Source: Gemmatimonadaceae bacterium (lineage in GTDB: Bacteria; Gemmatimonadota; Gemmatimonadetes; Gemmatimonadales; Gemmatimonadaceae). Taken from it: a stretch of 64,000 nucleotides of DNA. Where the stretch lies: assembly GCA_035527035.1 (NCBI GenBank), contig DATLBG010000129.1, forward strand, positions 6,435 through 70,434, in the 5' to 3' direction. Below the pieces are notes generated by a model. That model saw only the letters and a list, made by a program, of their open reading frames with translations. It was not told where the DNA came from and made no database searches. Positions 1 to 64,000 of this stretch are shown one piece after another. The position numbers were made by a program, and so were the translations under genes. Positions within the stretch are counted from its first letter, which is position 1. The number at the start of each line of letters is the position of its first letter.

Positions 1-285
1 GAGGAAAACTTTTCCCTCCACGTGGCGCCTGGTCCATTCGCTCACGTAGGCTTCAACAGGCGCGGTGGCTGCATAAAATCGCCTGTTGGCAGCGCCTGGT
101 TTACGAGCGGGATCGTGCGCCCGGTCCAGGTCGTGGAACATGGCCTCCTCGCGTTTCCGCTCCTCCAGCTGCTCTACCCACTCGCGCCCCATGGTGGTCG
201 GCTGCGATGTCAGCCAGGACCGGAGACTCGCAATCCGATTCGCGGAGGTCGCAAGGTCAGCGGCCGCCCCGGCACCACTCGTCAT
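1..285 (-). CDS. Class I SAM-dependent methyltransferase, N-terminal part only (gene runs off the window edge)
   Basis: Manual translation of the minus strand from the ATG at 285: MTSGAGAAADLATSANRIASLRSWLTSQPTTMGREWVEQLEERKREEAMFHDLDRAHDPARKPGAANRRFYAATAPVEAYVSEWTRRHVEGKVFL. The FHD...RFY...GK-V-L layout resembles the lead-in to the GxGxG motif of polysaccharide-locus methyltransferases. ATGA overlap with the upstream GT2 stop (282-284). Not in the ORF track because it is truncated. Confidence 0.4.
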   Translation of the reverse strand, partial: MTSGAGAAADLATSANRIASLRSWLTSQPTTMGREWVEQLEERKREEAMFHDLDRAHDPARKPGAANRRFYAATAPVEAYVSEWTRRHVEGKVFL

Positions 286-2447
286 TGGCGCACCGCCGAA
301 TCCTGCACGGTCCACGCCGGATCGTCCCGGCGAACGGGCTGCCCGCCCACGAGGAGCTTGAGCACCCCTACGAGCACGCCGATCCCGTGCGTCAGGTGGT
401 ACGCGAGAAAACACGGCGGGAGGAGCAGCACGTGCGCGGGCCGCCGGTACCGGATCGCCTGCTGAACCGAAGCGACCAGAGCGAGCGCCGCGTAAACCGC
501 GAGAATCGCCGCCACGACATACGCAACCGATCGCGAGAAAAATGCGAGCGGAACTCCGAGCAACACGCCTAGCGCGAATACGGCCGTTATTGCGTGCCGG
601 GGCGTGAAGGTGTACGGCGCCAAATACCACATGTACGCGTTAAACGGAGCGTCGGCCAGGAACTGCTTCTGCAGGAATCTTCCGAGAGTGGGCTGTTGGA
701 AGTAGTCCAGCACTATTCTGGGGTCGAGCCATACCCGCCCCCCGCGAGCGCTGATGCGGCGGTTGAACTCGTAATCCTGGCCGCGCCAAAGTCGCTCGTC
801 GAAAAGCCCGAATCGCTCGAACGTCTCGCGTCGGAAGAAGCCGTAAGGAACGGTGTCCGCGGGTCCTTCCTTGGCCGTGGTTCTGAAGGAGATGCCTACG
901 CCGAACCAATGCGTGGTCAGAGCCTGCACGAGCGACGCCTCGTAGCCGGTTCCACGCGCACGCGTGAGGAACAGACCCCCCACGTTGTCGGCACCGGTGC
1001 GGAGCGACGTCTCGACGCATTTGGTCAGATAGTCGGCGGGATACGTGGAATGAGCATCGAGACGCAGCACGTATTCGCCGGTCGAGGCAGCGAGCGCGAG
1101 GTTCAATCCGGTCGACTGCGTGCGCTTTGGATTGTGCAGCAGGCGGAACCGGTTGTCATTGGCCGCAACGGCCGCAACGAGATCGCGCGTGCCGTCAGTG
1201 GAGCCCCCGTCGATCACGAGCACTTCGATGTCCCAATTCGGCGGCAGCAAGAACGATTTCACGGAGTCGAGGCAGGGAATGATGAAGTCTCGCTCCTGAT
1301 AGCAGGGGACAATCACGGAGACGAGAGAGCGCGCCGCTCCAATCAGCGCGGCGCGCGGCGCGGTTACCCGCCACCTCGCATCGGTTCTTCTGACGGGCTG
1401 AATCCCCAGCGCGATGCGCGCCAGACCGCCCAGCACGCCGACGCCATGTGTCAGGTGATAGGCCAGAAACGACAGCGGGAGCAGGAGCACGTGCGCCGGC
1501 CGGCGGTAGCGCACGGCCTGCTGCACCGAGGCCGACACCGCCAGAACCAGGTAGATCGCGAGAATTCCGCCCACGATCACAGCCAACGGTCGCGAGAGAA
1601 ACGCCAGCGGTATTCCCAGCAGGACACCCAGGGCAAACACGGCCGTCACCGCGTGCCGCGGAGTGAAAGTGTACGGCGCCAGATACCACATGTAGGCGTT
1701 GTACGGCGCGTCCTCCCGGAACTGCTTCCGGAGGAATCGCTTCAACGTCGGCTGCTGGTAATAATCCAGCTCTATCCGCGGATCGAGCCACACGTGGCCG
1801 CCACCCGCCGTGATGCGGCGGTTGAACTCATAATCCTGGCCACGCCACAAGCGCTCGTCGAACAGGCCGAATTTTCTGAAGGTTTCGCGCCTGAAAAAGC
1901 CGTACGGCACCGTATCCGCGGGACCTTCCTTCGCACCCGTGCGGAACGAGCTGCCGACGCCGAACCAGTGAGTCGTCAGCGCCTGCACCAGCGCGGCCTG
2001 ATACCCGCTGCCGCGCGCGCGCGTGACGACGAGGCCGCCCACGTTCTCCGCACTGGTCCGCAGCGAGGTCTCGACACACTTCTTCAGGTAATCGGTCGGA
2101 TACGTGGAGTGCGCATCAAGCCGGAGGACGTAGTCTCCATGCGAGTCGGCCAGCGCGAGGTTCAGCGCGGTGGACTGCGTCCGCCTGGGATTGTGCAGTA
2201 ATCGGAAGCGGGGATCCGACGCTGCGACCGTGCTCACGAGATCGCGCGTGCCGTCCGTCGAGCCGCCGTCAATCACCATCACCTCGATGTCCCAACCGGC
2301 CGGAAGCTCGAAGCGTCTGACGGACTCGAGACAGGAGATGATAAAATCCCTTTCCTGATAGCACGGAATGAGCACGGAGACGAGGGATGCCGTCCCGCCG
2401 GGGCCAGCCTCCGTGTGCGTCGCCTGCGTCAAGGGAACAGCGGTCAT
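282..2447 (-). CDS. Tandem-fused double family-2 glycosyltransferase (two complete ExoA-like GT2 plus C-terminal TM units in one ORF)
   Basis: The 735-aa ORF has two near-identical units, SLVSVLIPCYQERDFI...VIDGGSTDGT...RLDAHSTYP and SLVSVIVPCYQERDFI...VIDGGSTDGT...RLDAHSTYP. Each unit is followed by hydrophobic helices. The repeat period is 353 aa (1059 nt). Start trimmed to Met15 (2447), which gives an ATGA overlap with the upstream stop at 2444. Confidence 0.85.
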   Translation of the reverse strand: MTAVPLTQATHTEAGPGGTASLVSVLIPCYQERDFIISCLESVRRFELPAGWDIEVMVIDGGSTDGTRDLVSTVAASDPRFRLLHNPRRTQSTALNLALADSHGDYVLRLDAHSTYPTDYLKKCVETSLRTSAENVGGLVVTRARGSGYQAALVQALTTHWFGVGSSFRTGAKEGPADTVPYGFFRRETFRKFGLFDERLWRGQDYEFNRRITAGGGHVWLDPRIELDYYQQPTLKRFLRKQFREDAPYNAYMWYLAPYTFTPRHAVTAVFALGVLLGIPLAFLSRPLAVIVGGILAIYLVLAVSASVQQAVRYRRPAHVLLLPLSFLAYHLTHGVGVLGGLARIALGIQPVRRTDARWRVTAPRAALIGAARSLVSVIVPCYQERDFIIPCLDSVKSFLLPPNWDIEVLVIDGGSTDGTRDLVAAVAANDNRFRLLHNPKRTQSTGLNLALAASTGEYVLRLDAHSTYPADYLTKCVETSLRTGADNVGGLFLTRARGTGYEASLVQALTTHWFGVGISFRTTAKEGPADTVPYGFFRRETFERFGLFDERLWRGQDYEFNRRISARGGRVWLDPRIVLDYFQQPTLGRFLQKQFLADAPFNAYMWYLAPYTFTPRHAITAVFALGVLLGVPLAFFSRSVAYVVAAILAVYAALALVASVQQAIRYRRPAHVLLLPPCFLAYHLTHGIGVLVGVLKLLVGGQPVRRDDPAWTVQDSAVRQ

Positions 2448-3556
2448 CTCACGGCGACCCTCCGGTACGTCGAGGCGAGCGCATCCCACCTGCGGCGCTC
2501 CGACGGGTACGCCGAATGCGGCTTCTCCGGCCTGGCGATGTAGCGATCCAGATCATCGCTCGTCCAGCCCATTTTCTTGGTGAAGTATTTCTTGTCTTCG
2601 ACGAGCGCCTCAGCCGACGGATAGGCAATTCCCTCGGCGAGCCGCAGCGCCTCGTCTCGCGTCATCTGCCCTGACGCGACCAGCGCGCTCAGGTGAACGC
2701 GGCGTTTGTCCACTCCGAACTTCGTCGGCAGAATGAAACCCTGGTAGAAGCGCGTAAATACCGACTCGTAGTGCTTGTAGGGATACCGCTTGTAACCGTA
2801 GTCGCGCTCAAGTACGTCCAGCGCTTCGTTCTTGTTGTAGTCGAGCAGGTCGAGGAAGGAAATCCATCTGATACGCCGGACGGCCCGGTACCAAAGGTAG
2901 GCGAGTGTGCTGATCGCGGGAAAAGTCCGCAGTCGGACTCCGCCTCCCTTCCCGATCGCTTCGATGTTACGCCTGTCGAACTTCAGCCAGGTCCAGCCCG
3001 GAGGAAAGCGTATGCCCTCTGTCGCCGTATTCGATCCGGCGAGGATGTGGCGCAGGCCGCGCCTCGCGGCCTCGCGGTAATTCACCGCCAGCATGGCGTT
3101 GTCGTACAGGATCTCTACATCAATGACGTCAGCGTCGAAAAATGCCTGCATCAGCTGCCGGTACTCTTCCCAGTCGATGACGTGCGTGTGCAGGTCCACG
3201 CGAAGCCCTCGAATCAGATTGGCGATGTTGTTCTGTGCGAGCTCGGAGTTCCAGCCGTTGTCCATGTGCACGGCCAGCGGGCGGATCCCCAGCTCCACCG
3301 CCTTGGCGAGGGCCCACGAGCTGTCGATTCCGCCCGACACGCCCATGATGCAGTCATACGGCTTCCCCCGGCCCGCGGCCTTCACTTCCGCGACGAAAGC
3401 CTCGAGCCTGAGCTGCCGCTCTGCCGGATCAGTGACGTCGTGGCGCGCCGAGCTCCGCAGCACCTCCGAGCAGTAATTGCAGTTGCCGTCGCCATCGAAG
3501 GCGATGTCGGAAGCCGTCGTGTCCATGATGCAGCGACGGCAGATTCTGTAGCTCAC
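2444..3556 (-). CDS. N-acetyl sugar amidotransferase (WbuX/WbpG/PseA-type, PP-loop ATPase)
   Basis: N-terminal Cys cluster RICRRCIMDTT...DGDGNCNYC, then PP-loop-like CIMGVSGGIDSSW. Sits directly downstream of the HisH/HisF-like pair, as in acetamidino-sugar loci. Confidence 0.8.
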   Translation of the reverse strand: MSYRICRRCIMDTTASDIAFDGDGNCNYCSEVLRSSARHDVTDPAERQLRLEAFVAEVKAAGRGKPYDCIMGVSGGIDSSWALAKAVELGIRPLAVHMDNGWNSELAQNNIANLIRGLRVDLHTHVIDWEEYRQLMQAFFDADVIDVEILYDNAMLAVNYREAARRGLRHILAGSNTATEGIRFPPGWTWLKFDRRNIEAIGKGGGVRLRTFPAISTLAYLWYRAVRRIRWISFLDLLDYNKNEALDVLERDYGYKRYPYKHYESVFTRFYQGFILPTKFGVDKRRVHLSALVASGQMTRDEALRLAEGIAYPSAEALVEDKKYFTKKMGWTSDDLDRYIARPEKPHSAYPSERRRWDALASTYRRVAVR

Positions 3557-4329
3557 TGACGACCCTCTTGCGTGGCGAAGATCTGCTGCAATTCAGTCGG
3601 ATCCGGATAGGTCACGAGCACCGCGCGATGCGGGCCGTGCAGAACGAAGAAGGCGCCGGCCGCGACAGCGCTCGCTCCGGCGTCCACCGCAGCCCTTACA
3701 TCCGCCAGGCTGCCGACTCCCCCGACCGCCACCAACGGAACGGCGATCGCGTGGCTCGCCTCGCGAATCAGTTCGAGGTCGGGGCCCTCCATGGTTCCGT
3801 CGCGGTCCACGGCGTTCAGCAGTATCTCGCCGGCGCCGGCCGCTACCAGCCGCCGCACGTGGTCGAGCCAGGGACCAGGGAGGATCTTTCGCGACGCCGC
3901 GGCATAGAGCTGCATCCGGCCGAACAGCTTCCGCTTCACGTCCACGGAAGCCAGAACCGCCTGCTCGCCGAACTGCTCGGCGATTTTCGTGACCAGGGAA
4001 ACGTCATTCAGGACGGCGGTCTGGAGACACACCTTCTCGACGCCGAGCGCGAACAGCTGCCGGGCCTGCTCGACCGTCCGGATGCCTCCCCCGTAGCACA
4101 GCGGCATGAAGCACTCGCCCGCGAACTGCTCGATCAAGTCGAACTGCGGCCCGCGGCCCTCCACGGACGCCGATATGTCGAGAACCATCAGCTCGTCCGC
4201 CTCCTTCTCGTTGAATATCCGGATGGCGTTGATGGGATCGCCGACGTATTGCGGGGCGGCGAATTTTCGTGTCTTGACCAGGCCCCGCCCACGAAGCAGA
4301 AGACATGGAATGACCCGATGCTTCAGCAT
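3553..4329 (-). CDS. Imidazole glycerol phosphate synthase cyclase subunit homolog (HisF-like, WbuZ-type)
   Basis: MLKHRVIPCLLLRGRGLVKTRKF...VLDISAS...GGGIRT...AVGGVGS, a typical HisF (beta/alpha)8 signature. Lies in a polysaccharide locus, not a his operon. Confidence 0.85.
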   Translation of the reverse strand: MLKHRVIPCLLLRGRGLVKTRKFAAPQYVGDPINAIRIFNEKEADELMVLDISASVEGRGPQFDLIEQFAGECFMPLCYGGGIRTVEQARQLFALGVEKVCLQTAVLNDVSLVTKIAEQFGEQAVLASVDVKRKLFGRMQLYAAASRKILPGPWLDHVRRLVAAGAGEILLNAVDRDGTMEGPDLELIREASHAIAVPLVAVGGVGSLADVRAAVDAGASAVAAGAFFVLHGPHRAVLVTYPDPTELQQIFATQEGRQ

Positions 4330-4943
4330 TCGAGGGCGACAAAGCTCCTCATCACCGACATTCCGAACCGATGGCTTTTCTCGGGATGGAACTGCACACC
4401 ATGGATGTTCCCGCGGCTGAACGCGGCATCGAACGTTTGGCCATGGCGCGCTGTAGCCACGACATCGGAACGGTCACCGCATTCCACGAAATACGAATGC
4501 ACGAAATAAAAGCGTTGCTCGCCGTCGGGGATGAGTCCGCCGGGCTTCGTCACCGTGACCGTATTCCATCCCATGTGCGGAACCTTGATCGCCGGCACCG
4601 GCGGGACAAAGCGCTTCACCTTGCCGCCGATCCAACCCAGGCCCGCGCAGGACCCTTCCTCGCTCTCCTCGCACATGAGCTGCATCCCGAGACAGATGCC
4701 CAGGATCGGCTTCCGGCGGTGAACCACCGCCTCCCGCAAAGCGTCCGCCCACCCGCGTGACGTGAGGCTGCTCATACCCCTGTCGAACGCGCCGACTCCG
4801 GCCAGCACGATCTTGTCGGCCGTCGCGATCTCCGACGGCTCGTCCACGAGGCGCGCTGCTCCCCCGACCTTCTCGACCATTCGTATCACCGAAGCGAAGT
4901 TGCCGATCCCAAGGTTCGGAATTGCGATGGAGAGATTCGTCAC
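4323..4943 (-). CDS. Glutamine amidotransferase, HisH-like (WbuY-type)
   Basis: GNFASV...LAGVGAF...GICLGMQL...HSY...GVQFHPEKS, a class I GATase triad pattern. Start set to the GTG at 4943, giving a GTGA overlap with the GT4 stop. The longer ORF start at 5021 would overlap GT4 by about 80 nt. Confidence 0.8.
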   Translation of the reverse strand: MTNLSIAIPNLGIGNFASVIRMVEKVGGAARLVDEPSEIATADKIVLAGVGAFDRGMSSLTSRGWADALREAVVHRRKPILGICLGMQLMCEESEEGSCAGLGWIGGKVKRFVPPVPAIKVPHMGWNTVTVTKPGGLIPDGEQRFYFVHSYFVECGDRSDVVATARHGQTFDAAFSRGNIHGVQFHPEKSHRFGMSVMRSFVALEC

Positions 4944-6259
4944 GCAGCGGTCCTCGTCTTCTGGGTTATCATCTCCGCGAAAGCCGAGTAGTTGGCCGTT
5001 GCGCTGTACTCCCGTTCCCACTTCGCCCTGCTTCCGGCGCGAAGCCGGTCCAATCGCGCCCGGTCGTCCAGCAGCGACCCGACGACCGCCGAGAACTCCA
5101 CCGGGTCAGGATTCGCTGTGAGCAGCACGCCGTTCTCCGGTCCAATTATCTCCGGGTTTCCTCCGACGGCAGTAGCGATGACGGGTATCCCGGCGCTAAT
5201 GGCCTCCATCACGGCCACCGGCGTTCCCTCGCTCGCGCTGGTGTTGACGAACACATCCACGGGCTGGGCGTGATAGTACGCGAACAACCCATCCCTTCCC
5301 GGATACGGCAGGAAGCGCCATCTGATGTTGGCAGGAAGAACTGCTCGAGCCAAATCCTCCAGCGGCTCTTTCGGCCCGTCACCGATATGGGTCCAGTCGA
5401 ACGTGACGTCTGCCCTCTCACGCCCCAACCGCTCGAGGCAGCGGATGAGCAAGTCGAGTCTCTTGACCGGCACGATGAACGAGCAGCTGACGACTCGGAA
5501 AACACCGTCGGATGACGGCACACTCTGGTGCGGAGCGGCGTCGACGCCAAGTAAGGAAACCTCGATCTTGTCGCGATACGCCGGATATCGGTGGACTACG
5601 TGGCGAGCTCCGGCGTGCGACGCGGAGAACATCCCCGAGATCTGGTCGAGCGCCCGATCGCGGAACGGGATGTAGGGGGGATCGTGCCGCCCCTCGTATA
5701 GATCCACTCCGTGAGCTCTCGTTATTACGGGGACGCCGGCCTTCAGCCGGTAAGACGAGAGACCCAGAGTCGTCGCGTCGAACCACCACGTGTAACACAG
5801 CCACCGGCCAAGCTGATCGGCGTGGTCCCGCGCGAAAGAGCGGATCCAACGCTCGGTTAGCCGCGCGTGCACGTTGTATCGCGCGGCTCTGGCCAGGGCC
5901 GCGGGGTGCCGGAAGAACATCTCACGATGCGCCACGATCTCGCGCCACAGGCGCAGGTCGAAAAGAGTCAACGGTGCCCATAACGCGCGACGGACGCGCG
6001 ACTGGACAAACCGCGAGTATCCGGTGTTGACCGCGATGCCGGGCGTGCGCACATCGTCGAGGTCGCCTTTCGCCAATTGCGGAATGAGGAATATCTTTCC
6101 GAAATAACGCGCGAGGACTTTCAGCTCCTGCTCGAGAAACGTCCTTTCGCCCGTCGCCGAGTACGGGTACGACCCGGTAAAGATCAAAAGCGTGTCCACA
6201 CGCTCGAGCGCCCCACCCGCCTGACGCGGGCGCTCAGTTCTGGTCGAGCGGACGATCAC
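4940..6259 (-). CDS. Glycosyltransferase family 4 (GT-B, GT1-type)
   Basis: C-terminal GT-B motif FVNTSASEGTPVAVMEAISAGIPVIATAVGGNPEII. The start is uncertain: 6259, or the GTG near 6199. Confidence 0.75.
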   Translation of the reverse strand: MIVRSTRTERPRQAGGALERVDTLLIFTGSYPYSATGERTFLEQELKVLARYFGKIFLIPQLAKGDLDDVRTPGIAVNTGYSRFVQSRVRRALWAPLTLFDLRLWREIVAHREMFFRHPAALARAARYNVHARLTERWIRSFARDHADQLGRWLCYTWWFDATTLGLSSYRLKAGVPVITRAHGVDLYEGRHDPPYIPFRDRALDQISGMFSASHAGARHVVHRYPAYRDKIEVSLLGVDAAPHQSVPSSDGVFRVVSCSFIVPVKRLDLLIRCLERLGRERADVTFDWTHIGDGPKEPLEDLARAVLPANIRWRFLPYPGRDGLFAYYHAQPVDVFVNTSASEGTPVAVMEAISAGIPVIATAVGGNPEIIGPENGVLLTANPDPVEFSAVVGSLLDDRARLDRLRAGSRAKWEREYSATANYSAFAEMITQKTRTAA

Positions 6260-6267
6260 AGAGAGAC

Positions 6268-7140
6268 ATGGTGAAACGCCTGGTTAAGTCGGTGCTGATG
6301 TGGCCCGTACGCCTGCTTCGGCGACGCCGGGCAAGAACAACGCTCGCAACGCTCGGCGCGGCCAACTCCGCCGCTCTGCGTGCCGTTGCCGCCGCGATCC
6401 GCGAGGCGCTGGACGGCACCGCGTCTCCCGAGGAGCGCGCCTCGATCGATCGCATAGAGGAGCGTCGGCGCGAGCTGCTCGAGTCGGGCGCGACGATTCC
6501 CGTTATCGATTACGGTGCCGGGAGCGACCCGCGGGTGAAGCGCACCGCCGAGCAGATGCGCGCCGGCGTGGCCACGTCGGCAGCGGTGCGCACCCTCGCA
6601 AGGGCGAGCAAGAGTCCCGCGTCGGCGTTTCTGATCTTCAAGCTGGTCCGGCACCTCGCGCCCAGCTCCTGCATAGAGCTCGGCTCCTGCGTCGGAATTT
6701 CGGCGTCGTATCAGGCAGCGGCGCTGACCTTCAACGGCGGCGGCACTATAAGAACGCTGGAAGGCGCCCCGGCAATCGCGTCGATAGCGCGCGAGACGCT
6801 CGCGCGTATGGCCGTTGCCAACGCATCCGTCGTGGAAGGCCCCTTTCATGAGACGCTCAGTGCAGCTCTGCAAGCCGGCGCGCCCGTCGATTTTCTGTTC
6901 AACGACGGTCACCACAGCGGCGATGCCATGCTGTGTTACTTTCGCGAGTCGCTGGCCTACCTCGCGCCGGAAGCAGTGCTGTTGTTCGACGACATCAACT
7001 GGTCGCTCGATACTCAGACCGCTTGGCGGGAGATCGCACGCCACGACCGCGTAGCGGCCAGCATCGATCTGGGGGAGATGGGGCTGTTGATCGTGTCCAG
7101 CAGATCGACCCTTCGACAGGAGCTGCGCGTCCCGCTCTAA
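6268..7140 (+). CDS. Class I SAM-dependent methyltransferase (O-methyltransferase/Methyltransf_24-like)
   Basis: CIELGSCVGISASY...IRTLEG...DFLFNDGHHSGDAM...LLFDDINW. It is the only plus-strand gene inside the minus-strand sugar operon. Confidence 0.65.
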   Translation: MVKRLVKSVLMWPVRLLRRRRARTTLATLGAANSAALRAVAAAIREALDGTASPEERASIDRIEERRRELLESGATIPVIDYGAGSDPRVKRTAEQMRAGVATSAAVRTLARASKSPASAFLIFKLVRHLAPSSCIELGSCVGISASYQAAALTFNGGGTIRTLEGAPAIASIARETLARMAVANASVVEGPFHETLSAALQAGAPVDFLFNDGHHSGDAMLCYFRESLAYLAPEAVLLFDDINWSLDTQTAWREIARHDRVAASIDLGEMGLLIVSSRSTLRQELRVPL

Positions 7141-7155
7141 GCGAATGCCGGCGTG

Positions 7156-7704
7156 CTAGGCGGCAGCTTTCACGAGCACATCACCGATCGTGAACCCTAC
7201 TCCGCGCCCGATCTCGGCGACCCAAATGACAAGCTGTCTGCTGTTGCGCCGCTCCCGCACCACTCCGCGCATTCCAGCGAGAGCGCCCTCCTGCACAATA
7301 ACTTCGTCGCCGGGGTTGAAGTCCGCCGTATTATCCAAGGCCTCCGGCGAGGACCCCTTGTGCTCGATCGCGTTGCGCAGCGCCGTGATGAACGAATCGG
7401 ACAGAAGCGCCGGCCGCTCCCCCTGCTTCACCACGGTCAGCACGCCAGGCGTCCTCAGCACTTTGTGCCACGGAACGGAGCTGGCCTTCGCAAACAGGTA
7501 GCCGGGAAACAACGGGCAGACGACGTCGCGCCACCGGTCGCTCCAGCGGTGCCTCTCGGTGACGGTAGGCAGCCATGGAGACAGCCCCAGCGCGGCGAGG
7601 CGCGCGGCGACCTTCTTCTCGGCACGCGACTCTGTCCAGATCACGAACCACGGATCGGGGTCAATCACTGGCACGGTTGTCTGGTAAGTCATAGGCACCC
7701 GCAT
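7156..7704 (-). CDS. NusG-family transcription antiterminator paralog (UpxY/RfaH/LoaP-like)
   Basis: NGN-like N-terminus WFVIWTESRAEKKVAARLAALGLSPWLPT...LFPGYLFAK and a KOW-like GDEVIVQEGALAGMRGVV. Lies next to the polysaccharide genes. Confidence 0.8.
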   Translation of the reverse strand: MRVPMTYQTTVPVIDPDPWFVIWTESRAEKKVAARLAALGLSPWLPTVTERHRWSDRWRDVVCPLFPGYLFAKASSVPWHKVLRTPGVLTVVKQGERPALLSDSFITALRNAIEHKGSSPEALDNTADFNPGDEVIVQEGALAGMRGVVRERRNSRQLVIWVAEIGRGVGFTIGDVLVKAAA

Positions 7705-7796
7705 GCACGGTCAGTCACAGGCGCGTGAAAAGCCGAGGAAGAATTCTTTCATTATCCGACCCCCCATTCCGATACCTGGCCCGCGACCCGCTGCGA

Positions 7797-8147
7797 TTAC
7801 GCCCCGATGCCCGCGGATACTCCCGACTCGGCTTCCTGCTGCAAGCGGTTTATCTCCTGACGCAGCTCCTCGTATTCCTCGCGTTTCCGCTGGAGGAACT
7901 GGCGGGTGAGCGTTGCCTTGGCGGCGACGCCCTGCGGCGTGAGCAGATAAGTGTAGCTCGCCTTGTTGGCGTTGTTGCTGAAGTTGCGGACCTTTAGGTA
8001 CCCCTTGGCGAGTAACGCGCGTACGCAATAGTTCGTCTTGCCAAGGCTGATGCCCATCTCCCGCGCCATCTCCCGCTGGCTCAGCCGGGGATTGCTCTCG
8101 AGCAGCCTAAGCACGTTGAGGAGCGAACTGTCAGCGACTGGCGGCAA
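7797..8147 (-). CDS. MarR-family, EPS-associated transcriptional regulator
   Basis: LLNVLRLLESNPRLSQREMAREMGISLGKTNYCVRALLAKGYLKVRNF...YLLTPQGV, a winged-helix pattern of the short EPS-locus MarR class. Confidence 0.8.
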   Translation of the reverse strand: MPPVADSSLLNVLRLLESNPRLSQREMAREMGISLGKTNYCVRALLAKGYLKVRNFSNNANKASYTYLLTPQGVAAKATLTRQFLQRKREEYEELRQEINRLQQEAESGVSAGIGA

Positions 8148-8170
8148 TGTGGTGACCCGAAAATAGTTCC

Positions 8171-8185
8171 GTTCAACGCTTGAAC
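8171..8185. promoter_or_regulatory. Perfect palindrome GTTCAAcgcTTGAAC in the divergent marR/capD spacer (candidate operator)
   Basis: Seen directly. It lies 24 nt upstream of the MarR start codon in the 166-bp, relatively AT-rich divergent intergenic region. Confidence 0.3.
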
Positions 8186-8313
8186 ATGCGCGACCTCGGG
8201 CGCCCTGTCAATGGCGAAAATGGCGCCGCCGAGCTACTAAATAGGCGGAGGGAACCACGGAGTGTTAGTTTTGTACGGGTTCGTAACATCCTTCAATAGC
8301 AATACTTAGTCGC

Positions 8314-10254
8314 ATGACACCTGCGCGTGCCGCAAGTATTCCATACCGACGTTTACACCTTCGGAATCGGCATCTCTTTGCCAGCGATCTCGTCAGTCTC
8401 GTTCTGGCTTCCCTGCTCGCATTCCTTGTCAGATTCGAACAGCTCCAATGGCTCTCGGCTAATAGCTGGCTGATAGCAGCGTACATCGGCATCGCCGTGC
8501 CGCTGCGCCTCGGACTGTTTCACGCGCTCGGCCTCTACAGGCGGCTTTGGCGCCATGCCAGCGTCGGGGAGCTACGCACGCTGGTGCTGGCCGGATTCGC
8601 CGGTGGCGTCATATGCGCGGTCGTCGGGATCTTCCTGCTTCCCTCGTTCGGCATCACCTCGAGCCGCGTCCCGATCTCCGTGGTTTTTATGGACGCCATG
8701 CTCGCCTGCGGCCTGGTCGCGCTGCCGCGGCTGCTCGCGCGCGCAGGCCGTTGGGGGCACCCGCAACGGCGGAGCGAGGACCACGCGAAGCGAACGCTGA
8801 TAGCGGGCGCAGGAACTTCCGGGAAGCAGGTCGCGAAAGAGCTGTGCAGAAACAGCCGCCTCGGCATGATGCCGGTCGGGTTCGTTGACGACGACCGGGC
8901 GAAGCATGGCCACATGCTGTACGATCTCCCCGTGCTGGGCTCGCTGGCCGACATAAGAAAGCTGGTCCCCATGCATGACATCGCCGAGATCGTCATCGCG
9001 ATGCCGTCGGCTTCAGGAACCGTCGTGCGCCAGGTGGTGCGAGCAGCGCTGGACACCGGGATTTCTACCCTGACCGTCCCAAGCCTGCCGGAGATCATCT
9101 CGCAAAAGGGTGGCGGTGCGTCCCTTCGCGAGGTGGAGATTCAGGACCTTCTGCGTCGTGAGCTGGTCGAGACGGACATGGCCTCGGTTGCCGCGCTGGC
9201 CACGGGCGAGACGGTGCTGATTACGGGCGCCGGCGGCTCGATCGGCAGCGAGCTCTGCCGCCAACTGGGAAGGCTGGCGCCCACCCGGCTCATCGTGCTC
9301 GGCCACGGCGAAAATTCCATCTTCGATGTGTACCACGAGCTCCGCGAAAGTTTCCCCCACGTGGAGATCGTTCCCGTCATCGCGGACGTCCGCGATCGCG
9401 ACCGGATGCTGAAGGTGCTCGCGCTGCACCGGCCTCACGCAGTCTTCCACGCCGCGGCCCATAAGCACGTCCCGCTCATGGAAGACAACGTGGTCGAAGC
9501 GGTCACCAACAACGTCACTGGAACGCGCAATACCGTAGACGCAGCGCTGGCAGCCGGTGTCTCCCGGTTCGTATTTATCTCCACGGACAAGGCCGTGCGG
9601 CCCACAAGCGTCATGGGCGCGTCCAAGCGTATTGCCGAGCAGATCGTCCAGCACGCGGCAACCAAGCACGATCAAAACTTCGTGTCAGTGCGGTTCGGCA
9701 ATGTGCTTGGAAGCCGTGGCAGCGTCGTGCCGAGCTTCATGCGCCAGATCCGCGCGGGCGGACCGGTGACGGTGACGCACCCCGAGATGCAGCGCTTCTT
9801 CATGACGATCCCGGAGGCCGTCCAGCTCGTCCTCCAGGCAGGAGCCCTCGGCCGCGGCGGCGAAGTGTTCGTGCTCGACATGGGCGAGCCAGTGAAAGTG
9901 GTCGATCTCGCCACGGACCTCATACGGCTGTCGGGCCTGGAGCCGGGACAGGATATCAAGATTCAGTTCACCGGAATTCGCCCCGGGGAGAAGCTGTACG
10001 AGGAGATGTTTTTCAGCGCGGAAAACGTGATTCCCACCGATCACCCGAAGGTGCTTCGAGCGCGCAACGGCCTGCTTGCCGAGGGCACCATGAGGAAAAT
10101 CGAGGCGCTCGCGAAGGGGGCGGTCGCTGGCAGGGAGGATGACGAGCTTCGGGCGCTGCTGCGTGAGCTGGTGCCGGATTTCCAACCGCACGATCCGCCG
10201 ACCCGACGCGACGCCGCGGCGACGGATCGGGAGTTTATCGCCTCGATCGCTTAG
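8314..10254 (+). CDS. Membrane-anchored polysaccharide biosynthesis protein CapD/WbpM/PglF family (nucleotide-sugar 4,6-dehydratase)
   Basis: N-terminal TM helices, then a first Rossmann segment LIAGAGTSGKQV and an SDR-extended domain VLITGAGGSIGSEL...STDKAV...ASKR. Confidence 0.85.
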   Translation: MTPARAASIPYRRLHLRNRHLFASDLVSLVLASLLAFLVRFEQLQWLSANSWLIAAYIGIAVPLRLGLFHALGLYRRLWRHASVGELRTLVLAGFAGGVICAVVGIFLLPSFGITSSRVPISVVFMDAMLACGLVALPRLLARAGRWGHPQRRSEDHAKRTLIAGAGTSGKQVAKELCRNSRLGMMPVGFVDDDRAKHGHMLYDLPVLGSLADIRKLVPMHDIAEIVIAMPSASGTVVRQVVRAALDTGISTLTVPSLPEIISQKGGGASLREVEIQDLLRRELVETDMASVAALATGETVLITGAGGSIGSELCRQLGRLAPTRLIVLGHGENSIFDVYHELRESFPHVEIVPVIADVRDRDRMLKVLALHRPHAVFHAAAHKHVPLMEDNVVEAVTNNVTGTRNTVDAALAAGVSRFVFISTDKAVRPTSVMGASKRIAEQIVQHAATKHDQNFVSVRFGNVLGSRGSVVPSFMRQIRAGGPVTVTHPEMQRFFMTIPEAVQLVLQAGALGRGGEVFVLDMGEPVKVVDLATDLIRLSGLEPGQDIKIQFTGIRPGEKLYEEMFFSAENVIPTDHPKVLRARNGLLAEGTMRKIEALAKGAVAGREDDELRALLRELVPDFQPHDPPTRRDAAATDREFIASIA

Positions 10255-10263
10255 CCGCTCCGT

Positions 10264-11601
10264 TCACCAGACGTCCGCCGCCCCGCTTACGGCAAGGCCC
10301 TGGCTACGCAGCTTGGCAACAAGCCCGCGGCCGACGCGCGCCCTCAGGACCAGCTCTTCGCCGTCGTGGGTCTGCTCGACCACCTCCCCTTCGCGATGCA
10401 CTTCCGCAAGCAGCCGGCCGTCGCTTGCCGGCATGCGGATCTCCACGATCGGCCTCTGTCTGCGAAGGCATCCGAGCAGCGATCTCCTGAGCGGCTCGAG
10501 CCCGTTCTCGGCCCAGGCTGAGACGAATACCGCGCTCGGCATTTCCTCGCGCACCCGGTCCTGCAGCGCCACCAGCTCCTCGGGTGTCAGCTGGTCAATC
10601 TTGTTGAACACGTGGATAACCGGCTTGTCGTGAGCCTCGATCTCTACCAGCACCTCGTTCACAACAGCAAGCTGCTCCTCCCACTGCGGATGGTTCGCAT
10701 CGATCACGTGCAGCAGCTGGTCGGCCTCCCGCACTTCAGAAAGTGTCGCGCGGAACGAGGCAACCAGGTCGTGCGGGAGCTTCCGGATGAACCCCACGGT
10801 ATCGGTCAGTACCACCGGGTAGTTCTCGCCGATGTCCACGTCACGGGTGAGCGGGTCCAGCGTCGCGAACAGCCGGTCTTCGACGAAGACATCGGGTGAC
10901 CCCGACAGCCCCCGCAGAACAGAAGACTTTCCGGCGTTGGTGTAGCCGACGAGGCTGGCGCGGAACGTGTCGCGTCTGCCGGAGCGCTGCACTTCGCGCG
11001 TCCGCTCGACTTCCTCGAGCCGCTGTCGAAGCGTCTTGATCCGCTGGTTGATGAGCCGGCGATCCGTCTCGAGCTGTGTCTCACCCGGCCCCCGCATGCC
11101 GATGCCGCCCTTGAACCGCTCGAGGTGGGCCCACATCCGCGTGAGTCGCGGTAGCATGTATTGGAGCTGCGCCAGCTCGACCTGGAGTTTGGCTTCGTTA
11201 GAGCGCGCCCGCGTCGCGAAGATGTCGAGAATGAGCTCTGCCCGGTCCATCACGCGGCGACCCGTCGCGTCCTCGACGTTCTTTCCCTGAGCCGGCGTCA
11301 GCTCGTCGTCGAACACGATGAGCGTGGCGCCGCTCTCCGTCACGCGGTGCGTCAGCTCCTGGATCTTCCCCTTGCCGAGGTACGTCGCTGGGTTGGGCCG
11401 GTCGAGCTGCTGCGTCAGCGTGCCGACCACCTTACCGCCGGCGGTATCAACGAGCTGCTCGAGCTCCTCGAGGTGCTCGTCCATCGTTCGGCCACGAGCC
11501 CCCGCGGAAACCCCCGCACCGCCCGACCGCTTGAGCGGGGCGCCGACTAGCAGCACTCGCTCCGTCGGCGACGACAGCTCGATCAGATCGCGCGCCATCA
11601 A
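10264..11601 (-). CDS. hflX: GTPase HflX
   Basis: HflX N-domain, then G motifs LVGYTNAGKSSVL, FATLDP, DTVGFI and NKID. Confidence 0.9.
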   Translation of the reverse strand: MMARDLIELSSPTERVLLVGAPLKRSGGAGVSAGARGRTMDEHLEELEQLVDTAGGKVVGTLTQQLDRPNPATYLGKGKIQELTHRVTESGATLIVFDDELTPAQGKNVEDATGRRVMDRAELILDIFATRARSNEAKLQVELAQLQYMLPRLTRMWAHLERFKGGIGMRGPGETQLETDRRLINQRIKTLRQRLEEVERTREVQRSGRRDTFRASLVGYTNAGKSSVLRGLSGSPDVFVEDRLFATLDPLTRDVDIGENYPVVLTDTVGFIRKLPHDLVASFRATLSEVREADQLLHVIDANHPQWEEQLAVVNEVLVEIEAHDKPVIHVFNKIDQLTPEELVALQDRVREEMPSAVFVSAWAENGLEPLRRSLLGCLRRQRPIVEIRMPASDGRLLAEVHREGEVVEQTHDGEELVLRARVGRGLVAKLRSQGLAVSGAADVW

Positions 11602-11880
11602 GAGCCCCGCGGGCTGACGATGTGCGACCGCGTCCTAGCGAACGCGTAGGACGTATATTTGTTGAGCGCGTACGGCGTTAAAACTGTATGCGCTTGCAGA
11701 AGGTACGACATTAGCTTCGCCGCCTATGTGCCGCTCTGGCCCCGTGCTGAAACTCGTACGTGTCAGTTACCCCCGACACCGCTCCAACCGCCGTCGCGAT
11801 CCCAGTTTTGACTTGTCGCTCGAGGATACATCGATCGACTCCCCTTCCGGCCGCCCGGCATCAATGACGATCTCCAACTA

Positions 11881-13113
11881 GTGGCGGGCCTTGGAAGCGC
11901 GGAATCTACGCGCGTGAGCCACCCGGTCATCAATTGGGCTTCCATCGACAGGATTAAGGTTGGTGCCGAGGCCTCGATTTGCATAAAGGTATCACCGGAA
12001 CTGATAGCGGCGACGGCCGGGGTCACGGGCGATTTCAATCCGCTGCACGTCGATGCGGATGCGGCCCTCATGCTAGGACACTCGCGCCCGGTGGCGCACG
12101 GAGTCGTTCTGCTCGGCGTAATCTCCCGTTTGATCGGGATGCAGCTCCCGGGGCCCGGCTCCGTCTGGTTTGCGAACGAGGTGGAATTCCTCGCCCCCGT
12201 TCATCCAGGAGATGAAGTTGAGATTCGGGCAAAAGTTGTCCGCGTGTCCGCGGCCTCAAATGTTGTCGTGCTCGAGCTCAGCGGCCGCCGCCTGCCTAAC
12301 ACCGAAGTTCTCCGCGGCACCGCGAAGGTGCGAGTGCCCAGCATGATCTTTCATCGGGACGCAAACATGGATGATTCTCAGAAAGTTGCGCTGGTAAGCG
12401 GTGCGAGCAGAGGCGTCGGCCGCGCAATCGCGACGGCACTGGCCGCGGACGGCATTGCGGTGGCGGTCAACTACCGAAACGACTCCGGCGGCGCCGATGA
12501 GACCGTGGCTCAGATCAAGAGCGCCGGCGGCCAAGCCGTTGCAATACGAGGTGACGTCGCCCGAGCCGAGGGTGCCAAGGAAGCGTACGAGGGCACCATG
12601 AAGGAATTCGGACGAATAGACATCATCGTCCACAATGCGACCCCTCCGATCGAGGGGCGCGCCTACCTCGAAACGACTTCTGCGCAGTTTCGGGAATTCT
12701 TCGACACGTACGTTGTTGGACTGCACGAGCTCGTGCTCCTGGCCGCGCCGCAGATGCGTGAGCGCAAAGCCGGCCGCATCATCGCGCTGCTGTCGTCGTT
12801 CATCGCGGAAGTTCCGCCGAAGTTCTCCGCGTACATCACCGGCAAGCACGCGCTGGAAGGGTTCTGCCGATCGCTCGCCGTCGAGCTCGGGCCGTCCGGG
12901 ATCACGGTTAACGCCGTGTCGCCATCGGTTCTCATCGGTCCGACGACCGACGACATCGGAATCATCGGTCGCGAGGTGATCGCCAGAAAGACTCCGCTGC
13001 GCCGCATCGGCCACCCTGACGACGTCGCGAAGATCGTTGTCTTCCTGGCCGGGAACGACGCGAGCTTTATCTCGGGAGCCAACGTTCCCGTGTCGGGCGG
13101 AATTCTCTTTTAG
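11881..13113 (+). CDS. Fusion of a MaoC-like (R)-hydratase/dehydratase hot-dog domain and an SDR (FabG-like) reductase
   Basis: N-terminal half has VTGDFNPLHVDADAA...HG (MaoC signature). C-terminal half has ALVSGASRGVGRAIA...NAT...YITGKHA...SGGIL (classical SDR TGxxxGxG and YxxxK). GTG start as given by the ORF track. Confidence 0.8.
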   Translation: MAGLGSAESTRVSHPVINWASIDRIKVGAEASICIKVSPELIAATAGVTGDFNPLHVDADAALMLGHSRPVAHGVVLLGVISRLIGMQLPGPGSVWFANEVEFLAPVHPGDEVEIRAKVVRVSAASNVVVLELSGRRLPNTEVLRGTAKVRVPSMIFHRDANMDDSQKVALVSGASRGVGRAIATALAADGIAVAVNYRNDSGGADETVAQIKSAGGQAVAIRGDVARAEGAKEAYEGTMKEFGRIDIIVHNATPPIEGRAYLETTSAQFREFFDTYVVGLHELVLLAAPQMRERKAGRIIALLSSFIAEVPPKFSAYITGKHALEGFCRSLAVELGPSGITVNAVSPSVLIGPTTDDIGIIGREVIARKTPLRRIGHPDDVAKIVVFLAGNDASFISGANVPVSGGILF

Positions 13114-13149
13114 CGCTTGCAAGCGATACGACACGCCGGCCCTGGCTCC

Positions 13150-13398
13150 TCAGGTCGGCGAGCCCCCGCCCATGCGATTCTCCACAACCCGACCGACCAG
13201 CCCCACGGACAGCATGTTGTTCACGTCGTCGTCCGACAGCGTGATACCGAACTCGCTTTCGAGCGCGAGCACCAGGTTCACATGCGACAACGAATCCCAG
13301 GCGTCGATGGTGTCCGGACCGTCCTCGTCCGACAGCGAATCGACCGGCGTGCCGAATGCAGAGGAGAGAATCTTGTAAACGCGCTCTTTAGTCGTCAG
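13150..13398 (-). CDS. Acyl carrier protein
   Basis: ERVYKILSSAFGTPVDSLSDEDGPDTIDAWDSLSHVNLVLALESEFGI contains the DSLS phosphopantetheine-attachment motif in a helix-bundle-sized protein. The start is uncertain. The tracked ORF reaches 13497, but that would overlap the FkbH gene. The CTG at 13398 or the ATG at 13461 are alternatives. Confidence 0.7.
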   Translation of the reverse strand: MTTKERVYKILSSAFGTPVDSLSDEDGPDTIDAWDSLSHVNLVLALESEFGITLSDDDVNNMLSVGLVGRVVENRMGGGSPT

Positions 13399-15205
13399 GG
13401 TCGTACTCCAGTGTGAGTTCGATGTGATCCGGCCGCTGCGGGCCGTCCTTGGCGAGATCATACACCCACAGGGCGCCGGAGTCATCCATGCTCGCAAAAC
13501 CGTGGTCGCGGTAAACGGTTCGGGCCGGCTCGTTGCGCGGCGTGTGAATGAACTCGCCCATCAGGCGTCGGCCACCCGATCTTCGGGCCAGCCTCGCGGT
13601 CTCGTGCAGTAGCACTGACTCGGCACCGCGCCCGATCACCCGGCAGCTCAAAAGTAGCACGTCGAGGAGCCAATCGCCCGGGTTGGACGTCGGCACGGCG
13701 ATCGCTACGCCGACAAGTCCGGAGTCTCCGAACCGGTCGCTCACACGAATCCACAACCCAATGCCTCCCCGCGCAAGCAGTCCCTCGATTTCCGCTTGAC
13801 TGTACCTCCGAGTGGTTGTGTTGAATTGGTTCGTCTTTCCAATGAGTTGTGTAACCCGCGGAAGCGTATCGCCACCAATCGTCCCGATGCGCACCTTGAT
13901 CCCCAAGTCCCGAAGGAAGGCGTCGGATGACGGCAGCTCCTCCCTCAGGCGCTTTCGCTTCGTCTCATCGCGGTACATGCTCGCCCGCTTCTGGTCCTCG
14001 GGGGAGATCTGCAGGCTATCGAAGGCCTCCGAATTCTCAAGCGCTTCGATATAGGCCAGAGGATCCGCCGGCACGTCGATGACCAATGTTTCAGGAAGCT
14101 GGGTTCGGACCCACTCGCGCTCCACGGCGCTGTCGTCGAAGAAAGCGACCGCGTCAAGCCCGATTGACAAGTCGCGGGCGATGTTCCGAATCGAGGTCGC
14201 CTTGTCCCCCCAACCGATCTCGACCGCGGAAAATAGATCCGGCCGCAGGAGACAATCAGGATGCTCGGCCAGCGCGCGAATGGCGTCGTCACGATCGTTC
14301 TTGCTTGACACGGCAAGCAGGACGCCCCGATCCCGTAACCCTACGAGGTGCTGCTGAAACGAGCGAAAGATGGTTCCCGGATGATCGTGTCCCATCCTGA
14401 TACCACCGAAACCATCTTCGCCGAGTACGCCACCCCACAGAGTATTGTCGAGGTCCACGACGAGACATTTCCGCGCGGGCCGAAGGAGTGCAGCGATGTA
14501 GCGTGCCACGAGGGCCCCGATTCCTGCGAGCCCTTCGCTCCCGAATGGCAGCCGCGCCCGCAGCCACATGCGGCGATCCCTGATCCGGTCCGCGCCGCGT
14601 CGAGCCACGAACCCGGCAAAGTCCACGACATGGCAATCGGAAACTCCACGCACCGCGTAGGCCAGCTTCGCGTTGAGCTCCGCGACCGCGGACGCCTGCG
14701 ACGGATCGAGAACGGGCGCTGCCAGTCCGCCCGCCGAGCCGTCGATAACCGCGAAGTTCAAAATGAATATTGCGGCGCTGGTGCGGCTCCGTAGGCCTTC
14801 GACGAGCTCCCTTGCACGGACAGTCACCGCGTCAATCTCCGCAGCAACCTCCTCCTGCCTCAGCGCCGCAAACCGGTAACAGAGGGATTCGCTCAGGTCC
14901 TCCAGGAGCGCCGCAATAACGATGACCTCCGGCTGACCGGAAAAAAGCTCGCTACGCTCATTGAATGCCTGTAACTCAAGCTGGTTGAAGGGCGCGAATG
15001 CCGGTATTACCCGGAGGTCTCGGGCGGCGCCTTCCACGATGAGGTACGGTGCGAGCGGCGCAGCGGTGAAAGTGGAGAGCACCGCGACCCGTAAGACCTC
15101 GCTTGACGCGTCCGCGTCGGCCCCGAGCGTTCTGGCCAGCTCCAACACCGCGCCCACGTCGCCCCTCGCTGCTCGAGCCTTATCCCGCAGCGACCCGCTA
15201 GCCAT
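13388..15205 (-). CDS. FkbH-like HAD-superfamily IIIC protein with a C-terminal GNAT-like domain
   Basis: Central LVVDLDNTLWGGVLGEDG (HAD-IIIC/FkbH motif I), SSKN, and a C-terminal acyltransferase-like fold ...LLLSCRVIGRGAES. Immediately upstream of the ACP gene. Confidence 0.75.
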   Translation of the reverse strand: MASGSLRDKARAARGDVGAVLELARTLGADADASSEVLRVAVLSTFTAAPLAPYLIVEGAARDLRVIPAFAPFNQLELQAFNERSELFSGQPEVIVIAALLEDLSESLCYRFAALRQEEVAAEIDAVTVRARELVEGLRSRTSAAIFILNFAVIDGSAGGLAAPVLDPSQASAVAELNAKLAYAVRGVSDCHVVDFAGFVARRGADRIRDRRMWLRARLPFGSEGLAGIGALVARYIAALLRPARKCLVVDLDNTLWGGVLGEDGFGGIRMGHDHPGTIFRSFQQHLVGLRDRGVLLAVSSKNDRDDAIRALAEHPDCLLRPDLFSAVEIGWGDKATSIRNIARDLSIGLDAVAFFDDSAVEREWVRTQLPETLVIDVPADPLAYIEALENSEAFDSLQISPEDQKRASMYRDETKRKRLREELPSSDAFLRDLGIKVRIGTIGGDTLPRVTQLIGKTNQFNTTTRRYSQAEIEGLLARGGIGLWIRVSDRFGDSGLVGVAIAVPTSNPGDWLLDVLLLSCRVIGRGAESVLLHETARLARRSGGRRLMGEFIHTPRNEPARTVYRDHGFASMDDSGALWVYDLAKDGPQRPDHIELTLEYDPDD

Positions 15206-15803
15206 GTCTCGGCCTGGCCTTCATCTCACGCCACTCGTGAACCAGCAGCCCCCACCTATACCCGTCGACGTACGCGTCCCCGAGTCGCATAGCCTCGCGC
15301 AGCCGCCCTTCCAGAGTGAAACCGGTTTTTCGAAAGGTAAAGTTCATTCCCATGTTCTTCGCTGAGCTCCCCCCGGTGATGCGTCGCAACCCCAGCCGCT
15401 CAAAGGCGAACTCCGTGAGAAGCGCGATGGCCTCCTCGGACGCACCCGTCCCCCAGTAATCCTTCTCTCCGATCAGCAGGCCGAACTCGGCTGAACCGTT
15501 GTAGCGATGGATATCGTACAGCGTACAAGTTCCGATGGACTCGCCGGCAGCGCGGGGGACTATCGCCCACATGTATTTCTCCACGGGGCCCTCGAACGAT
15601 TCCACGAACGCCGTGACTGTGTCCCGCGACTGCGGCTGATATCGGGGACGGTCGAGGAAGCGAACGATCTCGGGGTCGCACAGCCAGGAGATGTAGCGGT
15701 CGTTGATCATCGCCTTGTCAAACGGGACAAGCGACAGAGTGGGGCCGTCTAGCCGCTCGCGATTGTTGTCAGTGCTTGACATGCTATAGGATAAAGACTT
15801 CAC
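15198..15803 (-). CDS. GNAT-family N-acyltransferase (RimJ/RimL-like)
   Basis: FGLLIGEKDYWGTGASEEAIALLTEFAFERLGLRRI...N, GNAT motif A. 8-nt overlap with the FkbH-like gene. The start is the GTG at 15803 or the ATG at 15782. Confidence 0.75.
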   Translation of the reverse strand: MKSLSYSMSSTDNNRERLDGPTLSLVPFDKAMINDRYISWLCDPEIVRFLDRPRYQPQSRDTVTAFVESFEGPVEKYMWAIVPRAAGESIGTCTLYDIHRYNGSAEFGLLIGEKDYWGTGASEEAIALLTEFAFERLGLRRITGGSSAKNMGMNFTFRKTGFTLEGRLREAMRLGDAYVDGYRWGLLVHEWREMKARPRHG

Positions 15804-15961
15804 CGCTTCGCGGGCAATCGGCGCCGTTGACGTGAACGCAAGCTCACAACGACGTCTGCCGTCCGAAGAGAGGCCAGACGGTGACTTGATCGCCGCGCGC
15901 CCTCTCGAGCAGAGCTCCCTCAGACCGCCGATGCGTTGCCTCTATAAAGACAACGCCTAGG

Positions 15962-16446
15962 CTACTGCCTGCTCGCGCCGCCGAAGGCGGAAAACCTGCC
16001 GTGGCCGGTGTACGGGCGCGTGAAGCTGCCGATCGGGGTCGCGACCGTCACGTCGCCCGTCACGGTGTACGGCACCGATCCGCTCTGCATCATCTGCCGC
16101 GCGGCCGAGCCGATTCCAGAGTACGTGAAGTCGATCGGAATCCGCACCTCGGTGGAGTCGCCGCGCTGCACTGTGAAGCGCGAGTCCAGCGCGCCCAAGC
16201 CGACCTGCGTCTCGCCGACGAGCAGACGGTATGTCAAGCGCGTCGCGTCGAGCCTGAACTGGTTCGGGTTATAGACGTTGAGATACACGTCGAGCGAGCC
16301 GCCGCTCAACCCGAGGCCGCGCACTCGCAGATCCTTGAAGTTGACGACCGGCTCCTGAAAGATCCCGCGTCCGAGACTGGCGCACGCGCTCACCGCTACC
16401 AGCGCGAACAGCGCGAATATCGCAACCGCAAACTTTGACCTGCGCA

Positions 16447-16450
<4 letters not shown>
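15962..16450 (-). CDS. LEA type-2 (WHy/NDR1-HIN1-like) family lipoprotein
   Basis: Signal peptide plus lipobox (LVAVSAC), then VNFKDLRVRGLGLSGGSLDVYLNVYNPNQF...L.YRL, typical of LEA_2. Confidence 0.65.
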
Positions 16451-17967
<1,517 letters not shown>

Positions 17968-17990
17968 TCAGCTGCTCCGGGAGCTCACTC

Positions 17991-18713
17991 TCACCCTGGA
18001 AGCACCTGTCGCGCCAGCAGGTAGATCGCGCATCCGGAGAAAAACGCCACGGGCAGCTTCCACCCCGGCTTCGCCTGAAATTCCGGGACGAGGTTCGATG
18101 CCCCTACGTACAGCGTCACGCCGCCGGCGAGCGCAAGGCCATGTCTCGCGAGCGGAGCGATCAGCCCCGTGAACAGAACGCCGAGCACGGTAGCCGCGGC
18201 AAGCAGCACGGCGGCGGTGACGGCGCGCCTGCGGCCGGCGCCCGCGGCCAGGAACAGGCTCGAGATCGCTACTCCCTCGGGAATCTTGTGCAGGAGTATC
18301 GCGAAGAAGACGAGGATTCCGAGCGTGCTGCTGACCGCGAAGCCGCTCGCGATCGCGACGCCGTCGATGAAGGTGTGCAGTAGCAATCCGGCGAGCGCTG
18401 ACCACCCGACGGCGGCGGTCACCGCGTGCTTTTCTTCGCCGAAATGGAAGTGGGGCGCCAGCGTGTGCTGGGTGAGATGCACCAGTAAATAGCCCACCAG
18501 CACCATTAGCGCGGCGCGCGAGCCGCCTTCCTCGATGGCGTGAGGGATGAGGTCAAGCAGACCGACCGAGACCATGAAGCCCGCGGAAAATGCGAGCAGG
18601 GCGTCGAGCCCGCTCTCGCTCCACCGGGTTCGCGCGGTGACTGCGGCGGCGCCTATGATGTTGGCGGCGCCGGCGAGCACAGCGTAGCCTAGCGCTACGA
18701 GATCTATGTTCAC
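17991..18713 (-). CDS. ZIP-family divalent metal transporter (ZupT/GufA-like)
   Basis: Multi-TM protein with HKIPEGVAI and HxxxDG motifs. Start moved to the GTG at 18713 (VNIDLVALGY...). The long ORF extension to 19004 overlaps the next gene. Confidence 0.75.
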   Translation of the reverse strand: MNIDLVALGYAVLAGAANIIGAAAVTARTRWSESGLDALLAFSAGFMVSVGLLDLIPHAIEEGGSRAALMVLVGYLLVHLTQHTLAPHFHFGEEKHAVTAAVGWSALAGLLLHTFIDGVAIASGFAVSSTLGILVFFAILLHKIPEGVAISSLFLAAGAGRRRAVTAAVLLAAATVLGVLFTGLIAPLARHGLALAGGVTLYVGASNLVPEFQAKPGWKLPVAFFSGCAIYLLARQVLPG

Positions 18714-18727
18714 GCCGGGAGAACTAC

Positions 18728-18755
18728 TAACAGCCAATAGCCAATAGCCAATAGC
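18728..18755 (+). repeat. Tandem heptamer repeat TAACAGC (CAATAGC)x3
   Basis: Read directly. A low-GC island between the stop of the 175-aa ORF (18763) and the ZIP start (18713). Confidence 0.85.
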
Positions 18756-18762
18756 TCTGTCG

Positions 18763-19290
18763 TCAGGCCGGTGACAGCGAGAGACGCTCGGCCATCGCCA
18801 CGGTCGATTCCGAGAGCATCGGAGCCGGAGCGCGATCCCAAGACGGCGCCCTCCATGGCTTCTCGGCGAGCGCGCCGAACTCTTCGAGTCCGCGCGCCTG
18901 GAGGAAATAGGCCCAGCGGTCGGTGCGCGAATACGCGAACAGCTCGATCTGCGGCGTGAGAGTGAGCTGGTCTTCAAGCGTATACGCGCAGATCTCCACA
19001 CCACCGTACGTCGCGAGCGGAACCTTCAGTCGCGCGATGGCGTCGCGAAAATCCGGCAGGGCAATTCCTTCCCCGCTCCACACGCGGTCGGTGCGGCGAT
19101 CCTCTATCGTCACGTCGATGGCCGGCGGCAGGTGCTCGCTCAGCGTGTAGAACAGGTCCACGACGCGCTCCGCGTTCGCGGCCACGTGCGCCTCCCACAC
19201 GCCGTCCCGCTTCACGAATGTGAACCCGTCGGTCCCCGATCGGAACCGCTTCCATACAGTTGCGTCAGGCTGTCGCGTTCTGAAGATCAT
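18763..19290 (-). CDS. Hypothetical protein (175 aa)
   Basis: An ORF with coding-like composition that fits the spacing between neighbours. I recognise no motif. Confidence 0.5.
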   Translation of the reverse strand: MIFRTRQPDATVWKRFRSGTDGFTFVKRDGVWEAHVAANAERVVDLFYTLSEHLPPAIDVTIEDRRTDRVWSGEGIALPDFRDAIARLKVPLATYGGVEICAYTLEDQLTLTPQIELFAYSRTDRWAYFLQARGLEEFGALAEKPWRAPSWDRAPAPMLSESTVAMAERLSLSPA

Positions 19291-19314
19291 TTCTTCGTTC
19301 GTCTCGCTGCGGAC

Positions 19315-19381
19315 GGGGATGGGTGTCCCCGTCGGGCACCTACGCTACGCTAAGACGGTGCCGACGGGGACACCCATCCCC
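19315..19381 (+). repeat. Nested-hairpin repeat, copy A (minimal core)
   Basis: ggggatgggtgtccccgtcgggcac-CTAC-GC-tac-GC-TAAGAC-ggtgccgacggggacacccatcccc. A 25-bp outer stem with one bulged G. Confidence 0.85.
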
Positions 19382-19438
19382 GCCCGCCTCAGCATCTACC
19401 AGAAACATACTTCGGACGGCAACGGCTTACTGCAAATC

Positions 19439-20770
19439 TCAGGCGTCGGGCCTGGTCGGGGATCCGTTTTTTGCCAGCGATAGCAGGCGATCCGGCGTAT
19501 TCAGAGACGGATCGCGCACAACAGCTTCCAGCAGGGCGTGCAGCGCCTTGCCCAGCGCCGGCCCGGCAATGCCCAGCTTCTGCAGGTCGGTGCCGTCCAC
19601 CGCCAGGTCGCCGAGCTCTACCGGATCGCGATACGCTATCCGCAGCGCCCGGCGATGGAGCGAGGCGATCTTTGCGGCCGCGGGAGCGGGCAGCCCCGCT
19701 TCTCGCTCCGCCCACCAGATCGCGTCCGCCAGCCGCACCACCGAGGCAAAACGCGTGCGACCGGCGACGGACACCCAGCGGCGGATGTCGGCATCGGCGG
19801 CGCCGGCGGGTGACTCGAGCGAGGTGCGCATAACGGGCTCGAGCCTGGCGAGCGCCTCGATCAGCGAGCTGATCCACCCTCCGGCCGCATTCGAGAAGCG
19901 AAGCGACTTCATCACATTCGCCGCGCGGCCCGCGGGCACGGCCGACAGCAGCGCGGCGATCCGCAGCAAGCGCCGCTGCGGGCGGGTGGCGAGGATGGGA
20001 CGCCGCAGGTGATCGATCGCGCGCAGCTGCAGATCGGTGACGCCCGATAGATCCGGAATGAGAGTCCCGAACGCTCCGCCGTCGCGCCAGCGCGCGAATG
20101 CTCCGCTCGGACAGGGGACCTGATCCATCGTCTTTTCCATCTCCTGCCTCACGCGCTCCGGCGACAGCCGTGACATGTGCGGCGCGCTCTCGACGATGGC
20201 GGCCCACGTCCGCGGTTCTATCTCGAACCCGTACCGGGCCGCGAAGCGAATAGCCCGCAGCGCGCGGAGGCGGTCTTCGCGCATCCGGTCGCCCGGATCT
20301 CCAACCGCCCGCACGACGCGCGCGCGCAGGTCCCGCTCTCCGCGAAACGGATCGTGCAGCACGGCGCGAGTCGGCGAGTACGCGATCGCGTTGATGGTGA
20401 AATCCCGGCGCGCCAGATCCTCGTCGAACGAGGCGCCGAACTCGACGACCGCGTGCCGGCCGTCCGTCTGCACGTCGCGCCGGAACGTGGTCACCTCGTG
20501 CATCACGTTCGCCTCGTCGAGCACGCCGATGGTCCCGAACTCGATTCCCACCGGCACCGTTCGCCGGAAAATCTTGCGGACCTGCTCGGGGCGGGCGGCC
20601 GTCGCGAAATCCCAGTCGAGATGCTGCTTGCCGAGCAGAGCATCCCGCACCGCGCCGCCCACGCACCACGTTTCGAAGCCGGCGTCCTCCAGCTTTCGCG
20701 CGATTCCGACCACGGCCGCAGGTGGATCGATGGACGCGCGCTTCGACTCGGGTGCGTCGTGTCGAGTCAA
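19439..20770 (-). CDS. cca: CCA-adding tRNA nucleotidyltransferase / poly(A) polymerase family protein
   Basis: GFETWCVGGAVRDALLG...DWDFAT...RRDFTINA, the class II nucleotidyltransferase head-domain motifs. Confidence 0.8.
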   Translation of the reverse strand: MTRHDAPESKRASIDPPAAVVGIARKLEDAGFETWCVGGAVRDALLGKQHLDWDFATAARPEQVRKIFRRTVPVGIEFGTIGVLDEANVMHEVTTFRRDVQTDGRHAVVEFGASFDEDLARRDFTINAIAYSPTRAVLHDPFRGERDLRARVVRAVGDPGDRMREDRLRALRAIRFAARYGFEIEPRTWAAIVESAPHMSRLSPERVRQEMEKTMDQVPCPSGAFARWRDGGAFGTLIPDLSGVTDLQLRAIDHLRRPILATRPQRRLLRIAALLSAVPAGRAANVMKSLRFSNAAGGWISSLIEALARLEPVMRTSLESPAGAADADIRRWVSVAGRTRFASVVRLADAIWWAEREAGLPAPAAAKIASLHRRALRIAYRDPVELGDLAVDGTDLQKLGIAGPALGKALHALLEAVVRDPSLNTPDRLLSLAKNGSPTRPDA

Positions 20771-21081
20771 CGTGCCGAAAGCCCGCCCAGGCGCGCCAGG
20801 GCGTCGCGCGCAAACTGGTCCGCGCCGCCCGCGGACTCGGCGACCGCCTCGAAAGCGTAGGTCACGAGCGCGTCGGCAAGCAGCAGGTCGGGAGCGATCG
20901 CCGGAGTCTGCGGCTCGGCCCGCAGCACGCGGCCGAGCACTCTCTCGCCGGCGCGGAGCAGCACCCCGGGCGCTTCCGTGAAACTGGCGCCCAGCTCGGC
21001 CTCGAGCTCGGTGCGAAGCGCCTGGGCCAGGCCGTCAGGCGGCTGAGGATCGCGCGCGTCGAGCCATTCGCCGACGGTCAC
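20767..21081 (-). CDS. Hypothetical small protein (104 aa), translationally coupled between alaS and cca
   Basis: GTGA overlap with the alaS stop and ATGA overlap with the cca start. No recognisable motif. Confidence 0.45.
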   Translation of the reverse strand: MTVGEWLDARDPQPPDGLAQALRTELEAELGASFTEAPGVLLRAGERVLGRVLRAEPQTPAIAPDLLLADALVTYAFEAVAESAGGADQFARDALARLGGLSAR

Positions 21082-23921
21082 TTCGCCGCGGCCAGGTGGC
21101 GGCGGATTACGTCGGGCACGGTGGCCAGCAGCGCCGCGATGTCGGCCGAGTCCGGCAGCCCGGCTTGCGCCATGTGCGGCTTTCCCCCGCCGCGGCCGCC
21201 GGCAGCCGCCGCAATTTCCTTGAGCACATTGTCGGCACGGACTCCTCTGCCGCGCAGGTCGTCGCTCACAACGGTGAGAAGCGTGCGCTTGCCGTCGTCG
21301 AGCGTGGCCACCAGAACGGCCGCTCCCGTTCCCATGCTCTCCCGCAGCGAGTCGCCCATCGCCTGCAGAGTCTTTAGATCGGAGGCCTCCACTGAGGACG
21401 CGATGACACGCACGCCTTCGACCTGCTGCGACTGCTCGACCAGCGCGCTCATGCCATTCGCCGCCGGGCCCGCGCCCACCGCTCCTGAGCGTCGCGCTTC
21501 AGCGAGCAGTCGCTCCGACTCTTTCGATTTGTCGAGCAGAGCCTGCACGCGCTTCGCCGCCGCTCCCGGCTGCGCCTTCACCAGCCGCTCGACCTCCGCC
21601 AGCTCCCGCTCTTTATCCAGCATCACTTCGAGCGCGCGCGGTCCCGTCACGGCCTCGATCCGCCTGACGCCGGCCGCTACGCCCGTCTCGCTGACGATGC
21701 GGAATAGCCCGATCTCCGACGTGTTCCGCACGTGCGTGCCGCCGCAGAGCTCGGTCGACACGCCCGGCACTTTCACGACGCGCACGACGTCGCCGTATTT
21801 CTCGCCGAACAGCGCCATTGCACCGTCGGCAATTGCGTCGGCGTACCGCTTCTCTTCGAACGAGAGCGCGATCGCGGAGAAAATCGCGGCGTTGACGTGC
21901 TGCTCCACCGCGACTGTCTGCTCCGGAGTCAACGGGCCGTTGTTGGTGAAATCGAATCGCAGCCGGTCCGGCGCGACGAGCGATCCCGCCTGGTGCACGT
22001 GCTCGCCGAGCACATCCCGCAGCGCCGCGTGCAGCAGGTGCGTGGCCGTGTGATTTCGCTCGGTATCCAGCCGGCTCCCGCGCGGTACCCGGGCCTTCAC
22101 CGTTCCGAACTGAAACTCGCCCTCGATCCGGCCGGCCGCGGCGATCCGGCCTTCCACGCGACGGACCTCGTCCACGTCGAGCCGCCATCCCTCGCCGATG
22201 ATCTCACCGGCGTCGGAGATCTGCCCTCCGGATTCCGCGTAGAACGGCGTCTCGCGCAACACGACCGCGACTCTGCCATCCGCCAGCGCCTTTCGCGCCA
22301 CGACCTCGGTCTCGGTTTCGATGCTGTCGTAGCCGACGAACGCCGCGCCCTGAACCGAAGACAGGCTGCTGTTGGCTATTGGCTGTTGCCTATTGGCTTG
22401 AAGCCCACCGCCTGAACGACCAGGAACCGCTTCATACTCGGCGGTGCGCGCGCCGAAGCTGACGTCTGAGGCGCCGACGACCTCCCAGCCGTCAGCGAGA
22501 TCGTCGCTCGCGGAGACCCCGAGCTTTTTGGATTTGCGCTCCTGCTGCGACTGCGTGCGCTGCGCCGCGAGCGCTCGCTCGAATCCGGGAATGTCCACGG
22601 AATAGCCCCGCTCGGCGGCCATCAGCTGCGTGAGGTCGATCGGAAAGCCGAACGTGTCGTACAGCTTGAATGCATCGTCGCCGGGAATCGTTCCCTTGAG
22701 ATCGACCGAGCCGCCAGTCGTGGACAACGGCGCGAGCTCCTCGAAGCGGCGCATCCCGCCCTCGATCGTCGCGAGAAAGCGCTCTTCCTCGGCGCGCGTG
22801 GTGTCCACGAGATACTTCCGCCGCTGGCGAAGATCCGGGTACGCGTCACCCATGGTCTTGACGACTGCCTCTACGGCCGCGTGCAGGACCGGGCGCTTCA
22901 CGCCGAGGAGCCAGGCGTTGCGGACCGCGCGGCGGAGGATGCGGCGCAGCACATAGCCACGCCCTTCGTTGGACGGAAACACGCCGTCGGCCAGCAGGAA
23001 CGCGACGGAGCGCGCGTGGTCGGCGATGACGCGGTGCGCCGCGTGCGCCGGCTCCGCGCGCGAGTAGCGCACACCAGTCGCGTCGGAGACCGCGTCGATG
23101 ATGGCGGTGAAGACGTCGGAATGAAAGCTGTTGGATTTTCCCTGCGCGATCATCGAGATGCGCTCGAGCCCCATCCCGGTGTCCACCGATGGCTTGGGCA
23201 GCGGCACCAGGGTGCCGTCTTCCTGCCTGTCGAACTGCATGAACACCAGGTTCCAAACCTCGATGAAGCGGTCGGCCTCGGTCCCCTGCACGAACGCCTC
23301 GAGCGAGAATTCCTCGCGGTCGAGCTCCGTCCACTCGCCGGCCGCCCCTTCCGGAAACACCCAGTCTTCCGCGACGTGCGCCTGATCGATGAATATCTCC
23401 GAGCAGGGACCGCACGGGCCTGTGTCGGCCATCTGCCAAAAGTTGTCCTTGTCGCCCAGCGCGTAGACGCGGGACGGATCGAGTCCTGATATTTCGAGCC
23501 ACAGCGCGCGCGCCTCGTCGTCGGTGTGGTGCACCGACACGCGGATGTATTTGGGATCCAGGCGGAGGTGGACGGTGAGGAACTCCCAGGCGAAGCGAAT
23601 CGCGTCGCGCTTGAAGTAATCCCCGAAGGAGAAGTTGCCGAGCATCTCGAAGAAGGTCTGATGCCGCGCGGTGTGGCCGACCTGCTCCAGGTCGTTGTGC
23701 TTGCCGCCCGCACGCACGCACTTCTGCGAGGACGCGGCGCGGCGGCTGCCGCCCGGCGGCTCGGCCGCACCCAGAAACACCTTCTTGAACGGCACCATGC
23801 CCGCATTCGTGAACAGCAGCGTCGGATCGTCCACCGGCACCAGCGACGCGCTCGGCACCACGGCGTGCCCGTTGGCCCGGAAGTATTCGAGGAACGCGCT
23901 GCGAATGTCCGCCGATTTCAT
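21078..23921 (-). CDS. alaS: Alanine--tRNA ligase, with an extended linker containing a heptamer-repeat-encoded insert
   Basis: MKSADIRSAFLEYFRANGHAVVPSASLVP..DPTLLFTNAGM..FK, an editing domain with HTATHLLH and CGGTHV, and a C-terminal DHHA1-like region. The 947-aa length exceeds the usual size. Confidence 0.95.
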   Translation of the reverse strand: MKSADIRSAFLEYFRANGHAVVPSASLVPVDDPTLLFTNAGMVPFKKVFLGAAEPPGGSRRAASSQKCVRAGGKHNDLEQVGHTARHQTFFEMLGNFSFGDYFKRDAIRFAWEFLTVHLRLDPKYIRVSVHHTDDEARALWLEISGLDPSRVYALGDKDNFWQMADTGPCGPCSEIFIDQAHVAEDWVFPEGAAGEWTELDREEFSLEAFVQGTEADRFIEVWNLVFMQFDRQEDGTLVPLPKPSVDTGMGLERISMIAQGKSNSFHSDVFTAIIDAVSDATGVRYSRAEPAHAAHRVIADHARSVAFLLADGVFPSNEGRGYVLRRILRRAVRNAWLLGVKRPVLHAAVEAVVKTMGDAYPDLRQRRKYLVDTTRAEEERFLATIEGGMRRFEELAPLSTTGGSVDLKGTIPGDDAFKLYDTFGFPIDLTQLMAAERGYSVDIPGFERALAAQRTQSQQERKSKKLGVSASDDLADGWEVVGASDVSFGARTAEYEAVPGRSGGGLQANRQQPIANSSLSSVQGAAFVGYDSIETETEVVARKALADGRVAVVLRETPFYAESGGQISDAGEIIGEGWRLDVDEVRRVEGRIAAAGRIEGEFQFGTVKARVPRGSRLDTERNHTATHLLHAALRDVLGEHVHQAGSLVAPDRLRFDFTNNGPLTPEQTVAVEQHVNAAIFSAIALSFEEKRYADAIADGAMALFGEKYGDVVRVVKVPGVSTELCGGTHVRNTSEIGLFRIVSETGVAAGVRRIEAVTGPRALEVMLDKERELAEVERLVKAQPGAAAKRVQALLDKSKESERLLAEARRSGAVGAGPAANGMSALVEQSQQVEGVRVIASSVEASDLKTLQAMGDSLRESMGTGAAVLVATLDDGKRTLLTVVSDDLRGRGVRADNVLKEIAAAAGGRGGGKPHMAQAGLPDSADIAALLATVPDVIRRHLAAAK
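22368..22402 (-). repeat. Tandem heptamers (CAATAGG CAACAGC CAATAGC CAACAGC on the coding strand) inside alaS
   Basis: The plus strand reads GCTGTTG GCTATTG GCTGTTG CCTATTG GCTTGAA. It encodes LQANRQQPIANSS in the AlaS linker. The unit is the same as at 18728-18755. Confidence 0.8.
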
Positions 23922-23978
23922 TCGCCAAATGTAAGTCGGTTCTGGGTTGCAGGTCGTGCGGATGATGCATCATCGTGG

Positions 23979-24070
23979 GGGCACGCGAGGCATAGGCTCC
24001 CGTCGCGTGCTACGCGAGCAAACTGCGCTCGCTAGGACGCACGCTGTGGGAGTCTATGCCTCGCATGCCC
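23979..24070 (+). repeat. Nested-hairpin repeat, copy B (TAGGAC variant)
   Basis: gggcacgcgaggcataggctcccgtcgcgtg-CTAC-GCGAGC-aaactgc-GCTCGC-TAGGAC-gcacgctgtgggagtctatgcctcgcatgccc. The arms are complementary with a few mismatches. Confidence 0.8.
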
Positions 24071-24161
24071 TCCGGCACATTTGGCAACCGCCCGGCCGGC
24101 AACCCAAATCAGCAGGCTTTCCCGGGCGCAACCCCGCGGGCTCGGGTTACCGCATAGAGCG

Positions 24162-24686
24162 CTAGCATTTCGACCCGCCCGGCATCGGACAGTCCACAGG
24201 GTCGAAGCGCCGGCTCGCCTGATCCCATCTTCGACAAGACCATGGCTGATCCCCGGTGAGGAACCTCACACCGGAATAAGTGGGGAGATCGCGCAGGGAG
24301 AATATGAGGAAGAAGTAACGGTGGTCCCGCTCGAGCACGAAAGTGTACGGGCGACCTTCCCCATCACAGTAAACCTCCCTGATTGCGAAGGTGCCCGTCC
24401 CGGTGGACGGCACGGTCAGGTACTGGAAGTATCCGCGCGTACGGCGGGACGTCGTGGCAAGAAGAAACTCGGCAGGCCTGCCGGAAATCCGCATGCTGTC
24501 AGCGCGCTGCACTCCGGGGCCGCATTCGATCCGGCGGGTGGGGAGCATTCGCGGCGTCTGTGGCCCGAGCGAATCGGCCTCAGCTACGAGTCGCGCCCAG
24601 GGATCGTCCTGAGCCCCCGCCGCTAGCGGAAACGCGGCGATGAGCGACAAAAGAACGGTGCACCAGCGTATCGAAGTCGTCTGCAT
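24162..24686 (-). CDS. Hypothetical secreted Cys-containing protein
   Basis: Start set to MQTTSIRWCTVLLSLIAAFPLAAGAQD (signal-peptide-like). No known motif. Confidence 0.5.
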   Translation of the reverse strand: MQTTSIRWCTVLLSLIAAFPLAAGAQDDPWARLVAEADSLGPQTPRMLPTRRIECGPGVQRADSMRISGRPAEFLLATTSRRTRGYFQYLTVPSTGTGTFAIREVYCDGEGRPYTFVLERDHRYFFLIFSLRDLPTYSGVRFLTGDQPWSCRRWDQASRRFDPVDCPMPGGSKC

Positions 24687-24757
24687 GAATGCCCTCCAAC
24701 CACTCATGCCGGCGGTAACGGGAAATGTCACACGACACACGCCGTCCGCGGGATCTT

Positions 24758-25321
24758 TCAGACCAGCAGCGAAACAGTCCGCTTGATCTCGTCGACGTCG
24801 TACCCGCGGCGGGCCAGAAATGCGAAGAGGCGCTGGCGCGCGACGCGAGGGTCGAGGCCGGCGAGAGTCTGCAGTTTCTTGCGCGCGACTTTCTCGACAG
24901 CCGCGGCTGCGTCGACTTCTTCGGTCTCCACGACACGCTGCATGGCAGCAGTCACGGTATCGCTCGCGATACCCTTTCGCACCAGGAGCTGAGCCACGCG
25001 CCGTTGTGACGCGCTCTCGTTCACCAGCTTTCCGCGGGCGAACCGCTCGGCATACGACGCATCATCCAGCAGTCCTGAGCGCTCGAGCCGTTCGACGGTC
25101 GCAGTGACTTCCTCCGGCGGATACTCGCGCTGCACGAGCTTCCGTCTGAGGTCGCGCACGGTGTAGCTCCGCGCGGTCAGCAGCCGCAGCGCGTACTCGT
25201 GCGGCGAGCTGTGCGGCCGCGCGGGGGTGTCGGCGTCCGCGGAGGGGCGGCCGTAACGGCTTGGGCGGGTCACAGCGGAAGGCTGAAGGAGTCCGTTTTC
25301 GGCATCGCCCGCCACGCACAC
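24758..25321 (-). CDS. recX: Recombination regulator RecX
   Basis: YALRLLTARSYTVRDLRRKLVQREYPPEEVTATVERLERSGLLDDASYAERF, the three-repeat RecX pattern, immediately downstream of recA. Confidence 0.85.
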   Translation of the reverse strand: MCVAGDAENGLLQPSAVTRPSRYGRPSADADTPARPHSSPHEYALRLLTARSYTVRDLRRKLVQREYPPEEVTATVERLERSGLLDDASYAERFARGKLVNESASQRRVAQLLVRKGIASDTVTAAMQRVVETEEVDAAAAVEKVARKKLQTLAGLDPRVARQRLFAFLARRGYDVDEIKRTVSLLV

Positions 25322-25352
25322 ATCAGGCAGCCAGCCTGAAAACCCGAAACTC

Positions 25353-26405
25353 CTACTCCTCGACGGCCTCGACCGACTCGACGACCTCGACTTCGCCCGG
25401 CGGCCGGATGCCGAGCACGACCTTCACCTTCTCTTCCACCTCGGCGAGCATCGGCGGGTTGTCCTTCAGGAACATCTTCGCGTTCTCGCGGCCCTGGCCG
25501 ATCCGCTGTCCGTTGTAGCTGTACCAGGCCCCCGACTTGTCGATGATCCCCGACTCCGACGCGATGTCGAGCACCAGCGACGCATGGCTGATACCCTCGG
25601 CGTACATGATGTCGAACTCCGCCTGCTTGAACGGCGGGGCTACCTTGTTCTTCACGACCTTAACGCGGCAGTGCGAGCCCGTGACCTCCTCTTTCTCCTT
25701 CACCGCCGCGATGCGCCGGATGTCCAACCGCACCGATGCGTAGAACTTGAGCGCCTTGCCGCCGGTGGTCGTCTCGGGGTTGCCGAACATGACGCCGATC
25801 TTCTCTCGCAGCTGATTGATGAAGATCACGGAAGTCCGCGACCGGGCGATCGCACCCGTAAGCTTGCGCAGCGCCTGACTCATGAGCCGCGCCTGGAGGC
25901 CGACGTGCGAGTCGCCCATGTCGCCCTCGATCTCGGCTTTTGGCACGAGCGCGGCCACGGAGTCGATGACTACAACGTCCACCGCACCGGACCGCACCAG
26001 GATCTCGCAGATCTCGAGAGCCTGCTCGCCCGTGTCCGGCTGCGACACCAGCATGTTCTCGACGTCCACTCCCAGCTTGGCGGCGTAGTCGGTATCCAGC
26101 GCGTGCTCGGCATCGATGTAAGCCGCCACGCCGCCAGCCTTCTGCGCGTTGGCCACCACATGCAGGCAGAGCGTGGTTTTGCCGCTGGACTCGGGTCCGT
26201 ATATCTCGGTGATCCGCCCCCGGGGAATCCCGCCGACACCGATCGCGGCGTCGAGATTGATCGCGCCGGTTGGAATCGCGTCCACCCGGACCCGCGAATC
26301 CGAGCCCATCTTCATGATGGAGCCCTTACCGTGGGCTTTCTCGATCTGGGCGATGGCGAGGCCGAGGGCCTTTTTCTTCTCTTCCTGCATTGCGGGCGAA
26401 GGCAT
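25353..26405 (-). CDS. recA: Recombinase RecA
   Basis: [27 protein letters not shown] and [22 protein letters not shown], canonical RecA. Confidence 0.98.
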
Positions 26406-26425
26406 AGGGGGAGTCCTCTAACAGG

Positions 26426-26453
26426 TGACTAGTGACTGGTGACTAATGACTAG
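26426..26453 (+). repeat. Tandem heptamer repeat GTGACTA GTGACTG GTGACTA ATGACTA in the recA leader
   Basis: Read directly. It lies 21-48 nt upstream of the recA ATG (26405), between an AT-rich putative promoter region and the GAGGA Shine-Dalgarno. Confidence 0.85.
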
Positions 26454-26509
26454 CCACCCCAGAACGCAGGATTTACGTATACCGAACAAAATACGAAAGC
26501 TGCCCGAAA

Positions 26510-26887
26510 TTAGCAAATGGAATCTCCGGCGTCGAAGGCGTTGGGGACGTGCTTCACCTTCACCGCCCGCCCGGTCTTCAGGATCCCGATAACGTCGAAC
26601 CGGTAGTCTTCGCCAGGCAGCCCATGCCGGGCAATCCAGACCTGGGCGGACCGCCGGAGTTCGCGCTGCTTGCGCCAGTCCACGGCCTGGACTGGATCGC
26701 CGAACTCGAGGCCGGCGCGGGCCTTCACCTCGACGAAAATCACGGTCCCGCGCTGCTGGGCGACGATGTCGATGTCGCGATGGCCGTTGCGGTACCGCAG
26801 GGCGCGGATCCACCAACCCTTACTGGCGAGCCAGCGCGCGGCCACGCGCTCACCAAGCTCACCAAGTGCCCTTCTGGTCGCCGACAT
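26510..26887 (-). CDS. yraN: YraN-family (UPF0102) endonuclease-like protein
   Basis: GELGERVAARWLASKGWWIRALRYRNGHRDIDIVAQQRGTVIFVEVKAR, a PD-(D/E)xK-type YraN pattern. Confidence 0.8.
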   Translation of the reverse strand: MSATRRALGELGERVAARWLASKGWWIRALRYRNGHRDIDIVAQQRGTVIFVEVKARAGLEFGDPVQAVDWRKQRELRRSAQVWIARHGLPGEDYRFDVIGILKTGRAVKVKHVPNAFDAGDSIC

Positions 26888-26984
26888 GCCGCGGATTCTG
26901 CGGCATGCCGGCGCTTAGTGCGTCATCAAATCGTTGAGGGGATTACCGATCGCTTCGGGCTAATGGCTTCGGCCGATAGAGGCG

Positions 26985-28175
26985 CTACCGGATGGAATCG
27001 AGCCGGAGGACGTAATCGCCCGTCGGCCGGCGTGGGGCAAGCGAGTTTGCCCGGATCACGTACTCACCGGAAAACGGAAGAGTGACGTCGAGTCTGGAAT
27101 GCGTGCCACCCGCGCCGTCATCCGCGGACTCGATCGCCGTGAACACCCCGTTGGTAACGGTCCCGATGGACAGGAAGGCGTCGAAATCGTCGGACCGAAG
27201 CGTGATGCGAATCGTCTCCCCTGCCCGCCCGACGTACGTCCACAAATCGTATGGGGTACCGTCGCGCATCTTGGGGTCCGACCCGTCCAGCTCCCCGCGA
27301 ACGACCGAGTTCGCCACAAGCACGCCGCTCCCCGCTCCGCTGCCGGCAAGCCATGGCAGACGCCCACTGGATCGGAGGCTGACAGTGTAAGTGCCGCTGC
27401 GGTCGGGATGCCTACGCTCGGCGCGCGCGATGTACTCGCCATCCGACGGCACGCGATACACGATCCGCGCATTGAGCCCCCCGCCGTCGTTGTCGCTCTG
27501 CGCGACGCGGGTGATCCCCTGCGCGCCCACCGAATACAGCGTCAGAAATGCGTCGAACTCGCTGGACCGCATGTCGAGGGTGAGCGTTTCCCCTTCGCGC
27601 GCGACGTAGCGCCAGTCGCCTTCGGCTGCGCCTAGTCTCGCCGTCGCCTCCGAGTTGAGCGTTCCGGTCATGGTGCGGCCGGAAACAAGCAGTCGCGGAC
27701 CCGGGACTGCCGGCTTGGCGTCGTCCACGGGCTTGGCGCCTGCCGGGAGTGGTGCCGGCCCGGCCACGGTCCGGTTCGACCGTACGCTGACGCGATACGC
27801 GCCGGTCTCGCCGCGCTCCGTTGTCGTGACCGTGATGAGATAGTCGTCGGTCTCGGGCAGCGTGAGCTCGACGCGCGAGTCGCTCCCGCTGCCTCCATCG
27901 TCGTCGCGGGCCAGCAGCGGGCTCGAGCCGCCGGGATACCGCTGCACCATCATGTAGGAGTCGAACTGAATCGAGCGCACGGTCACAACGATCTTCTCGC
28001 CGCGAACGCCGGAATACGTCCAGAGATCGAAATGCGCGCCATTGGACATCCTGCTGTCCGCCCTGGTCAGCGCGCCGCTCATGGCTTCGTTGGCGCCGAT
28101 GCGTGATTGCGCAGTCGCGGCCGGGGCGCAAACCAACAGGGCGAGGCCGGCTACGGTCGTAGACAGTCGGGTCAT
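26985..28175 (-). CDS. Secreted protein with three tandem pre-peptidase C-terminal (PPC)-like domains
   Basis: Start set to MTRLSTTVAGLALLVCAPAATAQS (signal peptide). There are three units of about 110 aa, each of the type G.L...D......DLWTY.G..GE.i.i.lrS.eFDafl......DDDGGg..dsR....lp..geY.i.v. The ORF extension to 28388 runs into repeat copy H. Confidence 0.65.
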   Translation of the reverse strand: MTRLSTTVAGLALLVCAPAATAQSRIGANEAMSGALTRADSRMSNGAHFDLWTYSGVRGEKIVVTVRSIQFDSYMMVQRYPGGSSPLLARDDDGGSGSDSRVELTLPETDDYLITVTTTERGETGAYRVSVRSNRTVAGPAPLPAGAKPVDDAKPAVPGPRLLVSGRTMTGTLNSEATARLGAAEGDWRYVAREGETLTLDMRSSEFDAFLTLYSVGAQGITRVAQSDNDGGGLNARIVYRVPSDGEYIARAERRHPDRSGTYTVSLRSSGRLPWLAGSGAGSGVLVANSVVRGELDGSDPKMRDGTPYDLWTYVGRAGETIRITLRSDDFDAFLSIGTVTNGVFTAIESADDGAGGTHSRLDVTLPFSGEYVIRANSLAPRRPTGDYVLRLDSIR

Positions 28176-28229
28176 GCCCGGGCACGTTGCGAACTTCACG
28201 CCACTGGCTCCGGCTCGGTGCCGGGCGAG

Positions 28230-28356
28230 GCTCCGTCGGTCTGCCGGCGGCCTCTCTGCTGGCGCTACGCTCGCCAGGGCGACGGTGGAGATCGCAGGTC
28301 GCGGTGGGTGCGAGCTAAGACGCGCCTGCAGAGAGGCCACCGCCAGCCCTCGGAGC
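28230..28356 (+). repeat. Nested-hairpin repeat, copy H (long-loop subtype)
   Basis: gctccgtcggtctgccggcggcctctctgctggcg-CTAC-GCTCGC-[35 nt]-GCGAGC-TAAGAC-gcgcctgcagagaggccaccgccagccctcggagc. The arms are imperfectly complementary. Confidence 0.7.
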
Positions 28357-28453
28357 CCCGCACTGCCGCGGTACCAGTGGCAGGGCACGATTCACGGGCA
28401 GACTTCGAGGGCCCGCATCGCACGGCCCGTGTCCGAGCCGCTAGTGATGCCCG

Positions 28454-28578
28454 GCGCGGGGTGGGGCCCGGGTCGTCCCAAGGCGGCGTCTTAGCTCGCA
28501 CCAGTCGCAAATCGCAAACTCGAACCGTCCGCCTGGCGAGCGTAGCCGCCGAGGACGACCCGGGCGCCACCCCGCGCG
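28454..28578 (-). repeat. Nested-hairpin repeat, copy G (long-loop subtype, inverted orientation)
   Basis: gcgcggggtggggcccgggtcgtcccaaggcggc-GTCTTA-GCTCGC-[36 nt with GTCGCAA ATCGCAA ACTCGAA]-GCGAGC-GTAG-ccgccgaggacgacccgggcgccaccccgcgc. Confidence 0.8.
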
Positions 28579-28594
28579 CGCACCAAAACGAAGA

Positions 28595-31141
28595 CTACTG
28601 GCGCGGGCCGACGATGCGGTCCAGCTCTTCCAGGCCCATGAGCACATCGCGCGGCCTTGATCCATCGGGCGGGCCGAGTACTCCCGCGGCGTGGAGCTGG
28701 TCGATGATCCGGGCCGCGCGGCCGTATCCCACCTTGAGCCGGCGCTGCAGGAGGGACGTGGATCCCTGCTGGTGCTGGATAACGGTTTCCGCGGCCTCGC
28801 GAAACAGCTTGTCGCGATCGCCCTCCGCTTCGTCCTCGCCCTCCGCCCCTCCCTGCTCCGCGACCTCGCGCTGGCGGACGAACTCCAGGATGTCTTCCTC
28901 CGTCGCGACCGACCCGGACATGAGCGCTTCCTTGCGAACGCGGTTTTTCTCGTCGAACCAGGAAGTCAACCGCTCGGTGTCCTCGTTGGAGATGAACGCA
29001 CCCTGAATTCGCGACGGCTCCGCCTTGCCTGGCGGAATGAACAGCATGTCGCCGTTGCCGAGCAACGATTCGGCGCCGATCCCATCGAGAATCGTCCGGC
29101 TGTCCACCTGCGACGCCACTCTGAACGCGATCCTGCTCGGGAAGTTCGCCTTGATCAGACCGGTGATCACGTTCACGCTCGGCCGCTGCGTCGCGAGAAT
29201 GAGGTGAATCCCGATGGCGCGCGCTTTCTGCGCGAGCATTGCCAGCGGCCGCTCCACCTCGCCCTGCACAGTCATCATGAGATCAGCGAGCTCGTCTATC
29301 ACCAGCACGATGTACGGCAGGATTCCGCCGGTGTACTCGAGGTTCTCGAACGCGACGTCTGCGCGCTTGGGCTTCGACAGCTTCGCCCCGTCCTGCACCT
29401 TCCGATTGAAGTCCTGGATGTTGCGCGCGCCGTTGGCCGCGAGCAGCTGATAACGGTCCTCCATCTCCAGCACCGCCCACTTCAGCACGGCCGCCGCGTC
29501 GCGGTTTTCGGTCACGACCTTGTGCCGCAGGTGCGGGAGCACGTTGTACACGCTGAGCTCGACCATCTTCGGATCCACGAGCAGGAAGCGCAGCGTCTGC
29601 GGCGTGTGCCGGTAGATGAGGCTCGTGATCAGAGTGTTGACGCATACCGACTTCCCGGATCCCGTCGCGCCCGCGATGAGCAGGTGCGGCATCTTCGCCA
29701 GGTCGGCGATGACTGGATGGCCTTCGAGATCCTTTCCGAGAATCATCGGCAGAGCAGCCCGCGCGGTCTGGAAATCCTTGTGATCCAGCAGCTCGCGGAA
29801 GCCCACCATCTCGGCGGTCGGGTTGGGAACTTCGACGCCGACGGCGCCACGACCCGGGATTGGCGCTACGATGCGGATGCTCGCTGCGCGCATCGCCAGC
29901 GCAAGATCGTTGGCCAGGTTCGCGATCTGCCGGACCTTCACTCCCGCGGCGGGCGCCACCTCGAACTGCGTGACCACCGGCCCGGTCGTCCGGCCTATCA
30001 ATTCGCCCTCGACCTTGAAGGTGCGAAGCGCCTCCATGAGCTGAACGCCCATCGCGTCGAGCTCGCGCTTCCCGATGTCCGCATTTCGCGCCGGTAGCGC
30101 AGCGATCAGCTCCGGCGGCGGAAGCTCGTCGTCCGCTTCGCTTCGAAAAAGGAATGGAGCTGTCGTGGCCGCCGCCGCTCCGCCGCCGCGCGCAGGCGCA
30201 GGCGGCTGCTTGGGCTTCCGCTCCCTCGGCGGCCGGTCCGGAATCGGTGCGGACTGCGGCTCGATTTCCGGCGAGTCGTTCAGCAGTCCGAGATCGAGCG
30301 CCGGCATCTCTTCAGGAGCCGGCTCCAGCGCGCGCGCGACCGACGTGGCGGAAACTTCGGCCGCAGCAGCCTTGGATCCTCTACGCATGTGCGGTACCGC
30401 AGCGACCGTCTCGGAGTCGTCGGGCGCGAGAGGTCTGGCCCGTCTTCCCACGAGCAGTCGAACCGGATTCCAGGATAGCGTTCCCGCCATGAGAGCGCTC
30501 AGCGCCAGCAGCCAGATGATCCACGCGCCGGCGTTGCCCGCGGCTCGCAGCAGGTAGTACGCGGCGAACCCGCCCCACATGCCCGACAGCGCGCTCTGCT
30601 CCGCGGCGCCGCCGAGCGTGAAGCCGAACGCCACGGGTAGCAGCACGACCATCCCGAACAGGAAGACCAGCCACGAGCGATCGGTGCCGCGGTCGAGCCG
30701 GCCGAACAGCGTCATCGCGTGGGCGGCGAGCGCCACGGGAATCAGCACCGCCGCCGGCCAGCCGAACAGCGTCGTGACCGGGCGGGCCAGCGCTTCGCCG
30801 AGCGAGCCGAAGCTGCCTCGCAGATCGGCTTGGCCGTCGGGGCTCGCGTTCAGTAGACCGAATCCGTGAACCGCGAGCGCGCCGCCGATGAAGATCGCAA
30901 ACAGCAGGAGCGCTATCGCCGCGACCTCCCTCCGTACCTCGTCAGACCGGGAGAAGACCTCCTCCCCGTCGCTGCTAGCCGCCCCCGGCTCCGAGCGGGA
31001 CGATCTGCCGGTCGCTGTAGACGGGGACAACAGAGAACGAATCCACCGCGGCACAGAACGCGACGTCGTCGCCGAATCCTGCGGCGAGGAGCGCTTGCCC
31101 GTGGTTCGAGTCTTGGAGGAGCTTCGCGATGTTCTCGCCAT
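28595..31141 (-). CDS. ftsK: DNA translocase FtsK
   Basis: N-terminal TM helices, a Pro/Ala-rich linker, the motor domain HLLIAGATGSGKSV...VIDELADLMM, and a C-terminal gamma domain (SLLQRRLKVGYGRAARIIDQL). The start is uncertain. The ATG at 31141 overlaps the comB 3' end by 167 nt, and GTG 31054 or TTG 31030 are alternatives. Confidence 0.9.
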   Translation of the reverse strand: MARTSRSSSKTRTTGKRSSPQDSATTSRSVPRWIRSLLSPSTATGRSSRSEPGAASSDGEEVFSRSDEVRREVAAIALLLFAIFIGGALAVHGFGLLNASPDGQADLRGSFGSLGEALARPVTTLFGWPAAVLIPVALAAHAMTLFGRLDRGTDRSWLVFLFGMVVLLPVAFGFTLGGAAEQSALSGMWGGFAAYYLLRAAGNAGAWIIWLLALSALMAGTLSWNPVRLLVGRRARPLAPDDSETVAAVPHMRRGSKAAAAEVSATSVARALEPAPEEMPALDLGLLNDSPEIEPQSAPIPDRPPRERKPKQPPAPARGGGAAAATTAPFLFRSEADDELPPPELIAALPARNADIGKRELDAMGVQLMEALRTFKVEGELIGRTTGPVVTQFEVAPAAGVKVRQIANLANDLALAMRAASIRIVAPIPGRGAVGVEVPNPTAEMVGFRELLDHKDFQTARAALPMILGKDLEGHPVIADLAKMPHLLIAGATGSGKSVCVNTLITSLIYRHTPQTLRFLLVDPKMVELSVYNVLPHLRHKVVTENRDAAAVLKWAVLEMEDRYQLLAANGARNIQDFNRKVQDGAKLSKPKRADVAFENLEYTGGILPYIVLVIDELADLMMTVQGEVERPLAMLAQKARAIGIHLILATQRPSVNVITGLIKANFPSRIAFRVASQVDSRTILDGIGAESLLGNGDMLFIPPGKAEPSRIQGAFISNEDTERLTSWFDEKNRVRKEALMSGSVATEEDILEFVRQREVAEQGGAEGEDEAEGDRDKLFREAAETVIQHQQGSTSLLQRRLKVGYGRAARIIDQLHAAGVLGPPDGSRPRDVLMGLEELDRIVGPRQ

Positions 31142-31718
31142 ACTTCCTGTCTATGAGAGCGCACGCGGTAGCGCCGTCGTTGGTCGCGACCTCGTTGAGA
31201 CCCTTCTGAATAGCGCGAACATAACGTCCCGCGCAACCCGCATCTTCAAGCGTGAAGCGCCGCTCGTGCCCGGAGCAGAGAATAACCACGTCCGTCTCGC
31301 TGCGGATGGCCGCGCGCAACATGGCCGCGACCGCCGAGAAGTTTACGTATGACGCGACTACGATGTCGCGCGCGCCCTGCGCCGCGAGCACCGCGCCGCT
31401 CCCGTTCGTCGTCGTGAGCAACACCGTCTTGCCCTGCACGCGCTCGGCCGTGAACTCTCCCGGCGAATTGCCGAGGTCGAACCCGGGGATCGGCAGCATC
31501 TTCTGCTCCCCCGCGAGCAGCACGTCCTCGCGGCCCAGCTGCTTGGACTGCGCTACCGCCTCGTCCGACGTGAGAAAGGGGACGATGGCGCGCGCGCCGT
31601 TGGCGAGCGCCGCGGCGATTGTCGTGGACGCGCGGAGAACGTCCACCACCGCGACCACACGACCGGTGATGTCGGCCGGCGTGAGCTGCTGATAACCGAA
31701 GAACACATCGACTCTCAC
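30975..31718 (-). CDS. comB: 2-phosphosulfolactate phosphatase family protein (ComB-like)
   Basis: [28 protein letters not shown]...LLAGEQ...[10 protein letters not shown]...LLTTTNGS. Start set to the GTG at 31718, giving a GTGA overlap with the accC stop. Confidence 0.75.
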
Positions 31719-33073
31719 GCCACGACGTCCTTCATCAGGTTCGGCTCGCGCTCGAGGAACTTGGTGTCGACGTTCCCCGACTGGAACAGCGGATTCTCCA
31801 TGACGCGCGCGAGGAACGGGATGGTCGTCGTGACGCCTTCGATGATGAAGCTCTCCAGCGCCATGTGCATCCTGCGAATGGCTTCCTGCCGGTCCCTGCC
31901 CTGGCAGATGACTTTCGCCAGCAGCGAGTCGTAGTACGGCGGCACCGTGTACCCCGCGTACACGTGGGTGTCGAGCCGCACGCCGGGCCCGCCAGGCGGG
32001 TGGAACGTGTCGATACGCCCCGGAGACGGCTGGAAGTTCTTCGCCGGATCCTCGGCGTTCACCCGGCACTCGATCACGTGTCCGCGCAGCGTCGGCATGG
32101 ATTTGAAAGACAGCTTCTCCCCGGCCGCGACGCGGATCTGCTCCTTCACGAGGTCGATGCCGGTCAGCATCTCGGTAACCGGATGCTCCACCTGGATGCG
32201 CGTATTCATCTCCATGAAGTAGAACGAGCGATCCTCGTTGAGCAGCATCTCGATGGTGCCGACGCCTACGTAGTCGATCGCCTTGGCGCCGCGCACCGCG
32301 GCGTCGCCCATCTGCGCGCGGAGCTCCGCGTTCAGCGCGGGACTCGGCGCCTCCTCGATCAGCTTCTGGTGCCGGCGCTGCACGGAGCAGTCGCGCTCGC
32401 CGAGGTGCACGACGTTGCCGTGACGGTCGCCCACGATCTGAAACTCGATGTGCCGCGGCCGCTCGAGGTACTTCTCGACGTATACGTCGGAATTGCTGAA
32501 CGCGGACAGCGCCTCGGACCGCGCGAGCTGGAACGAGCGCGCGAAATCGTCCGCGTCCTTGGCGACGCGCATCCCCTTGCCCCCGCCTCCGGCGGACGCC
32601 TTGATGATCACGGGGAAGCCGATGGTCCGCGCGAACTCGAGCGCCTCGTCCACGTCCTCCACGGGGCCGGGCGTGCCCGGGATGATCGGAACGCCGACTT
32701 TCTGCATCGCATCCCGGGCCGACGCCTTGTCGCCCATCACGCGGATCTGGGACGGCGTCGGGCCAATGAACTCAATGTTCGATGCCGCGCAGGTCTCGGC
32801 GAACTCCGCGTTCTCCGCGAGGAAGCCGTAGCCGGGATGGATCGCGTCGGCGCCGGTGATCTCCGCGGCCGCGATCAACCGGGGGATCTTGAGGTACGAG
32901 TCACGCCCGGGGGGCGGGCCGATGCACACGTCGTCGTCGGCGAACCTGACGTGCAGCGACTCCCTGTCGGCCTCGCTGTACACCGCCACAGTCTGTATCC
33001 CCAGCTCCCTGCACGCGCGTATTACCCGCAGAGCGATCTCGCCCCTGTTTGCTATCAGCACCTTCTTAAACAT
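31715..33073 (-). CDS. accC: Acetyl-CoA carboxylase, biotin carboxylase subunit
   Basis: [26 protein letters not shown]...ATP-grasp...[14 protein letters not shown]. Confidence 0.95.
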
Positions 33074-33091
33074 TGCAGGTCCGGGTGTGGA

Positions 33092-33197
33092 CGTGCGCGG
33101 TGTGATCGGACGTGAGTCCGGCCCGGGCGCTACGCGAGCAAACTACGCTCGCTAAGACGCGCCCTTGACCGGACCCACGTCCGATCTTCCGCGCACG
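33092..33197 (+). repeat. Nested-hairpin repeat, copy C
   Basis: cgtgcgcggtgtgatcggacgtgagtccggcccgggcg-CTAC-GCGAGC-aaactac-GCTCGC-TAAGAC-gcgcccttgaccggacccacgtccgatcttccgcgcacg. It starts 19 nt upstream of the accC start codon. Confidence 0.85.
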
Positions 33198-33328
33198 TCC
33201 GGCGGCGCTGTTTGGGGGCGCAACGAGCACGGGGCGAGATCGCAGCGGGTTCGCGCGAACCAGGGACGGTAGGTGACTACGGCGGACCAGCAGGATGCGC
33301 GCGAGCCGCAGCCGCACGGAGGGGGAGG

Positions 33329-33433
33329 GGTCAGGGGCGGGCGCGGACGGGTGTCCCATGCAGGCCCGTCTTAGCGAGCGCAGTTTGCTCGCGTAGGGCC
33401 AGCATGGGATACCCGTCCCGCCCGCCCCTGACC
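33329..33433 (-). repeat. Nested-hairpin repeat, copy D (inverted orientation)
   Basis: ggtcaggggcgggcgcggacgggtgtcccatgcaggccc-GTCTTA-GCGAGC-gcagttt-GCTCGC-GTAG-ggccagcatgggatacccgtcccgcccgcccctgacc. Confidence 0.85.
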
Positions 33434-33444
33434 ACACGCACCGA

Positions 33445-34600
<1,156 letters not shown>

Positions 34601-34608
<8 letters not shown>

Positions 34609-35077
34609 TGGGCGCGATCCGGAACAGTATCTGTCCGTACTCGACCGGGTGCGCGTCCTGCGCGACCATCTCGCGCACAGTGCCGTCGAACTCGGACTCG
34701 ATTTCATTCATGATCTTCATCGCTTCGATGATGCAGATGATCTGTCCCTTCCTCACATTGTCACCGACCGCGAGATACGGCTTCCCGCCGGGCTCGGGCG
34801 AAGCGTAAAACGTTCCCACCATCGGCGACTTCGCTTCGAGGAGCGCTTCCTTGGGGGCTTCCTGCTTAGGCGCCGGCGCGGCCGCTGCGGCGGGCGCGGC
34901 GACAGGTGCCTGCGCGAGCGGAGCTGCTGCAATCAACGGGGCGGATGCCACGGGCGCGTGCTGCGGCGCCTTCGATATCCGGATCTTCATACCCTTGTCG
35001 GAGGATATTTCGATCGAATCCACCGTGGACCCGTCGAGCATGTCCACCAATTTTTTCACGTAACGTAAATCGAACAT
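34601..35077 (-). CDS. accB: Acetyl-CoA carboxylase biotin carboxyl carrier protein
   Basis: Ala/Pro-rich linker and the biotinyl motif CIIEAMKIMNEIE. Confidence 0.95.
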
Positions 35078-35109
35078 GATGGCTGTTTAGGGACCGGCCG
35101 CCTGGTGCC

Positions 35110-36201
35110 TCAGGCGACCTCGATTAGCTCTCTCGTGAAGTCCGTGAGAATCTCCGGACCGCCGGCACCGAGGTGAACGTCGTCCTCGATCCGGATCCCG
35201 CCCCACCCAGGGCGATAGATCCCCGGCTCGATCGTCACAACCGCGCCGACAGACAACGTCCCTTCGGCTGTCCTGGCAAGACGAGGCGCCTCATGCACTT
35301 CCAGGCCAAGGCCATGCCCCAATCCATGCCCGAACGCTTCCCCATAACCTTCGCGCTCAATGTAGCCGCGCGCCAGCGCATCGGCATCCTGCCCCGTCAT
35401 TCCAGCGCGCACTGACCCCGCCGCCAGCGCATTCGCCTGCCGTACAATGTCGTAAACCGCACTCTGCTCTCCGTTCGCGCTTCCTACCACGAGCGTACGG
35501 GTGATATCCGAGCAGTACCCGCGATACTCGGCGCCGAAGTCGAGCAGCAGGAAATCGCCGGCCTCGACGACCCGGGAAGATGATCGGGCATGAGGCAGCG
35601 CTGCGCGGGGGCCGGACGCGACGATGGACGGGAACGGAAACCCTTCGCTGCCCGCGTCACGCAACGCTTTCTCGAGCACGCCCGCCACCTGCAGCTCCGT
35701 CATCCCCGGCGCCAGCCGCGGCAACGTCGCCTGGAGCGCCTCGACCGCGATCGCGGCCGCGCGGCGAATCAGCTTCACCTCGCCCGCGTCCTTCGATTCG
35801 CGGAGTCGCTCGACGGCGTTCACGCTCGGCCGCCATTGCCGGTTTCGCCCGCCGCCGCTCTCCAGCAGACGCTGGAAATCGCGGTGAAAGATGTGCGCGG
35901 ATTCGAATCCCACCGTGGTGACCTTCGCGACTTCACCAAGAGTCGCCCACAGTCCGTTCCAGAGACTCACGGGCTCGATGCGAACTTTTGCGAGATCGCC
36001 CACCTCGTCGGCCACCTGCGTGGCATACCGGAAGTCGGTGATGAAGAACAGCTCGCGCTGGGTCACGAGCAGCAGCGCGCTGCTCCCGGAGAATCCCGTC
36101 AGATAACGCACGTTCGGCAGGCTCGTGATCAGCAGCGCGTCGAGGTCGCCGGCGATGTCCTCCCGGAGCGCGGCGATGCGCCGCTCGCGCGCGTCAGTCA
36201 C
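35110..36201 (-). CDS. pepP: Xaa-Pro aminopeptidase/dipeptidase (M24B family)
   Basis: Creatinase-like N-domain, then DFGAEYRGYCSDITRT, HGLGHGLGLEVHE and VVTIEPGIY. Confidence 0.85.
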   Translation of the reverse strand: MTDARERRIAALREDIAGDLDALLITSLPNVRYLTGFSGSSALLLVTQRELFFITDFRYATQVADEVGDLAKVRIEPVSLWNGLWATLGEVAKVTTVGFESAHIFHRDFQRLLESGGGRNRQWRPSVNAVERLRESKDAGEVKLIRRAAAIAVEALQATLPRLAPGMTELQVAGVLEKALRDAGSEGFPFPSIVASGPRAALPHARSSSRVVEAGDFLLLDFGAEYRGYCSDITRTLVVGSANGEQSAVYDIVRQANALAAGSVRAGMTGQDADALARGYIEREGYGEAFGHGLGHGLGLEVHEAPRLARTAEGTLSVGAVVTIEPGIYRPGWGGIRIEDDVHLGAGGPEILTDFTRELIEVA

Positions 36202-36644
36202 GCTCGCGCGGCGTCGCGCAGCGTATTGACGAGCCCCCTGAGCGCGAGCTCGTAGCCGTATGCGCCGAAGCCGCAGACGACCGCAACGGCGTCCTCGGCC
36301 AGCATCGAGCGCCGCCGATGTTCCTCGCGGGCGTAGATGTTGGTGAGGTGCATCTCGACATACGGAAGGCTCACGCCGACCAGCGCGTCACGAATGGCGA
36401 GGCTGGTGTGGGTGTACGCCCCGGCATTGATGACGATGCCGTCGGCGCTTTCGGTCAGCGCGTGAATCGCGCTTATGAGGTCGCCTTCCCCGTTGTGCTG
36501 GGAGCAGTCGACCTCGACGTCCAGCTCCCGGGCCACGGCAGCGAGCGTCTCCTCGATCTCGCCGAGCGTAGTGTGTCCGTAAATGTGCGGCTCGCGCCGG
36601 CCGAGGAGGTTCAGGTTGGGGCCGTTGATGATCGCGATCTTCAT
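36198..36644 (-). CDS. aroQ: Type II 3-dehydroquinate dehydratase
   Basis: MKIAIINGPNLNLLGRREPHIYG...QHNGEG..I..IH......IVINAGAYTHTS.A..DA. Start at the internal Met, giving an ATGA overlap with the upstream stop. Confidence 0.9.
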   Translation of the reverse strand: MKIAIINGPNLNLLGRREPHIYGHTTLGEIEETLAAVARELDVEVDCSQHNGEGDLISAIHALTESADGIVINAGAYTHTSLAIRDALVGVSLPYVEMHLTNIYAREEHRRRSMLAEDAVAVVCGFGAYGYELALRGLVNTLRDAARA

Positions 36645-38353
36645 GGTCCGCGCAGGCCTCGCAGCCACGCGTCGAAATCAGCCAGCTCGGCGGTCGAAGG
36701 ATCGAACGTCGGGTGCGGCCCCGACGTGCGAGGCAGTATGCTCGGCTGCTCCGCCGGGGGAAGCGGCGGCGGCGCCGGCTGCGCGTCGGGAAACCCGAAC
36801 GGATCGTCGGCGGGCTGCAGCTCGGGGTCGCTATCAGGGAGCGGCACGAAGTCGGACCGCAGCCGCGAGGGCGCGCGGGAATTTCGAGCCTGGCTTCCCC
36901 GCGGGCGGGCGCCGTCCATCCGCGCGAACAGCTCCCGCACCGATCGCGGTTGGGGCAAAAACGCGGGCGGCTCCGGCGAATGTGGAAGCTCTTCTTCCAG
37001 CGGCTCGACCGCGAGCGTCGTGCTTTCCTGTGCAGCCACAAGCTCCGCTATCTCCGCTGGCTCGGCCGTCGCGTCCGTCTCCGCTGCTTCGGCTCGCTCG
37101 GCGCGTGCTGCCGCGACGGCCGCGTCGCGACGCGCGGCGATGACGGATTTGATGCTCTCGATCTTGTCGAGCAGCGGCGCGTCTTCCGGCCGTTGCTCGG
37201 AGAGCTGCAGAAGAAGCTCGAGCGCTTCGTGCGGGTAGCCCTGCTCGAGGTAGAGATCGGCCATGGTCTCGGTGACGAAGGGCGCGGCTGACTCCATCAC
37301 GCGCTCTTCCGTCTGAATCAACTCCTCTACGCTGACCGGCGCGGGCAGCGGGTGAGCCGCGACATCGACTGGCTCGACCGGTAACTCCTCCGGGATGATC
37401 TCGAAGGAGTTCTCGGGAATGAAGTCCAAGGCGGCCGCATCGTGGGCCGGAGACATCTCGGTTGGCTCCGCAGACTCGCTTGCGGCGGAGATCTCCAGAT
37501 CTCCCGCGAAGTCAGCGGATTCAGATACCGCCTCCGGCGAGATCTCTTGCTCGGATTCCAGCTGGGCTTCCTCGTCTACTACCGCTTCTACTACCGCGGC
37601 GGGCTCGGGCGCAGCAGCTGGCGCCGGGTCAAACGTTTCCTCGCTCACCCGTTCGGCCGACGTCTCCGGGGCGGGCTCCGTCACGTGCGGGTAATCCGCT
37701 CGCGTTTCCTCGTTCGCATCAACTGTGTCGGCCGTCTCGATAACGTCCGCGCTCTCAGGCACGTCCGACGGCTCAGGCGCGTACCAATCAGTTGTCGCGT
37801 CATCTTCGACCAGCGAAGTCGGTTCGAGCACTATAGCGGCGGGTTCGATCGCGGCGGCCTCGGCGCTCGGAGTGCCGGCGATCTCCGGGGCATCTACTTG
37901 AGCGGGCTCGCGGATGGCTTGCAGCGCAGCCGTCGCCGCCTCGTTGTACGGGTCCGCCTCGAGCGTGCGGGCGTACCACCGCTCCGCGCCCGGCACGTCG
38001 CCGGTGTCGCGAGCGATATCGCCGAGGTAGCGGAGCGCGACGATGTTTTCCGGATCCAGCGTGAGCGCCCTTTCCAGCGCTGTTCGCGACTCCTCGAAGT
38101 CCCCGGAGTCGTACAGCGCCTGTCCGAGGACGATGTGCCCGCTGATATGCCCGGGGATCGCGGCCAGCTGCGTCCGGCACATGTCAGCGGCGCGCTGAGG
38201 CTCGCCTCCCTTGCGGTACTCGTTCGCCAGCGACGCGAAGTAGCGGTGCGGGCTCTCCTCGAACTTTCGCTCGAGCTCGTCGAGTCTCGCCACTATCTGG
38301 GTGTCTTGGAATCCGGCACCGATGGAAGTTACCCGGATGGCGTACTCGGTCAA
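36641..38353 (-). CDS. TPR-repeat protein with a long acidic Pro/Ala/Glu-rich low-complexity middle region
   Basis: N-terminal TPR-like helices (GEPQRAADMCRTQLAAIPGHISGHIVLGQALYDSGDFEESRTALERALTLDPENIVALRYLGD), an acidic linker, and a further TPR-like segment. Confidence 0.6.
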   Translation of the reverse strand: MTEYAIRVTSIGAGFQDTQIVARLDELERKFEESPHRYFASLANEYRKGGEPQRAADMCRTQLAAIPGHISGHIVLGQALYDSGDFEESRTALERALTLDPENIVALRYLGDIARDTGDVPGAERWYARTLEADPYNEAATAALQAIREPAQVDAPEIAGTPSAEAAAIEPAAIVLEPTSLVEDDATTDWYAPEPSDVPESADVIETADTVDANEETRADYPHVTEPAPETSAERVSEETFDPAPAAAPEPAAVVEAVVDEEAQLESEQEISPEAVSESADFAGDLEISAASESAEPTEMSPAHDAAALDFIPENSFEIIPEELPVEPVDVAAHPLPAPVSVEELIQTEERVMESAAPFVTETMADLYLEQGYPHEALELLLQLSEQRPEDAPLLDKIESIKSVIAARRDAAVAAARAERAEAAETDATAEPAEIAELVAAQESTTLAVEPLEEELPHSPEPPAFLPQPRSVRELFARMDGARPRGSQARNSRAPSRLRSDFVPLPDSDPELQPADDPFGFPDAQPAPPPLPPAEQPSILPRTSGPHPTFDPSTAELADFDAWLRGLRGP

Positions 38354-38436
38354 TCAGAGCGCCGCGCGACACTTGCTCATAAGACGTTGTGCCCGATAGC
38401 TTTCGAGGCTGTTTCGCCTCTCTTTAGGAGCTAGCC

Positions 38437-40293
38437 TTGCTGCAGGGAATGCGCGCCGCCACAAAATGGGTCTGGATCTTCATCGCTGCGGCTTTCGTTG
38501 GCGGCTTCCTGCTCATGGACACCTCGGGTTTAATCGGCCGTTCGGCCGTCACCCCTACGACTCCCGTCGCCACGGTCAACGGCGAGGAGATACTCGCGAC
38601 GCGGTGGTACACGCTCATCCAGCAGCTCGAAACCGAGGAGACGCAGTCGAGCGGACGCACGCTAACGCTCGAGGAGCGCGAGCGACTCGCTGATCAGGCG
38701 TACGAGCAGCTGGTCGGAGAAGTGCTGCTTCGCCAGGAATATCGCCGACGCGGCATCAAGGTCACGAACGCTGAGATCGAGAACGCTGCCCGGTACAGCC
38801 CGCCGCCGCAGCTGATGCAGAGTCCCGAGCTCCAGACGGAAGGCCAGTTCGATCCAGTGAAGTACCAGCGCTTCCTCGCAAGCCCGCTCGCGCGGCAGCA
38901 GGGCGTGCTGCTTCAGCTCGAGCAGTACTACCGGAGCGAGATTCCCAAGCAGAAGCTTTTCGAGCAGGTGCTCGGGGACGTTTACGTCACCGACGCGCGG
39001 CTGTGGACCTTCTGGCGCGACACGCACGACTCGGCGCAGGTGACCTTCGTGAAATTCGCGCCTGAAACGGTGGCAGATTCGCGGGTCACCGTGACCGATG
39101 CGGAAATCCGCGCGTTCTTCGACAAGCATCGTGACGAATTCGACCGCCCCACGCGCGCGGTCGTTTCGGTGATGACGATCCCGAGGATTATCACCGCCGC
39201 GGACAGCGCCGCGGCTCGCGCGAAGGCCGTCGCCATCAAGCGCGAGATCGAGACGGGCGTGCGAACGTTCGAAGACGCTGCCCGGGCCGAGTCGGCCGAC
39301 ACGGTTTCCGGCTCCGATGGCGGGAATCTTGGCCGCGGCGGCCGCGACCGGTTCGTCGCGGACTTCGAGACCGCGGCCTACGGGCTCGCGCCGGGCCGCA
39401 TCTCCGACCCCGTGCTCACGCCCTTCGGCTATCACCTGATCAAGGTGGACTCCCGCAATGGCGACACCCTCTCGCTGCGCCACATTCTGCTCAACATCGC
39501 GCAGAGAGAAGAGTCGGCGGTGCTGACGGACCGCCGGGCTGATTCGCTGGCGCGCATCGCCGCGACCGCGGACGATCCTGCCAAGTTCGACGAGGCGTCG
39601 CGCACACTGAGAATTCCCGTCACGAGAGGCGTCGCGCTCGAAGGCGAGCCGCTGACGATCGGCGGACAGTACATCCCCAGCGTCGGCGCCTGGGCCACGG
39701 GCGGCGCCGAGCAAGGCGACATCAGCGACCTGTTCGACTGGGACGAGGGGTACGCCATTGCCCGCATCGATTCACTCATCGAGGGCGGCGTGCCAAAGCT
39801 CGACGCGGTCAAGGAAGATGTCCGCGCCCGGATCGCCCGCGGGAAGAAGCTCGACATCCTCGCGGCCGAAGGGCGTGCTTTCGCTGGAGCTGCGGCTTCG
39901 AGCTCGCTCGAGCAGGCCGCTGCTGCGCGCAATCTGTCAGTCACCCGGACGGACGTGTTCACACGCACGACGCCCGCCCAGGGACTCGGCCGTCTGAACG
40001 AGGCGATCGGGGCCGCGTTCGTGCTGCCGGTGGGCGCGGTCAGCGCGCCGGTCCGGACCGAGGACGCCGTGTTCGTGCTGCGCGTGGATCGGCGCACGCA
40101 GGCGGATCGCGCGGAATTCGAGAGGCAGAAGGTTGCGCTGCGCGAGCAGCAGACCAATGCCTATCGCCAGCAGCGGCTGCAGGAATTCATCGCGAACCTG
40201 CGCGACGTCGCGGACATCGACGACAACCGCCGCAACATCGCGCGCGCCCAGGCCCAGGCCGCCAATCTCCCCGCCGTCCCCCTCACGCCCTAG
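38437..40293 (+). CDS. ppiD: Periplasmic chaperone / peptidyl-prolyl isomerase (PpiD/SurA-like, parvulin domain)
   Basis: N-terminal TM anchor, a SurA_N-like region, and a parvulin motif GGNLGRGGRDRFVADFETAAYGL..G.ISDPV.TPFGYHLIKV. Confidence 0.8.
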   Translation: MLQGMRAATKWVWIFIAAAFVGGFLLMDTSGLIGRSAVTPTTPVATVNGEEILATRWYTLIQQLETEETQSSGRTLTLEERERLADQAYEQLVGEVLLRQEYRRRGIKVTNAEIENAARYSPPPQLMQSPELQTEGQFDPVKYQRFLASPLARQQGVLLQLEQYYRSEIPKQKLFEQVLGDVYVTDARLWTFWRDTHDSAQVTFVKFAPETVADSRVTVTDAEIRAFFDKHRDEFDRPTRAVVSVMTIPRIITAADSAAARAKAVAIKREIETGVRTFEDAARAESADTVSGSDGGNLGRGGRDRFVADFETAAYGLAPGRISDPVLTPFGYHLIKVDSRNGDTLSLRHILLNIAQREESAVLTDRRADSLARIAATADDPAKFDEASRTLRIPVTRGVALEGEPLTIGGQYIPSVGAWATGGAEQGDISDLFDWDEGYAIARIDSLIEGGVPKLDAVKEDVRARIARGKKLDILAAEGRAFAGAAASSSLEQAAAARNLSVTRTDVFTRTTPAQGLGRLNEAIGAAFVLPVGAVSAPVRTEDAVFVLRVDRRTQADRAEFERQKVALREQQTNAYRQQRLQEFIANLRDVADIDDNRRNIARAQAQAANLPAVPLTP

Positions 40294-40356
40294 CTCGCGC
40301 GTGCGACGTTAGCCGGCCGGGATCTCCGACAAGCCCGGCGCAGCATGGTCGCGCTA

Positions 40357-40459
40357 GGTGCGAGCCTGTGCAGGAGATCCTCTGCGCGCCCTACGCGCGC
40401 AAACAACAACGACGCGCGCTAAGACGGGCGCTTCGAGGACCCCTGCACAGGCTCGCACC
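40357..40459 (+). repeat. Nested-hairpin repeat, copy E
   Basis: ggtgcgagcctgtgcaggagatcctctgcgcgcc-CTAC-GCGCGC-aaacaacaacgac-GCGCGC-TAAGAC-gggcgcttcgaggacccctgcacaggctcgcacc. Confidence 0.85.
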
Positions 40460-40470
40460 ACATGCATTAT

Positions 40471-40572
40471 GGTCGGGCTGGGCGGGCCGGGGCTCCCGTA
40501 AGGCCCCGTCTTAGCGAGCGCAGTTTGCGAGCGTAGGGGCCGACGGGAGTCCCGCGCCCGTCCAGCCCGACC
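40471..40572 (-). repeat. Nested-hairpin repeat, copy F (inverted orientation, inner stem degenerate)
   Basis: ggtcgggctgggcgggccggggctcccgtaaggcccc-GTCTTA-GCGAGC-gcagttt-GCGAGC-GTAG-gggccgacgggagtcccgcgcccgtccagcccgacc. Confidence 0.8.
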
Positions 40573-40604
40573 GGGCGCGCGACAGCGCGCCCGAGCGGTT
40601 CGGA

Positions 40605-40871
40605 CTAGATGAGCCGTTTGGGCTCGGACGAAGACGCGTCGCGGTCGCGAGATTCGGTCGCGCGGCGGGCCTCGAGCTCGGCCTCAGTCAGGCGCGGCTT
40701 GTCGTTCATCCCGTCCTGCACGTCGCGCGTGGCGTCGTTGATGTTCTTCTTGAACTCGCGGATTCCCTTGCCCATCGAGCCCGCGATCTCGGGGATCCTC
40801 TTCGCCCCGAACAGCAGCAGGACGATGAGCATGATCAACAGGATCTCTGGCATGCCTAAGTTGCCGAACAT
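40605..40871 (-). CDS. tatA: Twin-arginine translocase subunit TatA/E
   Basis: MFGNLGMPEILLIMLIVLLLFGAKRIPEIAGSMGKGIREFKK. Confidence 0.9.
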   Translation of the reverse strand: MFGNLGMPEILLIMLIVLLLFGAKRIPEIAGSMGKGIREFKKNINDATRDVQDGMNDKPRLTEAELEARRATESRDRDASSSEPKRLI

Positions 40872-40879
40872 TTAACCCC

Positions 40880-41161
40880 CTAGAAAAGCGAGCGCGCGAT
40901 GAGGTACGCGATCAGCACCCCGACGAGACTCAGCAGAGACACGTCGAGGGCGACCGGCCCGAGCGCGAACTTCAGAATAATCAGGTCTAACGTTATCGGT
41001 CCGAACGACGGAGTCACACCCGTCGTGAAAAACTCCTTTGCCGCGCCCGCCGGCAGAAAGATGCGCGCGGCCTGCGTCAGCGCACCCCCGACGATGAACC
41101 CGATCGCGAGCGTGATTCCGTAGAAGCCGGGGCGCTTGCTCGACTGCCCTCGCGGCGCCAT
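40880..41161 (-). CDS. Small membrane protein, DUF4321-like
   Basis: 93 aa, two or three hydrophobic helices, and a pattern GITLAIGFIVGGALTQ...GPITLDLIILKF. The family assignment is from memory. Confidence 0.5.
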   Translation of the reverse strand: MAPRGQSSKRPGFYGITLAIGFIVGGALTQAARIFLPAGAAKEFFTTGVTPSFGPITLDLIILKFALGPVALDVSLLSLVGVLIAYLIARSLF

Positions 41162-42165
41162 CAGGAGTGCCGCTCCATCACGTACGCAATCGCGCTTCTA
41201 AGCGCGCTCGTCGCCTCGCTTGCCGGGAGCCGGTCAAGGGCTTCCTCGGCCTCCGCCACATATTCGTCGCCCCGCGCTCGCGCGTATTCCAATCCACCCT
41301 CCTCAGACACGATTTCCACGATCCTCGCGACCGCGGCATCCTCCGGCTCGGACGCGGCGAAAAAGGAATCCACCTCCGCCCGCGCCGGCGCGCCCATCGT
41401 GCGCAGCGCCGCGATCAGCGGCAGCGTCACTTTGTGCTCGCGCAGATCCAGCCCTGTCGGCTTGCCCGTCGTCTCCTTCTCCGCGGTGTAGTCAAGCAAG
41501 TCGTCCGCGATCTGGAACGCCATGCCCATCGCCTCGCCGAATCGCGCCAGCGCCGCCCGATGCCCGCTCGCGCCGCACAGCGCGCCCACCTCGCATGCGG
41601 CAGACATCAGCGAGGCAGTCTTCGCGCGAATGAGAAGATTGTAGTCTTCCTCTGAAAATGCGAGCGGATCGTTCAACGCGAGCTGCCGCATTTCGCCCAG
41701 CGTCATCTCGTTCGACGCTTTGGCGAGCACGCCCAGCGATTCCAGATCGCGCAAACGGACGAGCTCAAGCAGCGCCCGGGAATACAGGAAGTCCCCCATG
41801 ATCACCGAGATCTGGTGGCTGAACAACGCGTTGACCGTAGGCATGCCGCGCCGCAGCACCGAGTGATCCACCGAATCATCGTGGACGAGAGTGGCGAGAT
41901 GTATCAGCTCGACTACGGCGCCGAGCGTCGCCGCGCGGGACGTCGGAGACTCGTCCACCTGGCTCGCGAGCAGCACCAGCGTCGGACGGAACATCTTCCC
42001 CTTCATGCCGAGCAGATGGCGACTCACCTCGCCGATCAACGGCGTGTCGGTGACGACGATTCTCACCATCTCTTCGGACACCTGATCCAGCCCGGCTCGG
42101 ACCGGCATCTGGATCCTCGCGAGCGGCGGCGTGAGGGGCGACCGCGGCCGTGCGGTCGCCGTCAT
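41161..42165 (-). CDS. ispB: Polyprenyl diphosphate synthase (IspB-like, long-chain)
   Basis: First DDxxD LVHDDSVD and second FQIADDLLD aspartate-rich motifs. Confidence 0.85.
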   Translation of the reverse strand: MTATARPRSPLTPPLARIQMPVRAGLDQVSEEMVRIVVTDTPLIGEVSRHLLGMKGKMFRPTLVLLASQVDESPTSRAATLGAVVELIHLATLVHDDSVDHSVLRRGMPTVNALFSHQISVIMGDFLYSRALLELVRLRDLESLGVLAKASNEMTLGEMRQLALNDPLAFSEEDYNLLIRAKTASLMSAACEVGALCGASGHRAALARFGEAMGMAFQIADDLLDYTAEKETTGKPTGLDLREHKVTLPLIAALRTMGAPARAEVDSFFAASEPEDAAVARIVEIVSEEGGLEYARARGDEYVAEAEEALDRLPASEATSALRSAIAYVMERHS

Positions 42166-43853
42166 TTAGCCGCCTGCGTGACCGCGGTCAGCCGCTCCGC
42201 CACATCGCGAAAGCCGATGTCCACAGCGAAAACACGGTGGTAGTACGCGGCCGCATCCTGCGATTTGCCGAGCGCTTCAGCGCATACGCCGAGCAGGTAC
42301 AGGACCCCCGAGAGCTTGTCGTCGTCGAGACCGGGCTCGTTCAGCGCGCGCGTGAGCACCGTGCTCGCTACCTCGTACTGCTTCTTCTCCACGAAGCACA
42401 TTCCAAGGGCTTCGTACGTGGCAGCTTTGTGCTTCGTTCCGCGCAGCGCCTTCTGGAATTCGCCGATTGCCTCATCCACGAGTCCCATTTCCTTGAACGC
42501 GATTCCGAGATCGTAGTGCGCGGCTGAATCGTTCTCGTCGATGTTCGCGGCCACGCCTTCCTTGAAGCGCTGGAGCATCTCGCCGAAATCCGCCTGCTCG
42601 TCGATCGGGGGCGGAACGATGCCCTCGGCGATCATGCGGGTCGTCTTGGGCGCCTCTTCGGCGCGCAGCCAATCGCCCAGGTCGAGAAAATCGTCGTCGC
42701 CGCCAGGCGCGGGCGGCGCAGCCGGTTTTTCGGCGGGAGCCGCTGTCGGCATGAGGCCTGGAGGCGCCTCGGCCGGGACCGGCGCCGTCTCGGGCGCCGG
42801 CTCGAAAACCGGCTCCGCGGAGCGAGCTGCGGCGGACACAGGCGATGGCTGCGGCGGCTCGACCAGCGCGGTCGGCTCGATGTCGAGAGGAGGAGCAACC
42901 ACTTCCTCCGCACCAGCGGCTTCCGGCGCCTCGGAGAACCAGTCGTCATCGGAGGCGTCACCGTCGGTGCTCGTGTCGATCAACGGCAGATCCGCCAGCG
43001 CGCGCGCAGCCGCCTGGCGCTCTTTCGCTTCGTCGGCCGGCGGCGGCAGCTCGATCGCGGCGAACTCGAGAGGAGTCAGGGGCCGGTCCTTCTTGGCCGG
43101 CTTCTGCTCGGCAAGCGAGGTCAGCTCCAGCCCGTCCACCGGCGCCGCTTCGGCCGGCGCGGCTTCGGCTTCGGCGTTCACGTCGAGGAACACGAGCTCG
43201 TTCGTGCGGCGCCGCGTCGAGCCCGTGGAGCGCCTCGGCTCGGCCTGCGGGTTCAGCGCGCGCAGCCGCTCGATCGTAGCCGCCGCCTCGTCGTGGCGGC
43301 CCTCCGCGTCCAGCTGCTCGTGCAGCACCTGCAGCTGCTCGAAGGCCTCGGTCTTTCTGCCGGCGCGGGTGAGCTGCTCCGCGAGCATGAGCCTGACGTC
43401 GTCCTGGCTCGGGCACAGATCGGCGAATTCCTTCAGCGCGTGAAACGCCTCGTCCATCCGGCCGACCTTCTGCATCCGGCCGGCGTACTCCAGAAAGTTC
43501 TGCTTCGCGTCGCTGTTGAAGCCCTTCTGCGCGCTGATCTTCCCGAGCTTGTAGTACACGGATGCGCGGTTCGGCGCGTGGCGCAGGATCTTGTTGCAGA
43601 GGGCGATGGCGTTGTTGAAGAAGCCGCCCTCGGCGTACAGGTCCACCGCTCTTTCGTACAGCGTGACGGCCCGCTCCATGTTGCCGAGCCGCAGATACAG
43701 GTCGCCGGCGCGGTTGTACAGCGGGATGTCGGCTTCCTGCTCCTCGCCCGCTATCTCGTCGAGTATCTGCTCGTAAACGGCGAGCGCGCGATCATGCTGG
43801 CGCTTCGCTTCGAACTCGGCTGCTTTTTTCTTAAGTCGTGAGGCGTCAGCCAT
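42162..43853 (-). CDS. TPR-repeat protein with a Pro/Ala/Glu-rich central linker
   Basis: TPR-like helices at both ends (YNRAGDLYLRLGNMERAVTLYERAVDLYAEGG...; HYDLGIAFKEMGLVDEAIGEFQKAL) and low complexity in the middle. Confidence 0.6.
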   Translation of the reverse strand: MADASRLKKKAAEFEAKRQHDRALAVYEQILDEIAGEEQEADIPLYNRAGDLYLRLGNMERAVTLYERAVDLYAEGGFFNNAIALCNKILRHAPNRASVYYKLGKISAQKGFNSDAKQNFLEYAGRMQKVGRMDEAFHALKEFADLCPSQDDVRLMLAEQLTRAGRKTEAFEQLQVLHEQLDAEGRHDEAAATIERLRALNPQAEPRRSTGSTRRRTNELVFLDVNAEAEAAPAEAAPVDGLELTSLAEQKPAKKDRPLTPLEFAAIELPPPADEAKERQAAARALADLPLIDTSTDGDASDDDWFSEAPEAAGAEEVVAPPLDIEPTALVEPPQPSPVSAAARSAEPVFEPAPETAPVPAEAPPGLMPTAAPAEKPAAPPAPGGDDDFLDLGDWLRAEEAPKTTRMIAEGIVPPPIDEQADFGEMLQRFKEGVAANIDENDSAAHYDLGIAFKEMGLVDEAIGEFQKALRGTKHKAATYEALGMCFVEKKQYEVASTVLTRALNEPGLDDDKLSGVLYLLGVCAEALGKSQDAAAYYHRVFAVDIGFRDVAERLTAVTQAAK

Positions 43854-43932
43854 TTGCAGCGGGAGAGCGGGAGCGGGAAAGGAAAGGGCGTCCGGCCACA
43901 GCCGCGCTGGCGTTCATGAGGGCGCCACGGTC

Positions 43933-45201
43933 TTAACCTAGCCCTGGCTCATAGGGGTGACAAGTTTCGCCACGCGCCCACGACCCACGACAGCGACGAT
44001 CTCCGTACCAATAGGGCAACTCCCTGAAATCGTCGGCCTCGAACAGCGCGAGGTCAGCGAGGAACCCCTGGGCGATCTGTCCGGTCTCCGCCGCCAGGCC
44101 AAGCGCCGCAGCGCCGTTGACGGTCGCGGCGATAAAGACCTCGGCCGCGCTCATCCGCAGCTGGCTCACGCCGAGCGTGAGCATCAGCGGAAAATTGACG
44201 GTCGGCGATGATCCCGGGTTGAAGTCGGTCGCGAGCGCCACCGCCGCGCCCGCGTCGATAAGCGCCCGCGCAGGCGCCTGCGTGGCCTTTCCGAGGAAAA
44301 ACATGGTGCCGGGCAGAAGAGTGGCGACGGTCCCGCTGGCAGCGATCGCCGTTATCCCCGCTTCGGAGATCGCGCCCAGGTGATCGGCGGACGTCGCGCC
44401 CAGCTCGGCGGCCAGCTCGGCCCCGCCGGAGTACTCGAGCTCGTCGGCGTGGAGCTTGATGCCGAGCTTCGCCTGCTTCGCGGCCGAGAGGATCGCTCGC
44501 GATTCGTCCTTCGAAAAGACGCCCGGCTCGCAGAAAATATCGGCGAATTTCGCCAGACCGGAGTCGGCTACCGCCCGGAGCATCCCGCCAGCAACCAGGT
44601 CGAGATACTCCGCGCGCCCCGACTCGCGCTCGCGATGCTCCAGAGGGACTTCGTGAGCGCCCATCCAGGTCGGCACGACGCGCACCGGCAGCTTCGCGGC
44701 GAGCCGCTCGATCACACGCAGAGACTTGAGCTCTTCCTCCACGGAGAGGCCGTATCCGGACTTGATCTCCAGCGTCGTGGTTCCGTACGAGGCGAGCTTG
44801 CGCACGCGGGGCACCGACAGCTTGAACAGCTCGTCCTCGCTCCGGCTTCTGAGATCTCGCACGGAGGAATGGATGCCTCCGCCGCGGCGCGCGATCTCCA
44901 TGTAGCCGACGCCGCCGGCGCGAAGCTCGTGTTCGTCGGACCGGGGGCGGCCGAAGACAGCGTGAGTGTGAGAGTCCACGAGCCCGGGCGTCAGAATGCA
45001 GCCTTTGCAGTCCACCTCGGTCGCGTCGGGATGCGCCTTCGACAGCAGCCTTGCTTCCCCGATCGTGGAGATCCGCCCCCCGCTCACCAGCACTGCAACG
45101 CCGCTAAGCACCTGCGCATTACCCATTTCCGCGCCGCGGCGCGCCCGCGGCGGACCCGCGCACGTGACGACCTGCGTCGCGTTGACGAAAAGCCGCTTCA
45201 T
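43933..45201 (-). CDS. hutI: Imidazolonepropionase
   Basis: GLVDSHTHAVFG...KLHADE..., amidohydrolase motifs within a hut gene context. Confidence 0.9.
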   Translation of the reverse strand: MKRLFVNATQVVTCAGPPRARRGAEMGNAQVLSGVAVLVSGGRISTIGEARLLSKAHPDATEVDCKGCILTPGLVDSHTHAVFGRPRSDEHELRAGGVGYMEIARRGGGIHSSVRDLRSRSEDELFKLSVPRVRKLASYGTTTLEIKSGYGLSVEEELKSLRVIERLAAKLPVRVVPTWMGAHEVPLEHRERESGRAEYLDLVAGGMLRAVADSGLAKFADIFCEPGVFSKDESRAILSAAKQAKLGIKLHADELEYSGGAELAAELGATSADHLGAISEAGITAIAASGTVATLLPGTMFFLGKATQAPARALIDAGAAVALATDFNPGSSPTVNFPLMLTLGVSQLRMSAAEVFIAATVNGAAALGLAAETGQIAQGFLADLALFEADDFRELPYWYGDRRCRGSWARGETCHPYEPGLG

Positions 45202-45208
45202 GCGCGCC

Positions 45209-46180
45209 TCACGCCATTACGTCGCGCACGCGGGACAGCCGCATCGGCGCCTCCGCCTCGCCGCGACAGGCGTAGAAGCAGGCGTTGCACGCTACGGGCT
45301 CGTATTTCGTGAACTCCTTCCAGTGGAAGTCCGGCGGGAAGTCGGGGCATCGCTTCACGTGTCCCGTGGGATCGACATGAATCGTGCGGATACCGGACCG
45401 GCAGGGTTCGGTGAGCTCTCCGCGAGCGTAGCGCGGAATCGTTTCGAGATAATGGTCGGAGTTCGTGATCACCCCGCGGTGGTCGCGCTTGAACGCGAGC
45501 AGCTCGGCGGTGACCTCCTCCAGCTCCAGCACGCGGTCGCCGTCCACCAGGTGCATCCGGTTGCCGTTCTTGGAGTCGGTGTACAGGCTGAAGTTCACGC
45601 CGCATCCCAGCTGCTGCGCGCGGCGCACGATGGGCAGGAGCTGGTCGAGGTTGTCGCTCTTGATCACGGTATTGAAGCGGATGTTGTCCACTCCCTGCTC
45701 GCGAATCCCGTCAAGCGACCCGAAAATTCGCGCGACGAGGCCGGGGATTCCGCGGGCTTCGTCGTGCCTCTCGTCGAGATAGTCGAGAGAGATGTTGAAC
45801 TGGTTGATCCCCGCGTCCCATAGCGACTTCGCGCGGTGCGGCGTGAGCATGCCCCCGTGCGTGATGAGCGTGATGTACTTGAGATGAACCGCGTCCGCCA
45901 CGCCGTGGACGAGCTCCTCCAGATCCTTGCGCAGCGTAGGCTCGCCGCCGGTGAAGGTGATCACCATCGGGTTGAAGTAGCGGGCAGCGTCCGCGAAGCT
46001 CTTCAGCTCTTCCGCCTTCGCGGTCGGAGAGGTCTTCCAGTAATCACAGAAGCCGCACCGCGCGTTGCAGCGCATGGTGACTTCGAAATGGACCAGTACC
46101 GGCCGCCGCCGCACCGTCAGGTAGGCGTATTTGGCGAGAAAGAGCGGGACGTGCCAGGGCTTGAATCGCGCGGAGAGCAT
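45209..46180 (-). CDS. Radical SAM protein with a C-terminal Cys-rich (SPASM/twitch-like) region
   Basis: CNARCGFCDYW (CxxxCxxC), GGEPTL, and C-terminal CRSG...RCPD...CNACFYAC. Start set to MLSARF (46180), 10 nt after the hutU stop. Confidence 0.8.
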   Translation of the reverse strand: MLSARFKPWHVPLFLAKYAYLTVRRRPVLVHFEVTMRCNARCGFCDYWKTSPTAKAEELKSFADAARYFNPMVITFTGGEPTLRKDLEELVHGVADAVHLKYITLITHGGMLTPHRAKSLWDAGINQFNISLDYLDERHDEARGIPGLVARIFGSLDGIREQGVDNIRFNTVIKSDNLDQLLPIVRRAQQLGCGVNFSLYTDSKNGNRMHLVDGDRVLELEEVTAELLAFKRDHRGVITNSDHYLETIPRYARGELTEPCRSGIRTIHVDPTGHVKRCPDFPPDFHWKEFTKYEPVACNACFYACRGEAEAPMRLSRVRDVMA

Positions 46181-46190
46181 TGGTTTCTGC

Positions 46191-47924
46191 CTATTTGCGT
46201 GCGAGCCGGTTGGTGGGGCTTCCCGGCTCGTCCAGCATTGGGAGCCGAATGCCATGCTCGTTCGCGGTCTGAACGGCGGCTTCGTAACCAGCGTCAGCGT
46301 GACGGGCCACGCCGATCCCGGGATCGTTCGTGAGCACGCGCTCGAGGCGCACGCGCATCTCGGGCGTCCCGTCGGCGACGATCACCTGCCCCGCGTGCAG
46401 CGAGTTGCCGATGCCCACGCCGCCGCCGTGATGGAACGATACCCACGAGGCCCCGCCGGCTACGTTCAACAGTGCGTTGAGAATGGGCCAGTCCGCTACT
46501 GCGTCGCTGCCGTCCTTCATGGCCTCGGTCTCCCTGAATGGAGACGCGACGCTCCCCGTATCCAGATGGTCGCGCCCGATAACGATCGGAGCGCTCAGCT
46601 CACCGGATGCGACCAGGTCGTTGAGCGCGACCCCGAAACGAGCGCGCTCCCCCTGGCCCAGCCAGCAGATGCGCGCAGGCAGTCCCTGAAAGTGAACTCT
46701 CTCCCGCGCGATCGTGATCCACCTGCGGAGATGCTCGTCGTTCGGGAACAGCTCGAGCACCAGATCGTCGGTGCGCGCGATGTCGCGGCAGTCGCCGGAC
46801 AGCGCCACCCAGCGGAAGGGGCCTTTCCCCTCGCAGAACAGCGGTCTCACGTACTCCGGCACAAATCCGGGGAACGCAAACGCATCCTCGACGCCGGCAT
46901 CGAGCGCCACCGTGCGGATGTTGTTCCCGTAATCGAACGTGACAGCGCCGCGCCTCTGCATCTCGAGCATCGCGCGCACGTGGTTCACGATGGACGCGGT
47001 GGCCTTGGCCACATACGCGTGCGGATCTCTCTCGCGCAGCGCGCGCGCTTCGGCGAGCGACACGCCGGCCGGCACGTAGCCGTTGAGCGTATCGTGGGCG
47101 CTCGTCTGATCGGTGACAACGTCGGGAATCGCGTTGAGCCGCACCAGTTCCGGCACCACTTCGGCCGCGTTGCCGACGAGGCCTACGGACAGGGCTTTTC
47201 CGCCGCGGCGCGCCCGATCCAGAAGCTCCATCGCCTCGGCGAGCGACGTCGCCTTCAAATCGCAGTAGCCTGTCCCGATGCGCTTGTCGATGCGACTCTC
47301 ATCAACTTCGACGCACAGGATCGCGGCGCCCTGCATCGTCGCAGCGAGCGGCTGCGCGCCGCCCATTCCGCCGAGCCCGGCGGTGAGGATGAGCTTGCCG
47401 GCCAGCGAGCCCCCGAAGTGCTTGCGTGCAACGGCGCCGAATGTCTCGTAAGTGCCCTGCAGAATCCCCTGCGTGCCGATGTATATCCACGACCCGGCGG
47501 TCATCTGGCCGTACATCATGAGGCCGGCGCGCTCCAGCTCGCGGAAATGCTCCCACGTGGCCCAACGGCCGACGAGGTTGCTGTTCGCTATGAGCACACG
47601 CGGCGCTGCAGCGTGCGTGCGGAACACTCCGACGGGCTTACCGCTCTGCACCAGCAGCGTCTCGTCGTTCTCGAGCGCGCGCAGCGATTGCACGATCGCG
47701 TCGAAGCATTCCCAATTGCGGGCCGCCTTGCCGATGCCCCCGTAAACCACCAGTTCCTCGGGCCGCTCGGCGACGTCGGGATCGAGATTGTTCATCAGCA
47801 TCCGCAGCGCCGCCTCCTGCTCCCAGCCTTTGCAGGAGATCTCGCTGCCGCGCGGCGCGCGCACCACACGCGCGCCGGCGCCCGCCACCCGCGAGTCCGC
47901 CAGCGACGGCGGGGCGACCGTCAT
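46191..47924 (-). CDS. hutU: Urocanate hydratase
   Basis: [37 protein letters not shown]...[12 protein letters not shown]. Start set to MTVAPPS (47924), giving an ATGA overlap with the hutH stop. Confidence 0.95.
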
Positions 47925-49432
47925 GCCGCGCGCTCCGGCGCGAAATCTCCTTTGGCGACCGCTCGCGCGATCTTCGCGATGTCCCCGCTCAGCACGCGGT
48001 CGTCGGAGAGATGCGGGACCATCGCGCGCACTCGGGCATGCGCGGCGCGTAGCGACGTACCCGTGCTGAGCGGAGCCCGGAAATCCAGCCCCTGCGCCGC
48101 GCACATCAGCTCGATCGCGAGGATGTGCGTAAGGTTCTGCGCGACCCGCCGTGCCTTCCACGCCGCGCCCATCGCCATCGGCACGACGTCCTCCTTGCTG
48201 CCGTCAGTGGGAATCGTGTCCACGCTCGCTGGATGCGACAGCACCTTGCACTCGCTCGCGACGGAGGCCGCGGTGACCTGCGCCATCATCATCCCCGAGT
48301 GCAGTCCCGCGTTCTCGGTCAGGAAGGGCGGCAGCCCCTGATTCATGTCCGGGTGCACCAGCCGGTCTATCCGCCTCTCGGAGATCGTCGCGAGGTTGGT
48401 GAGGGCGACGGCGAGAAAATCGAGCGCCATCGCGACGGACTGGCCGTGGAAGTTACCGCCGCTCAGCAGCTCGCCGTTCTCGAACACGAGTGGGTTGTCC
48501 GTCGCCGCGTTGATCTCCCGGGACACGACCCCTTCGATCCACCGCAGCGCGTCGAGCGCCGGTCCATGCACCTGCGGCATGCAGCGCAAAGCGTACGCAT
48601 CCTGGACGCGGGGGTCGCCCTGGCGGTGCGACTCCCTGATCTCGCTCCCTTCCAGCAGCGAGCGCAACAGCGCGGCGGATTCCCTCTGGCCCTCCTGGCC
48701 GCGCGCGTCGTGAATTCGCGCGTCGAACGCGACCGGAGTGCCGAGAAGCGCGTCAAGCGACATCGCGCCGGCTACGTGCGCCGTCTCCCACAGGATCCGC
48801 GCGTCGTACACCAGCAACGCCGCGACCGCGGTGTGGGCCTGCGTGCCGTTGATGAGCGTGATCCCTTCCTTCGCCTGCAGCTTGAGCGGCGCGAGTTTCA
48901 CCTCGCGAAGGACTTCCGCCGCCGCGCGCTCTTGCCCGTTGAGGAACAGCGTCCCCTCTCCGATCATCGCGAGCGCGAGATGCGCCAGCGGCGCCAGGTC
49001 TCCGCTCGCTCCCGCGCTGCCCTGCTCCGGGACGGGCGGATGCACCCCGGCGTTGAGCATCCCGCACAGCAGCTCGGGGAGATCGGCTCGAGCGCCGGAA
49101 AAACCCTTCGCGATCACATTGGCGCGAAGCAGCATCATCGCCCGAACTTCCCGCTCGGGGAGCAGCGGTCCGACGCCGGACACGTGGCTGCGGACGAGGT
49201 TTACCTGCAGCTCCTCCAGCTTCCCCGCATCGATCGCCACGTCCGCCAGCTTGCCGAACCCGGTGGTGACGCCGTACACCACTTCGCCGCCCGCCGCGGC
49301 CTGCTCCACGACTGCCCGGGTGCGAGCCATGCGCTCTTTCGCTGTGGACGAAAGCTCGACGCGCTCGCGCCCTACGGCGACGCCGTACACGTCCTCGATC
49401 GTGAGCGAGTTACCGTCGAGAGCGACCGTCAC
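47921..49432 (-). CDS. hutH: Histidine ammonia-lyase
   Basis: VYGVTTGFG and the MIO-forming [12 protein letters not shown] motif. Confidence 0.95.
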
Positions 49433-52350
49433 CGCTGCGGTGTCGTCCGGCGGTACGTCTGCTTGTCGTAATCGAACTTCAGGTCAGGCTGAGCCTTGAG
49501 CGCGATGAAGAAGCTGAACGCAAAGTTGCCGTTCGGCGCCTTGGTGAAGGCGAACGTCGATCGCCAGTCGTGCAGGTCGCGCTGCAGGCTCACCGTGTGG
49601 CTCGCGAACGCCTTCGCCTGGAAGTCATAGTTCGTTCCCCAGCTCGCGGACCACGTCGGGGTGATGTTGAAGTTCATCTGCGACTGAATAGTCTCGCGCG
49701 ACGGCATCCGCACGAACGGCGCGCCGATCACCGGCTCGAACGGACTGGCGTTCACCGGATTCGCCTGTTGCTCGATCAGGCATTGGTTGTAAGTGATGGG
49801 ATTGATCTCATAGATGCGGCAGTTCACGGCGGGATCGAAGTCGATGACGTTGCCCCCTACCGGAGGACGCTGCCGCTGCGAGCTGAAGGTGAAGTTGGCC
49901 TGGAAGCCCTGGGTGGGCGCCATCCCGTACATGCGGTCGCGCGCCGCGACGCCGGCCACGGGTGTGGAGCCGGCCCGCTGCGACAAAGCGTCGTCCCCCG
50001 TCCGCTCGATTCGCTCGACCTGCGGCGAGCGCTGCGGGACAGCGCGACCGAAAAGCCGGGAGAAGGCCGCGAAAATTCCAGACTGCTGATTCAGGGTGAA
50101 CGACGCGCTGAGGCTCTCGCGGTACGGCTTGAACACGGCCGTGTCGCTCAGAAGCACGCCCTGAAAGAGCGAATAATCCGCGGTGAGACTGAAGCCTGGA
50201 AGGAGGTCCGAAGCGACGTCATATGACAGACGCTCCGTGGCGAAGCCTGAGCGCCCGGTCGCGCGCGCCCGCTCGAAGTCATACGCCAAGGGCGAGAAAT
50301 TGATCGACAACAGACGGATCTTTCTGTCCACGCCGTCGGACCTGTTGCCGCCGGTGGCGCTGTCCGGCTTCGCCCGCAGCTTGGCTTCGAAATTCTGCGA
50401 GATCTGCAGCTGTATCTGGTTTTGCGCCAGCCCGCCGTTGTAGACGAACCGCGAGCTGTTTGTGGCCGCGAGAAAATCGTCGTTCACTCTCGTGGCCGGC
50501 GCGTAGCTGTACGTCAGGCGCGGCGAGATGGAGTGGCGCAACCGCTCGATCGGGCCCAGGCCGGGGAAAAGCCCGAAGAACGTGGGCGATATTCCCACCC
50601 CGTAAATCGCGCGCTTCGACTGACGGACGAACCGTCCCCCGGAGAACTGCGTGCGCACCATGTACGGCCCGGGATCCACGTTGGTGAACGAGATCTGCGG
50701 CGAGACATTCCATGTTCCGACGAGAAGCCCCGGGAGGCCTATGCTGGTCTCCCAGTCGAGGTCGGTGCGGTAGGTTCTTGAGAAGACGCGACTCGTGTAC
50801 ACGCCGCTGTCGGTCTGGCTCGCCATCTGCACCGTGACGGGAAAATTCTCGTCCTTGTCCGTGGTGCTGAACGAGTTGTTCCAGGTGAAGCCGAAGATCT
50901 TGACCGGCGTGCTGAAAGTGGCCGTCGTCTGCCGCCGGTCGCCGCTCACCTGCACGCTGTCGAGGCCACCGGCGCGGGGGATGTATCGGAATGAGGTGGT
51001 GCCTGGCTGATCCAGGTTGAAGTTCTGGTCGTTGATGAGGGACAGCGACGGCGTCCATTCCAGCCAGCGCGCCAGCGCCAGCGTCGGCGTCGAGATATTG
51101 AAGTTCGGGAACTGCTGATCCACCTGGTCGCGGCCGGGGTACTGTCGGCGGTTGCCTCCTATGGTGAGCGAGGCCGGGCCCAGCTTCTGCGCGTAATTCG
51201 CCTGCGACGAGATGGTCGCCATCACCTGCCGGGGATCGAACGCGTTGGTCCGCTGGATGAAAGTGTTAGTGACGTAATTGAGATTGAAGCTCAGCTTGCG
51301 CGTCTGGGAGAAATCCTGCAGGTGCGCCCAGGACAGGGCCGTATTCGTATTGCCGGTCTTCTGCCGGTCGTGCGACGCCGCGAACCTGCCGGTCATGAAC
51401 CGGCTGAGCCACCGATACTGGAACTCGCCGTTGTATTTGATCCAGCCCGGATCTCCCTCCGTGGGCCGCGCGCCGCTGCGCCAGTCGAGCCAGAGCCGCG
51501 CGTCGTTGTAGTCGCTGAGCGCGAAATAGTAGCCGACGTTGTCCACGTGCCGGCGATACTGAGGACTGTTGCGGAATATCTCGCTGACCCCGAAGCGCGG
51601 CGTCAGTATCCCGCTGCGCCGGCCCGAGCGAATGTCCTGGAACATGAACGGCAGCCAAAGCACCGGCACCTCCCCGATGTACAGGACCGCCGGCCGCGCG
51701 ACCAGAAAGGTCTTCGACACCATCTTGATCTTGCCGGCGCGGAAGAAGTAGTGCGGCACCGAATCGTCGCAGGTCGTGAAGTCGCCCTGCCGCACGAAGA
51801 ACGTGGTGGGCTGACGTCCCGTCGTGTCGGACACGAAGGCGGCCTCGACGCCCGACACGAACCACCGCTCGCCGCTCTCCACCGCCGTGCTGATGTTCGT
51901 CACGCTGCCGCGCTGTGTGGCGATGTTGTATGTGAGTGAGCCTCGCGAGACGACGTCCTCCGCGTTCTGCGACGGATCGCGGAGGATGTTCGTATCGCCG
52001 CGCACCACGACGAGCTTAGTCACGTCGCTGTACAGGATGGTGTCGCCGATCACCAGCGTGGCGCCGCGTCCCACCGCGGCGGGGTCTCCGGTGAGGTCGA
52101 GCGTTCGCACCTTCGCGTCGAACACCACCCGATCTCCCTGGTACCGCGTCGCGGTGTATCCGCGCCGCTCCAGCAGCCCGCGCATCACCGAATCCGCCTC
52201 GGCCCACTTCACGAGCTCGCGCCGCGTCGAATCGCGCGCGGCGGAGTCGCGCGGCGAAGCATCGGGACGGGCCTGAATGCCCTGCGCGCCCGCGCCCGTG
52301 GCGAAAGCAACGAAAGCGGCGCCGCAGCCGAGCAGCAGGCGCGCCGTCAC
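49429..52350 (-). CDS. Large outer-membrane beta-barrel protein, LptD/OstA-like (putative LPS-assembly protein)
   Basis: Signal peptide, an OstA-like N-terminal beta-jellyroll segment (RVVFDAKVRTLDLTGD...LVIGDTILYSD...VVVRGD), then about 750 aa of alternating beta-strand-like sequence ending in an aromatic-rich C-terminus. The assignment is by architecture only. Confidence 0.5.
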   Translation of the reverse strand: MTARLLLGCGAAFVAFATGAGAQGIQARPDASPRDSAARDSTRRELVKWAEADSVMRGLLERRGYTATRYQGDRVVFDAKVRTLDLTGDPAAVGRGATLVIGDTILYSDVTKLVVVRGDTNILRDPSQNAEDVVSRGSLTYNIATQRGSVTNISTAVESGERWFVSGVEAAFVSDTTGRQPTTFFVRQGDFTTCDDSVPHYFFRAGKIKMVSKTFLVARPAVLYIGEVPVLWLPFMFQDIRSGRRSGILTPRFGVSEIFRNSPQYRRHVDNVGYYFALSDYNDARLWLDWRSGARPTEGDPGWIKYNGEFQYRWLSRFMTGRFAASHDRQKTGNTNTALSWAHLQDFSQTRKLSFNLNYVTNTFIQRTNAFDPRQVMATISSQANYAQKLGPASLTIGGNRRQYPGRDQVDQQFPNFNISTPTLALARWLEWTPSLSLINDQNFNLDQPGTTSFRYIPRAGGLDSVQVSGDRRQTTATFSTPVKIFGFTWNNSFSTTDKDENFPVTVQMASQTDSGVYTSRVFSRTYRTDLDWETSIGLPGLLVGTWNVSPQISFTNVDPGPYMVRTQFSGGRFVRQSKRAIYGVGISPTFFGLFPGLGPIERLRHSISPRLTYSYAPATRVNDDFLAATNSSRFVYNGGLAQNQIQLQISQNFEAKLRAKPDSATGGNRSDGVDRKIRLLSINFSPLAYDFERARATGRSGFATERLSYDVASDLLPGFSLTADYSLFQGVLLSDTAVFKPYRESLSASFTLNQQSGIFAAFSRLFGRAVPQRSPQVERIERTGDDALSQRAGSTPVAGVAARDRMYGMAPTQGFQANFTFSSQRQRPPVGGNVIDFDPAVNCRIYEINPITYNQCLIEQQANPVNASPFEPVIGAPFVRMPSRETIQSQMNFNITPTWSASWGTNYDFQAKAFASHTVSLQRDLHDWRSTFAFTKAPNGNFAFSFFIALKAQPDLKFDYDKQTYRRTTPQR

Positions 52351-53150
52351 GCCGGCACTCCCGCGCGCTCCTGCTCGGCGCGCTCACGCGCATCCTCACG
52401 CTCCGCGCGCTTCCGCTTCCGTCGATGCAAGCCCTTCGACATGAGCACGCTCAGCTCATACAGGAAATACAGCGGCACGGCGAGAGCGACGAGCGAGGTC
52501 GGGTCCGAGCCCGGGGTCACGAACGCCGAGACAACGAGCACCGCGACGGCCGCATGGCGGCGAAACTTCACCAGCATCTCCGGAGTCACGATACCCAGCG
52601 CCGTGAGAGCGAGAATGGCGATCGGAAGCTCGAAGGCTGCCCCGAACATCAGCGACATGCTCACGGCGAAGCCGAAATAATCGCCCGCGGTGATCATCGG
52701 CGTCAGCGAGCCTGTCTGCAGCCCGAGCAGAAACTTCATCGTCAGCGGCAGCACGACGAAGAACGACAGCGCCACCCCCGCAAGAAAGAGCACGAGCATG
52801 CCAGCGAGCACGGGAATCACCATCTTTTTTTCGTGCGGCAGCATCGCGGGGGCGATGAACAGCCAGATCTGGTAGGCGATCACCGGGGACGCGAGGATCG
52901 CGCCGAGCACGATCGCCATGTCGATCAATATCCCGAAAACGTCTCCCGGGTGCGTATAAACCAGAGTCTTTCCGCCGAGGTACGGACGGATGGGGCGCTG
53001 AAGAAACCCGATGACGTCGAAGTTCGTTACGACTGCGAAGGCGATTATCACGCCCGCGATGAAGGCCGCTCCCGCCCGCAGTAATCGCTGCCGCAGCTCC
53101 TCGAGATGGTCGAGGAACGGCATCTCGGCGGCGGGCGACTTCCGGGCCAT
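52347..53150 (-). CDS. tatC: Twin-arginine translocase subunit TatC
   Basis: MPFLDHLEELRQRL, six TM helices and a basic C-tail. Confidence 0.9.
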   Translation of the reverse strand: MARKSPAAEMPFLDHLEELRQRLLRAGAAFIAGVIIAFAVVTNFDVIGFLQRPIRPYLGGKTLVYTHPGDVFGILIDMAIVLGAILASPVIAYQIWLFIAPAMLPHEKKMVIPVLAGMLVLFLAGVALSFFVVLPLTMKFLLGLQTGSLTPMITAGDYFGFAVSMSLMFGAAFELPIAILALTALGIVTPEMLVKFRRHAAVAVLVVSAFVTPGSDPTSLVALAVPLYFLYELSVLMSKGLHRRKRKRAEREDARERAEQERAGVPA

Positions 53151-53165
53151 CTCGCTAGTGCCGCG

Positions 53166-53918
53166 CTACTGCAGGTCGCGCAGTCTGTCGCGCGCCAGAG
53201 CCGCCTCGTCGGAGCGCGGAAACTTGGTGATCACTTCGTTGTACAGTTGCCGCGCCTCGCGCGTCCGCCTCGCGCCTTCCGCGGCTACGGCGCGCTTGTA
53301 CGTCGCCGTGGCTGCGCGCGCCGAGCGCGGGTACGCCGCAGCTACCCGCGCGTAGGCGGCGTCGGCGGCCTGCGCGTTCCCCTCCGCGGCATGAGTCTCC
53401 CCGATATAGAACTGGGCCTCGGCGGCGACGTCCGATGTCGGATATCTGGCGAGCAGGTCCTCGAAGGCGGTTCGCGCCGCCGCGGTACTCCCACGGAGCA
53501 GCTGGTCCCGGCCCAGCTGGTACAGCTCGTTGGGACCCGGCACGACGGGCGCTGCACCGGCGGCCGGGGCCGGCGGCGTTCGCGATTCGACCGCGGCTCG
53601 CAGCTCCTGCATCCGCGTCTGGCTCTGCCCGGCGAGCTCCTGGAGCCGGCGGGTGTCGTCTTCAATGGCCGACAGGCGGCCCTGCACGTCGGAGCGCAGG
53701 CGCGTCAGCCGCGTCGCCACGGCGCTCACCGAGTCCGTTGTCGCCTGCATCGATCGCATGAGGCGCTGGATCTCCAGGCGACGCGCCGAGTCGGCCTGCG
53801 CGGCTTCCGCGCGGACCAGCACGATGTCCTGCTGCAGCACGGTGAGGTCGCTCCTCGTAGCCATGCATCCGGCGAGGGCGATCGGCAGCGCGGCGGAGAG
53901 AATAAAAACGCGTCGCAT
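53166..53918 (-). CDS. ybgF: Tol-Pal system protein YbgF/CpoB-like, predicted lipoprotein
   Basis: Start set to MRRVFILSAALPIALAGC (lipobox), then a coiled-coil region and C-terminal TPR (YQLGRDQLLRGSTAAARTAFEDLLARYPTSDVAAEAQFYIGE...). Confidence 0.75.
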   Translation of the reverse strand: MRRVFILSAALPIALAGCMATRSDLTVLQQDIVLVRAEAAQADSARRLEIQRLMRSMQATTDSVSAVATRLTRLRSDVQGRLSAIEDDTRRLQELAGQSQTRMQELRAAVESRTPPAPAAGAAPVVPGPNELYQLGRDQLLRGSTAAARTAFEDLLARYPTSDVAAEAQFYIGETHAAEGNAQAADAAYARVAAAYPRSARAATATYKRAVAAEGARRTREARQLYNEVITKFPRSDEAALARDRLRDLQ

Positions 53919-53919
53919 G

Positions 53920-55260
53920 TCAGTCCTGCGTGTTGGTGGCATTCTGATCGCTGGAAAGAGTTGGAGCGAGATGCGGAGACCAGTCAGCGAGCCGCGCGCC
54001 CGCGGCGTGCGTCAGCTGGCGGAGGCGGCCCGACTCGGTATCGATTACCCAAAGTTGCTTCACACCACTCCGGCTCGACGTGAATACGAGATGTCTCCCG
54101 TCCGGCGCCCACGACGGATCTTCGTTCACCCCTTCGCTCGTCAGCTGCTTCACCGCCCTGTCGCGGAGATTCAGCACCATGATCTGGAAACCGCGGGCGG
54201 TCGCCTGGTACGCGATCAGCCGGCCGTCGGGCGACCACGCGGGGCTCGCGCGGTAGCTCGTACCGCCGTACGTGAACTCCGTCAGCAGCTGGACGTTCGT
54301 GCCGTCCGAGTCCGAAATATATACCTCCGGCTGCCCTGCTCTTCCGGACATGAAGGCGATCCTGCGCCCATCGGGACTGAACGATGGCGACGTGTTGTCC
54401 GTCCCCCGCCCGACCGTCACCCGGCGAGCCGATGCCAGGTTGGAGAGCGACGCGGAAACGATCTCCGTTCCCCCCTCGCGCGTCGTGGCCCAAACGATCT
54501 GCCGGCCGTCCGGGGAGAACGCCGGGGTGATGTTCAGCCCCTCGGGAGTGGCGCGCACGATTTGCGTCGCGCCTGACGGTAGCTCGCGCAGCTCTATGTG
54601 CGTGCCCGCGGATCCATACCGGCTGTAGGCGATGGTCCTGCCGTTGGGATGCCACGCGGGCGACAGGGTCAGTGCGCCGCGCGTGATCTGGCGCTGATTC
54701 GCCCCGTCGCTGTCCACGATCCACACATCACCTCCGCGGACGAACAGCAATCGCGAGCGGGACATGCCTCTCGTGCCGGTGATCCACCGCTCGATCTCGT
54801 CCGCCATCCCGTGAATCTCCATCCGCCAATCGCCCGCGGAGCGCGGCGAACCGATCGCAAAGTCATCGGTCCGAAGCACCGCCCGCCGGGTGACGTCGTG
54901 CACCTCCGCGCGATAGCCGGCGGCTGATGGCACGATGCGCACGATGGCCGCGGCGCCGAGCCGCGCGAAGAGGGCATAGTTGAACCGCCGGCCCGCGGCC
55001 GGCGTCAGACCCCGCAGCGCGACGCTGTCGAGTGCGATGACCGTCACCCGGTCGCCGAAATCGAGGTCGCGTTGCACGATCGCGCGAACCGAATCGCCGG
55101 GAAGCGGCTCCACCGGCATCACGATGACGCCGGGCTTGACGCCGGCGCCGTAGCTGAGCCCGATGCGCACGCCGCGCGGAGTCTCTTGAGCTCCGGCCGT
55201 CGCCGGAATCGCAACGACGAGCGCGACCACGGCGATCGCGCGGACGACGCGCATGATCAT
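53920..55260 (-). CDS. tolB: Tol-Pal system beta-propeller protein TolB
   Basis: Signal peptide, then repeated P.wSPDG..iaf/y propeller blades (SPAWHPNGRTIAY, PAFSPDGRQIVW, PSFSPDGRRIAF, PAWSPDGRLIAY, PSWAPDGRHLVF). Confidence 0.9.
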   Translation of the reverse strand: MIMRVVRAIAVVALVVAIPATAGAQETPRGVRIGLSYGAGVKPGVIVMPVEPLPGDSVRAIVQRDLDFGDRVTVIALDSVALRGLTPAAGRRFNYALFARLGAAAIVRIVPSAAGYRAEVHDVTRRAVLRTDDFAIGSPRSAGDWRMEIHGMADEIERWITGTRGMSRSRLLFVRGGDVWIVDSDGANQRQITRGALTLSPAWHPNGRTIAYSRYGSAGTHIELRELPSGATQIVRATPEGLNITPAFSPDGRQIVWATTREGGTEIVSASLSNLASARRVTVGRGTDNTSPSFSPDGRRIAFMSGRAGQPEVYISDSDGTNVQLLTEFTYGGTSYRASPAWSPDGRLIAYQATARGFQIMVLNLRDRAVKQLTSEGVNEDPSWAPDGRHLVFTSSRSGVKQLWVIDTESGRLRQLTHAAGARLADWSPHLAPTLSSDQNATNTQD

Positions 55261-55952
55261 CGCAGCACCGCCGGATCGAAGCTGAACACCACCGGCAGCA
55301 CGTCGTCGGGGAATCCCTCGGGCAGAGGGCCGAACGCGCGCGCAACTGCCGCGGCTTCGACGGCGCCCTGCGCCTCCAGATCGAAAGGATACGAGCCCGA
55401 ACGGGTGATGAATCTCACGTTCGAGACGGATCCGTCGCGGTGAATCAAAAACATTACCTCCGCCTTCAATCGCGCATCGGGATTCGGCGGCTGGAAGCGG
55501 AGCGCGATCTGCCGCACGATGTTATTCAGGTACACCGGGTACGGGAATTCGATTCCCTCGGTCTGCACCGTCGCGACGTCGGTTCCCCTGCCGCCGATAG
55601 GTCCGCCGCCAGCCCGCGCGGCGGGCGCGCGCGGCTGGCTCGCCGCGGGCGCCGTCGGCGTGACGCGACGTGGCGCGCGCACAGGAGCGCGATCCGGCGA
55701 TGGCATCTGCTGCACAGGCTGCTCGGCGGCCGGTCTGGGCGGCGCTGCCTGGGCGGGGCGCCCGGGCTCGGGCGTCACCTCGCCGATCGCGCGTGGTCCC
55801 GCGGGCGCGGCTACGATGTTGACGCGGTAGATCGGCGGGAGCGCCATCGGCGGGTCGCCCGCTCTCACGACGAACAGCGCGGCCAGCGCGGCTCCGTGCA
55901 ACACTGCCGACGCGAGGAGCGGCCCCGTGAGTCGCGCCTCCCTCCCGCTCAT
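55257..55952 (-). CDS. tolA: TolA/TonB-family energy-transducer protein
   Basis: N-terminal anchor LLASAVLHGAALAALFVV, a Pro/Ala-rich spacer and a TonB_C-like end (YLNNIVRQIALRF...V.F.I.RDGSV.NV....SG...FD..A..AV). Confidence 0.7.
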   Translation of the reverse strand: MSGREARLTGPLLASAVLHGAALAALFVVRAGDPPMALPPIYRVNIVAAPAGPRAIGEVTPEPGRPAQAAPPRPAAEQPVQQMPSPDRAPVRAPRRVTPTAPAASQPRAPAARAGGGPIGGRGTDVATVQTEGIEFPYPVYLNNIVRQIALRFQPPNPDARLKAEVMFLIHRDGSVSNVRFITRSGSYPFDLEAQGAVEAAAVARAFGPLPEGFPDDVLPVVFSFDPAVLR

Positions 55953-55956
55953 GGCG

Positions 55957-56379
55957 TCAGGGACGCGGAGCCGGCACCCGCTCCGGCTCGGCGACGAGCC
56001 CGACGTCCCCCACACCAGCGGCGCGCATCACGCTCAACACGCGTACTACGCTCCCGTAGGGCACGCCTTCGTCTGCCCGCAGATAGATCCCCTGGCCGGC
56101 GCGCCCCTGCGCCAATGCGCGAAAGCTCGCGCGGAACTCCTCATAGCTCAGCTCCGAATCTTCGACGAAGATCGCGCCCGAGCGGTTCACGGTCACCGTC
56201 AGCCCGCTCTTCTGGTCCAGCGGGCGCGCCTCGGCGCGCGGCAGAGCGACGTCCACGCCGCCTTGCATCATGGGGGCGGTGATCATGAAGATGATCATGA
56301 GCAGCATCATCACGTCGATCAGACTCACGACGTTGATCTCGGCGTTGAGCGGCATCCGCTCCCTTCTCGACCGCCGCAT
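55957..56379 (-). CDS. tolR: Biopolymer transport protein TolR/ExbD
   Basis: EINVVSLIDVMMLLMIIFMITAP, the ExbD/TolR signature. Confidence 0.85.
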   Translation of the reverse strand: MRRSRRERMPLNAEINVVSLIDVMMLLMIIFMITAPMMQGGVDVALPRAEARPLDQKSGLTVTVNRSGAIFVEDSELSYEEFRASFRALAQGRAGQGIYLRADEGVPYGSVVRVLSVMRAAGVGDVGLVAEPERVPAPRP

Positions 56380-57086
56380 CAGATCCGGCCTTCGTGCACC
56401 ATGAGCGCGATGAGCTCCGAGCTGAACCCTTCGAACATCCCCTCGATCCGGTTGAGCCTGCTCGCGAAGATGTTGTATCCGAACACCGCGGGGATCGCGA
56501 CGGCCAGCGCGAGCGCGGTGGCCACGAGCGCTTCCGCGATGCCCGGCGCGACCGCGCCGAGGTTGCCCGACCCCTCGCGAGCGAGCCCGAGAAACGCGCC
56601 GATGATTCCGATCACGGTTCCGAAGAGCCCGATGAGCGGACTCGCGGACCCGATCACCGCGAGGGCCGGGATGAATCTGCCGAGGCGGTCGCGCTCAGCG
56701 CCGGCCTGCGCCTCGAGCACCAGCCGCAGCGCCTCCACCTGCGAGACGCTGAGCCGCCCCGCGCGCTCGGCGGTCGGCGCGAGGCCCGGCGTCGTCTGCG
56801 CCAGGAACTGCATCGCGCGGTCGACCATCCGGGAGTATGAGTTGTCGCCGGTGCCACGCACGATACTGCCCGCTTCCTCCAGCGTGGTCACGCGCGAGAA
56901 CTCCTCGGTAAACTCGCGACCGGCGGCTGTCACGCGGCGATACTCGCGCCACTTGAGAAACATGATGGCCCAGCTCGCGAGCGAGAGAGCCACCAGCAGA
57001 ATGAGCACGGCTTTCGCCGCCGGAGAGGTGTGAAGCACCAGCTCCGTCAGCGAGGATGGAATGGCCTGCCCAATTTGTAGGATCAC
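56379..57086 (-). CDS. tolQ: Proton-channel protein TolQ/ExbB (MotA family)
   Basis: Three TM helices and GSASPLIGLFGTVIGIIGAF...GIAEALVATALAL. Confidence 0.85.
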   Translation of the reverse strand: MILQIGQAIPSSLTELVLHTSPAAKAVLILLVALSLASWAIMFLKWREYRRVTAAGREFTEEFSRVTTLEEAGSIVRGTGDNSYSRMVDRAMQFLAQTTPGLAPTAERAGRLSVSQVEALRLVLEAQAGAERDRLGRFIPALAVIGSASPLIGLFGTVIGIIGAFLGLAREGSGNLGAVAPGIAEALVATALALAVAIPAVFGYNIFASRLNRIEGMFEGFSSELIALMVHEGRI

Positions 57087-58054
57087 GATTTACCCGTTGC
57101 GCCGGTGAGACGATTGGATGCGAACCACTCGTACGTAATGGCGAGGCCTTCCGGCAGTTCAACCTTGGGCTCCCAACCCAACAAGTGATTTGCTTTGTCG
57201 ATTGCTATATAAGAATCTTGCTGCTCACCCGGTCGCTTCGACGCAAACTCCAATGGCAGATCTGTGCCGGCGGCTCGTTGCAGGTGGGACGCCAGGTCCA
57301 GCACGCTCGTACCGATCGAGGTCCCGACGTTAAATGCTCGAGCGTCGAGACCAGCGTCATTCGGCAATGTTCCCGTCGCTCCGCGCCACACAGCATCCAC
57401 TACATCTGACACGTATATATAGTCACGGGTTTGCATTCCATTCCCGAACACCGTCAGCGGCCGTCCGTCGAGAATCCGGTTGCAGAAGATCGACACGACA
57501 CCCGCCTCCCCGGCGGGGTCCTGACGAGGTCCATACACGTTTCCGAAGCGCAGGACCGCCGCCTCCAAGCCGAAGAGCCTGTGGTAGTACGCGAGATAGT
57601 ACTCGACCGTGAGCTTGGAGATCGCATAGGGCGACTCCGGTTCCTTCGGGCTGGTTTCGACGGTGGGTGGATGCGCCGACACGCCGTAGACCGCCCCGCC
57701 TGTGGAAGTAAATACCAACCGGGACGCGTGCTTCGACTTTCTAATCGCCTCAATGACGTTTAGCGTGCCCAAAATGTTCACCCCGGCATCGTATCGCGGA
57801 TCTGCGACACTCTTGCGTACATCCATCTGCGCCGCGAGATGGGCCACCACATCGAATGAGCCCCCCTGCACAATTTCCGCAGCCTCAGGCGATCCAACGT
57901 CCAGGTTGTGGAGCACGGCGGAGCTCGGGACGTTCTCCCGCCGGCCGGACGAGAGGTTGTCGATGATCTCCACGCGATAGCCCGCGGAGGCAAATCGATC
58001 TGCGACGTGTGAGCCGATGAATCCGGCGCCGCCGGTGACTAATGCGCGTTTCAT
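57083..58054 (-). CDS. NAD-dependent nucleotide-sugar epimerase/dehydratase (GalE-like extended SDR)
   Basis: ALVTGGAGFIGSHV...STGGAVYG...YAISK. 4-nt overlap with the tolQ start. Confidence 0.8.
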   Translation of the reverse strand: MKRALVTGGAGFIGSHVADRFASAGYRVEIIDNLSSGRRENVPSSAVLHNLDVGSPEAAEIVQGGSFDVVAHLAAQMDVRKSVADPRYDAGVNILGTLNVIEAIRKSKHASRLVFTSTGGAVYGVSAHPPTVETSPKEPESPYAISKLTVEYYLAYYHRLFGLEAAVLRFGNVYGPRQDPAGEAGVVSIFCNRILDGRPLTVFGNGMQTRDYIYVSDVVDAVWRGATGTLPNDAGLDARAFNVGTSIGTSVLDLASHLQRAAGTDLPLEFASKRPGEQQDSYIAIDKANHLLGWEPKVELPEGLAITYEWFASNRLTGATGKS

Positions 58055-58367
58055 TTACTTGTCTACTCCGTCGATGCGTTATGGGCGCCGGCGACCCGGC
58101 GGCGGCCGCGAGGACTCTCCCTGCGGGAAGAGATACTGCGCCGCATCAAATAATCCGAGCCGCCGTCCGGACGAAGACAGGAATCACGCTGCCGTCCGCG
58201 ACAACACTCGCGCCTAACATGGCCGGCGGTCCATTGAGAGCGCACGGACGGGTGCGCCAAGGGCACGCTTCCAGCGCCGCGGCGGCGGGGTCAGGAGATG
58301 GCACTAAAGTAGGCGACGTCAATCATCGTCGCCCCCAATCTACTCCACGGAGCGTCTTATCAGCTGC

Positions 58368-59486
58368 CTAGGGAACCCGCGCTGACAGGCGCGCGCGCAT
58401 GCCGATCGAAATCGTCGGGAGCTCCTGGTCCACGACGATCGCGGTTGCCGCGTATGGAGTGACGCGAACCACCTGCGCCAGTGCCGCGGGCTCGGGTGGA
58501 CGGGTTGTATCAGCCGCTCCGCGTCGGGTCTGGTCGATCAGCAGAAACCTGTCGCCCACGCGGGCCGCGCCGGGCGCGACGTCGAGAAAAACGTAGTGCT
58601 GGAGCGACGGGAGCACGGGATCGTTGTGCACCCACACGATGCGACCCTCCAGGACATCCAGTGACGGCAGCGGATCGCGGGCGCCGGTGGCGGTTTCCGC
58701 AGTGTAAACGAGCAGAGGCTGGCCGATCAGCACCGTGCCGAACTGTCTCACGATCCTCGCGGCGATGGGCCTGCCGGGCTGCGCCTCTACGACGCGAAGG
58801 ATCGCGGTCGGGATGGCGAGTCGCGCGCTGTCCATGACGATCGGACCGAGCGAGAGCGACGTGAAACGCGAGCCGACGACCGTAGCGCCGGCGCCGGGCG
58901 GCGGAGTGATATACACGACGTCGTTGAGCTGAAAGCGGCGATCGCGGACGTTCATCGCGATGCCCGGACGCTCCGCGCTTCCGACGATCTCGCCCGCGAG
59001 CACGGGACCGTCAGCGCCCACCACGAACGGCGCGACGTCGATCTCCCCTGCGCGCACGCCCGCGATCCGGCCGCGCGGCTCGATCTCGAAGCGGGACCGG
59101 GCGCGCCCGCCGCCGGGGCCGAACACCGTCGTCGAAGATGCGACGGGCACCGTCCTGATCGCCGTGACGACGTTCCCCTCGCGCGCCGCGTCCGCCAGCG
59201 CGTCCGGGCGCACGGCGGACGTCGCGATGCGGATTACCTCGCCCGGATAAATCCAGTGCGGGTTCTCTACGACGTCCGGATTCCTCCGGAATATCTCCGG
59301 CCACTTGAAAGGATCGTTCAGATATCGCGCGGCGATTCCCCAGAGAGTGTCGCCGGCCTTCACCGTGTGAGTCACTTCGCGGCCGGTATCGGCCGGCGCG
59401 GCGATGTCTTGCGCGCCCGCGCGTCCGGAGATCAGGGTCAGCGCAGCGATTGCTATGAACGCCGGATAACGAATCTGAGCTTTCAC
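58368..59486 (-). CDS. LysM peptidoglycan-binding domain protein (secreted)
   Basis: Start set to the GTG at 59486 (VKAQIRYPAFIAIAALTLISGRAGAQD, a signal peptide), then LysM HTVKAGDTLWGIAARYLNDPFKWPEIFRRNP..V.NPHWIYPGEVIRI. The 494-aa ORF extension upstream is Arg/Gly-rich noise. Confidence 0.7.
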   Translation of the reverse strand: MKAQIRYPAFIAIAALTLISGRAGAQDIAAPADTGREVTHTVKAGDTLWGIAARYLNDPFKWPEIFRRNPDVVENPHWIYPGEVIRIATSAVRPDALADAAREGNVVTAIRTVPVASSTTVFGPGGGRARSRFEIEPRGRIAGVRAGEIDVAPFVVGADGPVLAGEIVGSAERPGIAMNVRDRRFQLNDVVYITPPPGAGATVVGSRFTSLSLGPIVMDSARLAIPTAILRVVEAQPGRPIAARIVRQFGTVLIGQPLLVYTAETATGARDPLPSLDVLEGRIVWVHNDPVLPSLQHYVFLDVAPGAARVGDRFLLIDQTRRGAADTTRPPEPAALAQVVRVTPYAATAIVVDQELPTISIGMRARLSARVP

Positions 59487-59557
59487 GGTTGGGGGGCTCG
59501 AGTGAGGATCACAAAGTAGGACGAACCAGGGCCGCCTGCCGTAAAAGATGCCCCTGA

Positions 59558-59600
59558 ATACTCCAAACGGGATGCAGCGTTTGCATCCCGTTTGGAGTAT
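59558..59600. terminator. Perfect 19-bp palindrome (ATACTCCAAACGGGATGCA-gcgtt-TGCATCCCGTTTGGAGTAT) downstream of ssb
   Basis: Read directly. It lies 15 nt after the ssb stop. On the minus-strand transcript a short U run (CAUCUUUUAC) follows only after about 10 nt, so it is not a textbook intrinsic terminator. Confidence 0.45.
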
Positions 59601-59614
59601 CCCCGAGCTCCGCC

Positions 59615-60124
59615 TCAGAAGGGCAGGTCGTCGTCCGTGTCTTCCAGTGCCGCTGGGAAATCCTCGAAGTCCCCGCCCGCAGCCGCGCCCGAGCCGGCCG
59701 CGGCCCCGGCCTTCGCCGCCGGCGCGCGACGCGCTCCGCCGCCGGACTCGAAGTCGCCGCCGCCTCCGCCACCGCGCGCTCCGCCAAGCATCACCAGATC
59801 CCGCACCTTGATCTCGGTGGTGTACCGCGTCTGGTTCTCCTTGTCCTGCCACTGGCGGTACTCGATCTCACCTTCGACGTAGAGGCGATCGCCCTTCTTG
59901 ACGTACTTCTCGATGACGTCCACCAGACCGGTGCCGCTCTTCTGGTTCCACACCACGCACTTGTGCCACTCGGTCTTCTCCTGCTTCTCGCCGCTCTGAC
60001 CGGTCCAGCTCCGGCTGGTCGCGAGAGAGAAAGAGGCGACCCGGCTGCCTCCGGTGGTGGAGCGAATCTCAGGATCGCTGCCCAGGTTCCCGATCAGTAT
60101 TGCCTTGTTCAGACTGCGGCTCAC
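59615..60124 (-). CDS. ssb: Single-stranded DNA-binding protein
   Basis: OB fold MSRSLNKAILIGNLGSDPEIR, a Gly-rich tail and the acidic tip DDDLPF. A GAGGAGG Shine-Dalgarno lies upstream. Confidence 0.95.
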   Translation of the reverse strand: MSRSLNKAILIGNLGSDPEIRSTTGGSRVASFSLATSRSWTGQSGEKQEKTEWHKCVVWNQKSGTGLVDVIEKYVKKGDRLYVEGEIEYRQWQDKENQTRYTTEIKVRDLVMLGGARGGGGGGDFESGGGARRAPAAKAGAAAGSGAAAGGDFEDFPAALEDTDDDLPF

Positions 60125-60246
60125 GAATCCTCCTCGCGAAAAGTGTCGGACGGTCTACCCGTCATTGTATATCGTCTGTCGCCAGGGCTCGCGCGGACAC
60201 GAACGGATGCGCCCGCAAGCAGAACCATCCCCAAGGCGCCGTGAGC

Positions 60247-60702
60247 TCATGGCTCGACTCTCTGAAGAATAAGCGCGTCCTCAACGGGCCGCTGATAGTA
60301 CCGCCGCCGCCTGCCTACCTCCACGAATCCGTGCGACTGGTACAACCCACGGGCGGCCGCATTGGATTCCCGTACCTCCAGATAAATCGTTCGGGCTCCG
60401 TCCGCCCGCGCCTCGTGCAGCAGCCGATCAAGCAGCGCGCGCCCCACCCCCCGGCGCCGAGCGTCTTCCGGCACCGCGAGATTCAGCACCTCGGCCTCAT
60501 CCGCTGCCCGCAGGAGGACGGCATATCCGGCCACCCCGCCTTTTCTGCCCTCCGCGACGATGAACGTCGCGCCGGGGCGCCCGACGAAGGCCTCGAAAGA
60601 TTGTTGCGGCCAGGGATCGCGGAAGCAGGCGAGCTCGATCGCAGCCACTTCCGGGAGATCGGCGACGCCGGCGGGGCGGAGGACGAGTCCGCTGCCGGTC
60701 AT
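60247..60702 (-). CDS. rimI: Ribosomal-protein-alanine N-acetyltransferase RimI
   Basis: The GNAT LAVPEDARRRGVGRALL...LEVRESNAAARGLYQSHGF lies in the tsaE-tsaB-rimI context. Start set to MTGSGL (ATGA overlap with the tsaB stop). Confidence 0.85.
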   Translation of the reverse strand: MTGSGLVLRPAGVADLPEVAAIELACFRDPWPQQSFEAFVGRPGATFIVAEGRKGGVAGYAVLLRAADEAEVLNLAVPEDARRRGVGRALLDRLLHEARADGARTIYLEVRESNAAARGLYQSHGFVEVGRRRRYYQRPVEDALILQRVEP

Positions 60703-61355
60703 CGCGGCAGCGGGCGGCCGTGGGCGGCCTCCCATTTCACCTGGGCCTCCGCGGAGCGCCCATAATCCGGCTCCCAGCTTCCGAGGTCGACGGGCCCCGC
60801 GCGGACGACGGCATCCAACATCCGGGCGGCGTGACGCGCGTGTGGCGCGCCCGCCAGCATGACACCGCCCGCGATGCGTGCTTCGTTCGCCAGTCCCGCC
60901 GTCGCCACGATCCTGACCGGGCCGACGGCGACGATGTCGTCCGGCGTCGCCTCGAACAGGGCCGCGAAGGCTTCGCCGCGCATGGCGTCGAGCGAGGCCA
61001 TGAAGCGTCCCCCGCTGAGCGACTGGTCGGAGCCGGCGACGATGAGCGCCAGCGAAGACACGGCGAACAACGGAATTCCGCGCGCGTGGCATATCCCCTT
61101 CGCGATGGACGCGGCGATCCGCAGGCTGGTGAAGCTCCCCGGGCCCGCCCCACACACCAGGCGCCGCACACCGGCCAATCCATCCGGCATCCGCGCCACG
61201 CACTCGGCGACCGCCGGCATCAGCCGCTCTTCGTCACGCCCCCGCATCTCGACATCCCTCTCGGCGACGACGTCCACGCCCCGGAGCAGCGCCACGCTGC
61301 CCGCATACGTGGACGCTTCGAGCACGAGCGTATGACCTTCGCTGCCTGCTGTCAT
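60699..61355 (-). CDS. tsaB: tRNA t6A biosynthesis protein TsaB (YeaZ)
   Basis: LVLEASTYAGSVALL...GAGPGSFTSLRIAASIAKG. Confidence 0.85.
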   Translation of the reverse strand: MTAGSEGHTLVLEASTYAGSVALLRGVDVVAERDVEMRGRDEERLMPAVAECVARMPDGLAGVRRLVCGAGPGSFTSLRIAASIAKGICHARGIPLFAVSSLALIVAGSDQSLSGGRFMASLDAMRGEAFAALFEATPDDIVAVGPVRIVATAGLANEARIAGGVMLAGAPHARHAARMLDAVVRAGPVDLGSWEPDYGRSAEAQVKWEAAHGRPLPR

Positions 61356-61376
61356 GACCCTACGCCGCCGCGGCCG

Positions 61377-61823
61377 TCACCCGGCAAGCAGGATGCGGCG
61401 AGCCGCGTCGCCCGGCTCGTACTCGAGCGCGATGGGCACGTGCGCCGGAAGCCTGCCCGCGGCCCGCTCCGGCCACTCGACGATCACCAGAGCGTCGCCG
61501 TTCAGGACCTCGTCCCAGCCGATGTTGGTGAGCTGGGCCACGCTGTCGAGGCGATACAAATCGATGTGAAAGACCGCCGATCGCGGCGCGGAATACTGCT
61601 GCACCAGCGCGTAGGTCGGGCTCGTGACCGCGTCGGTCACGCCGTATCCCTCGCAGATCGCCTGCGCGAGAGTCGTCTTGCCCGCGCCGAGCTCGCCGCT
61701 CAGCGTCACGACGAGCGGCGGCTCCGCCGCCTGGCCGAAGTGCTTCCCCCATTCGCGCAGCGCGGCTTCGTCGAGGACGAGCCGGCTCCCAGCCGCGAGC
61801 GACGGCACGACCGGCCGCGTCAT
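61377..61823 (-). CDS. tsaE: tRNA t6A biosynthesis ATPase TsaE (YjeE)
   Basis: [16 protein letters not shown]...[12 protein letters not shown]...HIDLYRL. Confidence 0.9.
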
Positions 61824-63889
61824 CCCGCCTTTATTCCCGCAAGCGACCCGCGCGACCGGATGGTCGACCCTTCTGACTGCGCGCGAATCTCGAACAGCTC
61901 GTCGCGAATGCGCGCCGCCGTCTCGAAATCGAGCGCGGTGGCCGCGGCCTTCATGTCGGCCTCGAGCTGCTTCACCGTCGCGGCAACGTCCTCCTTCGTT
62001 CCGTATTTCCCGCTGCCGGCTTCGGCCACGCGCCGGGTCGCGCGTTCCTCCTCTCGCGCGTCACTCCCCTCGCGCGCGTCCGCCACGCGCGTGCTGAAGC
62101 GAACCTGGTCCACGCTCTTGATCACGCCGAGCGGGGTGATTCCGTGCTCGAGGTTGTATGCCTGCTGGGTCGCTCGCCGGCGCCCGGTCTCGTCCAGCGC
62201 GCGCTGCATCGAGCCGGTAATCCGGTCGGCGTAGAAAATCGCGCGCCCGTTCACGTGCCGCGCGGCGCGGCCTATGGTCTGAATCAGTGAGCGGTCGCTT
62301 CGGAGAAAGCCTTCCTGGTCGGCGTCCAGGATGGCGACGAGCGAGACCTCGGGGAGGTCGAGCCCCTCGCGCAGCAGGTTGATTCCGACCAGCACGTCGA
62401 AGTCGCCGAGCCGCAAGCCTCGCACGATCTCCATCCGCTCGATGGCATCGATGTCCGAGTGCATGTATCGAACGCGCACGCCCATCTGCTGCAGATAGTC
62501 GGTGAGGTCCTCTGACATCCGCTTGGTGAGGGTGGTGACCAACACCCGCTCTCCTCTGCGCTCACGGATGCGGATCTCATTCAGCAAGTCGTCCACCTGC
62601 CCGCGCACCGGGCGAATGTCCACTTCCGGATCAACGAGCCCGGTCGGCCGGATGATCTGCTCGACGACGACGCCCTCCGACAGCCGCAGCTCGATCTCTC
62701 CCGGGGTGGCGGACACGTTCAGCGCGCGCGGCGTGAGCGCCAGAAACTCGTCGAACATCAGCGGCCTGTTGTCGAGCGCGCTTGGCAGCCGGAAGCCGTA
62801 CTCCACCAGAGTGAGCTTGCGCGCGCGGTCGCCGTTGAACATTCCCGAGATCTGCGGCAAGGTCACGTGCGACTCGTCCACGACCACGAGGAACTCGTCG
62901 GGGAAGTAATCGAACAGGCACGCCGGCCGCTCCCCGGACGAGCGGTCGGCGAGATGCCGCGAATAATTCTCGATGCCCGCGCACGTTCCGATCTCGAGCA
63001 TCATCTCGATGTCGAAGTTGGTGCGCGACTCCAGTCGCTGGGCCTCGAGCAGCTTGCCGGTCGCGCGCAGCTCCGACAGCCGCTCGGCCAGCTCGGCGCG
63101 GATCTTCGTGACCGCGCGCTCGATGGTCGGCCGCGACGTGACGAAGTGCTTGGCCGGATAGATCGCCGTCTTGCTCAGAGGCGTGATGACCGAGCCCGTC
63201 AGCGGGTCGATCTTGCTGATGCGCTCCACCTCGTCGCCGAACATCTCGATGCGCACCCCCTGCTCCTCGTACGCCGGGAAGATCTCAACCGTGTCGCCGC
63301 GCACGCGGAAGAACCCCCTATCGAACACGACGTCGTTGCGCGAGTACTGGATTTTCACCAGCGAGCGCAGGATGTCGTCGCGGGGTATGCGCTGACCCTT
63401 CTCAATGGTGACCATCTGCTCGCGGTACTGGATCGGATCGCCGAGTCCGTAGATGGCCGAAACGGTGGCGACGATGATCACGTCGTCGCGCTCCATGAGG
63501 CTGGAGGTTGCACGGAGTCGCAGCCGGTCGATGTCCTCGTTGATCGAAGCGTCCTTCTCGATGTACGTGTCGGTGGTGGGCACGTAGGCTTCGGGCTGGT
63601 AGTAGTCGTAGTACGAGATGAAATACTCGACCGCGTTGTTCGGGAAGAACCCCTTCAGCTCCCCGTACAGCTGCGCCGCCAGCGTCTTGTTGTGCGACAT
63701 GACCAGTGTGGGCAAGCCCACGTTCTTCACGACGTTCGCCACGGTCATGGTCTTCCCGGAGCCCGTCACGCCAAGCAGCGTCTGGAACCGGTCCCCTCTC
63801 TCTATCCCCCGCGTCAGCTCGGCGATCGCTTTCGGCTGATCGCCCGCTGGCTTGAATGGCGCTTGCAGGTCAAACTCGGCGCGGGGCAT
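61820..63889 (-). CDS. uvrB: Excinuclease ABC subunit B
   Basis: [23 protein letters not shown], helicase motifs and a C-terminal UVR domain ([21 protein letters not shown]). Confidence 0.97.
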
Positions 63890-64000
63890 CCCTGCAATTT
63901 ATCAGTTTGCGTGTCGTCAGCCCGATCGAGCATCTGTGCGCGTGGCCAGGCTGCGGGCCCAGGGATCGCCAGTCGCGGCTACGGGCGCGCGGGAGGGCTC

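Follow-up and report, generated by a model that had tools for sequence, protein, structure and literature searches.

Palindromic DNA repeats with a conserved GTAG-tagged apical stem-loop form an abundant family in Gemmatimonadaceae

Nine hairpins in a 64,000-nucleotide stretch of a chromosomal contig from a Gemmatimonadaceae MAG (hereafter the window) genuinely belong to a family of palindromic DNA repeats of about 100 bases that is abundant and, it appears, undescribed. The family is best read as REP/BIME-like, with a GTAG-tagged stem-loop that would be recognised as a folded single strand and that may depend on a RAYT.

All nine copies that a prior sequence-only reading had proposed are present, either exactly where it placed them or a few bases off (Table 1). 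A regular expression for the core (CTAC-GCNNGC-loop-GCNNGC-TARGAC) recovered eight cores in the window and missed that of copy A, which is shortened. A covariance model (R1), built on 59 copies from other genomes and run on the window with filters off, returned precisely the nine copies at 40-86 bits (E <= 3e-9); apart from the opposite strands of these nine loci, no other match in the window was better than E = 0.08. The exact core pattern was found in at least 104 stretches, every one of them in seven Gemmatimonadaceae MAGs, and R1 matched related loci totalling 641 kb at 153 places. The search for further copies that the sequence-only reading had called for thus yielded more than 150 in relatives, many of them at orthologous sites. 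The Rfam scan that it had also proposed matched no described family, with no match at gathering score over the whole window. Sub-threshold matches were to miRNA-precursor hairpin models, the best of which reached 50 bits (gathering score 168), while other families of this kind reached 20.7-37 bits against gathering scores of 70-137. No element was matched in the plasmid collection or in viral contigs, and literature searches by motif and on Gemmatimonas repeats returned nothing relevant; as far as we found, the phylum Gemmatimonadota is absent from REP surveys.

Table 1. Copies of the repeat in the window, with core positions, R1 scores, single-stranded DNA fold z-scores, and location or orthologues.
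Copy	Coordinates	Strand	Core and arrangement	R1 (bits)	DNA fold z	Arms, location and orthologues
I	17162..17249	+	CTAC-GCGGGC-TTC-GCCCGC-TAAGAC at 17192-17216	51.7	-6.2	
A	19309..19387	+	shortened core CTACGCTACGCTAAGAC, 19340-19356	47.9	-9.2	arms 27 nt, 96% complementary; flanked by a 175-aa gene and by that of the CCA-adding enzyme
B	23943..24106	+	24010-24038, TAGGAC variant, 68-nt arms	83.1	-5.5	starts 22 nt upstream of alaS start codon; orthologues in L018, L023, L107, L108; adjoining extra DNA without Pfam match in the window, an HTH + Fic-like gene pair in L109
H	28230..28356	+	28265-28321; left of doublet H/G; flipped stem GCTCGC/GCGAGC, 37-nt apical insert	40.4	-4.0	doublet site holds a single element in L018
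G	28454..28577	-	28488-28545; right of doublet H/G	43.5	-8.3	arms 25 nt, 96% complementary; end is 18 nt downstream of ftsK stop codon
C	33090..33199	+	33130-33158; left of doublet C/D	81.9	-8.6	end is 17 nt upstream of accC start codon; orthologue in L097
D	33329..33433	-	33368-33396; right of doublet C/D	86.3	-12.5	12 nt downstream of stop codon of pilT-family gene
E	40357..40459	+	40391-40425; left of doublet E/F; stem GCGCGC, 13-nt loop	72.5	-8.5	doublet orthologue in L006 and L027, arm changes compensated
F	40471..40572	-	40508-40536; right of doublet E/F	64.6	-7.8	

The core spans 29 nt and reads CTAC-6 bp stem-AAACTGC-stem'-TAAGAC, with a 6-bp inner stem and a loop of 7 nt in 142 of 157 cores. 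It is flanked on each side by about 17 nt of semi-conserved stem (consensus ..GGTATCCTC-TTC-GGCG to the left of the core and GCGCC-TGC-GAGGACACC.. to its right) and then by outer arms of about 17 bp that are specific to each copy. The whole self-complementary unit measures 80-165 nt; its arms have a median length of 34 nt to either side of the core. CTAC, or GTAG on the other strand, is unpaired and invariant in 59 of 59 aligned copies; read on the GTAG strand, the apical module is 5'-GTCTTA-stem-loop-GTAG-3', with both GTCTTA and GTAG unpaired. Information content is about zero farther than 17 nt from the core, and no motif is conserved at the hairpin base. Over 14 nt of outer arm, identity averages 4.7/14 both between copies of the same MAG and between copies of different MAGs, which is chance level.

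These repeats are therefore a true family of the kind first described, interspersed, with a conserved centre and self-complementary arms that are unrelated between copies. The accompanying statement that only the bracket (CTAC and TA(A/G)GAC) is invariant was too narrow, since the AAACTGC loop and about 17 nt per side are also conserved or semi-conserved. It was also too broad, as invariance of the bracket is confined to a genus-level group, and more distant Gemmatimonadaceae keep the middle stems with a different apical domain; in these distant family members, an element with the same middle stems adjoins recX. Outer arms had been put at 25-38 bp, a range that copy B exceeds with arms reaching 68 nt.

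Each of the nine copies folds as single-stranded DNA into very stable stems, with z-scores between -4.0 and -12.5 relative to 200 dinucleotide-preserving shuffles, and for every copy none of the 200 shuffles folded as well as the native sequence. When an arm was compared with its own partner, the median score was 18, versus a median of 1 and a 95th percentile of 5 for partners taken from other copies. Across the 59 aligned copies, 85.6% of cells were paired, compared with 61% in shuffled sequence and ~40% when the partner was slid by 1-3 columns, and the covariation score was 0.57 versus 0.16. Own-partner pairing and fold z-scores are thus clear of the controls, which argues against the concern that the complementarity of the arms might be no better than that of shuffled sequence. 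The inner stem changes in a compensatory manner, as had been proposed, with GA/TC, TC/GA, and GC/GC classes covarying. An exception to the shared 6-bp inner stem described there is copy F, where GCTCGC...GCTCGC is non-complementary on the CTAC strand.

Copy F belongs to a TC/TC class. Among 157 cores, the central dinucleotides of the inner stem are GA/TC in 62, TC/GA in 24, GC/GC in 25, GG/CC in 2, CC/GG in 1, and TC/TC in 43, the last of these at 29 independent loci. In the TC/TC class, copy F included, tandem G.A/A.G mismatches form on the GTAG strand only, and the mirror class, GA/GA, has no copy among the 157 cores. Since TC/TC is represented by 43 copies and GA/GA by none, the constraint acts on one folded strand. 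At arm position 14, a conserved A.C mismatch corresponds to a G.T wobble on the GTAG strand, and TTC/TGC, the 3x3 internal loop seen most often, becomes GCA/GAA on that strand. The suggestion that selection acts on a folded RNA or ssDNA structure stands insofar as this pattern indicates a single strand that folds, as opposed to a duplex site, while RNA is disfavoured by random orientation and by the lack of a G.U excess and of U-tract terminators. The folded form would then be single-stranded DNA.

Copies are mostly extragenic and lie next to housekeeping genes (rarA, alaS, recX, ftsK, accC, and pilT). Neighbouring copies are arranged with GTAG outside (HH) in 28 of 28 pairs, with no tandem or GTAG-inside arrangement among them. 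Part of this context would suit RNA hairpins in mRNAs, acting as 3'-end stabilisers, as U-tract-independent terminators, or as RNase III/RNase E sites between cistrons: the elements fit tightly between genes (D and G follow stop codons by 12-18 nt, and C and B precede start codons by 17-22 nt), their stable stems covary like those of structured RNAs, and tandem G.A and G.U on the GTAG strand are also typical of RNA. E. coli REPs stabilise upstream mRNA. However, single copies are randomly oriented relative to tandem flanking genes (10:9 and 10:11), such that the GTAG strand is transcribed in about half of them, and in RNA the invariant unpaired bases would not be the same for one orientation as for the other. 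G.U is no commoner than A.C on the transcribed strand (25 versus 27). No T-run was observed 3' of the hairpins, the 12 terminator-like sites in 22000-41500 (as many as expected from shuffled sequence) all lie outside the elements, and no Rfam family matches. On balance, we consider a function of these hairpins in mRNA improbable, and the elements are not canonical terminators.

By flank synteny, 93 orthologous element pairs were identified across MAGs, with many copies kept at orthologous sites between species at about 75-85% nucleotide identity. The comparison of orthologous spacers, which had been suggested as a check, revealed that copies are inherited vertically and are also gained, lost, and partly deleted. 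In 66 orthologous pairs, identity fell from 95% (core) and 89% (inner arms) to 73% for the outer arms, against 66% for the 30 nt outside the hairpin, placing the outer arms close to neutral spacer; 43 of 65 altered outer-arm pairs in this set had changed on both sides with Watson-Crick pairing kept. Since no outer arms are common to copies of one genome, there is no sign of a recent copy-and-paste burst, and the 95% core identity at resident orthologous sites suggests a host-level role and not necessarily transposition.

Such a role could be that of host-domesticated structural DNA, the core of which would bind or be processed by a host protein (for instance, a topoisomerase, nucleoid protein, or replication/repair factor) at extruded or replication-exposed hairpins, with conservation arising from selection in place and not from transposition. 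BIMEs bind gyrase or IHF. The excess of core identity over that of adjacent spacer, the persistence of copies at orthologous sites, the lack of recent spread, orientations that are independent of flanking genes, and the element with the same middle stems beside recX even in distant family members are all consistent with this possibility. In contrast, copies are gained, lost, and partly deleted among close relatives with no obvious consequence, one copy lies inside a gene, and recognition of one folded strand accounts for the strand-specific G.A class more easily than a duplex site would. We regard domestication as possible but rather unlikely; it overlaps with the REP/BIME-type reading that we favour, the main difference being what maintains the copies.

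L168, L165, and L107 carry an element at the site of copy A, whereas L166 and L167 have a cleanly empty site; the indel comprises the entire hairpin with its arms. The filled/empty junction contains a possible 3-bp GAG repeat, although this is one clean junction and shows no clear target-site signature. In L168 and L107, a doublet is located at a junction where the genes of the window, L166, and L167 overlap or nearly abut; a source copy for the arms of the L168 doublet was searched for in related loci and was not found. Intergenic filled/empty pairs gave no precise junctions, their spacers, at 77-87% identity, being too diverged for alignment. Presence/absence polymorphism and the possible GAG repeat, in palindromic elements of ~100 nt that are dispersed and mostly intergenic, might indicate classical MITEs, namely deletion derivatives of a DDE-type insertion sequence mobilised via terminal inverted repeats. 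We find this origin very improbable, however, since the termini are the least conserved part, with information lost past 17 nt from the core, copies have unrelated outer arms, conservation is concentrated in an asymmetric centre with a covarying stem, and no transposase gene is nearby. The elements are not classical MITEs, and their characterisation as the reverse of one, with the centre and not the termini conserved, proved apt.

Several other origins were considered and rejected. Copying of the arms from the target upon insertion (inverted target duplication) does not hold as a general rule because the copy A site in L166 and L167 is empty without arm remnant; apparently arm-retaining "empty" sites in L004 and L101, and the rarA sites of L165 and L161 described below, had spoken for it. 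Insertion of the core into existing palindromes was rejected as no frame without the apical domain was found in ~1.1 Mb, and nested or recursive copies were rejected as the CTAC...CTAC nesting is a regular-expression artefact of the P3 stem.

Copy I lies in frame within rarA (16447-17967, minus strand). At this site, the RarA of the window has 30 residues more than its homologues, and the protein is 100% identical to an NCBI protein from a Gemmatimonadaceae MAG; an annotated RarA protein is thus lengthened by 30 element-derived residues. For RecA, an exact-sequence look-up returned no recorded protein. As at the copy A site, the rarA indel comprises the whole hairpin, arms included. In close relatives, the insert shows four distinct in-frame partial deletions, the series running from the full insert, through both arms without the core and one arm, to almost nothing. 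L165 retains the outer 3' arm of copy I alone, and the site in the distant L161 reads GGCGGACG. A 75-nt indel in rarA is flanked by a TCG repeat, and deletion is its better reading. Inverted target duplication was rejected for this series too, since independent in-frame partial deletions of an ancestral insert fit better.

Given these data, we consider it probable that the elements are family-specific, dispersed REP/BIME-type repeats, the apical module of which is read on a folded single DNA strand by a trans-acting protein, likeliest of the HUH/Y1 type, and which are now mostly vertically inherited. The apical module would serve as the recognition site for a protein that senses both the unpaired bases and the shape of the folded single-stranded DNA. 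The likeliest such protein would be an HUH/Y1 enzyme of RAYT- or IS200-like type whose gene lies elsewhere in the genome; this enzyme may formerly have spread whole hairpins, either as singles or as GTAG-outside doublets. Resident copies are now mostly passed on vertically, with the core held almost invariant and the outer stems drifting near the neutral rate yet staying complementary, which would come about either by hairpin-templated correction or by selection for pairing. Since long palindromes are deletion-prone, the elements also decay through internal deletions.

In REPIN-RAYT systems, the RAYT (a Y1 HUH transposase, Pfam Y1_Tnp) is usually single-copy and flanked by repeats. When E. coli RayT served as a phmmer query for all 4,844 ORFs from the window and related loci (~1.1 Mb), nothing matched at E <= 10, which is a weak test as these loci represent ~3% of each genome. 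Widely spaced inverted copies enclose ordinary genes (in L052 and L037, a DprA-like gene and asparaginase-like genes) and no transposase, and none was found in the extra DNA beside copy B either. The absence of a RAYT/IS200-type gene among those searched weighs against the favoured reading, as do the position of GTAG 3' and not 5' of the stem-loop, outer arms that are never common within a genome, the lack of a clear target-site signature at the one clean junction, and the high core conservation at resident sites. IS200/IS605 elements show an orientation bias relative to replication direction; for the present elements, no bias was observed with gene direction, a proxy for replication direction, which likewise counts against this reading.

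Alternatively, the elements might not be RAYT-dependent REPs but form a class of their own, namely "self-correcting" palindromes that are inherited vertically, with a hairpin-specific protein binding the frozen, asymmetric apical module as read on one folded strand, and with the long stems kept complementary by templated repair and not by selection. Intramolecular templated repair (quasi-palindrome correction) would explain how the arms can drift at a neutral rate without loss of pairing. We hold this to be quite unlikely, but if true, the family would be a natural reporter of in vivo hairpin extrusion and template switching, as well as a pointer to a new family of hairpin-recognising enzymes in Gemmatimonadota.

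The layout of the elements keeps apart a frozen recognition module, a helix for which pairing is the sole requirement, and a strand whose identity can be read from the mismatch classes. This three-part separation makes them a good system for studying the recognition of bacterial palindromic repeats and the long-term complementarity of inverted repeats. They extend REP-like repeat systems to Gemmatimonadota, a phylum for which we found no earlier report. The elements also break MAG assemblies, since many contigs end within them, and inflate ORF calls, since spurious ORFs run through them.

As dispersed, imperfect palindromes of ~100-150 nt, the elements resemble ERIC/IRU, Correia elements, and Rickettsia palindromic elements (RPEs), and RPEs also insert into genes in frame, like copy I in rarA. 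These repeats are conserved throughout or at their termini, whereas the Gemmatimonadaceae elements have variable termini and a frozen centre. With attC sites and the subterminal hairpins of IS200/IS605, the elements would share recognition as a folded single strand with one active strand, and in both the unpaired or extrahelical bases and the helix shape matter while the stem sequence does not. They differ in that they have no integron or cassette context, no adjoining tnpA or tnpB, and mixed orientation, and in that their conserved bases are apical and not at the stem base. Were the elements themselves attC-like or other site-specific recombination sites, serving as folded-strand substrates of a tyrosine recombinase, one would expect a conserved structure of variable sequence, unpaired bases as the invariant determinants, and structural constraint on one strand, all of which are observed, and 6-bp inverted arms enclosing an asymmetric 7-nt spacer are reminiscent of the core site of a recombinase. 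Nevertheless, this appears extremely improbable because the copies form no same-orientation arrays, accompany housekeeping genes and no cassette ORFs, occur in mixed orientations, and carry no conserved R-box-like sequence at the stem base, and because no integrase is present in the window as judged from the annotation of element-flanking genes.

GTAG-tagged REPs are defined by a stem of 5-13 bp, a loop of 2-20 nt, and a unit of 20-40 bp; dimers in REP families are mostly HH or TT, with HH predominating and tandem (HT) dimers rare or absent, and REPs have been described both in frame within DNA-repair genes and at the centre of palindromes (PMC3733652). Like the GTAG-tagged REPs/BIMEs and REPIN-RAYT systems of E. 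coli, Pseudomonas, and Stenotrophomonas (Di Nocera et al. 2013, PMC3733652; Bertels and Rainey 2011, PMC3116915), the Gemmatimonadaceae elements combine a 6-bp stem and 7-nt loop with an invariant unpaired GTAG, complementary stem changes, high copy number, extragenic bias, inverted GTAG-outside dimers with no tandem dimers, vertical persistence at orthologous sites, and occasional in-frame copies in DNA-repair/replication genes. The REP resemblance pointed out in the sequence-only reading is thus supported by the unpaired GTAG on a short stem-loop, the restriction to HH dimers, the mostly extragenic location, and the in-frame genic copy, while the polarity is reversed: E. coli REPs flanking rayT read 5'-GTAG-GACGGATAAGGCG..., with GTAG 5' of the stem-loop, whereas GTAG is 3' in the Gemmatimonadaceae elements. 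An 11-mer common with an E. coli REP (TAAGACGCGCC) was judged to be due to chance because TAAGAC-G alone is invariant in the Gemmatimonadaceae elements. Relative to REPs, the latter have, on the opposite side, another invariant stretch of unpaired bases, the hexamer TAAGAC (GTCTTA when read on the GTAG strand), their stem-loop is buried in a further 30-60 bp stem to give a unit of 80-165 nt and not 20-40 nt, and their outermost arms are unique to each copy. Relative to REPIN-RAYT systems, no RAYT was found in the window and ~1.1 Mb of related loci, and only the core, not the outer arms, conforms to the near-identical cloud that REPINs form around a master sequence. Palindrome-nested REPs, namely Thermomicrobium roseum GTAG-23, Anabaena variabilis GTAG-15, and Halothiobacillus neapolitanus CGTC-1 (PMC3733652), likewise place a REP-type stem-loop at the centre of a larger inverted repeat, and for those of A. 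variabilis and H. neapolitanus, as for the present elements, no "empty" outer palindromes were found. The outer palindromes in these species fit one consensus, whereas in the Gemmatimonadaceae elements the inner ~17 nt alone do so, and the outer ~17 bp are copy-specific and evolve by compensated change.

Two large, mutually inverted hairpins, copies C and D (coordinates in the table), occupy the gap separating the accC start codon from the stop codon of a pilT-family gene; they are among nine copies, A to I, reported from the window by the sequence-only reading. A bracket regular expression found eight cores in the window, where the core of copy A is truncated, and a covariance model trained solely on copies from other genomes, run with filters off, recovered the same nine copies and nothing else of note. 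All nine fold as long hairpins as RNA (-66 to -110 kcal/mol); as single-stranded DNA their folds reach z = -4.0 to -12.5, and for each copy 0/200 dinucleotide-preserving shuffles matched the native fold. The nine reported copies are thus real, and the observation stands because their arms fold better than shuffled G+C-rich sequence. The flanking genes compared with NCBIfam all have housekeeping functions (rarA, CCA-adding enzyme, alaS, recX, ftsK, accC, pilT, and PPIase). RarA from the window matches, at 100% identity, a protein assigned to a Gemmatimonadaceae MAG and encoded on a 75-kb contig. A further inverted repeat, directly adjoining the gene at 59615-60124, was rejected as a family member (covariance model E = 0.08-0.4).

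Coordinates of features in the window and in related loci
Feature	Location	Position	Description
accC start codon	window	33073	
Copies C and D	window	33092-33433	
pilT-family stop codon	window	33445	
rarA	window	16447-17967	minus strand
Copy I	window	17162-17249	in frame within rarA; adds 30 residues
Stretch between copy B and recX	window	24107-24757	~650 nt; two long ORFs with no Pfam match
Inverted repeat, not a family member	window	59558-59600	perfect 19 bp, ATACTCCAAACGGGATGCA / TGCATCCCGTTTGGAGTAT; 5-nt loop; ~50% G+C
Gene adjoining this repeat	window	59615-60124	
Zip-family gene to rarA	L165	2207-3883	variable toxin-antitoxin set
Zip-family gene to rarA	L168	5884-9902	variable toxin-antitoxin set
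REP beside rayT	L106 (E. coli K-12)	247400-248400	coordinates of the locus; the REP in it contains TAAGACGCGCC

Searched in one genome per species, the exact degenerate core pattern occurs in at least 104 stretches, which among the matches listed all come from seven Gemmatimonadaceae MAGs. Copies outside the window therefore exist: the model found 153 in 641 kb of loci from those seven MAGs, with more matches in metagenome contigs carrying close recX relatives. Given a density of about one copy per 10 kb in loci chosen without reference to the element and one per 7 kb in the window, we extrapolate to hundreds of copies per genome. The family is real and abundant. Many MAG contigs start or stop inside an element (L001, L006, L050, L053, L062, L070, L072, L074, L075, L083, L084, L097, and L099), so that model matches are clipped by contig ends and the repeats are assembly breakpoints in these MAGs.

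A core-anchored alignment resolved four nested layers. At the apex is a 6-bp stem capped by the loop AAACTGC or AAACTAC. Next come the unpaired invariant bases, CTAC 5' of this stem and TAAGAC 3' of it. The third layer combines P3, a G+C stem of 5-6 bp, with a 3x3 internal loop that is mostly TTC/TGC and with P2 (GTATCCTC/GAGGACAC), a semi-conserved stem containing a conserved A.C opposition. Outermost is a stem of ~17 bp or longer that has a G-rich 5' arm and no conserved sequence. The proposal of a conserved center with variable ends was correct, the core being frozen and the outer stems unconserved, while the claim that only the bracket is invariant was too narrow: the bracket is indeed invariant, but the loop is also conserved and P2 semi-conserved. 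All four helices have pairing support, with double changes at 21/26 pairs and 85.6% of cells paired overall, compared with 61% after shuffling and ~40% with a slid partner. Each arm pairs with its own partner and not with those of other copies, and the outer arms of copies from the same genome resemble each other at chance level.

In distant Gemmatimonadaceae (RecX ~55% identical), elements beside recX retain P2, the internal loop, and P3, but their apical domain, 60-85 nt long, is of another kind; a search of ~1.1 Mb for frames lacking an apical domain found none. Over all copies together, the outer arms (17-34 nt from the core) are skewed, with 47% G and 29% C in the 5' arm and a C-rich 3' arm; the bias is directional, although the arm sequences are otherwise random and the opposite skew is equally possible for a palindrome. 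In the hairpin flanks of loci L001-L104 and the window, 21/93 copies have GCAT, frequently extended to GGCATC, no more than 20 nt 3' of the hairpin base, compared with 7/93 on the 5' side.

Flank synteny identified 93 orthologous element pairs between genomes, and in the 66 that could be parsed, identity dropped from the center outward: 95% in the core, 89% in the inner arms, 73% in the outer arms, and 66% in the 30 nt beyond the hairpin, with 84% in the 200-nt, mostly coding flanks. Among 65 changed outer-arm pairs, 43 had two-sided changes that kept Watson-Crick pairing, 18 were one-sided, and 4 were of other kinds; in the E/F doublet, compensated arm changes are visible directly across three species. 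Given this arm identity and the predominance of two-sided changes, the arms drift almost neutrally yet in concert, whereas the core is conserved.

Among 157 cores (~105 independent loci), the apical stem shows just six combinations of central dinucleotides. Five are Watson-Crick (5' half/3' half): GA/TC (62 copies), GC/GC (25), the flipped TC/GA (24), GG/CC (2), and CC/GG (1). The sixth, TC/TC (43 copies, 29 loci), gives T.C and C.T on the CTAC strand and tandem G.A/A.G on the GTAG strand; its mirror, GA/GA, is absent from the 157 cores. On the GTAG strand, moreover, the A.C opposition of P2 is a G.T wobble and the common internal loop is GCA/GAA. Given these three features, the constraint acts on a single folded strand, 5'-GTCTTA-stem-loop-GTAG-3', rather than on a duplex site.

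This strand could be constrained as RNA or as DNA. Single copies showed no preferred orientation relative to tandem flanking genes (10:9 and 10:11), G.U was no commoner than A.C on the transcribed strand (25 vs 27) or, read in either sense, in the outer arms (39 vs 56), and no T-run terminators coincided with elements in window positions 22000-41500. Resident copies thus show no sign of selection as RNA, and because these tests gave no RNA signal, we favor recognition as folded single-stranded DNA. The strand asymmetry would then belong to the element itself and not to local transcription.

Four genomes carry the element at the A site, the locus of copy A, whereas the site is cleanly empty in two close relatives; the segment gained or lost is the entire hairpin including its outer arms. 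L168 and L107 carry a whole doublet at a junction where the genes of the window, L166, and L167 overlap or nearly abut, and four relatives have an element in the recX-recA spacer that is missing from the window. The 30 residues added to RarA by copy I separate two conserved blocks. Close relatives (87-93% identical) form a graded series: the full insert; both outer arms with the core gone; the outer 3' arm alone, which corresponds to the window sequence lacking 75 nt between a pair of TCG repeats; and almost nothing. We interpret the series as a single ancestral insertion that later underwent independent in-frame partial deletions, which is expected of a long palindrome; these deletions account for annotated RarA lengths of 452 to 506 aa. 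Some intergenic "empty" sites seem to keep one arm, as if arms were copied from the target on insertion, but we dropped this idea, since partial deletions like those in rarA explain such sites.

Beside rarA, the toxin-antitoxin islet (PemK, PIN, HicB) of L165 and L168 is variable and unrelated to the hairpins; in L166 and L167 the Zip-family gene is followed directly by rarA. The stretch between copy B and recX is missing in L018, L107, L108, and L166 (spacer ~130 nt), while L109 and L123 have ~1.3 kb there, encoding in L109 an HTH protein together with a Fic-like one (HPWPNGNGRH motif). This site looks like an insertion hot spot.

Neighbors less than 400 nt apart were arranged as CTAC..TAAGAC then GTCTTA..GTAG, with GTAG outside, in 28/28 pairs, either nearly abutting or spaced by 66-306 nt. 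Within a doublet, the arms of one member are unrelated to those of the other, and a doublet in one genome is often a single copy in another (window G/H vs L018; L020 vs L078; L089 vs L061; L042 vs L008; L056/L085/L082 vs L101). The same "HH dimer" organization is described for REP families, which have few or no tandem dimers (PMC3733652).

Rfam gave no match at gathering thresholds and, at permissive ones, solely miRNA-precursor hairpin models far under their cut-offs; the core was absent from viral contigs and the full element from plasmids. Literature searches with the element motif returned only an unrelated plant-pathology paper, those on Gemmatimonas repeats nothing relevant, and accessible REP, RAYT, and HUH surveys do not mention Gemmatimonadetes. 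The family thus appears to be undescribed so far. Neither the window nor ~1.1 Mb of related DNA yielded a RAYT, the Y1 HUH transposase that defines REP systems. An E. coli REP beside rayT shares with the Gemmatimonadaceae consensus an 11-base stretch, located in that consensus after the apical stem; we judge this a coincidence because just TAAGAC-G is invariant here. In the E. coli REPs beside rayT, the GTAG polarity relative to the stem-loop also differs.

The closest described elements are the GTAG-tagged REPs, which likewise have a tagged short stem-loop with complementary stem changes, HH dimers only, extragenic location, vertical persistence, in-frame copies within DNA-repair genes and, in a few species only, nesting in larger palindromes. 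The Gemmatimonadaceae element differs in its second invariant hexamer, its nested unit of 80-165 nt, and its copy-specific outer arms. While the element type is familiar, its frozen strand-specific core, its outer stems that drift neutrally yet always remain paired, and its strict doublet geometry are notable; the family probably works like a REP/BIME system, with an architecture unlike those described.
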